Part shown: piece after piece, positions 1 through 51,762 of the stretch
How the letters are laid out: each line of letters starts with the position of its first letter
Position numbering within the stretch: the stretch's first letter is position 1
Virus record (IMG/VR): IMGVR_UViG_3300014689_000033
Location: 1-51,762 of that record
Strand: one strand, 5' to 3'
From: an uncultured virus (IMG/VR IMGVR_UViG_3300014689_000033)
Lineage: Monodnaviria > Loebvirae > Hofneiviricota > Faserviricetes > Tubulavirales > Inoviridae
Length of the DNA stretch: 51,762 nucleotides
Program-made: the position numbers and the translations under genes
Notes under the pieces: generated by a model
Databases searched by the model: none
The model's input: the letters and a program-made list of their open reading frames with translations, nothing else
Told to the model about the DNA's origin: nothing

Positions 1-702
1 ATGTGTGGACGCATAGCGCAGTATCGATACCCGGCTGATTACCTTGAAGCGCTCGGGCAGATGACGATCGATGGAGTAGATCCGACTCCGATCGGGCGGT
101 ACAACGTGCCGCCACAATCTCGGGTGCAGTTGCTGCACCGGGACCAAGATGGGTTGCGCATGGACGGCGTGCGCTGGGGATACGCCCCGTTCTGGGCGCA
201 GGGGAAACGGCCGCCGGCGATCAATGCCAGGGTCGAGACAGCAGCGACGAGCAAGTTCTTCCGCGACATATGGAAAACCGGCCGGGCTATCGTGCCCGCA
301 GACGGCTGGTTCGAATGGAAAAAGGACGAGGCTAAGCCGAAGCTCAAACAGCCCTATCTGATCAAGCTGGCCTCTGGCGAGCCGTGCTTCTTTGCTGCGA
401 TCGGGCAATTCCAGCGCGGCGGCATGGGTGAGCCGAGGGATGACGACGGGTTCGTGATCATCACAGCAAGCAGCGGCGCGGGCATGCTCGACATCCACGA
501 CCGCCGCCCGCTTGTACTGTCGCCGGAATGCGCAGCGCACTGGCTGGACCCGGAACTATCCCCCGAAGAGGCAGAGGAGATCGCGCTGGAGCACGGCCTT
601 GGCGTAGACGAGTTCACCTGGTACCCAGTGCCAGCGGCCGTAGGCAATGTGCGGAACGAAGGGGCACACCTCATCGAGCGAATCAGCGACCCGGTGCTAT
701 AG
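1..702 (+). CDS. SOS response-associated peptidase (SRAP/YedK family)
   Basis: N-terminal MCGR, INARVET, ADGWFEW and HDRRP motifs. Confidence 0.92.
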   Translation: MCGRIAQYRYPADYLEALGQMTIDGVDPTPIGRYNVPPQSRVQLLHRDQDGLRMDGVRWGYAPFWAQGKRPPAINARVETAATSKFFRDIWKTGRAIVPADGWFEWKKDEAKPKLKQPYLIKLASGEPCFFAAIGQFQRGGMGEPRDDDGFVIITASSGAGMLDIHDRRPLVLSPECAAHWLDPELSPEEAEEIALEHGLGVDEFTWYPVPAAVGNVRNEGAHLIERISDPVL

Positions 703-704
703 CC

Positions 705-1019
705 ATGTATGTATATGTTCGGATGATGCGCGATCATGGCCGCCCGATCGAACCGCGCAAGCGGCGAAGCACGCCTCCGATCTACGGGGATGTGCGCATC
801 GAGACCAGCCGAAGCGAGGACCTCGGGCGCCAGGCCGAAATCGCGCGGCTTGTGCAGAGCAACCCGCTGGAGTCAAGCGTGATACCGCACCTGCTGGACG
901 TAGCGCTCCATGGCATGAGTACCAATGGGTTCGTGCTGACTGGGTTCGAGATCATCGACGGCGTTGCCTACGCGCAGTCCTGGTGGTGCCTGGCCGAGGA
1001 TGGATCAGCGGGCACCTAG
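705..1019 (+). CDS. Hypothetical protein (104 aa, MYVYVRMMR...)
   Basis: ATG 2 nt after the SRAP stop, in the 528..1019 frame; protein-like composition. Confidence 0.7.
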   Translation: MYVYVRMMRDHGRPIEPRKRRSTPPIYGDVRIETSRSEDLGRQAEIARLVQSNPLESSVIPHLLDVALHGMSTNGFVLTGFEIIDGVAYAQSWWCLAEDGSAGT

Positions 1020-1547
1020 AATCTGACGGGCCCACTCCTGCAGATAGGCCAGCTTCGCCTGGTCATCGATCATTCCTCGGCGGATATCCCAAACAGTGCG
1101 TCCAGCTGCTGCACTGAGTTCGACGCTGGCTGCATCGCCCACGCTGCCGGAGCCGGTGGCGGCGGACACGATGGCGTCATTACGGGCGAGGGTGACTTCG
1201 ATCCGCAGGCGGCGACGCTCATCGTCAGCAGAGCTATACAGACGCTCGAGGCGATCGTTTTCGGTGAGTGCATGGGTCAGTTTCTCGGTTGATTGTTGGT
1301 CGGCCTTGGCCAGTCGCTGCTCGAGCGCGAGGCGCTCGGCCTGCTGCTTGAGGATCACCGCGGCATTGGCCTCGGCTACCTGTCGCAGGTACGCTTGGTG
1401 ATCCGCGGCCTGCCTGGCGACCGCCGCCTGCGCCTGCGCGGCGTCAAACTGCGCCGATAGCACCCGCAGTTGCTGCCCGCCGGCCACAACGGCCAGAGCC
1501 AGCACCCACCAGGCCCAGCCGGGCACGAACTTCAGCCAGGCGGTCAT
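1005..1547 (-). CDS. Rz: Rz-like inner-membrane spanin
   Basis: N-terminal TM helix, coiled-coil body, follows endolysin, contains embedded lipoprotein ORF. Confidence 0.85.
   Translation of the reverse strand: MTAWLKFVPGWAWWVLALAVVAGGQQLRVLSAQFDAAQAQAAVARQAADHQAYLRQVAEANAAVILKQQAERLALEQRLAKADQQSTEKLTHALTENDRLERLYSSADDERRRLRIEVTLARNDAIVSAATGSGSVGDAASVELSAAAGRTVWDIRRGMIDDQAKLAYLQEWARQILGAR
1070..1273 (-). CDS. Rz1: Rz1-like outer-membrane spanin embedded in Rz
   Basis: Signal peptide with lipobox (VAA-C), Pro-rich CPPPPAPAAW, nested out of frame in Rz. Confidence 0.85.
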   Translation of the reverse strand: MHSPKTIASSVCIALLTMSVAACGSKSPSPVMTPSCPPPPAPAAWAMQPASNSVQQLDALFGISAEE

Positions 1548-2023
1548 CGCATCGCCTCACGCACGGCTGCGGCGAATCGAGCCGGCCAGCGCTCCGGATG
1601 GGGTTTGCCAGGGCGCCATGTGCGCTCATACAGCGCCCAACCGCCAGCGGCGTCGTGCTCGCCTGGCAGCGGCTTCGGATCGGTCCAGAGCAAAAGCCGG
1701 CCGAAGGCAAACGCCAACACATCATCACGCTCGAGCGCTGCCCATACGGCGGCAGGCTCCGACGCAACGCCGCGCGCGGCACACACTCGGCGTGCATGGT
1801 CCCGGCTGGACGGGTGATTCAGTACGCCACGCACGCCACCGCCCTGTTCGAACTGCAGCAGCCCGCGGGCCGACCCGGTCGGCCACTGGCGGCGCCGTTG
1901 CTCCGGATCTTCCTGCTGCGTGATAGCCAGCAGCATGATCTCAGCCTCTCGGCTCGACATCCGTGCAGGCAGCAGCGCGAGAGCGGGCGCTATGGCTCGC
2001 TCCCGTATTTCAGAGAGGGTCAT
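1544..2023 (-). CDS. Putative endolysin
   Basis: Directly upstream of and overlapping Rz; QED...ARGLLQFE resembles a lysozyme-fold active site. Confidence 0.65.
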   Translation of the reverse strand: MTLSEIRERAIAPALALLPARMSSREAEIMLLAITQQEDPEQRRRQWPTGSARGLLQFEQGGGVRGVLNHPSSRDHARRVCAARGVASEPAAVWAALERDDVLAFAFGRLLLWTDPKPLPGEHDAAGGWALYERTWRPGKPHPERWPARFAAAVREAMR

Positions 2024-2039
2024 GGGTAATCCTTGAGCG

Positions 2040-2064
2040 AAAAAAAGCCCCGACTGGCGGGGCT
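2040..2064 (-). terminator. Intrinsic terminator between tail genes and endolysin
   Basis: AGCCCCG/CGGGGCT stem followed by a T-run on the minus strand. Confidence 0.8.
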
Positions 2065-2065
2065 G

Positions 2066-2494
2066 TTAGGCGGCGGCAGGACTGCCTATGTAGGCACACC
2101 ACTCGCCAAGCGTTCGCGGGCTCAGGCTGGCAGGCGCAGGCAATCCAAGCGCAGCGCCGCACCATTGGCTGCAGAATTGCGCGCCGGCCGTCTCGCGGTT
2201 GAGGTTAAATAGCTGGCTGCAGATGAGGCCGAGCCAGCCGTAGCGGTGATGGTCGGTTTCGTAAAAGTACGCCACGACCTGCGCCGTATCAGCCCATGGC
2301 AGCTCGAACACGTCCCATTTATCAGGATCCAGATCGATTGCCTTGCGGCGCACCCCACCATCCATGGCGCTAGACGAATAGCACAGGCCGTTGACGACCA
2401 GCTCGCAGTGACTGTACGGAGATTCCGTCCACCACTGGATGAATCGCGCCGTCAACCGCTCATCGTGCTTTCGCAACGCCAGACAGACGCTCAC
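2066..2494 (-). CDS. Permuted NlpC/P60 (papain-like) protein
   Basis: His-before-Cys order: SPYSHCEL ... YGWLG ... FCSQW. Confidence 0.6.
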   Translation of the reverse strand: MSVCLALRKHDERLTARFIQWWTESPYSHCELVVNGLCYSSSAMDGGVRRKAIDLDPDKWDVFELPWADTAQVVAYFYETDHHRYGWLGLICSQLFNLNRETAGAQFCSQWCGAALGLPAPASLSPRTLGEWCAYIGSPAAA

Positions 2495-2967
2495 GCAAGC
2501 GCATCCTGCAGGCCTGTCGCCGGCGTAGACATGATGGCTTCAGCGATCTGCTTCAGCTCAGCAAGCACCTCAGGCGTTAGCGCGTAATCCAGCACAGGAT
2601 CGCCGCCTGCCTTGATCTGATCATCATACCGCTGACGGCGGCCAGTGAGAAACGAACTCATCACCTTGAACTGCCGCGCCTTAATTAGCGTGCGGCGGAT
2701 GTACTCCTCGCGATCGATGCCGCGCTCCGCTGCCGCACGGTCAATCCACGGCGTTGCGGCGCCGACAGGATATGCCACCCACGCGGACGCCTCCTCGTTC
2801 TGCGTCGGCCAGGTGTCCTTTTCCAGCTGCGGGTAATCCGCCGTGAGCGCCCTTGTTGCGGCTTCGTAGGCGGCACTATTGGCAGTGATGCGGGCTTCGA
2901 GCGTGGCCGCAGCCGCCTCTGCTGCGCGCTGTTCGGCGGTGATCATTCCGCTCCAGTCGATGTTCAT
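2491..2967 (-). CDS. Tail fibre assembly-like protein
   Basis: MNIDWS start and YP..E..TW..Q..EA motif; downstream of fibre gene. Confidence 0.6.
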   Translation of the reverse strand: MNIDWSGMITAEQRAAEAAAATLEARITANSAAYEAATRALTADYPQLEKDTWPTQNEEASAWVAYPVGAATPWIDRAAAERGIDREEYIRRTLIKARQFKVMSSFLTGRRQRYDDQIKAGGDPVLDYALTPEVLAELKQIAEAIMSTPATGLQDALA

Positions 2968-3269
2968 GCGGACACCTCATCAGTTGGCAGCGGGATAGGG
3001 CCGTCCTCTGTCACGTGGATCGGCTCGGGGAAAGCCACGGCACGCGATGGGTTCGGGCCGTGCGGCAGGCGAAGGGTCAAATGCAGTTCGCCATTGAGAC
3101 GAGAGACGGGGCCGATAATCCAGCCTGATGTAATTTTATCGGCTGGCAGCGTGCCGCCTTCGGGCAGTTGAGAGAAATCAAAGCGCTCGCCATTAAGGGT
3201 CAGCGTGTCGCCAACGCGGGAGGCTGACAAGGCTTCGTCACGGCGGCTTGGGGATAGTATTAACCGCAT
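2964..3269 (-). CDS. Tail-fibre-associated hypothetical protein
   Basis: Coupled to fibre stop; LTLNGERFDFSQLPEGGTLP motif typical of Pseudomonas fibre operons. Confidence 0.7.
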   Translation of the reverse strand: MRLILSPSRRDEALSASRVGDTLTLNGERFDFSQLPEGGTLPADKITSGWIIGPVSRLNGELHLTLRLPHGPNPSRAVAFPEPIHVTEDGPIPLPTDEVSA

Positions 3270-4114
3270 CAGTACCACCTTCCTATACCAAAAACCCGAA
3301 CACTATTCGTTGACGTGGAGGTTGAGCGGAAAAACCAATTCGCCGGCTCTCCGTATAGGATGAACTGATAGTCAACTGTCGCGGAGGGGTATGGCCCCCC
3401 GCCTGCCGCTACTTCTCCAACGAATAATGCAGGCCAATCTCTAGTGAGCGATATATTCGCAGTGTAACCGCCTACATGAACGACCCTGCAAATCTGCGTC
3501 CCATCCGCAAACCGCACGTACCCCCCGTTGGCATTGCTGCCGCGCTCGATGATAGCGCCCGTGGGTACGCCGCCGGATTGGGAGACGGTGCCGAGGATGT
3601 TGCTGCGCTGGTAGAACTCAGGCCCTGGCGAGACTCCAGCCAAGTCTGCTTGCGTGGCGTAATGGCCCGGCAGCTGGCCGCCGAACCGCGTGGCGTCCGC
3701 CGCCGTCCCTCCCAGCGGCAGCGCATCCGCCACCTCGAACGCCGAAAGTACATGCACGAGCAGGACAGACCCGGCAACGATGCCGCTTCCGCTCGCCAGC
3801 ACGACGGTCGTGCCGTTCGTTGCGGTGTAGTGCGCCGGCGCAAGCGAAGCCCCGTCAAGAAACACGACCACGGCGCCGGGCGTGTAGCCGCCCGGGATCG
3901 TGAAAGATGTCTGGCCGGCTGATGTGGCGGTGACGGTGACCAGCGAGAAGAAGGAAGACGCAGCATCACCGCCGAGTTGCTTAATCGTGTTGTCGCTGTG
4001 TTTGGTGAACAGCTTGGCGTCAGCGGTATTGACCGCCAGCTCGCCAATTTCGAGGTCGGCCGCCAGAGGCACTTTGCCAGGGACGGTCGACTTCTTTGTG
4101 AGTACGCGCGCCAT
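3269..4114 (-). CDS. Tail fibre / receptor-binding protein
   Basis: N-terminal GELAVNTAD motif; C-terminal GAIIERGSNANG..VRFADGTQIC...IGRWY domain. Confidence 0.8.
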   Translation of the reverse strand: MARVLTKKSTVPGKVPLAADLEIGELAVNTADAKLFTKHSDNTIKQLGGDAASSFFSLVTVTATSAGQTSFTIPGGYTPGAVVVFLDGASLAPAHYTATNGTTVVLASGSGIVAGSVLLVHVLSAFEVADALPLGGTAADATRFGGQLPGHYATQADLAGVSPGPEFYQRSNILGTVSQSGGVPTGAIIERGSNANGGYVRFADGTQICRVVHVGGYTANISLTRDWPALFVGEVAAGGGPYPSATVDYQFILYGEPANWFFRSTSTSTNSVRVFGIGRWY

Positions 4115-4135
4115 ATTGATGGGCTCCGATGAGGA

Positions 4136-4594
4136 TTAGAACGTGCCGCCGTCGACCAACTCGACAGCCAGGGTGACGAAGCCATTGCTGGGGTCTTTGG
4201 TCATTGCCATTGAGGCGTTCATGCGAAGCACGCCGTCTGTGCCATCGGTTCCCCACAGGTAACCGGAAGTCCCGCCAGCCACTACGGCGACTTTTTCGTC
4301 AGAAGTCCCTTCTGGAATGTTCAGCGCTGTCTTGAATGCGTTGAAGGTGAGCTTCTTCTCCTTCTGCCCGGCCACCTCGCTGGCGTCGTGAATGATAAGA
4401 AGGTCTGTTGCGCCATCGATCGCTGCCAGAGTGGTGAGGTCGTCGATTGCCGGAACGACTGGCAGCTTCGTTGTGGCGTCGGTCGCGACGTGCAGAGTTC
4501 CGCGGTCAGTTGTGACCATCGGCTCGCCGGCCAGCATCCCGGAGGTGGGCAGGTTGGCCTTGATGCCGCGTTTCAGCTGAAGACGTGTTGCCAT
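4136..4594 (-). CDS. Fibre-associated structural protein
   Basis: N-terminal RLQLKRG...LAGEP (Mtd-N-like), C-terminal DGGTF. Confidence 0.6.
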   Translation of the reverse strand: MATRLQLKRGIKANLPTSGMLAGEPMVTTDRGTLHVATDATTKLPVVPAIDDLTTLAAIDGATDLLIIHDASEVAGQKEKKLTFNAFKTALNIPEGTSDEKVAVVAGGTSGYLWGTDGTDGVLRMNASMAMTKDPSNGFVTLAVELVDGGTF

Positions 4595-4606
4595 GAGTGT
4601 GATTCC

Positions 4607-4864
4607 TTAATTGAAGGTGCCGCCGTCGATGGTTTGCAGGTCGAGGTTGGCGCGCGCCTCGGCCTTAGCTTGTTCGGTCGTGAGTTCGGAGAACCGGTTG
4701 GCTACCTGGAAGAAGTCGCCCGTTGCGGAGTTGACGCCGGGCGGTCCCTGATCTCCCGCCATGACGACGACCGTCTCGGCGTCCGGCTCAAGGCCGACGG
4801 CGTATTCGACGCCGGGATCAATGACCAGTACCTCAGGGTCACCGCAGATTGCTACGGTGCTCAT
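4607..4864 (-). CDS. Small tail-associated protein
   Basis: Short GxY collagen-like stretch, ARANL, C-terminal DGGTFN. Confidence 0.6.
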   Translation of the reverse strand: MSTVAICGDPEVLVIDPGVEYAVGLEPDAETVVVMAGDQGPPGVNSATGDFFQVANRFSELTTEQAKAEARANLDLQTIDGGTFN

Positions 4865-5436
4865 ACGGTCACCTCACGGCTGACGCTGACGGCTCCTTGC
4901 AGGTAGCGCTGAACGGTGCCATCTGGGTATTGGACTTCAAGGTCATAGACGGCCTCGGTCCACGCCAGCGCGGCGGTTTGGGTGGCGCTCAGGGTGCGAG
5001 TGATCGTGCCCGGGCCGGAGATGGCCAGGCCGCCATTCTCCGTAGTCAGCTCGAGCAACACTGCGCCGCCGATTTGCTCGCGAATCTGCATGCGGGCGGT
5101 TGCGCCGGTCAGGTCTACCGGTGGCTTGTAGATCAGTTGGCCGCCGCTCGGATTGAGGCCAAACGCCGAAAGTGCGTTGATCTCCAGAGTGGATTCATCC
5201 ACAACCGTGACGCGGTGCGGTCGCTCGCGCATCGAGCGGTTCACGCCATGCATGCCGTTTACGCCATGGACCCAGGCCAGCCAGCTGCCCGGCAAGCCGT
5301 GGTCTACGGTGAGGCGCAATGGCGATCCCCCGAGCGCGGTGATCGGCCGGTATTCGTAGCGCGGCTGCATAAGGCGCAGGGTGTCGCGCAGGGTCGAGCC
5401 CTGCACGATGTGCAGATCGAGTTTTGCTGGCTGCAT
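4861..5436 (-). CDS. Tail-associated adaptor-like protein
   Basis: PVDLTGATARMQIR...VYDLEV motifs; in tail operon. Confidence 0.65.
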   Translation of the reverse strand: MQPAKLDLHIVQGSTLRDTLRLMQPRYEYRPITALGGSPLRLTVDHGLPGSWLAWVHGVNGMHGVNRSMRERPHRVTVVDESTLEINALSAFGLNPSGGQLIYKPPVDLTGATARMQIREQIGGAVLLELTTENGGLAISGPGTITRTLSATQTAALAWTEAVYDLEVQYPDGTVQRYLQGAVSVSREVTV

Positions 5437-5448
5437 GGTTGCTCCGGG

Positions 5449-5475
5449 CAAAAGAAAGCCCGCGCGTGGCGGGCT
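5449..5475 (-). terminator. Intrinsic terminator
   Basis: AGCCCGC/GCGGGCT stem then TTTCTTTT on the minus strand. Confidence 0.7.
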
Positions 5476-5508
5476 GTTGTGCTCATGTGTGCGCTACGTC
5501 AGCGCCTA

Positions 5509-6417
5509 CTAGTCGAAGTGGATTGGCTTGGCCGCCAGTTCGTAACGCAGCCAGTTTACTTCCTGCTCGACGCCGCCGAACGCAGACAAGTTGATCCATG
5601 CCCTTGTATCTGCAGGGATGACCAGGGAAACAACGCTGTTGTCTGTGCCTTCCTGCGTTGCAGTGATGCCCAGCCTATCCAGCCCTTCAGCGATGAGCGC
5701 AACCATGCCGCCTGCTACCCAGAACGACGCAGGATCTAGCTTTACCGTCCACGGGTGGTCGCTCCAATTGGAGAGCACGAGAGGGATCGGCGCATGTTCA
5801 AGCACGTCGTCAAGCTCTCCCTGAACCAGCGGAGGAAGGGCTATTGTCGTAACGAAGCCAGCGGTCTCTCCGGAGCCAACTCGCGCCGCGCATGCTTTGT
5901 CGGTTGGAGCCAATGTCAGCGTTGATGTTGGCGCAACGGTGGTTCCCCAATCGAACAGCGGCATTACAGTACGAGCCCAGCGAAGCACGGCAAGCCCTTC
6001 CGTATAAGCTCGCCATTCGCAGGCTATCCCACTCGTTGTTAGCTGTGTCAGGCGCTGGCCTATTACTTGCGGGGCAGTGGATGGGTTGCCGAAGAACGTG
6101 CGCTCCGGGTTGCTTGTGATCATCTCAACGATAGCCGCGCCAGCTCCGCCGCCCGACATAGCCTCTAGCGTTTCAGCCGTGATCGAGCAATAGATGACGC
6201 TGCCTTCTAGCCAGTCATTGTCGGTCGTGCCTTCTCGTGCGCGCGTCAGGGTTGCAACGCCAGCTGCAACGACTGCGTCGACAATCTCCCAGCTGGTTGC
6301 TGCTGTTGCAGAGTTGGCAAGCGTCAGTCGATATTCACCATCTGGTAGGTCGAGCGGGCACGACGTAGCGCCCTGCTCCAGGGTGATCTCCCGGAGCCAG
6401 TTGTTTACGTAGTTCAT
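5509..6417 (-). CDS. Tail protein, hypothetical
   Basis: 302 aa in tail operon; EIV...LTRAREGT fibre-anchor-like N-terminus. Confidence 0.65.
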   Translation of the reverse strand: MNYVNNWLREITLEQGATSCPLDLPDGEYRLTLANSATAATSWEIVDAVVAAGVATLTRAREGTTDNDWLEGSVIYCSITAETLEAMSGGGAGAAIVEMITSNPERTFFGNPSTAPQVIGQRLTQLTTSGIACEWRAYTEGLAVLRWARTVMPLFDWGTTVAPTSTLTLAPTDKACAARVGSGETAGFVTTIALPPLVQGELDDVLEHAPIPLVLSNWSDHPWTVKLDPASFWVAGGMVALIAEGLDRLGITATQEGTDNSVVSLVIPADTRAWINLSAFGGVEQEVNWLRYELAAKPIHFD

Positions 6418-6420
6418 TGA

Positions 6421-8001
6421 TTACACCCAGGTAAAGAAGCCGCCGCCGAGGCGCGCGCGCTCTGTTTGGCCGGTAACGGGGTTGTAGGCGCCGGCCGCAA
6501 AACCGGCGTGGTAGTCCCATAGCGCTTGGCTGAAATTTGAAGCGAACCGGTCATGACCGGGAATCAGATTTCCGGTTGCCGTGTCTCCAGCGTCGACTCC
6601 TGACGGAGTGATGGCCGGGCCTGCGACGTACTCAAACTGATCGTTGCCCCTGCAGCGCGCCATGGCTGAAATTACCTTGTTGCTGGATTGCATTCCGGCA
6701 AACCAGGTAAGTTCATAGCCATCGCTGCCATATGACGCAGCCGCTGCTTTGCGCGGCGCTCCGTCGTGGCGAGGGCCGACGGTGCCGCTCAACACCTCGC
6801 CATGAATGGATGGAGAGCCTGCAACCGGAGCGTTCGTCTCGACGGTGGAATAGGTCGTAGACGAAAATCGCAGCGAATACGTTGTGACGTTCGGGGTCTG
6901 GTCCTCCGTGAAGGCTGCGGTGAACCATGGCAGGAAGCTGCCATTTCCGATCTTGACCAGCGCGGTGTACTGGTAGTCACGCACGTACGGGCTCCACCAC
7001 TGCTCCATGTCGCCTCTCGAAACAGGTTCCTGAGCGCTGAGCGTCAGGCTTGTGGAGATGCGAATGGTGACAAGCTGCGGCGTTCCGTCCGCTGCGTACC
7101 AGCCTCCAATCACGCGATCCTTTGAAGCCGTAGCCGTCGACGTGCCGTGGCCATAATCGATCGCATACTTGTACGGGCCGTCTCCGGTGCTCGTGGTAAG
7201 CGGCTCATAGGGCGGGGTTGGCGGTTCACCCTCACCAGAATACTTGGACCAGCTACCCGCCGACCCGACAAGCCACAGCGTCGCCTGGCTCAACGGCCCG
7301 CCATCCTGGCCGCTTACGTTGGTTCCCACCATGCAGCTCGTATGCCCAGCGAGCACGTTTACCGTCATGGATGTGAAGTCAGCCGAGAATACGGCCTCGA
7401 CAATCGCGCCAATGCCCTCATCGGCATCCTGATCCACGCGAATCTGATAGGGATAGGAGGTGTAGCTCCGGGTGAATCTCATACCGAACATCCAGCGGCG
7501 CCCGTCTGGCGTTGCGTCCAGCAGGAACGCTTCGCCGTATTGGCTGGGCAGCTGTTGAAGCGGCGCAACCGGCGCCCGCACATCTAGGAAGCGCGGCCCG
7601 GCCTGCAGGCTTATCACCGAGCGAACCTCTACGCCTAGAGCGGTGCCAAGGTTCACGGCTGACATGGAGATGCTGGCCAGTTCGCTCCCGATCCGAACGC
7701 GACGATTGCCCAGGTTTAACCCCCAAGCGTTAAAGACGCTGCCGCTTCCTGTTCCGCTGGCGATGTACTTGTTCCACAGCCTTGCCTCTGGGTCGTCCGG
7801 CTGTATTGTTGGCTCTGGCAGGCCAAGGTCGACTAGATAGGTGTTCGTCGGAGTCGGGCCAGCAAACATGCTCGAGTAGATCTTGCGACCACTTGCCAAC
7901 TCGATATAGCGGGCGCCGGAGACGGGTGTGACGTAAAGCCCGTGCCACGGCATGCCGAATGTGACCAGCTCCTCGCCGGCTACAAAATCAGGAATTGACA
8001 T
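6421..8001 (-). CDS. Tail protein, hypothetical (beta-rich)
   Basis: Long ORF coupled to neighbours; start placed at MSIPDF. Confidence 0.65.
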   Translation of the reverse strand: MSIPDFVAGEELVTFGMPWHGLYVTPVSGARYIELASGRKIYSSMFAGPTPTNTYLVDLGLPEPTIQPDDPEARLWNKYIASGTGSGSVFNAWGLNLGNRRVRIGSELASISMSAVNLGTALGVEVRSVISLQAGPRFLDVRAPVAPLQQLPSQYGEAFLLDATPDGRRWMFGMRFTRSYTSYPYQIRVDQDADEGIGAIVEAVFSADFTSMTVNVLAGHTSCMVGTNVSGQDGGPLSQATLWLVGSAGSWSKYSGEGEPPTPPYEPLTTSTGDGPYKYAIDYGHGTSTATASKDRVIGGWYAADGTPQLVTIRISTSLTLSAQEPVSRGDMEQWWSPYVRDYQYTALVKIGNGSFLPWFTAAFTEDQTPNVTTYSLRFSSTTYSTVETNAPVAGSPSIHGEVLSGTVGPRHDGAPRKAAAASYGSDGYELTWFAGMQSSNKVISAMARCRGNDQFEYVAGPAITPSGVDAGDTATGNLIPGHDRFASNFSQALWDYHAGFAAGAYNPVTGQTERARLGGGFFTWV

Positions 8002-8440
8002 CCTGGAACTCCAGAACGACAGGCTCGCCGTTAGCATCGGTCATCGTGACCTTCTTGGCTGCGCGGACCTCGAAGAAAACCGCGCCGTCAGTAGAGGCAC
8101 GAAGGATCGAAGGATGAAACTCACGGGTTCCGGCCGTTTCGATCAGTGGGCTGGCGATCCCGCCGCCAGTTGCGCCACCGCTCGCAGGGCCGGAAGACGT
8201 GCCAGTCCCGCGCTGCGCTGGCAGTGCGCCGACCTGATCGACACGCGGCAGCGATCTGGCCTGCCGCTGCGGCGCAGTGAGAGACCGGATGTCTTCAGCC
8301 ACACTTTTGCCAGTGCGGCGCTCGATCATTGCCGCCCCGCCAGCACGCCGGCTCGCCTCCATCGCAGCACCACTTTCCCGCCGACTGGCTTCCATGGCCG
8401 CACCAGAGGCGCGGCGCCGTTCCTCATTGGTCATGGTCAT
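7988..8440 (-). CDS. Tail-region hypothetical protein with 11-aa repeats
   Basis: Overlaps both neighbours; about three GAAMEASRR units. Confidence 0.7.
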   Translation of the reverse strand: MTMTNEERRRASGAAMEASRRESGAAMEASRRAGGAAMIERRTGKSVAEDIRSLTAPQRQARSLPRVDQVGALPAQRGTGTSSGPASGGATGGGIASPLIETAGTREFHPSILRASTDGAVFFEVRAAKKVTMTDANGEPVVLEFQDVNS

Positions 8441-10161
8441 AGCTCCAGCAAGTCGTTGGGGATTCCGACGCGATACAGCGCTTCGGTAGTGCCGGTTCGC
8501 TCGTCGCGGTATTCCGCGCCAATCTCGCGCGACTCGATCAGGAACCGGCGCGGATATATCTCGGCCGGCATGTTGTCGTTGGCGTCGTAGTTGCCCGAGT
8601 AGCCCAGCCGGTCCTCGTCATATGGGCCAATAGCAAAGCCCGTGTACGGGTCGACCTGCCGCCCGCCGAGCTGGGTACCAAGCAACAGCTGAATCGACGA
8701 GGTGAACGGCGGCAGGCTGGTGTCAGGGCTGGCCGGCACGGCGAGCGGGTCACTGACGCCGCCACCGCGCATGACGGCGATGCTGAGCGAGGTGATCGCC
8801 TCGCCGCTGCCAAGATCGAACTGATGCACGATGCGCCTGCACTTGCCTCTGGCGTGAGCGCCCTGATCGTTGAGCTCTAGCGTGTGCGAGAGGTCGATAC
8901 CCATAGCCATGCTCGACGGCACTTCCCAGGTGAGCGTCGTTTCTCGATGGGCACCGATGATCTGCACCTGGCCAATGCGCAGTGCGGTTGCTAGAGCATT
9001 GCCGCGCCGACTTTCGTCCGAAAGATCCTGGCTGCCGGTGCCGCCGTCGCGGATTGGATCACTGCCCCAGCTTTCGGCGATGTCGCGCTCTACAGGCAGC
9101 GTGTAGCCGGCGCGCTGAACGATACTGGACTGTTCGGCCTCGCCCGCTGCCGTCGCAAGGACCAGCTTGTAGCTCTCGGTTACCGTCTGCACCCAGCGGC
9201 GGGCGCCAGTGAACTGAGCAGACAGCCAGAGGTTGTCGAAGGTGTTGACCCAGCCGTTGCCGTCGCCGCATGGGTTGGCCATCGACAGGGGCAGCTTGTA
9301 GCCGCCGACGCCGCCGAGCAGCTGTTGCCCACTCCCTGACACTGAATCGGCAATCATCTCGGTGCTTGGCAGATCGGTTGACCATGTCCGCCAGTTACAA
9401 AACCCGCTGATGCCGCCGCCCGCGTTGACGTGAGTCCAGGTGTAGGGCTCGTTGAGCTGCCACAGCCGCTGATAGCGATAGCTGAATTCGATCTCAACCC
9501 GGTTCGTGGCTGCGTCAAGGTCCGACTGCTGCAGCTCGATCCGCTGATAGAACGTAGTGCCAGGACCGAACACAAAGTTCGGCGATCCGGCATACCAGCT
9601 GCTGACGCGGAGCACGCCATTGGCTGAGCAATCAAGGCTTACGGGGCGAGTACTCAGCCGCTCCTGCGCGTAGTCCCAATGGCTGCGACCCTCGACCGGC
9701 TCGAACAAGTCTTCCGACCAAGACCCACCGACCAGCGCATTGATAGCTTCAATGCTCATGCCCTCGACACGCTGCTGCAGCTGGTCCGAGCATTCGCAGC
9801 TCAGCACCCGATTGACAGGGTTCCAATCGGCGCGGCTGATCTGTCCGGTATAGCTGCGCGCCTCGGTCGTCTCGCCCTGCCTGGTGCTGATGTAGTCGAT
9901 GGTGACCGTCTGACCTTTCCAGTCAGGCGGCACGACAGGCGTGCCCGGCGCGATATAGAGGTCGAACCCAGCGATGCCGGCAGCACCCTCCTCCCGGTCA
10001 ACCGTGACCGTGCCAGTCAGCTGAGCCGTGAGGTCCACACCGCCAACCAGCACGCGCAGCGCCCATACGAACGACTGCCCGCGAACGATGTACTCCGGCT
10101 CGGCAGACGATCCAGCTACGCCATTCAGCGGCACGGCGTTGAGTGGCGAGGCGTTGAGCAT
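8437..10161 (-). CDS. Tail tip / hub-like protein
   Basis: 574 aa, second gene after tape measure. Confidence 0.65.
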   Translation of the reverse strand: MLNASPLNAVPLNGVAGSSAEPEYIVRGQSFVWALRVLVGGVDLTAQLTGTVTVDREEGAAGIAGFDLYIAPGTPVVPPDWKGQTVTIDYISTRQGETTEARSYTGQISRADWNPVNRVLSCECSDQLQQRVEGMSIEAINALVGGSWSEDLFEPVEGRSHWDYAQERLSTRPVSLDCSANGVLRVSSWYAGSPNFVFGPGTTFYQRIELQQSDLDAATNRVEIEFSYRYQRLWQLNEPYTWTHVNAGGGISGFCNWRTWSTDLPSTEMIADSVSGSGQQLLGGVGGYKLPLSMANPCGDGNGWVNTFDNLWLSAQFTGARRWVQTVTESYKLVLATAAGEAEQSSIVQRAGYTLPVERDIAESWGSDPIRDGGTGSQDLSDESRRGNALATALRIGQVQIIGAHRETTLTWEVPSSMAMGIDLSHTLELNDQGAHARGKCRRIVHQFDLGSGEAITSLSIAVMRGGGVSDPLAVPASPDTSLPPFTSSIQLLLGTQLGGRQVDPYTGFAIGPYDEDRLGYSGNYDANDNMPAEIYPRRFLIESREIGAEYRDERTGTTEALYRVGIPNDLLEL

Positions 10162-10659
10162 TTAGGTTTCTTCCCAGGTGATGGACCAGGTGTGCGCTGA
10201 CGACTGCGACTTCGCCGGTTTGGTGGCAAATACCGAGTACACGGGCAACCAGGACACTTGGTAATCGGTAGCACCTGCCACGGCGGTGACGGTCACCACT
10301 CCCTCGTTGGTTACGCACGGGGTGCGCACCCAGCGCCCTCCCAAGAAGGCGTGCGCCCACGGCGCCAGGTCCGGCCGTGGCGTGCTGGTGAGCGTGAACG
10401 TCGGGCCAGGCCCGACGATGTTGCTTACCTGCATGCTGCGCAGCTCGAGCGGCTGGCTGAAGTCCAAACCATCCAGCCCGGGTGGCATGAGGCCCGTGCC
10501 GGTGATGGTTCCTGCCGTTTTCTGCCAATGCTGCATCTTGGATGCCGCGCCATCGCTCATCCGGAGCACTGTGCTGCCGCCGATGGCCTCTTCACTTTGT
10601 TCCGGCGCACCCGCGTGCGCCACGATCGGCACGCCGCCGAGCATGATGGTCAATGACAT
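10162..10659 (-). CDS. Distal tail-like protein
   Basis: First gene after tape measure; start placed at MSLTIM. Confidence 0.6.
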   Translation of the reverse strand: MSLTIMLGGVPIVAHAGAPEQSEEAIGGSTVLRMSDGAASKMQHWQKTAGTITGTGLMPPGLDGLDFSQPLELRSMQVSNIVGPGPTFTLTSTPRPDLAPWAHAFLGGRWVRTPCVTNEGVVTVTAVAGATDYQVSWLPVYSVFATKPAKSQSSAHTWSITWEET

Positions 10660-10669
10660 GGATGCCCCG

Positions 10670-12805
10670 TTATCGGTGAGTGCGGCCAAACTTCCGCGCC
10701 GCGGCGCGTAGCGGGTCGACCTGGTTGGCAGGTGCGTACAACTGGTAGGTGTCGCCCCCTAGCTTGAAGTCGATAACCCCAAGCCTTGGCATGTGCGGCT
10801 CCATGCTCGCTACCTGACCGATCAGACCGCCCTCGGCAAAGCGCGGAATGGACGGCGGAACGATGCCCTGGTTGATCATGTTCAGGAATGGCACGCCCAG
10901 CTTGCGCACCGCAGCGGCATTGACCATGTACTCGCCGTTCGAGCCATACATGAGAATGCTGTCGCTGGTACCGGTGCCAGGCCCGCGGATATAGCCACCC
11001 GTCGCATAGCCCGCCGGCTCCGGGCCAGGGTCTTGCAAGGTGTAGGGCTGGCTGAAGTCGTACTGTGCACCGACCTGCACGATGATCTCGCGCTTGGCTA
11101 AAGCATCGAGCGCCGATTGAACCTGCGCCAGAGCAGCGTCATCCATCTTGACGCTGACCGGCATGTCCTGCAGCTCGGCAGCCGCTGACTTGAGGCTCAG
11201 CATTTCCTGCTTGATGTCGGCGATCTTCTGCTCGGCACGGCTCTGCTCGATGTCATTGGCGGCGAGCTCAATGTCGCGCAGCTCGCCAATGAAACCTTCG
11301 AAGCCGTAGGTGTTGGCGCCTGCTGCACGCAGTTCCTCAAGCATCTTGAGAGCCGCCTGCGCCTGCGCTTGCGCGCCTTCGATGTCACCAGCGCGCAACG
11401 CTTCACGCGCTCCGACCTTTAGCGTTTGTGCAGCACCGTACGACGCCTCACCGCCAGCGCTCATGCCAGCAATGGCTTCCTGGTATCGCTTTTCGATATC
11501 AAGGCGTTTGCTGCGAACCTTCTCAAGTTCGCTGTTGGCCTTCTTCTCAGCGGCTACCAGTGCCTTGGCGGCAGCCTCCGATGATTTCACCAGGCGATCC
11601 TGCTGGGATTTGAGTTCGGCGATGTAGGTGTTGCGGGAACTGATTTCCTTTTCGCGCTCCGCTTCCGCCTGAGCCGCTGCGGCAGCGGCGGCGGCACTCA
11701 GCTCAGCGCTCATGCCTGTCTGCTGTTCAACAATCGCGGCGCGGAAAGCTACCAGGGCTTCGCGCTTGGCTTTCAGTTCGTCCTCACTGAACCACATGCC
11801 GGCTAACGTCGTGTTCAAACCAGTGCCGGACAAGCTGCGGTCGATATCAGCAATTTGCTGGTCGACCTTGTCCAGCTCAGTGACCATACCTGCGGCGTTT
11901 GCTGCAACGAAAGCAATGCGCTGCCCGAGGTCAACAAACTCGGAGGCGCCATCAACTGCTGAGCCGGCCAGGGTGGCCAGCGCAGACGCAAGTTTGACCA
12001 GGTTGTCGACAACCACAGGATCGCCGAGTGTATCGCCGAGGCTGTTGATCGCTTCAATCAGTGGCTCCACATCAGCCTTGCCGATCGCTTCATTCCAACG
12101 ATCAGACAGGGCGGTCATGGCGCCGCCGACAGTTTCTGGCAGGCTTTCGGCCTCTGCGCGCAGCACGCCGAGTTGCTCGACCAGGGCAGTGGTCACCACG
12201 TCGGCGGTAAGCAAACCCTGCGACGCCATCTCCTTCAGCGAGCCGATCGGGACGTTCAACGAATCGGCGAGCGCCTGCATGAGCCGGGGCGCCTGCTCCG
12301 CGACAGAGTTGAACTCTTCCCCACGTAGCGCACCAGCGCCCAGTGCCTGCGCAAATTGAATGACGCCGTTCTCGGCTTCCTGCGCGCTTGCACCGGAGAC
12401 GCGGAACGATGTTGCGACAGCCTCGGTGACCGCCAGAATGTCCTTCTGGCTTCGCCCGGCCTCTTGCAACGGACGGCTGATGCGCTGGTAAAGGGTTGCA
12501 AGGGACTCAAGAGGCGCCTGTGTTGCAGTGGCGATGCGTCGCAGTTCGGACTGTGCGGTGTTGAACTCTTCCTGAGAGCTGGTCGCTAGCTTCAGACGAG
12601 CATTCATCAGGTTGTAGCTATCGGCGGCGTTTGCAATGCCGCGTACAGCACCGGTCAACGCCGACACCGAGAACACGCCGATCAGCGCTTTCCCGGCGGT
12701 ACCCAGTTGCTTGTTCAATGAGGAAATGTCCCCATTGATCTCGCTGAACATCCTCCTCGTATCGTTCTTGCCGTCGATGACCAGCTGAGTCTTGACCTTG
12801 GACAT
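10670..12805 (-). CDS. Tape measure protein
   Basis: QFAQAL..G.LRGEEFNSV tape-measure motif; GPGTGTSDSI C-terminal motif; Ala-rich. Confidence 0.93.
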   Translation of the reverse strand: MSKVKTQLVIDGKNDTRRMFSEINGDISSLNKQLGTAGKALIGVFSVSALTGAVRGIANAADSYNLMNARLKLATSSQEEFNTAQSELRRIATATQAPLESLATLYQRISRPLQEAGRSQKDILAVTEAVATSFRVSGASAQEAENGVIQFAQALGAGALRGEEFNSVAEQAPRLMQALADSLNVPIGSLKEMASQGLLTADVVTTALVEQLGVLRAEAESLPETVGGAMTALSDRWNEAIGKADVEPLIEAINSLGDTLGDPVVVDNLVKLASALATLAGSAVDGASEFVDLGQRIAFVAANAAGMVTELDKVDQQIADIDRSLSGTGLNTTLAGMWFSEDELKAKREALVAFRAAIVEQQTGMSAELSAAAAAAAAQAEAEREKEISSRNTYIAELKSQQDRLVKSSEAAAKALVAAEKKANSELEKVRSKRLDIEKRYQEAIAGMSAGGEASYGAAQTLKVGAREALRAGDIEGAQAQAQAALKMLEELRAAGANTYGFEGFIGELRDIELAANDIEQSRAEQKIADIKQEMLSLKSAAAELQDMPVSVKMDDAALAQVQSALDALAKREIIVQVGAQYDFSQPYTLQDPGPEPAGYATGGYIRGPGTGTSDSILMYGSNGEYMVNAAAVRKLGVPFLNMINQGIVPPSIPRFAEGGLIGQVASMEPHMPRLGVIDFKLGGDTYQLYAPANQVDPLRAAARKFGRTHR

Positions 12806-13048
12806 CTAGGAGAACTCCTCGAGCAAGCGTTTGAAAACCTTGGGCTTCGCATTGGCGGCGCGTGCAGCGATCAACGCCGAACGGGTTGCGCTTCGCTCTT
12901 CCTGATCGATGGCAGCCAGAAACGTTTCGATCTGCCGGAGGCTGTAGTCCGGCACGTCCGCCATTGCATGGCCGGCGCCGATCAGCCTTTGGACGACAAC
13001 TCCCCACTCAGCGCCCTTACCATTGCCGGCAGGGCTTCGCCGAAAAAA
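12806..13048 (-). CDS. Tail assembly chaperone, T-like part (probable -1 frameshift extension)
   Basis: Open -1 frame from slippery T-TTT-TTC to a stop abutting the tape measure ATG. Confidence 0.65.
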   Translation of the reverse strand, partial: FFRRSPAGNGKGAEWGVVVQRLIGAGHAMADVPDYSLRQIETFLAAIDQEERSATRSALIAARAANAKPKVFKRLLEEFS

Positions 13049-13347
13049 CTGGAGTTGACCCGCACCACCTCGACCATCAGTTGTACCGAGACGGTTGCCG
13101 GTATGAACCACAGTTGCCAGCGCTTGAGGCTGGTGGTCACGAGCAGCACCCGGCGCAGTTCGCGGCTGTGCGTGGCGGCGTAGCGGTTGATTTGCTGCAC
13201 GCTGGCCTGGCTGAACAGCTCGACCAGTGCGCCAGCCGATTTGCCATAGCGCTCGAAGTGCCGAAGCTTCACCGGCAGGATCTGCACGTCACGGCCCATC
13301 ACCTCAACAGTGACCGGCTCAGGAAACAGGATTTGCAGGTCTGACAT
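12982..13347 (-). CDS. Tail assembly chaperone, G-like
   Basis: Between major tail and tape measure genes; AAGGA SD before MSDLQ. Confidence 0.8.
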   Translation of the reverse strand: MSDLQILFPEPVTVEVMGRDVQILPVKLRHFERYGKSAGALVELFSQASVQQINRYAATHSRELRRVLLVTTSLKRWQLWFIPATVSVQLMVEVVRVNSSFFGEALPAMVRALSGELSSKG

Positions 13348-13365
13348 GACTTTTCCTTGGGCAAT

Positions 13366-13385
13366 AAAAAACCCGCCGAAGCGGG
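13366..13385 (-). terminator. Terminator of tail-region moron
   Basis: CCCGC-TTCG-GCGGG followed by six T on the minus strand. Confidence 0.8.
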
Positions 13386-13402
13386 CTCGTGGACACACGT
13401 AT

Positions 13403-14008
13403 CTATTTGGAGCAGAGCCTTGACCAGGCTTCCTCAAACTCAGCTCCAGGCATTTCTCCTTCGACAACGGAAACCCCGCCACCCGAAGCTATATAACGCT
13501 TGAAACCGTTATAGGCGCCGAACCCATTCTTGGCGTTGACCTCTCCACACGGAACGCCCGATTTACCAACGAACTGATTCCGGAACTTCGCCGAATCCGC
13601 GTCTTTCAACCTCGACTCGACAGACCGCTGCCCGACCCGAATGACGACATACTCGCTAGGCGGAGCTGGGCTTGCCTTTGCCGGCTGTATAGGCCTTTCT
13701 CCATCTCGCGTGACAAGCAGCACTGCGCCAGCAGTTACCGCAGCGATCAACACTGAGGCGCCGAACAATTGGCTTCGTGTAAACGCAGCGAGTACCCGCC
13801 AGCTTGTTCCAGCAACTTTTCTTGCCGGCCTCACGGCAGCGTCGACTTTTCGCTTCCGCTCGGCTCGCTCAGCTTCCTGATAGAGCAATTCAGCCTTCTT
13901 GGCTCGGGCAATGAGCGCCTTCTCGTAAAACGCGCCACACTGAGGGCACTTGGCTGGCTGCCCAAACTCCGGCTCTGCGGCGACGTGACTGCAAGCAGGG
14001 CATTGCAT
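13403..14008 (-). CDS. Moron: Zn-ribbon membrane protein
   Basis: CPAC..CPQC, one TM helix, C-terminal CGEVNAKN.FG.Y.GFKRY domain; own promoter and terminator. Confidence 0.8.
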   Translation of the reverse strand: MQCPACSHVAAEPEFGQPAKCPQCGAFYEKALIARAKKAELLYQEAERAERKRKVDAAVRPARKVAGTSWRVLAAFTRSQLFGASVLIAAVTAGAVLLVTRDGERPIQPAKASPAPPSEYVVIRVGQRSVESRLKDADSAKFRNQFVGKSGVPCGEVNAKNGFGAYNGFKRYIASGGGVSVVEGEMPGAEFEEAWSRLCSK

Positions 14009-14012
14009 AAGG

Positions 14013-14044
14013 TTCCCTCCCAATTGACGGGAGGGAATCTACCA
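14013..14044 (-). promoter_or_regulatory. Extended -10 promoter plus RBS-sequestering hairpin
   Basis: TGG-TAGATT at 14044..14036; perfect 9-bp inverted repeat TTCCCTCCC/GGGAGGGAA. Confidence 0.6.
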
Positions 14045-14051
14045 CAGCGAA

Positions 14052-14843
14052 TTAAGCCACCGCCGTGTTCTGCACTTCCCACTGCCACATGGCGGCTTCG
14101 TCGGCATCCATGATGTTCGGGTCCGCCAGCAGCTTGATCTGCACGGGGATGGTGCCGAACTCTGCCCCCTGGTTCAGTGGCACACCGCCGTTGAGAGCGA
14201 TCTTGCAGTAGAAGCACTGGATGCGGCGCTTCTCGCCGTTGCCGCCTTCGTTGGTCTGGCCGGTCATCACGCGGTAGAACTTCTGGCCGGTGGTGAACGG
14301 CTTGATGACATCCACGGTCGGGTAGCTGTAGTCCACCAGGATCGGCAGGCTGCGCAGCTCACCTTCCGGCGGAGTGGTGGCGGCGATGGCGGCGGCCAGC
14401 GGACCGCCCGGCAGAATGCGAATGCCATAGGGGCCGACCGCGTAGTCCACGTTGCGGGCATAGGTGGTCGCCCCGTCCTCGCTGGTCACCGCAGTGACTT
14501 CAAGCGGGATGTTCGCCAGCATGATGGCGCGATCGATATAGGCAGCATGTTCCTCACCCGCTACCGAGCCGCTCGGCACCTGGGTGACCGAACCGTACAT
14601 GGCAATAGCGGCGGCGCGAGGGCTGAAGGAGACCGCCTCGCCGGTCAGGTTGATTTCGCTGGTGGAGGTGACATTGTCCAGCGGCGGCAAGCCGATACGG
14701 GTCGGGTCGGGGATGGTGATTTCCGAGGTGGTTGGCTCAGCGGTAACGTTCTGGAGTTTGAACACTTCCTCGAAGTTCCAGTTCGGCCACGCGGAGACGA
14801 AGATCGGGCCGCGGAACAGCTGGGTGTAGTTCATCAGACTCAT
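14052..14843 (-). CDS. Major tail (tube) protein
   Basis: Position after tail terminator and before chaperones; size. Confidence 0.8.
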   Translation of the reverse strand: MSLMNYTQLFRGPIFVSAWPNWNFEEVFKLQNVTAEPTTSEITIPDPTRIGLPPLDNVTSTSEINLTGEAVSFSPRAAAIAMYGSVTQVPSGSVAGEEHAAYIDRAIMLANIPLEVTAVTSEDGATTYARNVDYAVGPYGIRILPGGPLAAAIAATTPPEGELRSLPILVDYSYPTVDVIKPFTTGQKFYRVMTGQTNEGGNGEKRRIQCFYCKIALNGGVPLNQGAEFGTIPVQIKLLADPNIMDADEAAMWQWEVQNTAVA

Positions 14844-14866
14844 GGGTTTCTCCTGGCCTGCGGCCG

Positions 14867-15301
14867 TCAGTTGTAGCTCTCGACGTACAGCACGCCGATG
14901 GTGAGGGTAATGCTATGGGTGGTTTCGCCAGCGCTGGCGAATCGAAATTCAGCCTGGTCGTCTTCTTCCAGTAGGCCGGGGAATTTGCGTTCTGGCTGGT
15001 CCTGGCCAAAGCCGAGAGCCCGAAGGATGTCGACGTGCACGGCCGAAAGCGCCGCCTCATCCGCACTTTTGGAGAACTGGACTTCGATCTCATAGGTGCG
15101 CACCCGCGTCGCTTGCACTCCAGCCGCGCTGGTCTTGGCGTCGTGCTGCGGGCGGATTAGCGCGAGTGGCAGCGGCGCCTTGTCTGTAGGTTTTTCCGTC
15201 GGGCCGTAAACGCGCTGGAGTTCGGTGTGGAAGCCGTTGGCGGGCTTGATCTGTTCAAGCCGGGAGCGCAGGCCCTGGCTGATATCGCTGGCCTTGGTCA
15301 T
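14867..15301 (-). CDS. Tail terminator-like protein
   Basis: RLEQIKPANGFHT motif; position before major tail gene. Confidence 0.7.
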   Translation of the reverse strand: MTKASDISQGLRSRLEQIKPANGFHTELQRVYGPTEKPTDKAPLPLALIRPQHDAKTSAAGVQATRVRTYEIEVQFSKSADEAALSAVHVDILRALGFGQDQPERKFPGLLEEDDQAEFRFASAGETTHSITLTIGVLYVESYN

Positions 15302-15858
15302 CGCGCCCCCTTTGCAATCTCTCGCCTGATCCGCTTCTCGAATTCCTGTTGCAGGAAGATGTTCGTCCAGCGGATCGTTTGGCCATCGGTGAGTTGCTTG
15401 AACCAGTACGCCACCGATGGGCCAAGCGCTGGAGACAAGAAGCCTTTCGCCGCACCACGCACCTTGATGCGCGTGCTCCAAGGCATTCGGCTGAAGCTCG
15501 ACGGGTTAACGAAGCCTGCCGCGACCTTGTGCCCTTTCGGACCCTTGACCCAGATCCGCGCTCGCGTTTCGCTGATCTTGCTGTAGCCCCAGCCGAGATA
15601 CCGCGTTACCGGCACACCGGAGCTGGACGGGATGATTCGGGCGTTGGTAAGCCGGCCACGCGCACGCTTCACGCGCAGTGCACGGCGGCTGTAAACCGGC
15701 ATCAGTGAGCCGCGCAGAGGGTTCACATAACGAACTGTGCGCGCCTTTGTTGCAGTAGTGTTCAGCGCACCGCGCAGCACCGGATCAACCTGCCGACTGA
15801 CCGCCGCAAGCCGTGCGCGCGCCATCTCCAAGCCGGTAATCTTGACCGAAACCTGCAT
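15298..15858 (-). CDS. Tail completion / neck protein (basic)
   Basis: Arg/Lys-rich, ALNTTATKART; neck module position. Confidence 0.65.
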   Translation of the reverse strand: MQVSVKITGLEMARARLAAVSRQVDPVLRGALNTTATKARTVRYVNPLRGSLMPVYSRRALRVKRARGRLTNARIIPSSSGVPVTRYLGWGYSKISETRARIWVKGPKGHKVAAGFVNPSSFSRMPWSTRIKVRGAAKGFLSPALGPSVAYWFKQLTDGQTIRWTNIFLQQEFEKRIRREIAKGAR

Positions 15859-16406
15859 CAGACCTTCTCCAGCCAAAGCCCACGCACGACGCCGTCGTCC
15901 GACTCGTCGGCATAGGCGATCACGTTGTACAGCGTGCCACCAACCACCAGTTGGTCATCAGGTTGCGGGCGACCGACCTCGATCAGCGCCACCTCGGCGC
16001 GGGTTCGGTAGTCGGTGGTCTGGCCCAGTTCATCGCGATAGGGCGCCTCATGCGTCAGGTGCACGCGACAGGGACTTGGAACGCCCTCGAGTGGCCTGTA
16101 CTCACCCGGGGTACCGGCCAGCTCGCTGCAGGTGATGACGACCTCGGCGCGCTGGCCCGTGAAGTCCCGGACGTCATCGATGAGCAACAACCTGTCGGCA
16201 GTGCGCACGTAGCGGCCGGCGCGCAGGTCCTCGTGCCACCAGGCTCTGACGGTGACCTTGGCCGGCGCACGCAGCCCGGTGGCCGCTGGCGGCTCGGCGC
16301 TCTCCTTCGAGCGAATGCCGACCCAGAGCCAGTCGAGAACGCCCGGGCGCAGCTGGCCGTCCAGCTCGACCAGATCGGCTGGGGTATTGAGATTGCCAGA
16401 GCGCAT
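15858..16406 (-). CDS. Head closure / head-tail adaptor
   Basis: MRSGNLN start typical of head-tail joining proteins; position. Confidence 0.7.
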   Translation of the reverse strand: MRSGNLNTPADLVELDGQLRPGVLDWLWVGIRSKESAEPPAATGLRAPAKVTVRAWWHEDLRAGRYVRTADRLLLIDDVRDFTGQRAEVVITCSELAGTPGEYRPLEGVPSPCRVHLTHEAPYRDELGQTTDYRTRAEVALIEVGRPQPDDQLVVGGTLYNVIAYADESDDGVVRGLWLEKV

Positions 16407-16733
16407 TCAGACCCCCAGGTTGATACGGTACGGATACAGCAGGTTCTGCCAGGTGGGCATGCGCGTGTAGATGGTGCCCACCACTCCCGCCTCGCGGTTG
16501 GCATAGAGCTCGGCGGCGCCGATGAGGATCGCCGCGCGAACGCTGGCAGGCACCGCGGCATAAACAGGTTCGCCGACCTCTGGCTGCACGTCAGCGAGCC
16601 AGGGAATCGGACGGTTGAGAAACTGGCTGGCCTGCTCGATTGCGGCATCCAGCTTGAGTTGCAGATCAGCATCCTCACGCCCGTGCCGAATCCGCAGGTG
16701 GAGCTTGAGGTCATCGAGGGTTGGCGCGGGCAT
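16407..16733 (-). CDS. Head-tail connector (HK97 gp6-like)
   Basis: LKLHLRI...AAIL...LYANRE...LLYPYR. Confidence 0.88.
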   Translation of the reverse strand: MPAPTLDDLKLHLRIRHGREDADLQLKLDAAIEQASQFLNRPIPWLADVQPEVGEPVYAAVPASVRAAILIGAAELYANREAGVVGTIYTRMPTWQNLLYPYRINLGV

Positions 16734-16748
16734 GGGATACTTCCTTGG

Positions 16749-17141
16749 TTACTTAGCCGCCTTTCCGGCGGGGGCCTTGTCGGCAGCGGCTTGGTCAGCG
16801 GCAGCCTTGTCGGCAGCAGCCTTCTCAGCAGCGGCTTGGTCAGCAGCGGCCTTGTCAGCGGCAGCCTTCTCAGCAGCGGCTTGGTCAGCAGCGGCCTTGT
16901 CAGCGGCAGCCTTCTCAGCAGCGGCTTGGTCAGCGGCAGCCTTGTCGGCAGCGGCCTTCTCAGCAGCGGCTTGGTCAGCGGCAGCCTTGTCAGCAGCAGC
17001 CTTGTCGGCCTTCGCATCGATGACCTCGGCATAGTCCTTCTTGACCAACTGCTTGCCGTGCACGTCGGTGGTATCGAAGGTTTTACCGGGGTCCACGACA
17101 GCACCGCCGATATACAGCGGTTTGAGTGCTTTGAGCTTCAT
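16749..17141 (-). CDS. Capsid-adjacent protein with Ala-rich repeats
   Basis: 46-aa N-domain followed by five [14 protein letters not shown](E/D) units. Confidence 0.85.
16779..17003. repeat. Coding tandem repeat, 15 x 15 bp arranged as 5 x 45 bp
   Basis: Read directly from DNA and translation. Confidence 0.9.
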
Positions 17142-17202
17142 GGGGCGTTCTCCATGGCTGCCGCCTTTCGACGACAGCCATCAGTAGACGGTTCGCCCAG
17201 CC

Positions 17203-18417
17203 TTACGGGGCCGGAACGGTGAAGGTGCCGAAGATGAACGCCTCTGGCCGCTTGACGGCGAGCGCGAGGCGCTCCTCGCAGCGGATCGAGATCATGTTCT
17301 TCTCGAAGTCGTCGGCGTTCTCGGTGGAGATCACCACGTTGGCGTCCTCGCGATCGAAGATCTGCGCGCCGGTCTGGAAAGCGCCGGTGAGGAACTTGCC
17401 CTGGAAGGCGGCGATTTCGGTCGATACCACCGGCAGGCCCCACAGCGTCGGGCCAACCACGCCCAACGGGTTGCCGATGATGTAACGGCCCAGGCTGTCC
17501 TTGGTCAGCTCGATCTTCGCCCAGTCGGTGAAGTGCAGCACATGCCCGCTGGCCGGCAGGCGCGCCAGCTGAGCCTGCAGCATCGCCAAGCGCAGCTCAT
17601 CGATCTGGGTCATGTCGGCCGGTGCGAACGCAGCGGAGAACGCGCTGGCCTGCGGCACGATGCCGTCCAGGTGTGCACCGGTACCGTCACCGAACAGAAT
17701 CTCTTGTTCTTCGACGTACTTCAGGCCGTAGCGCATTTCCGCATCTACGGTGGACTGGAGCTGCGCGAAGTCGTCGAGGATCTGCTTGGACGCCTTGAAC
17801 ATGTGCGCGATGGTCGTAACCGGCGTGATCTTGGTGTCGAAGCTGATGTTGCTGTACGGCTTGGCAGTGTTCTCCGCCACCACGGCAGCGGCATTGGTGA
17901 AGCCGGTCTGCTGCACCCAGAAGATCGCAGGCGAGGTGGTGCGCCCGGTCGCGATGAGGTCGCGTATGAACAGGCGCTGCTTTGGCATGATGTCGATGCC
18001 CGGCAGGCGCTGCGGCTCGACCACGCCTTCGGCCACGTCGACGCTGAGCAGCGCGGCGTTCACCGGCACGCTGATGCGGCGGTTGCCCTGGACGCTCTTG
18101 GCGAATTCCTTGAGCGCCTCGCTCTTGATGACTTCGGCGCCTACGGTGGTCCGCTGCGACGCCGAGGCCTGCGCAGGAATGCGTGCGAACTCCTGTTCCA
18201 GCTCGCCGAGCTGGGCCTTGAGTTGTTTCTCGGCATCGGTCAGCGAGTTGAACTTGAGCGCCAGCTCGTCAACCGTCGCCTTGGTTTCGGCAGACAGGTT
18301 GCCAGCCTTCTTGGCTTCATCGAGAGCCGACTCGGCTTTCTTGCTGAAATCGCTGGAGGCACGCTCCAGCTCGGCGCTGACTTTTTTCAGGAGTTCAGCA
18401 GTAGAGGAATCAGTCAT
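17203..18417 (-). CDS. Major capsid protein (HK97 fold)
   Basis: Coiled-coil delta domain, ASKQILDD, EEQEILFGDG, EERLALAV.RPEAF. Confidence 0.96.
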   Translation of the reverse strand: MTDSSTAELLKKVSAELERASSDFSKKAESALDEAKKAGNLSAETKATVDELALKFNSLTDAEKQLKAQLGELEQEFARIPAQASASQRTTVGAEVIKSEALKEFAKSVQGNRRISVPVNAALLSVDVAEGVVEPQRLPGIDIMPKQRLFIRDLIATGRTTSPAIFWVQQTGFTNAAAVVAENTAKPYSNISFDTKITPVTTIAHMFKASKQILDDFAQLQSTVDAEMRYGLKYVEEQEILFGDGTGAHLDGIVPQASAFSAAFAPADMTQIDELRLAMLQAQLARLPASGHVLHFTDWAKIELTKDSLGRYIIGNPLGVVGPTLWGLPVVSTEIAAFQGKFLTGAFQTGAQIFDREDANVVISTENADDFEKNMISIRCEERLALAVKRPEAFIFGTFTVPAP

Positions 18418-18429
18418 GGTTTTCTCCGT

Positions 18430-19305
18430 TTACTGGGTAGCGGCTGCCGTGAAACGCGCCAGGGCGCGCTGCAAGTCGGCGATGGGTTCGGCCAGGTCGG
18501 CCGGGGTGTCGGCAGCGTCACGCGTACCGTGGCTGGCAGCGCTGGGCGTACCGGCCTTGAGTTGTTGCAGCAGCGACCGGCGCTCACTGCGCGGCATGCC
18601 CTGCTTGGCGAGAATCACGTCGAGCTTGTGCGCGGCGAACTGGCTGCCGCTGCGCGCCTTGGTGGATTCCTTCACGGAGTCGGAAGGCAGCAGCGAGTCA
18701 GCAAAGCCCTGCTCTACGGCGGCGCTGCCGTTGATCCAGGTTTCGCCATCCATGAGCTTTTGCATGGCGGCAATGTCATCACCGGTGCGGGTGGCGTAGA
18801 TATCTGCCATCGCTTCGTCGAACGGCTCGAGCGTGTCGGCGAAGTCGCGGAAGTCGTGGCGATTTCCCACGGCTCCAGCCCAGCAGTTGTGGATCATCAG
18901 GAAACCGCTGCGGGCCACCTGAACGGTGTCTCCAGCCATGGCGATGATTGATGCGGCCGACGCAGCCATGCCAAGCACCCGAACGGTGACGTGGCCCTTG
19001 TACTCGCGCAGTACGTTGTAAATGGCCAACCCTTCGAACATGTCGCCACCGGGTGAATTGATGTTCACGGTGACGTCAGCGCCCGCCATTCCTTTGAGAA
19101 TGCCGGTGATGCGCTTGGCAGTTACGCCCTCGCCGGTCCAGTAGTCGTAGCCGATGGGGTCAAGCACGGAGATCGTGTTTTCTTCATCGTCCGCGGCCGC
19201 CAGGATGCTCGGGTTCCAGCGCTCCAGCGCTTGTGGGCGCAGGTCGAACGAGACGCCAGCGCACGGGCGCGCCTCCGGAGCAACCGGAAGGTTTCGGATG
19301 GTCAT
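18430..19305 (-). CDS. ClpP-type prohead protease
   Basis: INSPGGD, AASAAS, LMIHN; start placed at MTIRNL. Confidence 0.93.
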   Translation of the reverse strand: MTIRNLPVAPEARPCAGVSFDLRPQALERWNPSILAAADDEENTISVLDPIGYDYWTGEGVTAKRITGILKGMAGADVTVNINSPGGDMFEGLAIYNVLREYKGHVTVRVLGMAASAASIIAMAGDTVQVARSGFLMIHNCWAGAVGNRHDFRDFADTLEPFDEAMADIYATRTGDDIAAMQKLMDGETWINGSAAVEQGFADSLLPSDSVKESTKARSGSQFAAHKLDVILAKQGMPRSERRSLLQQLKAGTPSAASHGTRDAADTPADLAEPIADLQRALARFTAAATQ

Positions 19306-19309
19306 GGGG

Positions 19310-20620
19310 TCAGTCTCCAGCTTGGCCGGCAGGCGGGTTCGAGGCGGGTGCGGTGTTGAGCCAGTTTTGCAATGCAGCCCGTGCCTGCTCGCTGTCGGTG
19401 CGTTGCTGCCCGAGCTGGTCAAGAGGCATGAGGTTCGATTGCACGGTGTAGACATCCCCGCCTGGGATCAGCGGTTGGTTTTCCAGGCGCGCAACGGTGT
19501 TGCGGTTCATCCAGCCATTTTGCAGGGCGCTGGCATACCACTCGCGCCGTGCAGCCAGATCCGCACGTAGAAGGCCTTCGACGGAGAACTCCGCATAGAC
19601 GGTCTCAGCCTCGGCCTCTCCGATGAGGCAACGGATGATTTCCTGCTCGATGTTGTCGAGTAGCGGACGCAGCGTGTTGGTGAGGAACTGAAGGTTCTGG
19701 CCCTCGACGCTGCTTGCCCAACTGCTCTGCTTGTCCGTATGGCCAACCATGAACGGCGGTACGCGGAACCAGCGGCAGATTTCCTCGATCTGGAAGGCGC
19801 GCGTTTCCAGCATCTGCGCGGCTTCGGGGTTCATGGTGATGCCCTGGTACTTCAGCCCTGCCTCGAGCACCATCAGCTTGCCGGCGTTCTTCGATCCCGC
19901 GAAGGCGGCGAGGCTTTGCCGGAGCTGCTCGCGCTGCTCTGGCTTGAGCGCACCGCTTTCGTTGGTGAGCACGCCAGAAGCCTGCAGACCTTGTGCGAAC
20001 ACGCGAGCGGCGGCTTCGTCCGCTGACATGGCAGCGCCCAGCACCTCCCGCCCCGCCTTCACCGGCATGATCCCGCAGACCCCATCCAGGCCGAAGCCAC
20101 GGATATGCATCAGGTTCTTCTCGGGAATCGGCCGCTCTGTTCCGTTCTCGTTGTAGATGTACTCCAGCCGGCCGTTTGGTTGCCGCTTGACGCGCATGTG
20201 CTGCGGCAGCAGCGGGACCAGCGCGACTATGCGACTGCCGATCAGCTTCTTCTCAACGAACGCGTTGCCGCGCAAGGCGAGGCTGGCGACGATCATCAGC
20301 ATGAAGCGTCCGGGCGTCATTTCGGCGTTAGGGCTGATGCACAGCACCCGGTAGAGCGGGTGGTCGGTGGCGACCGTGCGGGAGCCATCCGGCTGCCGAC
20401 GGTAGAGCTTGAGCGGCAAGGTGGACACTGTTTCGCTGAGCAATCGAACGCATGCCCAGACGGTGGACAGTTGCAGCGCGGCGTCCACGGTGACGCTCTT
20501 ACCGCTCGTGGACTGGCCGAACCATTCCTCCCAGAACGTGCCGCTGGTGAGGCCGATCGGAACGCCCAGCCAATTGAGCAGGGCACTCTTCACGCGGCCT
20601 GGTTTCTTTTCGTTGGCCAT
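19310..20620 (-). CDS. Portal protein (HK97 family)
   Basis: VWACVRLLSE, EICRWFRVPP, GLLRAD. Confidence 0.95.
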   Translation of the reverse strand: MANEKKPGRVKSALLNWLGVPIGLTSGTFWEEWFGQSTSGKSVTVDAALQLSTVWACVRLLSETVSTLPLKLYRRQPDGSRTVATDHPLYRVLCISPNAEMTPGRFMLMIVASLALRGNAFVEKKLIGSRIVALVPLLPQHMRVKRQPNGRLEYIYNENGTERPIPEKNLMHIRGFGLDGVCGIMPVKAGREVLGAAMSADEAAARVFAQGLQASGVLTNESGALKPEQREQLRQSLAAFAGSKNAGKLMVLEAGLKYQGITMNPEAAQMLETRAFQIEEICRWFRVPPFMVGHTDKQSSWASSVEGQNLQFLTNTLRPLLDNIEQEIIRCLIGEAEAETVYAEFSVEGLLRADLAARREWYASALQNGWMNRNTVARLENQPLIPGGDVYTVQSNLMPLDQLGQQRTDSEQARAALQNWLNTAPASNPPAGQAGD

Positions 20621-22347
20621 CAGACCCCTACCATGATCGGGTTGGAATAGAAGCCATCCGGATCGCCCGGCGGCTCTTCGAATTCAGAGGCGGTCGCACG
20701 GGCTACGGCCATGAGCAACGCCAGGACGCCATCGATTTTTTCGCTCTCGCGATCCTTGGCGATCTGGCTCAGGCCGTTGAACTTGGAGGTGAGCTTCTTG
20801 GCGTTCGAGATCATCCAGTCCATGACTGGGTTTTCTTCGTGCACCAGGTCGCCGGTCAGCACCAGGTTCTCCGTTTCGATGATCGGCGCGGTGAAGGTGG
20901 TCGGGTTCTGGCCGATCTCGACCATGGGCGCGCCCTTCTCCATCAGCTTCTTGGCGAAGTACGGGGCGAACTTGGGGTCGTAGTCGACCTCCTCCACCGC
21001 GAACTCCTGCAGGAAGCCTGGCTTGATCACCTTGTTGGGGTCGTTGGGGTCGCGCTGGCCGGCGATGGCATCGCCGATCACGTCGAAGTCCGTCGCGTTA
21101 CCGGGCGTGATGTGCAGGTACCCAGACGCCGCCCACTTGAGGTAGTGCTTGTTCTCCGGGAGGTTGGCCTGGTGCTCGTTCTGGTAGAAGCGCCAGAAGG
21201 CGAAGCACTTGCCCTCCTCGCGAAACACCAGGCACAGCGCGGCGATGTCTCGGCGCTCGGCGAGGTCGAGCCCGATCCAGCAACGTTTGCCGCGGAAATC
21301 CTCAAGGCGCAGCCCCTTGCGCTCACAGCGGCGCCAGTCCGCCAGAGGGAGCCACTTGGCGCCGCCGCTGAGCCAGATGTTCAGGCGCTTGGTCTTGAAC
21401 TCGGGCTGTTCGGACGGGAGACGAATGGCGCTGTTGCAGGCGTCCCGCAGGCCTTGTTCGTAGACCGAAACGCCGAGGTTGGGGTTGGCCTTGATCCACT
21501 CGTTCGGCTCTTGCCACTTATCCGGATCGTCGACGGTGTAGATGATGGCGAGGAATTCGTCGTCATCGAAAACACCCTCGAGCACCTTCTCGGCGTAGCC
21601 GTGGAGTTCGAAGCCTGGCCCGCGCAGGTTCACGCCGGCCGTGGTGATCATCCACATGAGCCATTGGCGCCGCGCACCGGTACCGGAGCGGATCACGTCG
21701 ATGATGCCCGCGTCCGGGTGGGCGTGAACTTCGTCGAGGATCGCGCCGTGCGGGTTGAGGCCGTCCAGCGACTTGCTGTCGCGACCCAGCGGCTTGAAGG
21801 TGTCTGCCTTGCCGCGAATGAACAGCTCGCCGCGACGATCCGCAATCTTGCGGCGTAGGCCCGGGCTGCTGCCGACCATGCGCACCGCTTCGTCGTGCGT
21901 GATCTTGGCCTGATCCATCTTGGTGGCTGCGGTGTAGACCTCGGCGCCGCCCTCGCCATCAGCGAAGAACAGGTAGAGGCCTACTCCGGAGAGCTTGGTG
22001 CTCTTGCCGTTCTTGCGGGGCACTTCCTCCCACACGCGGCGGAAGCGGCGAGTGCCGTCGGCGCGCATCCAGCCAAAGGCGAGCGCGACCCAGAACTGCT
22101 GCCAGAGTGAAGGCACGAACTGATGGCCAGCCCACTCGCCTTTCGAGTGGCGAAGGAACAGGAAGAACTCTAGCGCGTGCTGGGCGTGATCCTCGCTGAA
22201 CCATAGGCCGCGTTTGTGGCCATCCTGCAGGTCCCGGTAGTGGCGCTCGACCGCCAGACGCGTCCACTTGCAGACGGGGATTTCGCCAGCCATGACCTGG
22301 CGGCCGTAGAGGTCCCAGTCAAAGGTGCGTTCAGTCTTCTCCACCAT
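20620..22347 (-). CDS. terL: Terminase large subunit
   Basis: Walker A PRKNGKS, Walker B ILDEVH, GLDL and KIDG nuclease motifs. Confidence 0.96.
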   Translation of the reverse strand: MVEKTERTFDWDLYGRQVMAGEIPVCKWTRLAVERHYRDLQDGHKRGLWFSEDHAQHALEFFLFLRHSKGEWAGHQFVPSLWQQFWVALAFGWMRADGTRRFRRVWEEVPRKNGKSTKLSGVGLYLFFADGEGGAEVYTAATKMDQAKITHDEAVRMVGSSPGLRRKIADRRGELFIRGKADTFKPLGRDSKSLDGLNPHGAILDEVHAHPDAGIIDVIRSGTGARRQWLMWMITTAGVNLRGPGFELHGYAEKVLEGVFDDDEFLAIIYTVDDPDKWQEPNEWIKANPNLGVSVYEQGLRDACNSAIRLPSEQPEFKTKRLNIWLSGGAKWLPLADWRRCERKGLRLEDFRGKRCWIGLDLAERRDIAALCLVFREEGKCFAFWRFYQNEHQANLPENKHYLKWAASGYLHITPGNATDFDVIGDAIAGQRDPNDPNKVIKPGFLQEFAVEEVDYDPKFAPYFAKKLMEKGAPMVEIGQNPTTFTAPIIETENLVLTGDLVHEENPVMDWMISNAKKLTSKFNGLSQIAKDRESEKIDGVLALLMAVARATASEFEEPPGDPDGFYSNPIMVGV

Positions 22348-22861
22348 CAGTCTTGCCGCCCGGAATGGCGCGCAGCCCCATCCGCGCCTTGCGCTGGCGG
22401 AACTGCTCGATAGGGTCATCGCCGAACAGATCGCCCTGCGGCGTCGTCTGATCGGCCTTGAGCTTCTGGAAGCTGGGGATGGTCAGCGCCGCTTCGGGCA
22501 ACCACTTGAGCAGCTCGCGCTTGTAGTCGCGGGCGACGTAGTAGGCCTGGTGCGGCTGCTCGTAGCCGTTGGGCGTCTTGACGTAGTAGCTGCCGTTGTT
22601 CTCGCGCTTGAGCTTTTCGAGGAACTCCTCCTGCGCGACCCAGTTGCAGAACGTCTTGCATATGACGGTCATCAGTAGACCGTCGGTGCGATGGATCAGC
22701 CCGTACTCCTCGAGCGCCGAGGTGACGTGCTCCCAGAGCTTCTTTTCCTTGGCGTTGAGTTTGACCGGCGGGGTCGGAGCCTCGGCGGCGATGGTCTGGC
22801 TGGTGGATTCCTCGGCTGAGCCCAGGCCACCCTCAATAACTTTCGGGTATGCATGGTCCAT
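22331..22861 (-). CDS. terS: Terminase small subunit (P27 family)
   Basis: Upstream of terL; KTPNGYEQPH motif. Confidence 0.85.
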   Translation of the reverse strand: MDHAYPKVIEGGLGSAEESTSQTIAAEAPTPPVKLNAKEKKLWEHVTSALEEYGLIHRTDGLLMTVICKTFCNWVAQEEFLEKLKRENNGSYYVKTPNGYEQPHQAYYVARDYKRELLKWLPEAALTIPSFQKLKADQTTPQGDLFGDDPIEQFRQRKARMGLRAIPGGKTDGGED

Positions 22862-22990
22862 TGGGGTACCTAAAGGGAGGCCAACTTTGACCCCCCCCCC
22901 TATTTGAATTTCAGACGTGCGCGAAACTTGGCTCCCCCCGTCGTTCGGAGGTCGGATTTTGGGAGGTTTTGACCCACCTACCCCTCCGGG
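22862..22990. other. Probable cos packaging region
   Basis: Non-coding gap between HNH and terS with G/C runs and repeated TTTGACCC; usual cos position in HK97-like phages. Confidence 0.5.
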
Positions 22991-23380
22991 TCAGTCCCGG
23001 CCGGTTCGGTCGTGGCGCCGCTTGTTGTCGTGGCGCCGACACAGCCCGCGCACGTTGTCCTCGTCGAGGCCAAGGTCCGGGCGTTCCTTGAACGGCTTGA
23101 TGTGGTCGACCACCACTGCCGGCTCGATGTCGCCCTCTTCCTCACAGTCGACGCACAGCGGATGCATGATCAGGTAGTGATCGCGAAAGCGGCGCCACGC
23201 AACGGTGCTGTAGAACTTGTCCGAGTCATCACGCCGCCGGTTATACCGCTTGTGGGTCTGCTGCCGCATCGCAGCGCGGCGCTCATCGGACTGCGCCTGA
23301 TGGGTCGGGCAATAGCTGCCAGTACCAACCAGAACACCGCACCCCGGATGGCAGCACGGACGCGGCGCGTGATTACTCAT
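22991..23380 (-). CDS. HNH endonuclease (packaging-associated)
   Basis: HPLCVDC...VVDHI...N...LCRRHDN; next to terS. Confidence 0.9.
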   Translation of the reverse strand: MSNHAPRPCCHPGCGVLVGTGSYCPTHQAQSDERRAAMRQQTHKRYNRRRDDSDKFYSTVAWRRFRDHYLIMHPLCVDCEEEGDIEPAVVVDHIKPFKERPDLGLDEDNVRGLCRRHDNKRRHDRTGRD

Positions 23381-23721
23381 CGCCGCCTCACTGGGCTCAA
23401 CGCAGCCCGCCGATCCTGCTGCCGCCGCTCCACGCCATCCCAGCCACCCGGCCGGAACGCGCCGGCCAGGTTGCCGCCGCTCTGCCACACCGCCCAGGCG
23501 AACACCGCCAGCAGCACCACCAGCGGCCATGCCATGGCAGGCACACGCAGCTCGCCGGTCAGGATGTAGATCACAGCAGCGCCCGCGCAGCCCATCACCA
23601 GCATGGCCAGGCACGACACACCGCGCCGGAACCTCGCAGCACCACGGCGATAGGTGAACAGCCGCACGAACAGCACCAGGCAGATGAGGAACGTCACCTG
23701 CGTCAACAGAGCACTAACCAT
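23377..23721 (-). CDS. Putative holin (3 TM)
   Basis: Three hydrophobic helices, GGNLA, basic tail. Confidence 0.75.
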   Translation of the reverse strand: MVSALLTQVTFLICLVLFVRLFTYRRGAARFRRGVSCLAMLVMGCAGAAVIYILTGELRVPAMAWPLVVLLAVFAWAVWQSGGNLAGAFRPGGWDGVERRQQDRRAALSPVRRR

Positions 23722-24079
23722 CCGCGCCTCCGTCACTGATCGATGGCACACCACGTCGGCGGATCGCAGCCAGCGCCAGCGTCACCACCAGCACCGCTGC
23801 ACCGAACGCCGCCGGGCCGGGATAGGCGAACGGGCGAAAGCCCCAGAACTCCGCGTCCACGATGGCCGGCGCAAACTGGTAACCCATCACCGCCGACACC
23901 AGGAAGAACAACAGCCGCTTCCAGATCGGCAGATCATGCGTCGTCGTCACATACACCAGCGCACCCAGCAGCGCGCCGACAGCCGCATCGCCGTTGACGC
24001 CAGCCATGAATCCAGCCAGGCCGGCACCGGCCGCACCTGCCACCACAACGCCTGCCGTGGTGCTCGTTGGCTCAGCCAT
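23714..24079 (-). CDS. Putative holin / antiholin
   Basis: MAEPTST start, several TM segments, first late gene. Confidence 0.75.
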   Translation of the reverse strand: MAEPTSTTAGVVVAGAAGAGLAGFMAGVNGDAAVGALLGALVYVTTTHDLPIWKRLLFFLVSAVMGYQFAPAIVDAEFWGFRPFAYPGPAAFGAAVLVVTLALAAIRRRGVPSISDGGADG

Positions 24080-24102
24080 GCAACGCCTCCAGCGGCACAA
24101 AT

Positions 24103-24132
24103 GAAAAAGGCCCACCGTTACGGGTGAGCCTT
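24103..24132 (-). terminator. tR'-like terminator before holins
   Basis: AGGCTCACC/GGTGGGCCT stem with T-run. Confidence 0.8.
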
Positions 24133-24235
24133 GGAATGGGTGCCCTCTTGCGAGGGCTGGCCTGCCGGGGAACAGGCCGCGACACAGCACGTCGCTCGGC
24201 GGTTATCGCTGCGGGCGCAGCTCTACAACCATGGG
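24103..24235 (-). ncRNA. Putative structured late-leader RNA
   Basis: Three abutting perfect hairpins (loops GUGCUGU, UUCCCCGG, GCAA) then a terminator; 5' end approximate. Confidence 0.6.
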
Positions 24236-24237
24236 CA

Positions 24238-24332
24238 CTTTCTACAGCCGACATGCAACGCCCGCAACCGCCGATTTTTGCAAACGCTGTTCAACACGGT
24301 TGAACACGCTTGAGCACGGTTGAACGCTGTTC
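24238..24332 (-). promoter_or_regulatory. Probable late promoter region with 10-bp phased repeats
   Basis: Four units tcaacacggt/tgaacacgct/tgagcacggt/tgaacgctgt (24291..24330); weak TTGCGG-17-TAGAAA. Confidence 0.5.
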
Positions 24333-24356
24333 GCGCCAAACCATCCCGACGAACGG

Positions 24357-24944
24357 TCATATAGCAGAACCCACTTTCCGCAGGTCCGCCGTCGCCTTCA
24401 CGGCCCGAGCAGCGGCCTTGCGATCAGCCACCCGCTTGCGCTCCGCCCGTGCGTTCTCCCGCGCCACGTCACGTGCAGCCCGGGCGCGCTTCACCGCAGC
24501 CGCATGCGCATCCGTGCCCCGCTCTGCCGATTGCAGCCTGGCCAGCGCCACCGGCCACTCCGCCTGCAGCTCCGCATGCAACTCATCCACCTGCGCACGA
24601 TACGTCCGCATCGAGATACCCAGCCGCGCGCACTGCGCCGACACGGCCACCGCCTGCAGCCCCTGGCAGTAGCGCACATGCGCCAGCCGCTGCAGCACAC
24701 GCCCACGCGATCCGAGGCCCAGCGGCGCATCCTTCGCCATGCCATCCAGCGCCATGCTCACCGCCTGGCTCGCACGGCTGATCGCCACCGCGCACTCCAC
24801 CAGCGACAGGCAGCGATGCCCGCCCACGCCGCCCGGCGTATCGTCACCCATCCGCCCCAGCGGCGAGGCGATGGCCACATCCAGAGCAGGGTTCACAACC
24901 TCACGGCCCCACGCCTGCAACAGCAACTCCATGGCCTCGATCAT
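24357..24944 (-). CDS. Late-gene regulator (Q-like antiterminator or activator)
   Basis: LLQAWG start, HTH-like RLGISMRTY, position before late leader. Confidence 0.65.
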   Translation of the reverse strand: MIEAMELLLQAWGREVVNPALDVAIASPLGRMGDDTPGGVGGHRCLSLVECAVAISRASQAVSMALDGMAKDAPLGLGSRGRVLQRLAHVRYCQGLQAVAVSAQCARLGISMRTYRAQVDELHAELQAEWPVALARLQSAERGTDAHAAAVKRARAARDVARENARAERKRVADRKAAARAVKATADLRKVGSAI

Positions 24945-24954
24945 GCTCTGCCCC

Positions 24955-25258
24955 CCAACCCGGCACAAAACCGGCAACCCAACACAAACCCAACACACTC
25001 AAAACCCTTATAAATCAATGCTTTCAAAGCAACTGTGTTGAGTGTGTTGGGTTTGTTGGGTTTTTCGGTCCTCGCGTAGCAATTTTTTCTCGCCTCATCA
25101 GCCCCGTTCAGTCGTTGCAACAAAACACACGCATGCGCGCGCGCGATGCCAAACCCAACACACCCAACACACACCCCGCAAAGCCCCGCCGTTGCTGGCC
25201 TCTCGCTGTGCTGGGTTCGCAAACCCAACCCAGCACAACCCAACACACCCAACACACA
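24955..25258. repeat. Iteron-like CCCAACAC(A) array, probable replication origin
   Basis: About a dozen direct and inverted copies around an AT-rich spacer, next to primase. Confidence 0.75.
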
Positions 25259-25269
25259 TTCAGTCGTAT

Positions 25270-27972
25270 TCATGCCGCAGCCCCCTTCAAGTGGTCCCAG
25301 CCGTCCACATCCCAGCCCGCCAGCTTCGCCTTCGCCCGCCACCCCGCCACATGCTGGCCAAGCGCAGCTGCGTTCATAGATGGGGGCAGGGAAGAGTCAG
25401 GGTCACTGGGAAAGAAGAAGGCCCCGAAGCGCCGGTTCGCCCCCTCCGTCCAGGGGATCGACCGCGTCTTCTCGACCTCGGAACTGATGAACAGGCTGAA
25501 CTTCGTCTGGCTCATCGCGTGTTCACGGTTGCGCTGGCACCACTCGAGGAACAGCGCATAAAGGTCCGTCGACAGGCACGCGCCCCAGAGCTCGCGCCCC
25601 AGCTCCCCGTGCTGCCACTGATTGAGGAAGGTCTGCCAGCCAGCACGCGATAACGCCACCAGCCGCTGCCGGGCATCCGTGTGCGGTGGCCGAGTGCGCT
25701 CGTTGAAGTCGCCCAGGTCCACATCCAGCAGCCAGCCATAAAGCGCGGCCACCCCACCGTTCGCCAGCTCCGCGCCGATCGCCCGCTGCCGTTCCTCCGG
25801 CAACGTCTCCAAAGGCCACATCACCAGAAAGCGTCGGTCCGACTCACTGATCGGCCACGGCAGGATCTCGTTCGAGAGGAACACCGCATTCATATGGTTG
25901 GCTTCCTCCCAACCATTGATGAACTTCGATTCCATCCGCACCGTCTTGCCGGTGATCAGATGCTTGATCTTGCCCACCTGGTTGTAACGCTGGTCGCGGC
26001 TCACGACTTCCTCGAACACCGCCCAGAGCTTCCGGCTCTGCCAGGCATTGAAGTTCGATTCCAACTGCGTCTGGCCCACCGTCGCCGCATACGGCCCATA
26101 CAGCGCCCCGAGCGTATCGGCGAACAGCAAGCTCTTGCCCGAGCCCTCCATCACCGAATGCATCAGCACAGCCGTGTCCAGCTTCGCGCCTGGGTGCTGC
26201 AGCGGATAGGCCAGCCACTTCACCAGCCACTGCAACGGCGCGTCCTCGTGGTTGCACAGAAACGAGATCAGCCACCGCAGGTTCTCGCACGCCGCGTCAT
26301 CGCGCACCGGCTCAAGCGGCAGCCCCTCGAAGGTGTTGATGTACACCGCCGGGTCCTTCGTCATCGTCGGGTCGAACACGATGTGGTCAACATCCACTGT
26401 CCGCCGCTCGGCGCTGTTCAGCCACAGCGCATAGGCATCGCCCAGCGCCATCTTCACCGCGCCTTCCGGAATGCGCCGCTTCTTCTCGCGGTCCCACACA
26501 TCCTTTGTCCCGTCGATGTACACATAGCGCTCGATGGGCGTCATCCCCAGCGCAGTGGCCTTCTTGCCGGCCATCCGACGCGCCTGCTCCAGTTCGCGCA
26601 CCGTATCCGCGCCGAACAGCTTCTTCGCCACGTCATCCAGCCAGACCTTGGCGAGCGGCTTGCTCACCAGCGCCTCGAACGCGGTCTTCTTCATCACCGC
26701 TTTCTTGTCCTGGTCCCAGACCTGCGTCGTGCCCTCCACCAGCGCGAAGCGCCGCAGGATCTGCTCACTGGTGAAGCCCACCCCCTGCCCCCCGGTGTCG
26801 GAGGAGCCGGCCGGCGCAGCGGCTTCGTCAGCGGATGGGGTCGGGGAAGGCTTGCCAGCAGCAACAGCCGCGTCGAGCTGCGGCGCTACCGCCTCCAGCC
26901 CCCAAGCCACATGCACATCGTTCCAGTCCTGCCCTGCCTCGCCTTCGGCCGGCTGCGTCGGGAAGGCCGCAATGCCGCCCACCTCACCCGCCGCCGCTTC
27001 CGCCTTCTTGCGTCCCGGGTTGCCGGGCTTCGTCGGGTCATCGTCACCGGCAACCACCAGCAGCGCATCCGGACATTGCGCCACCAGGTCACGCGCTACC
27101 GCCGGCATGTTGCCGGAGTCCAGCGCCATCGCTACCGGCCAACCCTTCGCCATATGCACACTGGCAGCCGTCGCATAGCCCTCGGCCTCGCCGATCACCG
27201 TCGCGCCTTCCAGCTCACCCAGCACATGCCGGCAACCCGCCTTGCGCCCGTACTTCGGGAACAGCTTCGTGCCCTGCTCGTTGATCGCCTGCAGGCTCCA
27301 CAGCTTGCCCGCCGCATCGCGCAGCGGAATGGCTATGGTTCCCTTCTTGAACATCAAAAAGCTGATCGAATCCGGCCGGGGCGAAGGCAGGTTGGCGAAG
27401 AACTCCCGCGTCTCGCTGCCCACCCACACGTCGCAGCGCTGCCGCTCGTCATCGATGGCCAGCACAACCGTGTAATGGAAGTAGCCCACACCAAAAGCCC
27501 CCACCTGCTTGCGTTCCAGGTAGGGGCTTTCGCCTTGCGGCTTGCAGTGCTTGGTCCAGATCAACTCGCAGGCAGCAGCCACGGCTTCGCGCATCACCTG
27601 CGCCCTCGCCTCGTCCGCTTCGATCTCCGCCTGCCGCACTGCGCGCCGCGCTTCGGCCTCGGCATTCAGCCGGCGTTTCTCCTCGGCAGTGATCGGCTCC
27701 CGGCGTGGCCGCCAGCCCTCGTCCTTCGCCAGCTTGATCACCGTGCCCATGCCCGTGCCCGCCTTGCGGAACGAGCGCCACACCGTCTTCGCATCCGCCG
27801 TGCTGTAGCTGTCAGCGGCGGCACTCCAGGTATCCCAGGCATCGAACCCGTTATTGCCGAACTCCGCCTTGATGCCCATGCCCACCTGCAACCAGGTATC
27901 GCGGTTATCGGCGTCGATGTACTGCAGTAGCTCGGGGAGATCGGCCAGGGTGAGAGGTACGCGCTCAACCAC
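25270..27972 (-). CDS. Primase-helicase (PriCT-2, Toprim, SF3-type helicase)
   Basis: W.QVGMGIK (PriCT-2), EGYATA and GDDD (Toprim), EGSGKS Walker A; GTG start inferred. Confidence 0.9.
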   Translation of the reverse strand: MVERVPLTLADLPELLQYIDADNRDTWLQVGMGIKAEFGNNGFDAWDTWSAAADSYSTADAKTVWRSFRKAGTGMGTVIKLAKDEGWRPRREPITAEEKRRLNAEAEARRAVRQAEIEADEARAQVMREAVAAACELIWTKHCKPQGESPYLERKQVGAFGVGYFHYTVVLAIDDERQRCDVWVGSETREFFANLPSPRPDSISFLMFKKGTIAIPLRDAAGKLWSLQAINEQGTKLFPKYGRKAGCRHVLGELEGATVIGEAEGYATAASVHMAKGWPVAMALDSGNMPAVARDLVAQCPDALLVVAGDDDPTKPGNPGRKKAEAAAGEVGGIAAFPTQPAEGEAGQDWNDVHVAWGLEAVAPQLDAAVAAGKPSPTPSADEAAAPAGSSDTGGQGVGFTSEQILRRFALVEGTTQVWDQDKKAVMKKTAFEALVSKPLAKVWLDDVAKKLFGADTVRELEQARRMAGKKATALGMTPIERYVYIDGTKDVWDREKKRRIPEGAVKMALGDAYALWLNSAERRTVDVDHIVFDPTMTKDPAVYINTFEGLPLEPVRDDAACENLRWLISFLCNHEDAPLQWLVKWLAYPLQHPGAKLDTAVLMHSVMEGSGKSLLFADTLGALYGPYAATVGQTQLESNFNAWQSRKLWAVFEEVVSRDQRYNQVGKIKHLITGKTVRMESKFINGWEEANHMNAVFLSNEILPWPISESDRRFLVMWPLETLPEERQRAIGAELANGGVAALYGWLLDVDLGDFNERTRPPHTDARQRLVALSRAGWQTFLNQWQHGELGRELWGACLSTDLYALFLEWCQRNREHAMSQTKFSLFISSEVEKTRSIPWTEGANRRFGAFFFPSDPDSSLPPSMNAAALGQHVAGWRAKAKLAGWDVDGWDHLKGAAA

Positions 27973-28186
27973 GGCGCACCCCCGCACTCATCTTGTCCGC
28001 GAACGCCTGGCAGTCGGTGCACATCCGGCAACCCTTCACCGCGTCACGCCGGGCCTGCGGAATCTCGGCGCCGCATCCTTCGCACTCGGTCAGGCTTTCG
28101 CCCTGGTACTGCACACGGCTTGCGATGATGCGCTGCAGCTCCTCGTCCTGCTCCCGCTGGGCACGCTCGATCAGATGTTCATCCAT
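27965..28186 (-). CDS. TraR/DksA C4 zinc-finger protein
   Basis: CEGCG.EIP..RR.A..GC.MC.DCQ. Confidence 0.9.
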   Translation of the reverse strand: MDEHLIERAQREQDEELQRIIASRVQYQGESLTECEGCGAEIPQARRDAVKGCRMCTDCQAFADKMSAGVRRG

Positions 28187-28664
28187 GGCGCTGCTCCCCC
28201 ATGGCCTGCTCCGCACCGGCCACGATCCCGAGAATCTCGCTGATCATCCGGTTCGCATGGCCGCGCAGCGTCTCGACCTCGTGCGCCTCCCATACGTTGT
28301 CTGCGGCGCCGTCATGCAGGCTGCCAACGAACTCGCCTTCGGCCTGCAGCAGCTTGCCCAGCGCCTTCAGCGCATCGCGCGTGGCCGGTACCGGCGTCGG
28401 CTTGAAGCTCACAACCCCATACACCTGCTCGAACCACGCGAGCACGGCCGGGCCCTGCACGAGCGCAATCACGCGCTCCACATCGTCCGCATGCAGGTGG
28501 TGGTCAGGGTAGGAACAGGAGAGGCGCTTCTGGAATGGGCCATACGGCTCTTCCAGAATTGCGCAAACGGCCTTGTGGCCGCCACGGATCGCCTCGCGGG
28601 CGTCCTTGTCGATAGCCGCTTCCAGAGTGGTAAGCGGCCCGTGTTCAAGCGTAGTAGCGCGCAT
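28179..28664 (-). CDS. CII-like regulatory protein
   Basis: Downstream of cro; HTH-like N-terminus, LHDGAADN.W...E motif. Confidence 0.7.
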   Translation of the reverse strand: MRATTLEHGPLTTLEAAIDKDAREAIRGGHKAVCAILEEPYGPFQKRLSCSYPDHHLHADDVERVIALVQGPAVLAWFEQVYGVVSFKPTPVPATRDALKALGKLLQAEGEFVGSLHDGAADNVWEAHEVETLRGHANRMISEILGIVAGAEQAMGEQRHG

Positions 28665-29004
28665 TGGTAGTAAACCCCGCTGGCTACCATAGCCATAGGC
28701 CAGGGCAACGCCCTATCCTATGGCCACAGCAGCAAAAACCCCGGTCGTATACGTGCTGTGTCCACCGGGGTTGCTGTTGAGGGAGTCAGGGGTGGTACCC
28801 GTCTCCCGGACCGCTGGGTCAAGGCCGCTTTACTTTGGTGAGTGGGCGCCTTGATTCCAGCCTCTACATCCACCTGCCGCCATGGCGTCAGGTTTGTTGC
28901 TCCTGGCCCTTGGGCCTGCCAGCTCCGGTCTGCTGATGAGGCTCCCGGAACCGGCCCCCGCCGATACTGAAACTGTGCTGTGTCCGGCGGGGTTGAAATC
29001 GAAA
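28665..29004 (-). promoter_or_regulatory. Structured 340-bp cro-cII leader with terminator-like hairpin
   Basis: Several inverted repeats; CCCCGGT/ACCGGGG (28739..28770) followed by five T on the minus strand. Confidence 0.6.
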
Positions 29005-29244
29005 TCAGGCCGCTGTCTTACGCGGCGACGCAGCGCCCCTTAGCTCAGCAGCATCGAACGGGCAGCCATTTGCAGCAGCTGCCGCCGCTAGGCGATCTAC
29101 GTAATCTGTTTCGCCTGTGTATTCGGTACGCGGGAGCGAGTCAGCCGAAAGCCATTTGTAAACGGCCCGCACACTGACGCCGCAAACCTTCGCTGCTTTC
29201 GGCGCCCCTCCAACGCATTCAATCGCCTTCCTAAGTGTGGCCAT
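29005..29244 (-). CDS. cro: Cro-like repressor
   Basis: 79-aa HTH (AAKVCGVSVRAVYKW), divergent from cI. Confidence 0.85.
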   Translation of the reverse strand: MATLRKAIECVGGAPKAAKVCGVSVRAVYKWLSADSLPRTEYTGETDYVDRLAAAAAANGCPFDAAELRGAASPRKTAA

Positions 29245-29269
29245 CAGACCCTCCGAGGCGGCCTAAAAG

Positions 29270-29341
29270 TGAACTTGAGGTACATAGTATGACGGAACTG
29301 AAAGTACATGCAAGTTCATGCGATGGTGAACTCATGGTTCA
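29270..29341. promoter_or_regulatory. OR-like region, three operators
   Basis: (T/G)GAAC-N5-GT(A/T)CA at 29270, 29294 and 29327. Confidence 0.8.
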
Positions 29342-30086
29342 GCAACCCGAAGAAATGCGGTCCGCCTTTGTGATCCGCTTAAAGAAAGCCGCCGAGTACG
29401 CCAATACCCCAGCGTGGGGCCTTGGCGCGCGCCTCGCATCCATCACAAACCGCACACCTAAAGCTGCGAGCAAGTGGCTGAATGGTGAATCGATGCCTAG
29501 CCGCGCCTCCATGCAGGCAATCGCTGAGGCATTTAAGGTTCGGCTGGAATGGCTTCAGTACGGCATTGGCCTGATGATTGATGGAAGCGAAACCTCGTAC
29601 CCAAGAGCTATCGCGCCCGCCCGGCAGATCCGGGAAAACGTGAACGTATGGCCGGTGAAGCCACCCCACCGCGAAATGAAGGAATACCCATTGATCAGCT
29701 GGATCGCTGCTGGGTGTTGGGCTGAGTCTTGCGACAACTACCAGCCCGGCGATGGCCAGGAATTCATTGCTTCTACCGAGAACGCAGGCGACCACGGATA
29801 CTGGCTTGAGGTCAAAGGCGACTCAATGGTCCCGCCTGACGGTTTTGCCTTCAATGACGGCACGCGAATTCTCGTACGGCCCGAGGGCTTCGATCTGATC
29901 AGTGGCAAGCTCTATGTGGCAAAACTGATCGAAACAGGCGAAACCACCTTTAAACAGTACGTACGCGACGCCGGAATTGAGTACCTAAAACCGCTTAACC
30001 CCACCTATCGAACCATCGTGATTGACGAGAATGTGCGAATCATTGGCCGCGTGATTGATGCACGACCCCCAAAAAGTCTCCTGTGA
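29334..30086 (+). CDS. cI: CI-like repressor (HTH + S24 peptidase)
   Basis: ASKWLNGE HTH, AG cleavage site, VKGDSM and TFK catalytic motifs; start uncertain. Confidence 0.93.
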   Translation: MVQQPEEMRSAFVIRLKKAAEYANTPAWGLGARLASITNRTPKAASKWLNGESMPSRASMQAIAEAFKVRLEWLQYGIGLMIDGSETSYPRAIAPARQIRENVNVWPVKPPHREMKEYPLISWIAAGCWAESCDNYQPGDGQEFIASTENAGDHGYWLEVKGDSMVPPDGFAFNDGTRILVRPEGFDLISGKLYVAKLIETGETTFKQYVRDAGIEYLKPLNPTYRTIVIDENVRIIGRVIDARPPKSLL

Positions 30087-30094
30087 ACCCAATA

Positions 30095-30137
30095 TGTACT
30101 TTAGGTTCTTGACTCAAGTGAACCTGTAGTACATATT
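30095..30137 (+). promoter_or_regulatory. PL/OL-like promoter with two operators
   Basis: TTGACT-17-CATATT; operators at 30095 and 30119. Confidence 0.8.
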
Positions 30138-30170
30138 TGCCGCGTACCCACTCACCACGGGATCGCGACA

Positions 30171-30368
30171 ATGGACACAGCACAGCACAGCAGCACCCGC
30201 TGCCCGGTCTTTCTGCACCCGGCAGCAGCATCCAACCCCTTCACCGTGCGCCGCATCGAGCGTGAAACCGGCCTGATTGCACAGGTCACCTTGCGCACGG
30301 CTCAACTCAAGCGCCACACCCGCCCCACCTTCGAGAGCTTCGGCCCGTTCGGAGGCGACTGCGCATGA
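30171..30368 (+). CDS. Hypothetical early protein
   Basis: First ORF after PL; ATGA coupling to next gene. Confidence 0.75.
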   Translation: MDTAQHSSTRCPVFLHPAAASNPFTVRRIERETGLIAQVTLRTAQLKRHTRPTFESFGPFGGDCA

Positions 30369-31198
30369 GCACCTTCTCCCTCACCAGAGGCAGCGAAGCA
30401 GCCCTAGGCATGCTCGCCAGCCAGGCCGGCCACGAAATACTGCTGCTCACCCAGCCTGCCCGCGAACTGCGCGCCGAGCTCAGCATCGAGCCCTTCACCA
30501 GCGACAGCGGCGATCAGCTGCTGGCCGTGCTGTTCATGCGCGAGCAGCGCCACAGCATGACCCTCCAGCGCAACGACGGCGCCAACGTCCAGCACCTGGC
30601 CGATTGGGTCGAGGCCGCCGCCAACGGCACGCTGGATACGGCAGAGGCCATTCCGCAGCGAGCATCACCTGCGGCGCTGCTGCCATGCAGCAAGTGCAAC
30701 GGGGCAGCAATCGGCTACGACTACTCGCCTTCCGGGAGCGCATTTATCCACGGGGTGAGGTGCCGCCATCGCACCTGCCAGGCGGTCGAAGGCGCTGAAA
30801 CCGAGGCCGAAGCGCACGATGCCTGGAACGCTATTCAGCTCAAGCAGCTGGTAGAGCCGAGCGATCTGGCTGCGGCTACCGCTGCCTTCAGCGCCGCCGC
30901 ACATGAGCTCAATGCTCATAACGGGCAACAGCCTATCCGCATGCCTCCCCGCGCCGACGTCACGCAGGGCGATGGTTTCGATTCGCAGCTCGCGGAAGCC
31001 TACAACACCGCCCTGGACGAAGTGGCCCGCTTGAACGCCAACCCCATCGCGCAGACCGCCCCGCAGCCGGACCAGAGCATGTTGGTCGAGATGATCGATG
31101 CGGCAATGTTGGAGATGCGAAATGTCGCCCCTCCGCTTCGCCGGAGTGAGTGCGAGCGGCTTATCCGCGCCGCCGTGGCCACCAGCCCAAAAGCCTGA
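30365..31198 (+). CDS. Early protein with internal Lar-like Zn-finger
   Basis: LLPCSKC...VRC...C...EA..AWN. Confidence 0.7.
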   Translation: MSTFSLTRGSEAALGMLASQAGHEILLLTQPARELRAELSIEPFTSDSGDQLLAVLFMREQRHSMTLQRNDGANVQHLADWVEAAANGTLDTAEAIPQRASPAALLPCSKCNGAAIGYDYSPSGSAFIHGVRCRHRTCQAVEGAETEAEAHDAWNAIQLKQLVEPSDLAAATAAFSAAAHELNAHNGQQPIRMPPRADVTQGDGFDSQLAEAYNTALDEVARLNANPIAQTAPQPDQSMLVEMIDAAMLEMRNVAPPLRRSECERLIRAAVATSPKA

Positions 31199-31209
31199 GG
31201 CACGCCACC

Positions 31210-31485
31210 ATGAACCGCACCCTCGACCAGGCCGCCGCCGTGCTCGGCATCGGCCCGCGCAAGCTGCGCGCGCGCATGCGCGAGCTTGGCCTGCTCAACC
31301 ACGCCGGCGAGCTGATCAGCAGCGAGCGCGGCCAGGGCCGGCTGTTCGTCGACACCCGCAGCCGCTGGAACCCGGCCATCAACAGCTACACGCACTACGG
31401 CGTCGTTATGGCCACCGAGGCCGGCATCGCCTGGCTGGCCGATCAGCTGGGCATCACCGTCACCAAGAAGGACGCCGCCGCATGA
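31210..31485 (+). CDS. Antirepressor KilAC-domain protein
   Basis: AA.VLGIGPRKL...LRELG...TEAGIAWL pattern. Confidence 0.7.
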   Translation: MNRTLDQAAAVLGIGPRKLRARMRELGLLNHAGELISSERGQGRLFVDTRSRWNPAINSYTHYGVVMATEAGIAWLADQLGITVTKKDAAA

Positions 31486-31847
31486 CCACCTCTGCCACCC
31501 AACACGCGATCGGCGCGCTCAAGCTCACCAGCCTGCATCTGGACCACCCAAGCGTGGTACCGGCCAGCGTGCTGCGCGGCGCCTGCTCGGAGGCCATCGC
31601 CCACCTGCAAGCCAACCAGCCCCACGCGGACGACCTCGGTCGCCTTTGGTGCGCGCTGTTCGCCGTGCTGCCGGCAGGCTACCTGCCTCACGTCACGCTC
31701 ACCACGGAGCAGGGCGCACCGTTCGCCTGCGTCATCACAGATGGCACCGGCAGCGTGGTCGACCGGCAGGCCGGCAAGACCATCGAAGGCATCACCGAAC
31801 TGATCCGCCTACGCCTCCCGGCGGGGCGCGGGGAGGTGCTGCCATGA
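31482..31847 (+). CDS. Hypothetical protein
   Basis: ATGA-coupled on both sides. Confidence 0.75.
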   Translation: MTTSATQHAIGALKLTSLHLDHPSVVPASVLRGACSEAIAHLQANQPHADDLGRLWCALFAVLPAGYLPHVTLTTEQGAPFACVITDGTGSVVDRQAGKTIEGITELIRLRLPAGRGEVLP

Positions 31848-32101
31848 AGCCACAACCGCAAACCACGCTCGACACCCTGCGCAGCCGCTACCCCGGCAAC
31901 TACATCACTGCCGAGCAGCTGCTCGCCGACCACCTGCCGCACATCACCACGGTCAAGCACCTGCGCCGCAAAGTCCGCGAAGGCCAGCTCAACCTCAAGA
32001 TCCGGCAGCTCGACCCCAGCTCCAACCGCAGCCCCTGGGTCATCTACCTACACGATCTGGCCGACTGGCTGGATCAAACCGCCGCCGCGCAAGCGGCATA
32101 A
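31844..32101 (+). CDS. PrtN-like DNA-binding protein
   Basis: S.RSPWVIYLHDLADWLD motif. Confidence 0.65.
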   Translation: MKPQPQTTLDTLRSRYPGNYITAEQLLADHLPHITTVKHLRRKVREGQLNLKIRQLDPSSNRSPWVIYLHDLADWLDQTAAAQAA

Positions 32102-32142
32102 CCCGCCCCCACCAAGGGCAACCAAAAGAGGCACAGCACGCC

Positions 32143-32490
32143 ATGAAACCCACAGATACCAGCGAGTTCATCAACTCCCTCAACGCCAGCGTATTCGCCC
32201 AGCAGGTCGGCCGCGCGCTCTCCGACGTCGCCGCCGGCGTGGTCGACCACGGCAAGCCCGGCGAGGTAACGCTCAAGTTCAAGCTCAAGCAGATCGGCCA
32301 GAGCAACCAGGTCACCGTCAGCCACACGCTGGACTTCGTGCAACCCACCAAGCGCGGCAAGAAGCGCGAGGACACCTCCCTCGACACGCCCATGTACGTC
32401 ACCGAGAACGGTCTTGAGCTGTTCCAGACCAGCCCGACCGACCAGATGTTCACCCGCGAGGAAGCGCCGGTTAAAGCCCGCGAAGTCTGA
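32143..32490 (+). CDS. Conserved phage protein (YfdP-like)
   Basis: Precedes DUF2303 gene; strong codon bias. Confidence 0.75.
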   Translation: MKPTDTSEFINSLNASVFAQQVGRALSDVAAGVVDHGKPGEVTLKFKLKQIGQSNQVTVSHTLDFVQPTKRGKKREDTSLDTPMYVTENGLELFQTSPTDQMFTREEAPVKAREV

Positions 32491-32531
32491 GCCGCATCAC
32501 CAAGCCCCACTCACCAAAAGGAAGACACAGC

Positions 32532-33362
32532 ATGTCGCTGAGCAAAGAAGCCATCCAACACATCGAGTCCCAGGCCATCATCGCCGCCGCCAAGCCTATC
32601 GTCATCGACGGCGGCACGTCCGTGGCCGTGCTGCCGGAAGCTGTCAGCCTGCGCAGCCTCGAGCAGTACCAGCCCCTGCGCGATCGCTTCCGCGGAACAC
32701 TGCGCACTCATTCGCTGCGCGACTTCACCAAGTACGTCGCCGCCCATGACAACGCCAACCAACCCCGCCCGGGTGGTTTCATCGATCAGGACGCCATGTC
32801 CGCCACCGTCATCTTCAACCTGGGCGAGCCCGACCACGCCGGCCACGGCGATGACGTAGCCGTGCTCACCCTCAAGCCCACCGCCGCCTATTCCGCGCTG
32901 CAAGGCGTCGTCGGCCGGGCGCTCAGCCAGAAGGAACTCGCCGAATGGCTGGAGGACTGGCTGCCCAACCTCGAGGCGCAAGACGGCGAGACGACCCTGC
33001 AGATGCTGCAGGCCATCAACGCCGTGCGCCGCATGGTCATCAAGGCCACCAGCCAGCGCGACAGCAACGTCGGCGACTTCTCCGCCAGCCGCTCGGCCAT
33101 GGACGAGATCGAGGCCAAGAGCCAGGACACCCTGCCCTCCGCCTTCATCTTCACCACCGTGCCGTTCGAAGGGCTGGACGTGGCAGATATCAAGCTGCGC
33201 CTGTCCGTCATCACCGGCCGCGACGAGCCACTCCTGAAACTCCGGTGGGTCGGGGAGGAAGCCCAGCGCGAAGCCTTCGCCCAGGAATTCAAGGACGTGC
33301 TCGAGCAGGAAGTAGGCGGTCTGGTGCCGCTCACCATCGGCACCTTCTCCCTCGGTAAATAA
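32532..33362 (+). CDS. DUF2303 / YfdQ-family protein
   Basis: SLEQY...RFRG, LSQKELAEWLEDW, PFEGL. Confidence 0.85.
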   Translation: MSLSKEAIQHIESQAIIAAAKPIVIDGGTSVAVLPEAVSLRSLEQYQPLRDRFRGTLRTHSLRDFTKYVAAHDNANQPRPGGFIDQDAMSATVIFNLGEPDHAGHGDDVAVLTLKPTAAYSALQGVVGRALSQKELAEWLEDWLPNLEAQDGETTLQMLQAINAVRRMVIKATSQRDSNVGDFSASRSAMDEIEAKSQDTLPSAFIFTTVPFEGLDVADIKLRLSVITGRDEPLLKLRWVGEEAQREAFAQEFKDVLEQEVGGLVPLTIGTFSLGK

Positions 33363-33419
33363 CCACCACCAACAACCTGCCGGCCTCACCAGCCGGCGGG
33401 CTCAAACGGGACACAGCAC

Positions 33420-33905
33420 ATGAACTTCACCACCATTCAGATCATCGCCTTCATCGGCGTAGTCGCAGGCATGGCCATCGTGTTCGGCCTCGGCTTCTAT
33501 GAAGGCCTGCGTAAGGGCAAGCGCGAAGCCTTCGACATCGGCTACCAGCGCGGCCTGCACGCCCACCGCTATGAACTCACGCAGGCCCGCCGCGACATCG
33601 AGTCGGCCAAGCACAGCCTCACCATCAGCCGACTCAACGCCGCCCAGGCACTCGAAGCCACTACCGTTGAGCTGGACGATTGCCGCGCCAAGCTCGCCAA
33701 CCTGCAAACCCGCGTCATCACCGAAGACGACGCCAACCAGCTCGTGGCCATGGCCGACAAACTCAGCCTGGCAGCCAACGTCTTCGCAGGCATGGGCTCG
33801 CACGACCAGGCCACCACCGCCCGCAAGCTCTCCACCAGCGCCCGCGCCCTGTTCGACCGCTACTGGCAAACCCTGCCGGTGATGGAAGTGGAGGTGATGG
33901 CATGA
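33420..33905 (+). CDS. Membrane-anchored coiled-coil protein
   Basis: N-terminal TM helix; codon bias. Confidence 0.8.
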   Translation: MNFTTIQIIAFIGVVAGMAIVFGLGFYEGLRKGKREAFDIGYQRGLHAHRYELTQARRDIESAKHSLTISRLNAAQALEATTVELDDCRAKLANLQTRVITEDDANQLVAMADKLSLAANVFAGMGSHDQATTARKLSTSARALFDRYWQTLPVMEVEVMA

Positions 33906-34414
33906 GCCAGTCGACCGTATGCCTGCGCGGGCGCCGCGCTGTGCCCCTGCAGAACATCATCGCCACCAGTGGCGAGTCCTTCATCTGCGTTGGCTACAAC
34001 CACCCCAAAGACCGCCGCGTTCCGCAGGATCGCTTCTGCCACTGCTGGAAGAACGACTCGGTAGACGAGCACAGCCACTGGGACCGCCGCGACATCACCG
34101 ACACCATGTCAGTGATGGCTACGGCGCTGAGCATCGACGCCAACATCATGGCCTCGGAGAAAATGACCGAAGCCCAGATGAACAAGGCTGACCTCACCGC
34201 CCAGCAACCCGAGGAAGACCTGCCACCAGACCCCGCCGTTGCCGCCATCGCCTACGCGCTGGACCTGCGCACCGAGGAACCGATGGAGTTCCTGCGGCTC
34301 TGGAACCAGGGCGACTTCGACGAATGCCGCAAGTACTGGCCAGACGCCCCGGACGAGGTCTACATCGGCGCCGATCCGCTGTTCGAGCCGGCAGCGCAGG
34401 AGGTCCAGCCATGA
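33902..34414 (+). CDS. Hypothetical protein
   Basis: ATGA-coupled on both sides. Confidence 0.75.
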   Translation: MSQSTVCLRGRRAVPLQNIIATSGESFICVGYNHPKDRRVPQDRFCHCWKNDSVDEHSHWDRRDITDTMSVMATALSIDANIMASEKMTEAQMNKADLTAQQPEEDLPPDPAVAAIAYALDLRTEEPMEFLRLWNQGDFDECRKYWPDAPDEVYIGADPLFEPAAQEVQP

Positions 34415-35040
34415 CCTGGATACTCACCCGCTCCGGCCGCCGCTTCGACCTGCTCGCACCCAAGGCCGACCAGGTCTGCACGCTGGACATCGCCCACGCC
34501 CTGTCACAGCTCTGCCGCTTCAACGGCCACACCAGCCGGCACTACTCGGTCGCGCAGCACAGCCTGCTGGTGGCCAGCATCGTCCCGGCCGAACACCAGC
34601 TCGCCGCCCTGCTCCACGACGCCACTGAGGCCTACGTCGGCGACATGGTGCGGCCGCTCAAGCTCGGCATGCGCGAGTTCTATGAAGCGCAAAGCCTGGT
34701 TTCGCTGTACGACGAGGTCGAGCGAAAGGTCTGGCTGGCCATCTGCGAACACTTCCACCTCGACCCCGAACTGCCAGCCTGCGTGCACGAGGCGGACATG
34801 ATCGCCCTCGCCACCGAGCGCGCCCAGCTCATGCCGGAACACGCCGGCGAATGGGAATGCCTTGCCGGCGTCACCCCGCTCGCCAAGCCGCTGGAGAACT
34901 GGACACCCGCCCAGGCATTTCTGCACTACCACAACCGCCTGCTTGAGCTGATGCAGTCCACCCACCGCGCCCGCGCTCACTCCACCTGGGAGCGCGTCGA
35001 CGCCGAACACACCGGTGCCGTTGCGCCGCAGTGCATGTGA
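34411..35040 (+). CDS. HD-domain phosphohydrolase (YfbR/YfdR-like)
   Basis: DIAHALS..CRF.GH, YSVAQHS, LLHDATEAY.GD. Confidence 0.9.
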   Translation: MTWILTRSGRRFDLLAPKADQVCTLDIAHALSQLCRFNGHTSRHYSVAQHSLLVASIVPAEHQLAALLHDATEAYVGDMVRPLKLGMREFYEAQSLVSLYDEVERKVWLAICEHFHLDPELPACVHEADMIALATERAQLMPEHAGEWECLAGVTPLAKPLENWTPAQAFLHYHNRLLELMQSTHRARAHSTWERVDAEHTGAVAPQCM

Positions 35041-35076
35041 GGGATCAGCATGTCTATAGAACTTGCCAGAGCAGTC

Positions 35077-35385
35077 TCAGACCGTCGGAAGCTTGCCTGT
35101 CCCAGCATTATGGCTCGGCCGAACGGCCTCCGAATCATCATTCAGACCCAAGCGGCCATTGATATAGCGATAAGCCCAGTTCAGCGCCTCGGCATGGGCA
35201 ACAACCTCGTCCGTGTACCACTGCAAGCAGCAAAACTCTTCAGGGTTGTCGTCGCTCAGGCCGGCGGGAAAGCGAAGGCTATACGACCAGCTCTCCGCGC
35301 CCCCATCCTGCATCTGCACGTGAAAAGTAATCTCGAAGCTGACGCCTTTGTAGCTGGACGTCATGGGAATCGAAGCTTGGCTCAT
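35077..35385 (-). CDS. Hypothetical protein, counter-oriented moron
   Basis: Globular-looking acidic/aromatic sequence in an AT-richer patch; competing + ORF 35050..35478. Confidence 0.5.
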   Translation of the reverse strand: MSQASIPMTSSYKGVSFEITFHVQMQDGGAESWSYSLRFPAGLSDDNPEEFCCLQWYTDEVVAHAEALNWAYRYINGRLGLNDDSEAVRPSHNAGTGKLPTV

Positions 35386-35470
35386 GTCCGTAGCCTGGAA
35401 TCGGCGAGTGTAGGCATTAGTCCCCTCGGAAGTGACAACGTTCTGCCGCAACTCCAGGCAGGTGGCTTCC

Positions 35471-37063
35471 ATGAATAATCTCTACCGCCTTCACCCGCAG
35501 CCGGCGTTCAACTTCAACGGGCTGGTCATCGACAACTTCGCCGGGGGCGGCGGTGCCTCCACGGGCATCGAGCTTGGCCTTGGTCGCCCAGTCGACATCG
35601 CCATCAACCACGACCCCGAAGCCGTGGCCATGCACGACATCAACCACCCGCACACCAAGCACTTCTGCGAATCGGTTTGGGAGGTCGACCCACGCGTTGT
35701 CGTCGACGGTCGCCCGGTCGATCTGTGCTGGTTCAGCCCGGACTGCAAACACTTCAGCAAGGCCAAGGGCGGCGCCCCGGTGAAGAAGGAGATCCGTGGC
35801 CTCGCCTGGGTCGCCATCCGCTACGCCGCCACGGTCAAGCCGAAGGTCATCATGCTGGAGAACGTTGAAGAGTTCGTTACGTGGGGGCCGCTGGCCACCG
35901 ACGGCCGCCCCTGCCCGAAGAACAAGGGCCGCACCTTTACCAGCTTCGTCAACGCACTGCGCCGCCTCGGCTACGTCGTCGACTGGCGCGAGCTCCGCGC
36001 CTGCGACTACGGCGCCCCGACCATCCGCAAGCGCCTGTTCCTCATCGCGCGTTGCGACGGCCAGCCGATCGTCTGGCCCGAGCCCACTCACGGCGACCCG
36101 GCGAGCGAAGCGGTCAAGGCCAAGCGCTTGAAGCCATGGCGCACCGCCGCAGAGATCATCGATTGGTCACTGCCCTGCCCGTCGATCTTCACCCGCAAGA
36201 AGCCACTGGCCGAGAACACCCTGCGCCGCATCGCACGGGGCATTCAGCGCTACGTGATCGAATCGAACCAGCCCTTCGTTGTTCAGGGCATGGCACCTTT
36301 CATCACGGAGCACGCCAACGGCAGCACCCAGCGCAACATGCCGGCCGATGCACCGCTGCGCACCATCTGCGCCCAGGTAAAAGGCGGGCACTTCGCGCTG
36401 GTAGCTCCGGTGATCACCAAGTTCCGGTCGAACGATCGAGGCTCATCGGTCGAAGCGCCGCTGGCAACTGTCACCGCGAACAGCTTCATCAAGAAGCCGG
36501 GCGGCGCAGCTCCGATCGGCCTCGTCGCCGCCTTCCTCGCCAAACACTACGGCGGCAACTACACCGGCCCGGGCAGCAGCCTGGAATGCCCGCTGCCAAC
36601 CGCGACCACCGTCGACCACAACGCACTGGTGACCAGCCACCTGGTTAAGCTACGCAACAACTGCATCGGCCAGGACCTGCGCGAGCCAATCCACACACTC
36701 ACCACCGGCGGCCACATGGGCGAAGTGCGCGCCTTCCTGCTCAAGTACTACGGCACTGGGGACGGCCAGCCCCTACAGGAACCGCTGCACACCGTCACCA
36801 CCAAGGACCGCCACGCACTGGTGATGATCAAGGGCGAGCCTTACGAGATCGTCGACATCGGCATGCGCATGCTCGAGCCGCACGAACTGTTCGCCGCTCA
36901 GGGCTTCCCCGCCGACTACATCCACGACCGCACCGCCGGCGGCAAGAAGCTCAGCAAGGCCGCTCAGGTGCGTATGTGCGGCAACAGCGTCTGCCCACCG
37001 GTAGCCGCCGCCCTCGTCCGCGCCAACCTCAGCGCGCAGCAGCTCGGGGAGGATGCGGCATGA
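35471..37063 (+). CDS. Orphan DNA (cytosine-5) methyltransferase
   Basis: FAGGGG, SPDC, ENV, R.RLF, QGFP and GNSV motifs; long repetitive variable region. Confidence 0.93.
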   Translation: MNNLYRLHPQPAFNFNGLVIDNFAGGGGASTGIELGLGRPVDIAINHDPEAVAMHDINHPHTKHFCESVWEVDPRVVVDGRPVDLCWFSPDCKHFSKAKGGAPVKKEIRGLAWVAIRYAATVKPKVIMLENVEEFVTWGPLATDGRPCPKNKGRTFTSFVNALRRLGYVVDWRELRACDYGAPTIRKRLFLIARCDGQPIVWPEPTHGDPASEAVKAKRLKPWRTAAEIIDWSLPCPSIFTRKKPLAENTLRRIARGIQRYVIESNQPFVVQGMAPFITEHANGSTQRNMPADAPLRTICAQVKGGHFALVAPVITKFRSNDRGSSVEAPLATVTANSFIKKPGGAAPIGLVAAFLAKHYGGNYTGPGSSLECPLPTATTVDHNALVTSHLVKLRNNCIGQDLREPIHTLTTGGHMGEVRAFLLKYYGTGDGQPLQEPLHTVTTKDRHALVMIKGEPYEIVDIGMRMLEPHELFAAQGFPADYIHDRTAGGKKLSKAAQVRMCGNSVCPPVAAALVRANLSAQQLGEDAA

Positions 37064-37260
37064 GCAACACACTCAAAGCATGCCACTGCGGGTACAACGG
37101 CGCCCTGGCTGGGATGCAACACCAAGGCATCTTCTACTCGCTGACTTGCCCAGACTGCCACCGCTCGGTCGAGGCGTTCACGCTGGAAGGGCTGGCAGAA
37201 GCCTGGAACAAACCCGCCGACGCAAATGCGGAGCAGCTCGAAACGGAAGGTGCCGCATGA
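37060..37260 (+). CDS. Small Lar-like Zn-binding protein
   Basis: LKACHCG...CPDC...AEAWN. Confidence 0.65.
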   Translation: MSNTLKACHCGYNGALAGMQHQGIFYSLTCPDCHRSVEAFTLEGLAEAWNKPADANAEQLETEGAA

Positions 37261-37568
37261 CCTACTCCATCTTCTTCACCACCGAAATGCCCAACGACAT
37301 CGCCCAGGTCAGCGGGCGCCTACCACGCAAGCCGCAGCGCTGGACAATGGAATGGTTGGTCAAGACGCCGGACGGCAAAACCCACGTCGACAACTCCCGC
37401 ACCATCCAGCGCGCCACCTATGAGGAGGTGAACGCGATCATGGGCGCCATCATCGACGACATCAAAGCCGAGATCGGCGAGCTGGCCACGTTCATCAGCT
37501 ACCGCCTGACCTGCCATGGCGGCACCAAGAAGCATCGCAAGGGAGGGAAACGCCGTGGTCGCGCTTGA
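37257..37568 (+). CDS. Hypothetical protein
   Basis: Coupled to neighbours. Confidence 0.7.
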   Translation: MTYSIFFTTEMPNDIAQVSGRLPRKPQRWTMEWLVKTPDGKTHVDNSRTIQRATYEEVNAIMGAIIDDIKAEIGELATFISYRLTCHGGTKKHRKGGKRRGRA

Positions 37569-37767
37569 GGGTTACCTGCGCGAGGAGCAGGTGCTGGAGG
37601 TTACAACCCTGTCCCACGCCACGCTCTGGCGCGAGATCAAGGCCGGGCGCTTCCCGAAACAGGTCCGGCTTTCGCCGGGCCGCGTCGGGTGGCGGGCATC
37701 CGACCTGCGCCTTTGGCTGGAGGATCCCGCGGGGTGGCATCTCGGGAACCAGCACCAAGCCGCCTAA
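37555..37767 (+). CDS. AlpA-family excisionase
   Basis: LS.ATLWR.IKAGRFPK...RVGW; GTG start inferred. Confidence 0.88.
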   Translation: MVALEGYLREEQVLEVTTLSHATLWREIKAGRFPKQVRLSPGRVGWRASDLRLWLEDPAGWHLGNQHQAA

Positions 37768-37879
37768 CGGCAACCGCCTGTTATCGAAAAAAAGATAATC
37801 TTTACCTTCCGATGCGTTGACAAGCGTAGCCGCGGTGCGGATATGCTAGCCGGCACGGTAACTCGAAGGTTTCGATTGC

Positions 37880-38569
37880 TTGGATTCGATCGTTTCTCTA
37901 GAATTCGGCACCGGTTTTTTTGAGCAGGATGGTGCATTGGACGCTGAAGCCAATCTGGGCGCTGACCACGAAGATGTTGAGCAACTGCCAAAGCTCAAAC
38001 TGGAATTGCAGGATGTGATTTCGGCTGAAACGGTGAACCCCATCATCGAGGTCCTTCGAAAGGCGAATGATGGCGATCTGATCGAAATCCACCTCCGCCA
38101 TAACGCAGGCGGGAATGTTGATCGGATGGTAGCGCTGATTGAGGCGCTGAACTCTACGGCAGCTCAGGTAGAGATTACGTTTAGCCGCTATGTGATGAGT
38201 GCCGCCGCCACGATTTGGCTATGGTTCTTCATGAGAGAGACAAACCGGGTGAAATCGCTATTCCCAAAAAAGAAGGGAGTTGTGATGTACCACCGGCCAC
38301 GCAGGCAGAGAGGAGGTTATCTTTGTTTCTGCGATGAGATGGCGGCGGATCACCCGCTGCGCGAGCCTCTGCAAGAGAAGATGCGGATGTTCGATGAGCT
38401 GTTCGAAGAAGTCTTCGACCTAATGTGCCGAAACAGCGCGCTGCAGGAGAGTCAACCTGAATTAAAAGCTGAGCTTCATAGCGAAGAAGATCAGCTAATG
38501 TACAAGCATAGCCTGCACAGAATGCGGGACGCTTACTACGGGAACCAAGACTGCCTGATTCCCGTCTAA
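37880..38569 (+). CDS. Moron: ClpP/crotonase-like protein
   Basis: NAGGNV, MSAAA and MYHRP resemble ClpP motifs; AT-richer; TTG start uncertain. Confidence 0.65.
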   Translation: MDSIVSLEFGTGFFEQDGALDAEANLGADHEDVEQLPKLKLELQDVISAETVNPIIEVLRKANDGDLIEIHLRHNAGGNVDRMVALIEALNSTAAQVEITFSRYVMSAAATIWLWFFMRETNRVKSLFPKKKGVVMYHRPRRQRGGYLCFCDEMAADHPLREPLQEKMRMFDELFEEVFDLMCRNSALQESQPELKAELHSEEDQLMYKHSLHRMRDAYYGNQDCLIPV

Positions 38570-38604
38570 ATGGTGAGAGTATCAATGGAGTGGGGAATAG
38601 GCGT

Positions 38605-38778
38605 ATGACTTTTAGATCACTGCGTCATATAGAGCCGTTAACTGATGCCCAGCGTCAGGAGAATGCCGAAAAAACTCGCAAATCGCTTGAATCGTACAAG
38701 CGAGCTGCGCGCGATATTCAAGAGATTTGCGCGAGCAGAGGCATGGACGAGCCGGTAATCGTCGCTAAGACAGCCTGA
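38605..38778 (+). CDS. Small hypothetical protein (57 aa)
   Basis: Follows ClpP-like gene and ends at a terminator. Confidence 0.6.
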   Translation: MTFRSLRHIEPLTDAQRQENAEKTRKSLESYKRAARDIQEICASRGMDEPVIVAKTA

Positions 38779-38785
38779 GAAAACG

Positions 38786-38809
38786 AAAAGCCCCGCATGC
38801 GGGGCTTTT
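38786..38809. terminator. Bidirectional terminator
   Basis: AAAAGCCCCGC-AT-GCGGGGCTTTT between convergent genes. Confidence 0.88.
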
Positions 38810-38815
38810 CTTTGC

Positions 38816-40015
38816 CTATTCAACGATTCCTGCCACATCTACAAGCCAGGTAGCCCAATCCTCGAGGCCCTGGCTTTTTTCTTTCAGGTAGTCGTACCGG
38901 TCATAGTGCTTCGACGAAACATCGCTGAAGGCATGCCCCTGGATGCGATCGCGAAGTTCCTTGCTGATCCCCGCCACACCCATCAGCGTTTTGCAGGTCC
39001 GCCGCAGGTCGCGCAGCGTGAATGGCGTCTTGAACGTGTCCGGGTGCCGCGCGCATAGCTTCGTCACTGCCCGCGACACGGACTGAACGTTGATCGAATT
39101 GTTCTTGTACCGGCCCATGAACGGAAAGGCCTCTTCGCCGGAGACCGGTTTCAGCCGCTCCAGGCATGCGCGGCTCAGGCCGTTGAACGGCACCACATGA
39201 ATCTCCCGCTCGCCTTCTACGCCCTTCTTGCTGCGGATCATGTAGTAGTCGTCGCGGTACATGGTGCGGTCTGACGCCACCACCTGCTCCGGCCGCTGCC
39301 CACCGCTGGCGATCAGGAACTTGATCAGCTCCGCCGTGACCAGGCTCAGCTCCTCTGGCAGCAGGTTCCACAGCGCCGCCAGCTCTTCCTTGCTCAGCAC
39401 GCGCTGCCCTGGGCGCTCCCAATCGCCCTGCACGGGGATGCTCGCCACCGGGTTATAGGTCAACCCGAAGCGCACCTTCGACTTGAGGTAGTCCCGCGGG
39501 TTGTATTCCTGGTTGAGCCCGTGCTGGAACGCCGCATGCAGCTGCGACCGCACCCGGTTGCAGTAGGTGGTCACCTTCGCCTTTATCATCGCGGAGATAA
39601 TGTCCCGGATATCCCCTGGCTCGATGGCGCTGGCCAGCTTCTTCACCAGGTGCGGGAACGGCTCGGAGACATAGTGCTTGAGCGACCATTCCACGTTGCC
39701 GGCCGAGGCCGCACCCTCGGCTTTCAGCTTGGCCACATACGAATCGAGCAGGTTCTGTAGCGTGCCCTCCGCTTCACTCTGCGGCGACGCACCCTTGCAC
39801 TTGTCCCGGGCGACGGTGAGTGACATCGTTGGCCACACGCCGAGCTTGCGTTGCTTCTTCTTGCCGGCCACGAACCACTGGTAGTAGAACTCCTTCGTAC
39901 CGTTGGCGCGAACCTTCAGCAGCAGCACCCCTTCCCCGCGCGCACCGCGCCCGTCGGACATCACATAGTCGCGGTCTTCTGGCTTGAGCGAACGGATCTG
40001 CTTTTCGGTTAGCAT
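38816..40015 (-). CDS. int: Tyrosine integrase with arm-binding domain
   Basis: GQR..., RDLRRT, IQGH, HY catalytic residues; adjacent to att. Confidence 0.95.
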   Translation of the reverse strand: MLTEKQIRSLKPEDRDYVMSDGRGARGEGVLLLKVRANGTKEFYYQWFVAGKKKQRKLGVWPTMSLTVARDKCKGASPQSEAEGTLQNLLDSYVAKLKAEGAASAGNVEWSLKHYVSEPFPHLVKKLASAIEPGDIRDIISAMIKAKVTTYCNRVRSQLHAAFQHGLNQEYNPRDYLKSKVRFGLTYNPVASIPVQGDWERPGQRVLSKEELAALWNLLPEELSLVTAELIKFLIASGGQRPEQVVASDRTMYRDDYYMIRSKKGVEGEREIHVVPFNGLSRACLERLKPVSGEEAFPFMGRYKNNSINVQSVSRAVTKLCARHPDTFKTPFTLRDLRRTCKTLMGVAGISKELRDRIQGHAFSDVSSKHYDRYDYLKEKSQGLEDWATWLVDVAGIVE

Positions 40016-40168
40016 GCGTGACAGTTTCCGGTGACAGTTGTCCCGAACTAACACGAAATTCGGCGGGACAGATTGAGACTGAGCCGGAAGCCCCAGCCCA
40101 TACAGGACGGGGATTGTAGCGCCTTTACGATACCTCGCGTTATACCCTGATATTTGGCCCGTTATAGA

Positions 40169-40212
40169 TTCCCAAGCTCATGACGAGGGTTCGATTCCCT
40201 TCGCCCGCTCCA
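40169..40212 (+). pseudogene. 3' half of tRNA-Gly(CCC), attachment site
   Basis: TTCCCAA anticodon loop, T-arm GAGGGTTCGATTCCCTT, CCA end; 5' half absent. Confidence 0.88.
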
Positions 40213-40225
40213 GACACCTAACGTT

Positions 40226-40251
40226 AAGGCCCTGTTTTTACAGGGCTTTTT
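40226..40251 (+). terminator. Terminator after tRNA 3' end
   Basis: GCCCTGT/ACAGGGC stem then T-run. Confidence 0.8.
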
Positions 40252-40312
40252 CGTTTCTGGCTTTTGGTGGTGTCGAAGAAGTGTCGAAAAGGTCCAGCCG
40301 TACAGGCCGAGA

Positions 40313-40603
40313 TCAGACCGAAGAAAGCGCCTGGATGACGTGCTTCGGATCGTTATGGATGGCGCGCAGCAGCGCTTTTGCGGGTCCGGTCGGTTCGCGT
40401 CGGCCTTGTTCCCAGTTACGCAGCGTACCCAGTTGAACGTCGATCATCGCCGCGAACTTGGCCTGGGTCAGACCGGTTGCTTTGCGGATCTCTTTCACCT
40501 GCAGCGAGTCGACGACGAATTCCCGCGAGGGTTGACGTTCGCCACGGTGAATCTCGTCCATCTGCTGGACGCTTTCCAGAAGGTCTTCGAAGAATTTGCT
40601 CAT
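40313..40603 (-). CDS. higA: HigA-like HTH antitoxin
   Basis: IRKATGLTQAKFA...TLRNWEQGRREP. Confidence 0.88.
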   Translation of the reverse strand: MSKFFEDLLESVQQMDEIHRGERQPSREFVVDSLQVKEIRKATGLTQAKFAAMIDVQLGTLRNWEQGRREPTGPAKALLRAIHNDPKHVIQALSSV

Positions 40604-40608
40604 GGTGA

Positions 40609-40923
40609 TTACCTCCACCGCTCGATGATTTGCTTGAGCACCTTGCGCTCATCTGCCGTCAGGTCGTCCTTCTCGTTCTTCGGATAGATCAGCAGTAATG
40701 CGATCTGCGAAGCCGCCGTGAAGTGGTAGTAGATGACCCTGGACCCGCCTCGCTTGCCGTGACCGCCAGACGCAACGCGAACCTTGCGAATGCCGCCAGT
40801 ACCTTCAATCACATCGCCCATGTCCGGCCGGTCAGCCAGTTGCCGCTGAAACTCCGCGTAGCTGTCATCGCTAAGCAGATCCCGCAGGCGCTTGGTGAAG
40901 ATCGGTGTCTCGATAAAGATCAT
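40609..40923 (-). CDS. higB: HigB/RelE-family toxin
   Basis: FIETPIF, GTGGIRKVR, GKRGGSRVIYY, YPKNEKDDL. Confidence 0.9.
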   Translation of the reverse strand: MIFIETPIFTKRLRDLLSDDSYAEFQRQLADRPDMGDVIEGTGGIRKVRVASGGHGKRGGSRVIYYHFTAASQIALLLIYPKNEKDDLTADERKVLKQIIERWR

Positions 40924-40929
40924 AAACGA

Positions 40930-40958
40930 ATAGTACGCCAGTGGCGCACCCCCTTCAA
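40930..40958 (-). promoter_or_regulatory. TA promoter with operator palindrome
   Basis: TTGAAG-17-TACTAT, 6 nt before ATG; GTACGCCA-G-TGGCGCAC at 40933..40949. Confidence 0.75.
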
Positions 40959-40967
40959 TTGATTCGA

Positions 40968-41975
40968 TTACTGGCTGGCGAGCGGTAACGTGATGCCGGC
41001 CAACGGTCCTAACCTGATCGCATCGTTCAAATGCTCAGGCGCGAGGTGGGCATACCTCATCGTCATGTTCAGCGACGCATGGCCCAGGATCTCTTTCAGC
41101 GTCACGATATGCCCACCGCCCATGATGAAGTGAGCTGCGAACGTGTGGCGCAGGATGTGGCTTGCCTGTCCGCGTGGTGGCTTGATCGAGGTCGAGAGCA
41201 GGACCAGCCGAAACACGCCAATGCAGTTGGTGAACGGCCCGTAGGTTTGCCAGTGCTTCTTGATCGCCGCCACCAGCTCGGGCGTCACTGGGACCATCCG
41301 CACGCGCTTCGACTTGGTATTGGCAAACACCAGGGCGTTGCCTCGAATCCGCTCCGGTCGAAGCGCTTGAGCCTCACCCCACCTCGCCCCGGTCGCCAGA
41401 CAGATCCGCGCCACCATCGCCGGATGTGGAGACGTGGTCCGCGCCTGGAGTGCATCGAGCAGTTCGGATATCTGCGGTTTGGTCAGGTAGGCCAAGGGGC
41501 GCTCCTGCAACCGAACCGGACGAATACGGGTGAAAGGACAGGGATAGTCGATTACGTCGAGTTTATGCAGCTCGTTGTAAACGGCTTTCAGGTAGCCGAG
41601 GCGATTGTTCGCCGTCTTGCCGGTGACGCCAGCTGACATCCAACGCGCGCGTGTGGCGGCGACCTTCGCGCCATCGACCATACGAGCTATCGGATCGCCC
41701 ATCGCCTTTGCACACGCCCGCAGGATCGCCACACGCCGAACGCCATCGGAGAGCGAGACGCCGTGAAGGTCGAACCACAGCTCGACCAGCTCTGACAGCC
41801 TGCGTTTATCCTTTGGCCGCGGTGCCCAATCGTTCGATTCGCTGCACTTGGCTCGACAGGTCGCCTCGAAGCGCATTGCCTCGGCCTTGGTCTTCAGCGT
41901 CTTGCGAAACCGCTTGCCCTTGACCGGCTCAACATCAACCCGCCAGCGACCGTCAGAGAGCTGCTGGATCGCCAT
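40968..41975 (-). CDS. Pf-type tyrosine integrase
   Basis: TGARWGE, HILRHTFA, ILGH, RYAH. Confidence 0.95.
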   Translation of the reverse strand: MAIQQLSDGRWRVDVEPVKGKRFRKTLKTKAEAMRFEATCRAKCSESNDWAPRPKDKRRLSELVELWFDLHGVSLSDGVRRVAILRACAKAMGDPIARMVDGAKVAATRARWMSAGVTGKTANNRLGYLKAVYNELHKLDVIDYPCPFTRIRPVRLQERPLAYLTKPQISELLDALQARTTSPHPAMVARICLATGARWGEAQALRPERIRGNALVFANTKSKRVRMVPVTPELVAAIKKHWQTYGPFTNCIGVFRLVLLSTSIKPPRGQASHILRHTFAAHFIMGGGHIVTLKEILGHASLNMTMRYAHLAPEHLNDAIRLGPLAGITLPLASQ

Positions 41976-43252
41976 CAGACCGCTCTGCCCCATCGAACGT
42001 GGCGTTCTTGAAGCAACGTTTTGATGTGCTTGTACAGATCACGCTCGCTCATGTCCTTGGCGGCATAGTGGTCACGAATGACCGGCCAGCATTCCCAATC
42101 CTTCAGTCGATCAAATGCGGTTTTAGCGCCCACTCGCTCCCGTGCCAGCAGGCTTACGAAGTTTCCCAGGAATAGCTCCACGTTCTTGCCCGAGAAGCCC
42201 CGTGAGGTCTTGTAGTAGCGCTTGTATTCCGTTTCATCGACCAGGGAATCGACCGCCACGTCGACCCGCACGTCATCACGCATCAGCGTCCAGATCGGTT
42301 CGTATTGCCCTGGGCGGTGCAGCAACTTGAACTGGCACAGCCCGTAGCGCCACAGGCCGTCCAAATGGGCGGAGAACGCCGCAAACGAATCCGTCTCAAT
42401 GGCCTCGCCGGTCTTGGCACTGATCGACCCGCTGGCGAACTGCTGGATGACCGAATGGTGGTAGCGCAGCTCGACCCGCCACACGTCCGCCTCAGGATCG
42501 TAGTTATCAGGGTCGGTCGAATCGAACGAATCCCGGCGACGCCAGACGCTTTCCCAGAAGTCGAGCTTATCGGTCGCGCGGGCCTGTTCGGTTTTGTTGT
42601 AGATGCAGAGCTGCACGCCACCAGCAGAACCGAACATGGATGTTTCGCCACGACCGTAGACGCTGGACTTGGTCGCCCAGTTGATTTCCTTGATACCCGA
42701 GATATCCCGGTGCGTCCGCGCGCGACAGTGCAGGCGTGCCACCAGATCCACCGGTGGCTTCCAGCCCTGGAGATCCAACGCCAGATGAACAGCGCATTGG
42801 TTGCGTTCGCGGTGTGTCATCACGGCTGCGGCGTAGTAGTCCATCCGCTCTTGAAGACGCTCAGGCGACAGCGCGTCGATGGCGTGCGGTGACACTTCGA
42901 TTTTCAGATGCGGGCCGATGTTCTCGAGCTTGGCGTTGAAGTTCTTGATGAGCAGGATGAAGCCGAGGTCGGCGTTCTGCAGCTTGTACTGGTACCCCGA
43001 GTCCCGCCCTACCCGTCCGGCGTGCCAGAACTCCCCGGCAAACTCGACCATGACGCCCGGTTTCTCGAACAGCGCCATGATTTCCGGGCGGATCAGTCCT
43101 CGGTACAGCTGGCGGACCGTATCGACGCCGCAACGCAGCAAGCGAACGCCCGACAGGTCAGTCAGCTTGGCCGAATGGCTATCGAAGAACAGTCGCCCGG
43201 TTGGGGTTTCCTGAAAGTTCTGATCAACACGAATTTGGTCTTTAACGCTCAT
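41975..43252 (-). CDS. Pf replication initiator
   Basis: Between zot and int; GVDTVRQLY, YNKT, VWRVELR. Confidence 0.85.
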   Translation of the reverse strand: MSVKDQIRVDQNFQETPTGRLFFDSHSAKLTDLSGVRLLRCGVDTVRQLYRGLIRPEIMALFEKPGVMVEFAGEFWHAGRVGRDSGYQYKLQNADLGFILLIKNFNAKLENIGPHLKIEVSPHAIDALSPERLQERMDYYAAAVMTHRERNQCAVHLALDLQGWKPPVDLVARLHCRARTHRDISGIKEINWATKSSVYGRGETSMFGSAGGVQLCIYNKTEQARATDKLDFWESVWRRRDSFDSTDPDNYDPEADVWRVELRYHHSVIQQFASGSISAKTGEAIETDSFAAFSAHLDGLWRYGLCQFKLLHRPGQYEPIWTLMRDDVRVDVAVDSLVDETEYKRYYKTSRGFSGKNVELFLGNFVSLLARERVGAKTAFDRLKDWECWPVIRDHYAAKDMSERDLYKHIKTLLQERHVRWGRAV

Positions 43253-43302
43253 TCTCTTCTGCTCCAAATTGCAACGAATTGACACTGTTCAGTTGGGTTT
43301 AT

Positions 43303-43395
43303 CTGACGTGTTACAGGGACGTCAGCGCGCGCGTTTGCACGCCGGCTCGTGCCTCGCCGCGCGTGCAAAGAGCGCGGAGCGCACGCGCGCTGACG
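43303..43395. other. Hairpins: candidate rolling-circle origin / packaging signal
   Basis: CTGACGT-9-ACGTCAG and long GTCAGCGCGCG...CGCGCGCTGAC fold in the zot-rep gap. Confidence 0.55.
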
Positions 43396-43399
43396 GTCA

Positions 43400-44584
43400 T
43401 CACCACAGAAATTTCCCCTTCTCATAGGGCACCACGACCACGGACGAGCCTTTCGGGGCTGACTGCAGGCCGCTGGCGACCGCCTGTTCGAGTGCCGGAG
43501 GCGGACTGCCGGCGTGCATCGGCGCTTGTGGCGGTTCGGGGTCGGGCTTGGTGTCGTCGAAGTAGCCGTTCTGCACGACCGACATGCAGAAGCCGAACGA
43601 CACATCCAGGCGCGTGCCTTGCTGGGTGTTGCATCGACAGCCCGTCAGCCCTTCATCGCTGTCGCCGACTTGCATGCGCTTGTAGTTGCGGGCGATCAGC
43701 TCGCGGTCGGTGGTGGCGATGCACACAGGCTTGGGGAAGGTCTGCGGCTCGGTCAGTGCGTCATACACCGGCGCCGATGCCGGCAGGTCCTGCACCCTGG
43801 GGACACGCTTGCCCAGGTACTGCTCGACGGTGAGCGGCGCGGCCTGTTCGGCATCGGCACTGGGTCGGATGAACGCTCCGACCGTATCCCGCACCTGATC
43901 GACCATGCTCCCGGCCGGCGCGCTGGTAGCCGTCGCGGCCTGCGCTTTCTCGGCGGCGTAGCGCTCATAGGCGCGATAAACGAGGATGCCGGCACCGAGG
44001 ATCACGCACAGCGCCAAGATGAACTTGGTCGGCACCTTGGCCTGGAAGTGGTGCTTGGCGTTGGTGCTGGTGTAGGCGCCGAAGTAGCGCTTATCCAGGC
44101 GCAGCGACTTCTTGTCGGCATCCTTGAAGCTGGTTTTCAGCTCGACCTTTTCCACCACCACTTCCGACTCGAAGCGCAGCAGCTGGGCGGACTTGAAGAC
44201 GCGCCAGTAGTGAATGTGCGTGTTGCACAGCCGACGCAGGTGCACATCCAGATAGCGCGGGTCCTGGGTGACGAGGTGAACTTCGTGGCCCTGATGGCGC
44301 ATCGTCTCGAAGCGGGTGATGTGCTCCGGTGGCCGCGCCCGTGGATCGCGTGCGCCGAACCAGCCCTGCGCTTCGTCCACCACGATGATCGAGTCGTTCG
44401 GCAGCTCAAACCACTTCTCAGGATCTTCAAACTCGAACCACTGCGCTTGCAGCTGATCGGGCTTCAGGCCGTTGATGTTGTGGAAGTAGACGACACGGCC
44501 TTCGGCATGGGCCTTCTGATCGACTTCGCGAATGGTGTTGAGGGTCTTGCCATGACCGGGCTTGCCGGTGCGGATAACGAGCAT
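43400..44584 (-). CDS. zot: Zot-like assembly ATPase (pI)
   Basis: GKPGHGKT, VVDEAQ, RH.G...LVTQ, TM helix. Confidence 0.95.
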   Translation of the reverse strand: MLVIRTGKPGHGKTLNTIREVDQKAHAEGRVVYFHNINGLKPDQLQAQWFEFEDPEKWFELPNDSIIVVDEAQGWFGARDPRARPPEHITRFETMRHQGHEVHLVTQDPRYLDVHLRRLCNTHIHYWRVFKSAQLLRFESEVVVEKVELKTSFKDADKKSLRLDKRYFGAYTSTNAKHHFQAKVPTKFILALCVILGAGILVYRAYERYAAEKAQAATATSAPAGSMVDQVRDTVGAFIRPSADAEQAAPLTVEQYLGKRVPRVQDLPASAPVYDALTEPQTFPKPVCIATTDRELIARNYKRMQVGDSDEGLTGCRCNTQQGTRLDVSFGFCMSVVQNGYFDDTKPDPEPPQAPMHAGSPPPALEQAVASGLQSAPKGSSVVVVPYEKGKFLW

Positions 44585-44596
44585 GACGGCGCCTCC

Positions 44597-44923
44597 TTAG
44601 GCTTCGATGGAGGTGCCGCCCGGCTTGTGCCAGACCTGATTGCGACGGCGGTCGGTGGCCTTGTCGATCCCGGCGAGCATGAAGCGCGTTGAGATGGCGG
44701 CGAAATACAGGTTCACCACCACATCGAACTTGGCCAGGCCGAGAATCCCCTGGATGACCGGACCCACATCGCCCATTAGGCCGAACAGGTAGTCCTGGGC
44801 TTGGCCGATGATCATGTTGAAGCCGATATAGGAGACGAAGCCGAACCCGATCATTTTCAGCACCATCTTCACCAGCGGGCCGAGGATGATGACGAGCATC
44901 TGCACGATGAATAGAAACTGCAT
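44597..44923 (-). CDS. Minor coat protein pVI-like
   Basis: Hydrophobic 108 aa between pIII and zot. Confidence 0.85.
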   Translation of the reverse strand: MQFLFIVQMLVIILGPLVKMVLKMIGFGFVSYIGFNMIIGQAQDYLFGLMGDVGPVIQGILGLAKFDVVVNLYFAAISTRFMLAGIDKATDRRRNQVWHKPGGTSIEA

Positions 44924-46275
44924 TACTGACCTCCTACGGAGCGGCCCACGTACAGTGCAGCCAGGACGGTAGCCACGGCCACGAACAGGCCGCTCAGGTC
45001 ACTGGCGGCGCGGCATAGCGGCTCGTAACTGAGCTGGAAGGAGCGCCCACCTGCGGTGCGCAGGCTGAAGGTTTCGGCGCTGGGGCAAGCGGCAGGCAGG
45101 AAGCGGGTGCCCTGGTTGATGAAGGACGGCAGCTGAATCTCGGCGCCTTCCTCGAGCTTGAACTTGTCGCCCTGCACAGCGGATTCGATAGCCGGTTTGT
45201 GCTTTTCGAAGTCGGCCTGTTCTTCGACGTGGCAGCGCAGTTCCTTTTGCTGGCGGAGGATGGCGCACTGGACGGCATCGCCCGTGCACTTCACCTCAGC
45301 GTCACAGGCTTCACCTTCTACGCTGGGCTTACCGCACTTGTTTGGGTCCTTGGCGGGATCGCATTCGGCCTCGCCTTCACCTTCACCATTACCTTCGCCG
45401 TCACCTTCGCCGTCACCTTCGCCATCGCCATCGCCATCGCCTTCACCTTCACCATCTCCCTCGCCGTTACCTTCACCGTCACCTTCGCCGTCTCCGTCTT
45501 CTTCTCCATCGCCGGGCTCGTTGGGATCAGGGTTCTCGGTGTCGTCGCAGCCGCCTACCTCAACTTCGGGATCACATGGCGGGGGCGGTTCCTTGCTGCA
45601 GAAGGTGCCGTTCCAGACGTAGCCGGACGGGCATTGGTTATCGGGGTCAGGCGTCGGGGTTTCGTTGGGATCGGTCTGCTGGCCGGGGTTGCCCGGTTGC
45701 TTGCGGGTGTCTTCGTTGCACTCGATGCCGTTGCCGGTGTAGCTGTACACACCGAACACGCCGGGTGGATTGCCGCTGCTGTAGACGTAAACGTTGCTGG
45801 CCGGGGTGAAGCCGAAGGCGTACTGGCAGCTATTGGCGCAAACCGATCCAGGCGGATCGATCACCGGCTGACCAACCGCTTCCTTCATCTTGTGTTCGTG
45901 GGTGACGACCTGGCCGATGGTGGCTTCGCATGCGCTCGGTGGCGCGAGGCAGGCGCCGGTAGCGAGGTCAAATTCAGTGCCAGCCGGGCAACCATCGCCA
46001 TACCTGTTAACGGACAATATGAAACCAGCATTAGAACCGTCTGACCGCTTACCAGCGCAGCTAGCGTTAGACGGTTTTGAGGGGTTTATATATACGTATG
46101 AGTAAGTAATTCCGTTTGCCGGGTAATCGCTCGCTGCAAATGCAGCAATACATGCGGCTTCGGCTGAAGGGTAAGTAACAGAGCTTGTTCCATGCTTCCA
46201 CTCATAAGGTGCAGAGAGCGCCGCAAATGAAAGGAGCGTTAGCGGAACTAGCGCCAAGCGAACAATCCATTTCAT
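44923..46275 (-). CDS. coaA: Adsorption protein pIII
   Basis: Signal peptide MKWIVRL, Cys pairs, G/D/E linker, C-terminal TM. Confidence 0.9.
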   Translation of the reverse strand: MKWIVRLALVPLTLLSFAALSAPYEWKHGTSSVTYPSAEAACIAAFAASDYPANGITYSYVYINPSKPSNASCAGKRSDGSNAGFILSVNRYGDGCPAGTEFDLATGACLAPPSACEATIGQVVTHEHKMKEAVGQPVIDPPGSVCANSCQYAFGFTPASNVYVYSSGNPPGVFGVYSYTGNGIECNEDTRKQPGNPGQQTDPNETPTPDPDNQCPSGYVWNGTFCSKEPPPPCDPEVEVGGCDDTENPDPNEPGDGEEDGDGEGDGEGNGEGDGEGEGDGDGDGEGDGEGDGEGNGEGEGEAECDPAKDPNKCGKPSVEGEACDAEVKCTGDAVQCAILRQQKELRCHVEEQADFEKHKPAIESAVQGDKFKLEEGAEIQLPSFINQGTRFLPAACPSAETFSLRTAGGRSFQLSYEPLCRAASDLSGLFVAVATVLAALYVGRSVGGQ

Positions 46276-46277
46276 CG

Positions 46278-46349
46278 TTACACCCGCCCAAAAAACACGA
46301 GATAAAACGCCAGGGTGGTGAGGATCAGGACGTACAGTTCGTAGCTCAT
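46278..46349 (-). CDS. 23-aa hydrophobic peptide MSYELYVLILTTLAFYLVFFGRV
   Basis: Hand-translated; AGGGA SD; stop 2 nt before pIII ATG. Confidence 0.55.
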   Translation of the reverse strand: MSYELYVLILTTLAFYLVFFGRV

Positions 46350-46367
46350 GGCGTTTCCCTAGAAGAG

Positions 46368-46390
46368 AAAACCCCGCCGGAGCGGGGTTT
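46368..46390 (-). terminator. Terminator after coaB
   Basis: AAACCCCGC/GCGGGGTTT stem with T-rich tail. Confidence 0.85.
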
Positions 46391-46424
46391 GTTTGCTTCG
46401 GCACATGCAGTGCGCGGTTCCCGG

Positions 46425-46631
46425 TTACAGGGCGCGGCGCATGTACTTGAACGCCATCGCGGCGATGATCACGGCGAAGACGGCCCAGCCGATGGTCCCA
46501 ACGTCGGTGCCCGCGGTGTCGAGGGCTTCGGTGGCTTCGGCCGGGACGGCGGCGTAGGCCTGTTGAACAGCCAGCAGGCCGGTTGCAGCAGCGGCGCCCA
46601 GGGAGCGGCGCAGAGTCTTGGTGTGTTGCAT
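46425..46631 (-). CDS. coaB: Major coat protein (pVIII)
   Basis: Signal peptide (AYA), acidic N-terminus, TM, basic KYMRRAL. Confidence 0.92.
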   Translation of the reverse strand: MQHTKTLRRSLGAAAATGLLAVQQAYAAVPAEATEALDTAGTDVGTIGWAVFAVIIAAMAFKYMRRAL

Positions 46632-46641
46632 GGTTGATACC

Positions 46642-46857
46642 TCACTGTTTCAGGGCTTTTTTCAGGACCAGGAAGCCGAACACGGTGGCGAACAGAACAA
46701 TCGCTTCGCCTTGCAGCTCGGAGACTTGGTCCCAGGTCAGTGCAGAGCCGTAGAGGCTTTGCATTTCCTCGACCGTGAGGGCGACCAGCGAGCCGGAGCA
46801 GATGGGCGAGCCATCGGCGCCTTGCAGCCAGTCACCGTCACAGGCGAGGAAATTCAT
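46642..46857 (-). CDS. Minor virion protein
   Basis: C..W....G...C and C-terminal TM, directly upstream of coaB. Confidence 0.75.
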   Translation of the reverse strand: MNFLACDGDWLQGADGSPICSGSLVALTVEEMQSLYGSALTWDQVSELQGEAIVLFATVFGFLVLKKALKQ

Positions 46858-47033
46858 TCGCCGGCCTGCTCGAGGTCGGCGGTTTGTTCGGAGGGTTCGC
46901 AGTCAGGGCAGACGGCGAAGTGGGGCGGCAGGCTGAGGTCGGGCAGCAGGTCGCTTTGCGGCGCGGGCAGCGCCATGAGCTTGCCCATGTCGTTGCCGCA
47001 GCAGTCGCAGTACACCCGGTCATCGATCAGCAT
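46854..47033 (-). CDS. 59-aa Zn-finger-like protein (MLIDDRVYCDCC...CPDC)
   Basis: Hand-translated; GGGAGG SD; ATGA overlap with next gene. Confidence 0.7.
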   Translation of the reverse strand: MLIDDRVYCDCCGNDMGKLMALPAPQSDLLPDLSLPPHFAVCPDCEPSEQTADLEQAGE

Positions 47034-47048
47034 GGCCGCCCCTCCCGG

Positions 47049-47408
47049 TTAGTTGGCCTTGGCCGGGTCGCCGGCTTTGGCCTGGGGTTGAGCTGGGGTG
47101 CGCGGGGTTTCGGCGGCGGCGCGGGTCTGGACGGCTTCGAGCTGGAGCGCCAGATTCTTGCCCTTGTTCTGGCCGCCACGGGCAATCTCGAAATGAATGC
47201 GCACCAGTTGCAGCGGCTCGAACTGCGCGCCGGCTGCGAATATCTCGTCGGCTACTTCGTCCGCTGCTGCCATGCCGATGATCGACAGGCCGTGTTCGGT
47301 CTTGCCGTCCGGCTCATCGCCGTAGAAGACCTTGATGTACTTCTGGCCCGCTTCACCGTCGAAGCGTTGAGTGCCGAGAAATGCAACTTCCATAGTCGAA
47401 CGTGCCAT
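47049..47408 (-). CDS. ssDNA-binding protein (pV-like)
   Basis: Position, size, beta-rich core, Ala/Pro tail. Confidence 0.75.
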   Translation of the reverse strand: MARSTMEVAFLGTQRFDGEAGQKYIKVFYGDEPDGKTEHGLSIIGMAAADEVADEIFAAGAQFEPLQLVRIHFEIARGGQNKGKNLALQLEAVQTRAAAETPRTPAQPQAKAGDPAKAN

Positions 47409-47700
47409 TTGTGCTTCCTCTCTCTAGTTGCGCTTTATTGCGCTGCTTTGCTTTCTGCAGGCCGAGCGATCCCGAGCGAGTGAAAAAGTAATTTCACTGC
47501 GACCGGCTTGTTACTTGGCTTGCGGGTTAATTCGTAGCTCTATTTATACGCGCTTAAAACAGGCTTTTTTCATACTCAAGGAATTATCATGTTGCGTGGT
47601 TTATTGGCATGAATAGCGACGGATCGACACTTACCCACCACGCTCAAAACAAAATTAATTAATAAACCTCGCTCTCTAAACACCAAGGGCTCCGCCCTTG

Positions 47701-48087
47701 TCATCCCGCTCTTGCCGCCGAGGGCTCGGGAGCGCGGGAGGGAAAAGCGCTCCCGCACTCACGAGCGGAGGCTGTTTCGGTTCGTGCAGGGTCAAGGGTG
47801 CGCTCCGCCCGTGCTTCCGTTCGCCGGATCGGTGAAGCGTGATCCGACGAGCCGGGAGCGCGGCCCTGGACCTGTTCGGCTTCGTCGGGGGCGGCTTGGT
47901 CTTGGGCCGTGCAGTGCTCGACTAGCTGAATCGCTGCCGCGTGCCACTGATCGTCGACTGACTGCAGTACCTTGATGATCTGCAGGGTTGCCAGCGCGGA
48001 GCCGATAGCGAACCCGATGAAAGCCGGGGGCGCCCAATGCCAGAGCAGAGCGAGCAGATAACGACCGATACTCATAGAGACAGTCAT
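47701..48087 (-). CDS. Hypothetical membrane protein
   Basis: ATGA-coupled; TM segment; 3' part overlaps hairpins. Confidence 0.5.
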
Positions 48088-48359
48088 GCGGCACCTCTGC
48101 CAAACATCTCGCGCTGAACCGGCGGCGGTGCTGCAGAACGGAAACCGCTGTGCCATAACTCCGGACCGTGGAGCGTAACGGGCACATAAACGCGAAACTC
48201 ACGGCGCCCATGACGCAGCTGAAGCACCACACCAGTTTCAGTGCGGCGCCGGTGTACGACTTCCCAAGTGCGCCCCTTTCGTTCAAGCCGGGCGCCGACC
48301 TCCACTTGCTGCATGCGCTCCAGATAACGCTGACGGGTCTGAGCCCCTGGGCAGGTCAC
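48084..48359 (-). CDS. Hypothetical protein
   Basis: AGGAGG SD before a GTG start. Confidence 0.6.
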   Translation of the reverse strand: MTCPGAQTRQRYLERMQQVEVGARLERKGRTWEVVHRRRTETGVVLQLRHGRREFRVYVPVTLHGPELWHSGFRSAAPPPVQREMFGRGAA

Positions 48360-48369
48360 GCGCCACCTC

Positions 48370-48690
48370 CTAGAACGGAAACAACTCGCTCGGCGCCGAT
48401 GTTGAGTCTTGGTAGGCAACGCTCCACCACTTCGCGGGGCGGGCGGGTGGCGTGTGCTTCTCGCAGATAAAGGCCGGTTCCACTTTCCACTCCGAGAGCA
48501 GAGGCTTCCAGGTTCCACCGACGCAGCCCATCTGCAGCGTGCGAATCGGCCGCGCATATGCGGGGCGGCATTGGGCGCATTGTGTGGACCGGGAGGGACC
48601 GGGTTTCGCCATTTCGCGTCTGGACCAGCAGACAGAGCAGTCGCAGTCCTGGGCGTGCGGAAGGCGTTGATAGCTGGCTGGCTTCTGCAT
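48370..48690 (-). CDS. Cys-rich Pf early protein
   Basis: H..DCDCSVC, CAQC, CEKH; follows xis. Confidence 0.7.
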   Translation of the reverse strand: MQKPASYQRLPHAQDCDCSVCWSRREMAKPGPSRSTQCAQCRPAYARPIRTLQMGCVGGTWKPLLSEWKVEPAFICEKHTPPARPAKWWSVAYQDSTSAPSELFPF

Positions 48691-48729
48691 GGGTCATCGC
48701 CTCCCCTGGCTTTCCGTAGACGGCGCGGA

Positions 48730-48945
48730 TCATGCGGTCCACTCCTGTTCCAGCAGCCAGTGACGAAGCATTGCGCTGTTGACCATGCGCCGCTTGCCGA
48801 GCTTTACGGTCGGTATCACACCCCGCAACGCCCACGCACGGGCCGTACCGGGGCTAACGCCGTTGCGGTCAGCCCAGCACTCGACGGTTTCCACGTCCTG
48901 CTGTGGGCCAATCAGCTTTGAAGGTTCTAGCTCTTCCAGTTCCAT
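48730..48945 (-). CDS. Pf excisionase-like DNA-binding protein
   Basis: WA.RNGVS...IPTVKLGKRRMVN; divergent from regulator. Confidence 0.8.
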   Translation of the reverse strand: MELEELEPSKLIGPQQDVETVECWADRNGVSPGTARAWALRGVIPTVKLGKRRMVNSAMLRHWLLEQEWTA

Positions 48946-48966
48946 GGATCACTCCGCAACAGAAAT

Positions 48967-49035
48967 GGACCACGGTGGTCCCTTCAGGCAGATAGAACCA
49001 CGGTGGTCCCATTGCTGTCAAGACCACGGTGGTCC
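48967..49035. promoter_or_regulatory. Three palindromic operators ACCACGGTGGT
   Basis: Identical ACCACGGTGGTCC at 48969, 48997 and 49023. Confidence 0.85.
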
Positions 49036-49046
49036 ATGATCCGCTG

Positions 49047-49466
49047 ATGAGCAGAGAAGACCCACAATTCAAGTTGCGTATGCCCCCCGAGCTTCGGACA
49101 CAAGCCGATCAAGCAGCTAAAGCCGCCGGTAGATCTTTGAATGCTGAGCTGGTTGCTCGGATAGAGTCCAGTTTCATATCAGATTCAGAAATGAAACTGT
49201 TGCCCGCGAAGCGGGCACGTGAGCTGGCTCTGATGGCACGAGCAGAGATCCCAAATGAGATACGCAGAAGAGCAATTTCTGCGATCGGCAAAGCGATAAA
49301 GCTTGGTCACAGCGAAGCCATTACTAGTCTAGAGGACTTGAATTTGGAGGCTGGAATTCCAGACAGCGAGCTTGATGACCTCGCCGCAAAAGTCATAGAT
49401 GAACTTCAAGAAAATGGATATAAGGTCAAGTGGGATGACATTACAACACTATGGATCGAATTTTAA
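49047..49466 (+). CDS. Arc-family RHH regulator with C-terminal extension
   Basis: DPQFKLRMP.ELR......A...GRSLNAELVARI. Confidence 0.88.
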   Translation: MSREDPQFKLRMPPELRTQADQAAKAAGRSLNAELVARIESSFISDSEMKLLPAKRARELALMARAEIPNEIRRRAISAIGKAIKLGHSEAITSLEDLNLEAGIPDSELDDLAAKVIDELQENGYKVKWDDITTLWIEF

Positions 49467-49629
49467 GGCGCTTAAGTTTCAGATCACAGGAAGGTCATAA
49501 GCTCGAGAAAACGACAATATCCACATGGCTGGCGTCACCTCCATGTGAACACCGCAAAAAAGCTAGACGACTATCATAACGAATGCGCTGACAGCACTAA
49601 GTTAGCACTTAAAAACTGATTAAATAATG

Positions 49630-50712
49630 TCACGCGACCGCAGCGGCTTTGGATTGTCGAGTGTGCCTAGGCTCGCATAGATAAGGCATGATATTAGCTA
49701 ACAAAGCCTCTGCGATAACAGGTGATACGCTATTACCAATCATACGAAAGCTATGCCAAACGGTATTATGAAATATAAAACCATCAGGAAAGCCCTGTAA
49801 TCTTGCAGCCTCTCTAGGGGTAATAACTCGATTTTCTTCAGGGTGTAACGGCCGTACTGCTTGATAAGATCCGCGATCACTACCGGTTCCCGCCCTTAGC
49901 GTTGGGCATAGGCCATCCCAAGCCAAACGCTTATGCTTTCCGACTGGATCAACAGCTCCTTGAGGAATAGTCGCGTAGCGGAGAATCGTTTCTGGTTTGT
50001 GTACGGTACGCTGATGACCGCAAAACACACCCCTATCTGATCGCAGTCTACGAGCATAGTGCGAGGTACAAATCTCATCACCGTACCTCCATAGATCATC
50101 GCTCAGTTGAACCGATGCCGCTAAATCATAAATTGCATCCCGCACGCACGTTCTTGCACGCTGAGATTCAATTAATTTCTCTAGCGTAGGAACAGCCATC
50201 TTCTTTCTATCAAAACCGAATACGAATACACGCTTTCGCTTTGTAGGCGCTCCAAAATCTGACGCATCAAGTATGACTGGCCCAATTACATGCCATGTTT
50301 TTCCTAAAGAGCTTAGCTCCGCATCCAACAATGGTCGATGATTAGGAAACATAAGCCCAGGCACGTTCTCCATCATAAAAAATCTTGGCCGTACCGCCTT
50401 TACTATTCTAAAAAAATGGCCCAAAAGATTTCTACGGGGATCATCTAGCACGCCACGTCCGATGCCACTAAATGGTTGGCACGGAGGCCCGCCGATTACA
50501 CCATCAACACCCGACGGCAGCAGGGATTTCAAGCGACTAGCACTCAGTTCCTGTACATCTTCGCGCAAAAATGGGACATTAGGAAAGTTTATGCTAAAAG
50601 AACTAGATAAGATTGGATCTATATCTACAGCAAGCTCGGTAGAAAAACCAGCATACTTCGAGCCTAAAGCTAATCCGCCGCAACCACTGAACAGGTCAAG
50701 CAAGGTAGGCAT
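49630..50712 (-). CDS. DNA (cytosine-5) methyltransferase
   Basis: DLFSGCGG, GGPPCQ, MENV, REAARLQGFP, IGNSV. Confidence 0.95.
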   Translation of the reverse strand: MPTLLDLFSGCGGLALGSKYAGFSTELAVDIDPILSSSFSINFPNVPFLREDVQELSASRLKSLLPSGVDGVIGGPPCQPFSGIGRGVLDDPRRNLLGHFFRIVKAVRPRFFMMENVPGLMFPNHRPLLDAELSSLGKTWHVIGPVILDASDFGAPTKRKRVFVFGFDRKKMAVPTLEKLIESQRARTCVRDAIYDLAASVQLSDDLWRYGDEICTSHYARRLRSDRGVFCGHQRTVHKPETILRYATIPQGAVDPVGKHKRLAWDGLCPTLRAGTGSDRGSYQAVRPLHPEENRVITPREAARLQGFPDGFIFHNTVWHSFRMIGNSVSPVIAEALLANIMPYLCEPRHTRQSKAAAVA

Positions 50713-50781
50713 TTTAATCTACACGTAATCCAAAGAAAAATATCTTACTAAAAATAGCTGAAATTGTCGATCGGAATTTCG

Positions 50782-51762
50782 CTATAGCATGATCCGAGAG
50801 TACCAGGGGAAAAGCCGATAGAAATTGATGAAGTTACCCATTTCGTTCAGCGCAGCGTCTGGATCAGGCCCGACATAATAATTTAATTTATTTTGTATAT
50901 CGGTCGCTGTTGCGCCGGGAAGCATCGATTCAATGTAAACTCGCTCTTTCGCGGACAACGCTGGAACGCTGATCGATTTAGGCGCATCCACACAGTCATT
51001 ATAAAATGGCCAGTGCCTCAGCCTACTACTTTCAAAAAACGCTTCCTGCTCATCTTCATGCAACAATATCCCTGAGAATGTCAGCATTTGTTGCCCATCA
51101 CTATAAACAAACGCAGAAAGAGGCTGCACAAACAAAGAGGGATCACCTGCCAAGCCTTTTTTTGCTGAATTCACCAAAGCCTTCAATAGTAGCATTGGAT
51201 AATTTTTAGTTTTTATATCTTCAGTAGTTATAGTCGGCGGCGCGTATTCGCCAAGACGCTCAGCCGCCCTTGCTGCTCGATAGCTCAACAAATCTGCCTG
51301 GACCGGTGTAGCTCCAAGAGTTTGCGGATTAGCATTAACGGTTACTTTAAAAACATCGCCATGCCCCAATCGCTCAACTAGTCGCTGAAGTTCCGACAAC
51401 TGCACCCCGATCTCAGGAGTAGCATAATCGAACCAGACGATAACATTCGCATCCCCATCAAACTCATAATCATTTAGAAAATCAGAGCTTGATTCATTCC
51501 TAAGCTGAACACACGATACTGGACGATTAAAATCCTGCCGCAAATATACATTCTTATCCATCTCTAACGAAATCATATCAGAGATGCGCAACGCTGAATG
51601 CAAGTGCTTAAAATCCTCTAGAAAAGGACCACCAAAGCCAATGTACTTGAAATCAGAGATATTAAAATGGCGCCCAACACGAGACAGCAAATCAACGAAC
51701 AAATTGCGCTCAATAGCTTTGTTTTGCCGTAGATGATATGGAATGCTTCCACCTGCACTCAT
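50782..51762 (-). CDS. Putative SAM-dependent methyltransferase-like protein
   Basis: YIGFGG, ISLE and VWFDY resemble Rossmann MTase strands; AT-rich. Confidence 0.55.
   Translation of the reverse strand: MSAGGSIPYHLRQNKAIERNLFVDLLSRVGRHFNISDFKYIGFGGPFLEDFKHLHSALRISDMISLEMDKNVYLRQDFNRPVSCVQLRNESSSDFLNDYEFDGDANVIVWFDYATPEIGVQLSELQRLVERLGHGDVFKVTVNANPQTLGATPVQADLLSYRAARAAERLGEYAPPTITTEDIKTKNYPMLLLKALVNSAKKGLAGDPSLFVQPLSAFVYSDGQQMLTFSGILLHEDEQEAFFESSRLRHWPFYNDCVDAPKSISVPALSAKERVYIESMLPGATATDIQNKLNYYVGPDPDAALNEMGNFINFYRLFPWYSRIML

Follow-up and report, generated by a model that had tools for sequence, protein, structure and literature searches.

A predicted late-leader RNA of Pseudomonas lambdoid prophages carries an invariant seed complementary to tags at early gene starts

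Results

Gene order of the prophage

The window (the whole 51,762-nt stretch of DNA analysed here) contains a lambdoid prophage of Stutzerimonas type that closely resembles Pseudomonas phage vB_PstS-pAN (96% over the region); this phage was also the sole blastn match of the region among 50,697 phage records. The minus strand carries, in this order, cro, a cII-like gene, DksA/TraR, primase, a 195-aa gene, the late-leader element and two holin genes (Phage_holin_8 and Phage_holin_3_7), and the plus strand carries the early-left operon, whose pL-like promoter lies next to cI (29277-30086). The 195-aa protein had no Pfam match, gave an ESM feature match of 0.91 to the antiterminator-Q cluster and was about 30% identical to a regulator encoded beside the repressor in a tailocin cluster; from its position and the feature-level match we infer that it is Q-like. 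A small early-left gene downstream of the first tagged gene (31210-31485) has weak similarity to the KilAC antirepressor domain, the window copy of this KilAC/ANT-like gene (E 0.005) falling below the cut-off and its homologues above it. Elsewhere in the window, an ORF behind the capsid gene (16749-17141) carries tandem KAAAD/E repeats, and the prophage is adjoined by a second element (40968-48700) with integrase, replication-initiator-like, Zot/ATPase-like and coat-like ORFs, assigned by eye, which is presumably a filamentous (Pf-type) prophage; a small RelE-like ORF lies beside it (40609-40923).

Table 1 Positions of the late-leader, cro-cII and early-left features in the window.
Feature	Position	Strand	Remarks
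Intrinsic terminator (tR'-like)	24099..24132	-	Compensatory pair changes in alignment
RNA-2, predicted late-leader RNA of ~130 nt	24100..24232	-	Start inferred 7 nt behind -10; ends at terminator
Two further hairpins	24142..24178	-	C-rich loop; GCAA loop
Seed hairpin	24179..24195	-	Seed B' GUGCUGUGUC at 24190-24181
Late (pR'-like) promoter, predicted	24239..24267	-	-35 TTGCGG, 17 nt, -10 TAGAAA
Q-like antiterminator gene (195 aa)	24357..24944	-	Putative; between primase and holins; phrog_4300
Leftward (pRE-position) promoter-like site	28690..28719	+	TAGCCA, 18 nt, TATCCT
RNA-1, predicted two-seed antisense RNA of ~170 nt	28726..28898	+	B' 28753-28762, A' 28836-28845; from fold
RNA-1 terminator-like hairpin	28872-28898	+	
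Extra hairpin behind cro	28956..28992	not assigned	B copy in loop 28975-28984; some relatives only
pL-like promoter of early-left operon	30109..30137	+	
Tags of first early-left gene (65 aa, phrog_13491)	30148..30188	+	A 30148-30157; B 30174-30183 in codons 2-4; partial tandem
Tags of yfdP-like gene (phrog_204)	32106..32139	+	A variant; B 32130-32139
Tags of yfdQ (DUF2303)	32507..32538	+	A 32507-32516; B 32524-32538
Tags of 161-aa gene	33385..33419	+	A 33385-33391; B 33410-33419, abutting AUG

Architecture of the late leader

The element ahead of the holin genes has a pR'-tR' layout, namely a promoter behind a Q-type gene (Q by position and feature match) and a terminator before the lysis genes. 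The promoter frame of the window was missed by a consensus scan; the layout of the transcript predicted from it, designated RNA-2, was kept across 40 aligned leaders. A previous sequence-only reading had described three abutting perfect hairpins followed by a terminator. All three were recovered on the minus strand (24195-24179, 24178-24159 and 24157-24142), the last two separated by one base rather than abutting, and the terminator was found behind them (24132-24099). In the first hairpin, the UGCUG of the seed was unpaired with a probability of 0.95-1.0 on folding. The hairpin with the C-rich loop has a counterpart of variable sequence in relatives, and the one with the GCAA loop was present only in the window's lineage. 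The fold of the leader had a z of -2.58, with 3 of 200 shuffles equally good. The suggested search against Rfam yielded no c4-type or other family for the leader: no covariance model, including c4 (RF01695), matched the window or eight related loci at the gathering score, and the E-value matches were chance-level only. No description of RNA-2 was found in the literature, where subscription journals or supplementary sRNA lists may hold it as an unnamed transcript.

Among sequencing runs, the raw reads of X21 and X24 included none that fell on a relative, and contigs of X1 and X2 spanned the region with no separate short piece, contigs being unable to show a short RNA. Contig depth in run X1 across 23000-34200 was 25-54 over early and late genes and about 2 over cI, a pattern that induced or lytic phage might give, in a run that may be DNA.

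The seed is invariant in otherwise divergent leaders

We assembled 80 viral and 79 genome loci around the primase gene, plus named phages, and kept 151 loci with at least 1400 nt behind the primase, many of them near-copies. A late-promoter pattern defined independently of the seed matched in 136 of the 151, and 129 of these promoter-anchored loci (many near-copies) had a GCUGUG core 39-55 nt behind the inferred start. TGCTGTG was invariant across 40 hand-picked leaders that carry the seed, while their mean column identity was 48%, and the stems around it differed by lineage (GCGAC/GUCGC, GUGAC/GUCAC, CGCAC/GUGCG, CUCAC/GUGAG, GCCAG/CUGGC, GCCU/AGGC and GCAC/GUGC). The leader 7-mer whose complement was most enriched in early transcripts overlapped the seed in at least 88 of 107 loci. 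Over 98 leaders, the mean unpaired probability of the core was 0.54-0.67; RNAalifold on the leader alignment returned the terminator and an alternative pairing only, with no seed hairpin and part of the seed paired elsewhere. Constrained folding that forced the loop open was not counted as evidence, and the model R1, built on a poor consensus structure, served only to find copies (13 of 151 genomes).

The seed was mutated in six intact-looking prophages (L069, L070, L108, L109, L127 and L158). In one prophage (L197 and L096, G003:C49), the late leader is displaced on a scale of ~13 kb by inserted genes and the seed is mutated, and L144 has a tRNA-like sequence at the expected leader position.

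Early gene starts carry the complement of the seed

At least six copies of GACACAGCA had been claimed for the window, against fewer than one expected, and the count held (6 versus 0.61 expected, with 0 of 100 shuffles reaching 6), one copy being that of the leader and five lying elsewhere. The reported motif sites were all found again at 30174, 32130 (as a GGC variant), 32524, 33410, 28754 and 28976; the tandem described at 30174 is present as an 8-mer repeat, with the full GAC in the first copy only. A motif count in a single window is post hoc, a worry removed by the same CACAGCA enrichment in relatives: CACAGCA was the top 7-mer on early sense strands (716 sense versus 30 antisense, in 110 of 111 loci) and ranked first of 140 same-composition permutations (median 84.5). 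This motif, referred to as tag B, occurred in 116 of 977 distinct early start windows, in 32 of 3182 windows inside early genes and in 1 of 1294 late start windows, 82 of 122 copies standing at -8 to AUG. Copies of the tag followed by ATG numbered 0-3 in each of five host genomes, near the control count of 0-1.

Tag B was retained at 95 of 101 homologous starts of the first early-left gene, at 70 of 73 yfdP-like starts and in all 38 detectable homologues of the 161-aa gene, and was absent from prtN-like (0/111) and yfdR-like (0/42) starts. The yfdQ tag, computed to pair over 15 bp (one G-U) with the RNA-2 hairpin across the AUG, is one evolutionary gain in the window's lineage: 18 of the 19 loci that share the window's leader type have it, and none of 48 others examined has it at the AUG; a similar yfdQ site with a different leader type (L052) lies outside these counts. 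One tag or none was found in 12 of 111 seeded loci, and some seedless prophages retained tags. The wobble spectrum at start windows had one dominant change, of a kind that coupled stop-start junctions produce as well. When 31 more distant loci were scanned for 8-mers without bias, tag B and its leader complement emerged in five, and the Halomonas tag described below was missed. Two simpler readings of the motif were ruled out, namely a palindromic operator (the arms vary while the loop is fixed) and an optimal SD-AUG spacer (copies are also present in codons 2-4 and in a non-coding loop). Taken as a comparative pattern, late-leader seed and early tags are real, widespread and strongly selected, and their function is predicted.

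The seed is lost where early genes are lost

A seed-blind promoter search of 151 genomes returned 17 copies, 11 with and six without the seed. All 11 seeded copies were in prophages, ten with a primase in reach and the eleventh with tagged early genes, and none of the six domesticated copies carried the seed. Four of these six, representing one lineage, are prtN-repressor-Q-tail clusters beside an autotransporter esterase, devoid of replication or early genes. Such tailocins retain the promoter, the Q-like gene and the terminator but not the seed, and by gene content they resemble the R-type syringacin, for which a repressor and a divergent gene have been reported to be needed for production (PMC4542187). 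At L269, L287, L288 and L290, tailocin clusters use this late promoter together with a homologue of the Q-like gene. Stand-alone late-promoter copies ahead of a small zinc-finger-like ORF (L284 and L285) suggest a wider regulon.

When loci were anchored on the Q-like protein instead (23 of 401 genomes), the seed directly followed Q in 18 and did not in three, the remaining two being cut by a contig end or carrying an insertion. The seed-mutated prophages L108, L109, L127 and L158 had 0-1 tags, and L070 and L139 two each. PA0613-family loci, tried as a second tailocin control, proved to hold a different gene without this leader and were uninformative (0 of 10). The core proposal of the sequence-only reading, a pR'-type leader with a loop antisense to a tag at early starts, is upheld for what is here a predicted RNA by a seed that is invariant, loop-placed and lost with the early operon; its conservation, strand, position and co-loss can be read directly from the genomes compared.

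A second two-seed RNA is predicted in the cro-cII interval

Two copies of the motif in the cro-cII leader had been placed in hairpin loops and regarded as further targets. Folding confirmed their position in loops, but a conserved promoter precedes them on the other strand, and they are most likely part of a second antisense RNA, designated RNA-1. The order on the strand opposite pR is promoter, B' loop, A' loop and a hairpin with a U-rich tail. Of 124 loci, 118 had the promoter pattern TAGnnn-17/18-TAnnnT no more than 67 nt ahead of the B' loop, compared with 62 of 26000 control windows; the pattern was derived from the same loci in which it was counted, and the sites comprised nine different -10 hexamers and 70 different spacers. 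No Rfam match was obtained for RNA-1.

The A' loop has a counterpart in a second early motif, tag A (CTCACCA; CUCACCA in the window copies of Table 1), which occurred 549 times in sense and 24 times in antisense orientation on early transcripts, an A-like motif being present at most 40 nt upstream of 192 of 331 B tags. No conserved antisense to tag A was found in the late region of Pseudomonas loci. The A' core varies (GGUGAG, GGUCAG or GGUAAG) jointly with the A tags, with 1.60 A'-A tag complements against 0.59 after permutation (31 clusters; 0 of 20000 permutations as high). Because the promoter frame is conserved and A' and B' co-vary with the tags, the cro-cII copies, which are also present on the pR transcript, are best read as RNA-1 seeds and are probably not plain targets. 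RNA-1 would be an unannotated two-seed RNA gene at the pRE position and probably the chief partner of the early tags; it is arguably a stronger finding than RNA-2. Directly behind the 28754 hairpin, TGCTGTGG stands on the pR strand (28722-28731) and could pair with the B loop in cis; this site was found in 19 of 111 loci, mostly of the window's lineage.

Co-variation of the seed flanks with the tags

With the core invariant in Pseudomonadaceae, no core-level compensatory change links RNA-2 to the tags, and only the flanks were testable. The mean extension of B tags with RNA-1 was 4.0 versus 3.3 after permutation (0 of 20000 permutations as high), and with RNA-2 it was 1.88 versus 1.80 (p 0.11), the total extension with RNA-2 not reaching significance in either test (p 0.08-0.11). 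Pairing at -1/+1 with the cognate RNA-2 slightly exceeded the permuted values (p 0.004 and 0.03; 32 clusters, early-left tags only), and also did so with the cro-cII copies counted as targets (p 0.0006-0.003; 23-43 clusters), in permutations that ignore ancestry while flank type is strongly clustered on the CII tree. The late RNA is not supported as the main partner of the tags, as the flanks extend further with the cro-cII RNA; RNA-1 alone could account for the tags.

Among 19 newly fetched regions, all 16 that were seeded had at least three sense tags, and forward prediction of the flanks failed in eight of the 16 (at -2 in L251-L254; at -1 in L257-L259 and L262). One locus (L268) has tags and the late seed and no B' in its cro-cII interval.

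Related arrangements in Halomonas-type phages

In Halomonas-type late leaders, the complement of tag A lies behind the first terminator in 10 of 15 hand-picked loci. At L164 (13430-13460), L167-L174 and L195, the first late terminator is followed by a hairpin containing CCGUGGUGGG, which is antisense to the early tag CCCACCACGG of the same phage.

The seed is constant across repressor types

A layer of immunity had been proposed for the late-leader RNA. Across 130 seeded loci, CI was at least 80% identical to that of the window in two, less than 45% identical in 53 and without a match in 75. Immunity in the sense of P1 c4 is not supported: seed B is unchanged while the repressor changes, and so it is no determinant of immunity specificity.

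Discussion

To our knowledge, many temperate phages make leader RNAs from their late promoters, and most of these have no known role. The lambda 6S RNA is described as having no known function, StxS as an Hfq-bound regulator from the pR'-tR' position, and pR' RNAs as constitutive (PMC7547250); 6S was reported at similar levels in the lysogen and in lytic growth, with one early-operon partner in RIL-seq (10.1101/2024.10.31.621285). The predicted RNA-2 resembles both in being a short RNA between the Q gene and the lysis genes with an intrinsic terminator at its end, and differs from them in that it is predicted to target several early genes of the phage that encodes it, which keep a tag for the purpose, and in sharing its seed with a second phage RNA. 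A comparable layout, in which a Q-like antiterminator acts on a promoter followed by an intrinsic terminator and holin genes, is reported for AlpA/alpB of P. aeruginosa (PMC7969949). No function of the alpB leader RNA was found in the literature as accessible to us.

The antisense RNAs c4 of P1/P7, CI of P4 and CA of N15 are reported to act by short loop-target pairing at early-gene translation starts (PMC12197685). From their sequences, the two seeds of RNA-1 and the A...B tags would work like c4, and here too the controlled operon includes a KilAC/ANT-like gene. The c4 and CI RNAs are processed from the transcript they control, and their seed differs between immunity types. In contrast, RNA-1 and RNA-2 have separate predicted promoters, RNA-2, encoded behind its own at a distance of 6-9 kb from the tags, has one seed (B') only, no conserved A' having been found downstream of the primase; seed B is constant across immunity types, and the c4 covariance model matched neither the window nor the eight related loci. 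Judged by these features, RNA-2 is like StxS by origin and like c4/CI by its predicted pairing, and falls outside c4 itself. Lambda OOP RNA and the transcript from pRE run leftward through the cro-cII region and are antisense to pR mRNA. The predicted RNA-1 would likewise run leftward over cro-cII, antisense to pR mRNA, but its loops complement distant early-left starts, so that unlike OOP it would also act in trans.

We favor, with a probability of roughly 0.6, a reading in which RNA-2 is a second source of the shared seed that represses early-left translation, providing leak control and a later shut-off; its transcription, pairing, sign and timing are predictions. By analogy with lambda pR'/6S and StxS, the late promoter would fire without Q and transcription would stop at the terminator, yielding an RNA of ~130 nt. 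Its UGCUG loop would start pairing with the CACAGCA that the first early-left gene, yfdP, yfdQ and the 161-aa gene carry in their ribosome footprints, pairing would extend to 8-15 bp, initiation would be blocked, and the untranslated mRNA would presumably then be cut short by polarity. The first source of the seed would be RNA-1, transcribed leftward out of the cro-cII interval and carrying two seeds, whose B'...A' succession matches the A...B arrangement of the tags. This RNA would be fully antisense to the pR transcript and should thus be cleared when pR fires. RNA-2 would not be antisense to that transcript. Like pR' RNAs in general, it should be expressed constitutively, in a dose that grows with the number of genome copies, so that it would damp early leak in the lysogen and aid early-left shut-off later in lytic growth.

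The better co-variation of the tags with RNA-1 would also be expected if RNA-2 paired through its seed with the pR transcript, at the B loops of the cro-cII leader, or acted as an activator, leaving the early-left tags to RNA-1 alone. Five loci with cro-cII variants are, on our reading of the sequences, G-U compatible if the pR-sense copy is an RNA-2 target, and on the pR strand the hairpin that contains the 28754 copy has five U behind it; that U run is, however, absent from other groups, the variants at L108, L110, L124 and L127 fit the role of a source instead, and the yfdQ site, in the window's lineage only, fits the RNA-2 hairpin over 15 bp and better than it fits RNA-1 (-31.9 versus -22.4 kcal/mol). 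We regard this alternative as unlikely. We are more skeptical still that the seed serves the late leader in cis, in pausing, Q loading, processing or the stability of the mRNA, or is a relic of an RNA-1 loop, its match to the tags being incidental. The weak flank co-variation of RNA-2 and the six intact-looking prophages with mutated seeds would agree with this, but the four of these with 0-1 tags (L108, L109, L127 and L158) do not, nor do the tailocins, which dispense with the seed while keeping promoter, Q-like gene and terminator. A relic would not be invariant in leaders whose mean column identity falls to 48%, and in the Halomonas-type late leaders it is the complement of the other tag that is carried (10 of the 15 hand-picked loci).

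CACAGCA might instead be a protein-binding site, in DNA or as the mRNA site of a translational regulator, with the late copy an inverted site and no pairing by RNA-2. One binding protein would also yield an invariant core with clade-specific flanks, and genus-wide invariance could reflect a host factor. Such a site would hardly be strand-polarized 716:30 among early copies and yet inverted in the late leader, nor fixed at -8 to AUG inside operons; it is the asymmetric loop that is conserved and the palindromic arms that vary, the tag followed by ATG is about as rare in the five host genomes (0-3 copies) as the control (0-1), and the core of the sister tag A changes jointly with its antisense loop. 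We therefore hold a protein site to be improbable.

What distinguishes the repressive reading of RNA-2 is that it comes with named predicted targets, a genus-wide invariant seed, a natural knock-out in the tailocins and isolated phages (vB_PstS-pAN). If it is true, a late-to-early RNA feedback would be added to the lambdoid switch, together with a second unannotated RNA at the pRE position. More speculatively, and with the odds in our view against it, lambdoid phages of Pseudomonadaceae and Halomonadaceae might run a two-RNA relay on one tag set, in which RNA-1 locks the early genes until pR transcription destroys it and RNA-2 re-locks them as genome copies rise. Given that seed B is fixed across repressor types, the late-leader RNA of a lysogen would, under such a relay, also damp heteroimmune relatives. 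The relay, if true, would constitute an RNA timer from late to early genes and would offer a general function for 6S-type leader RNAs.
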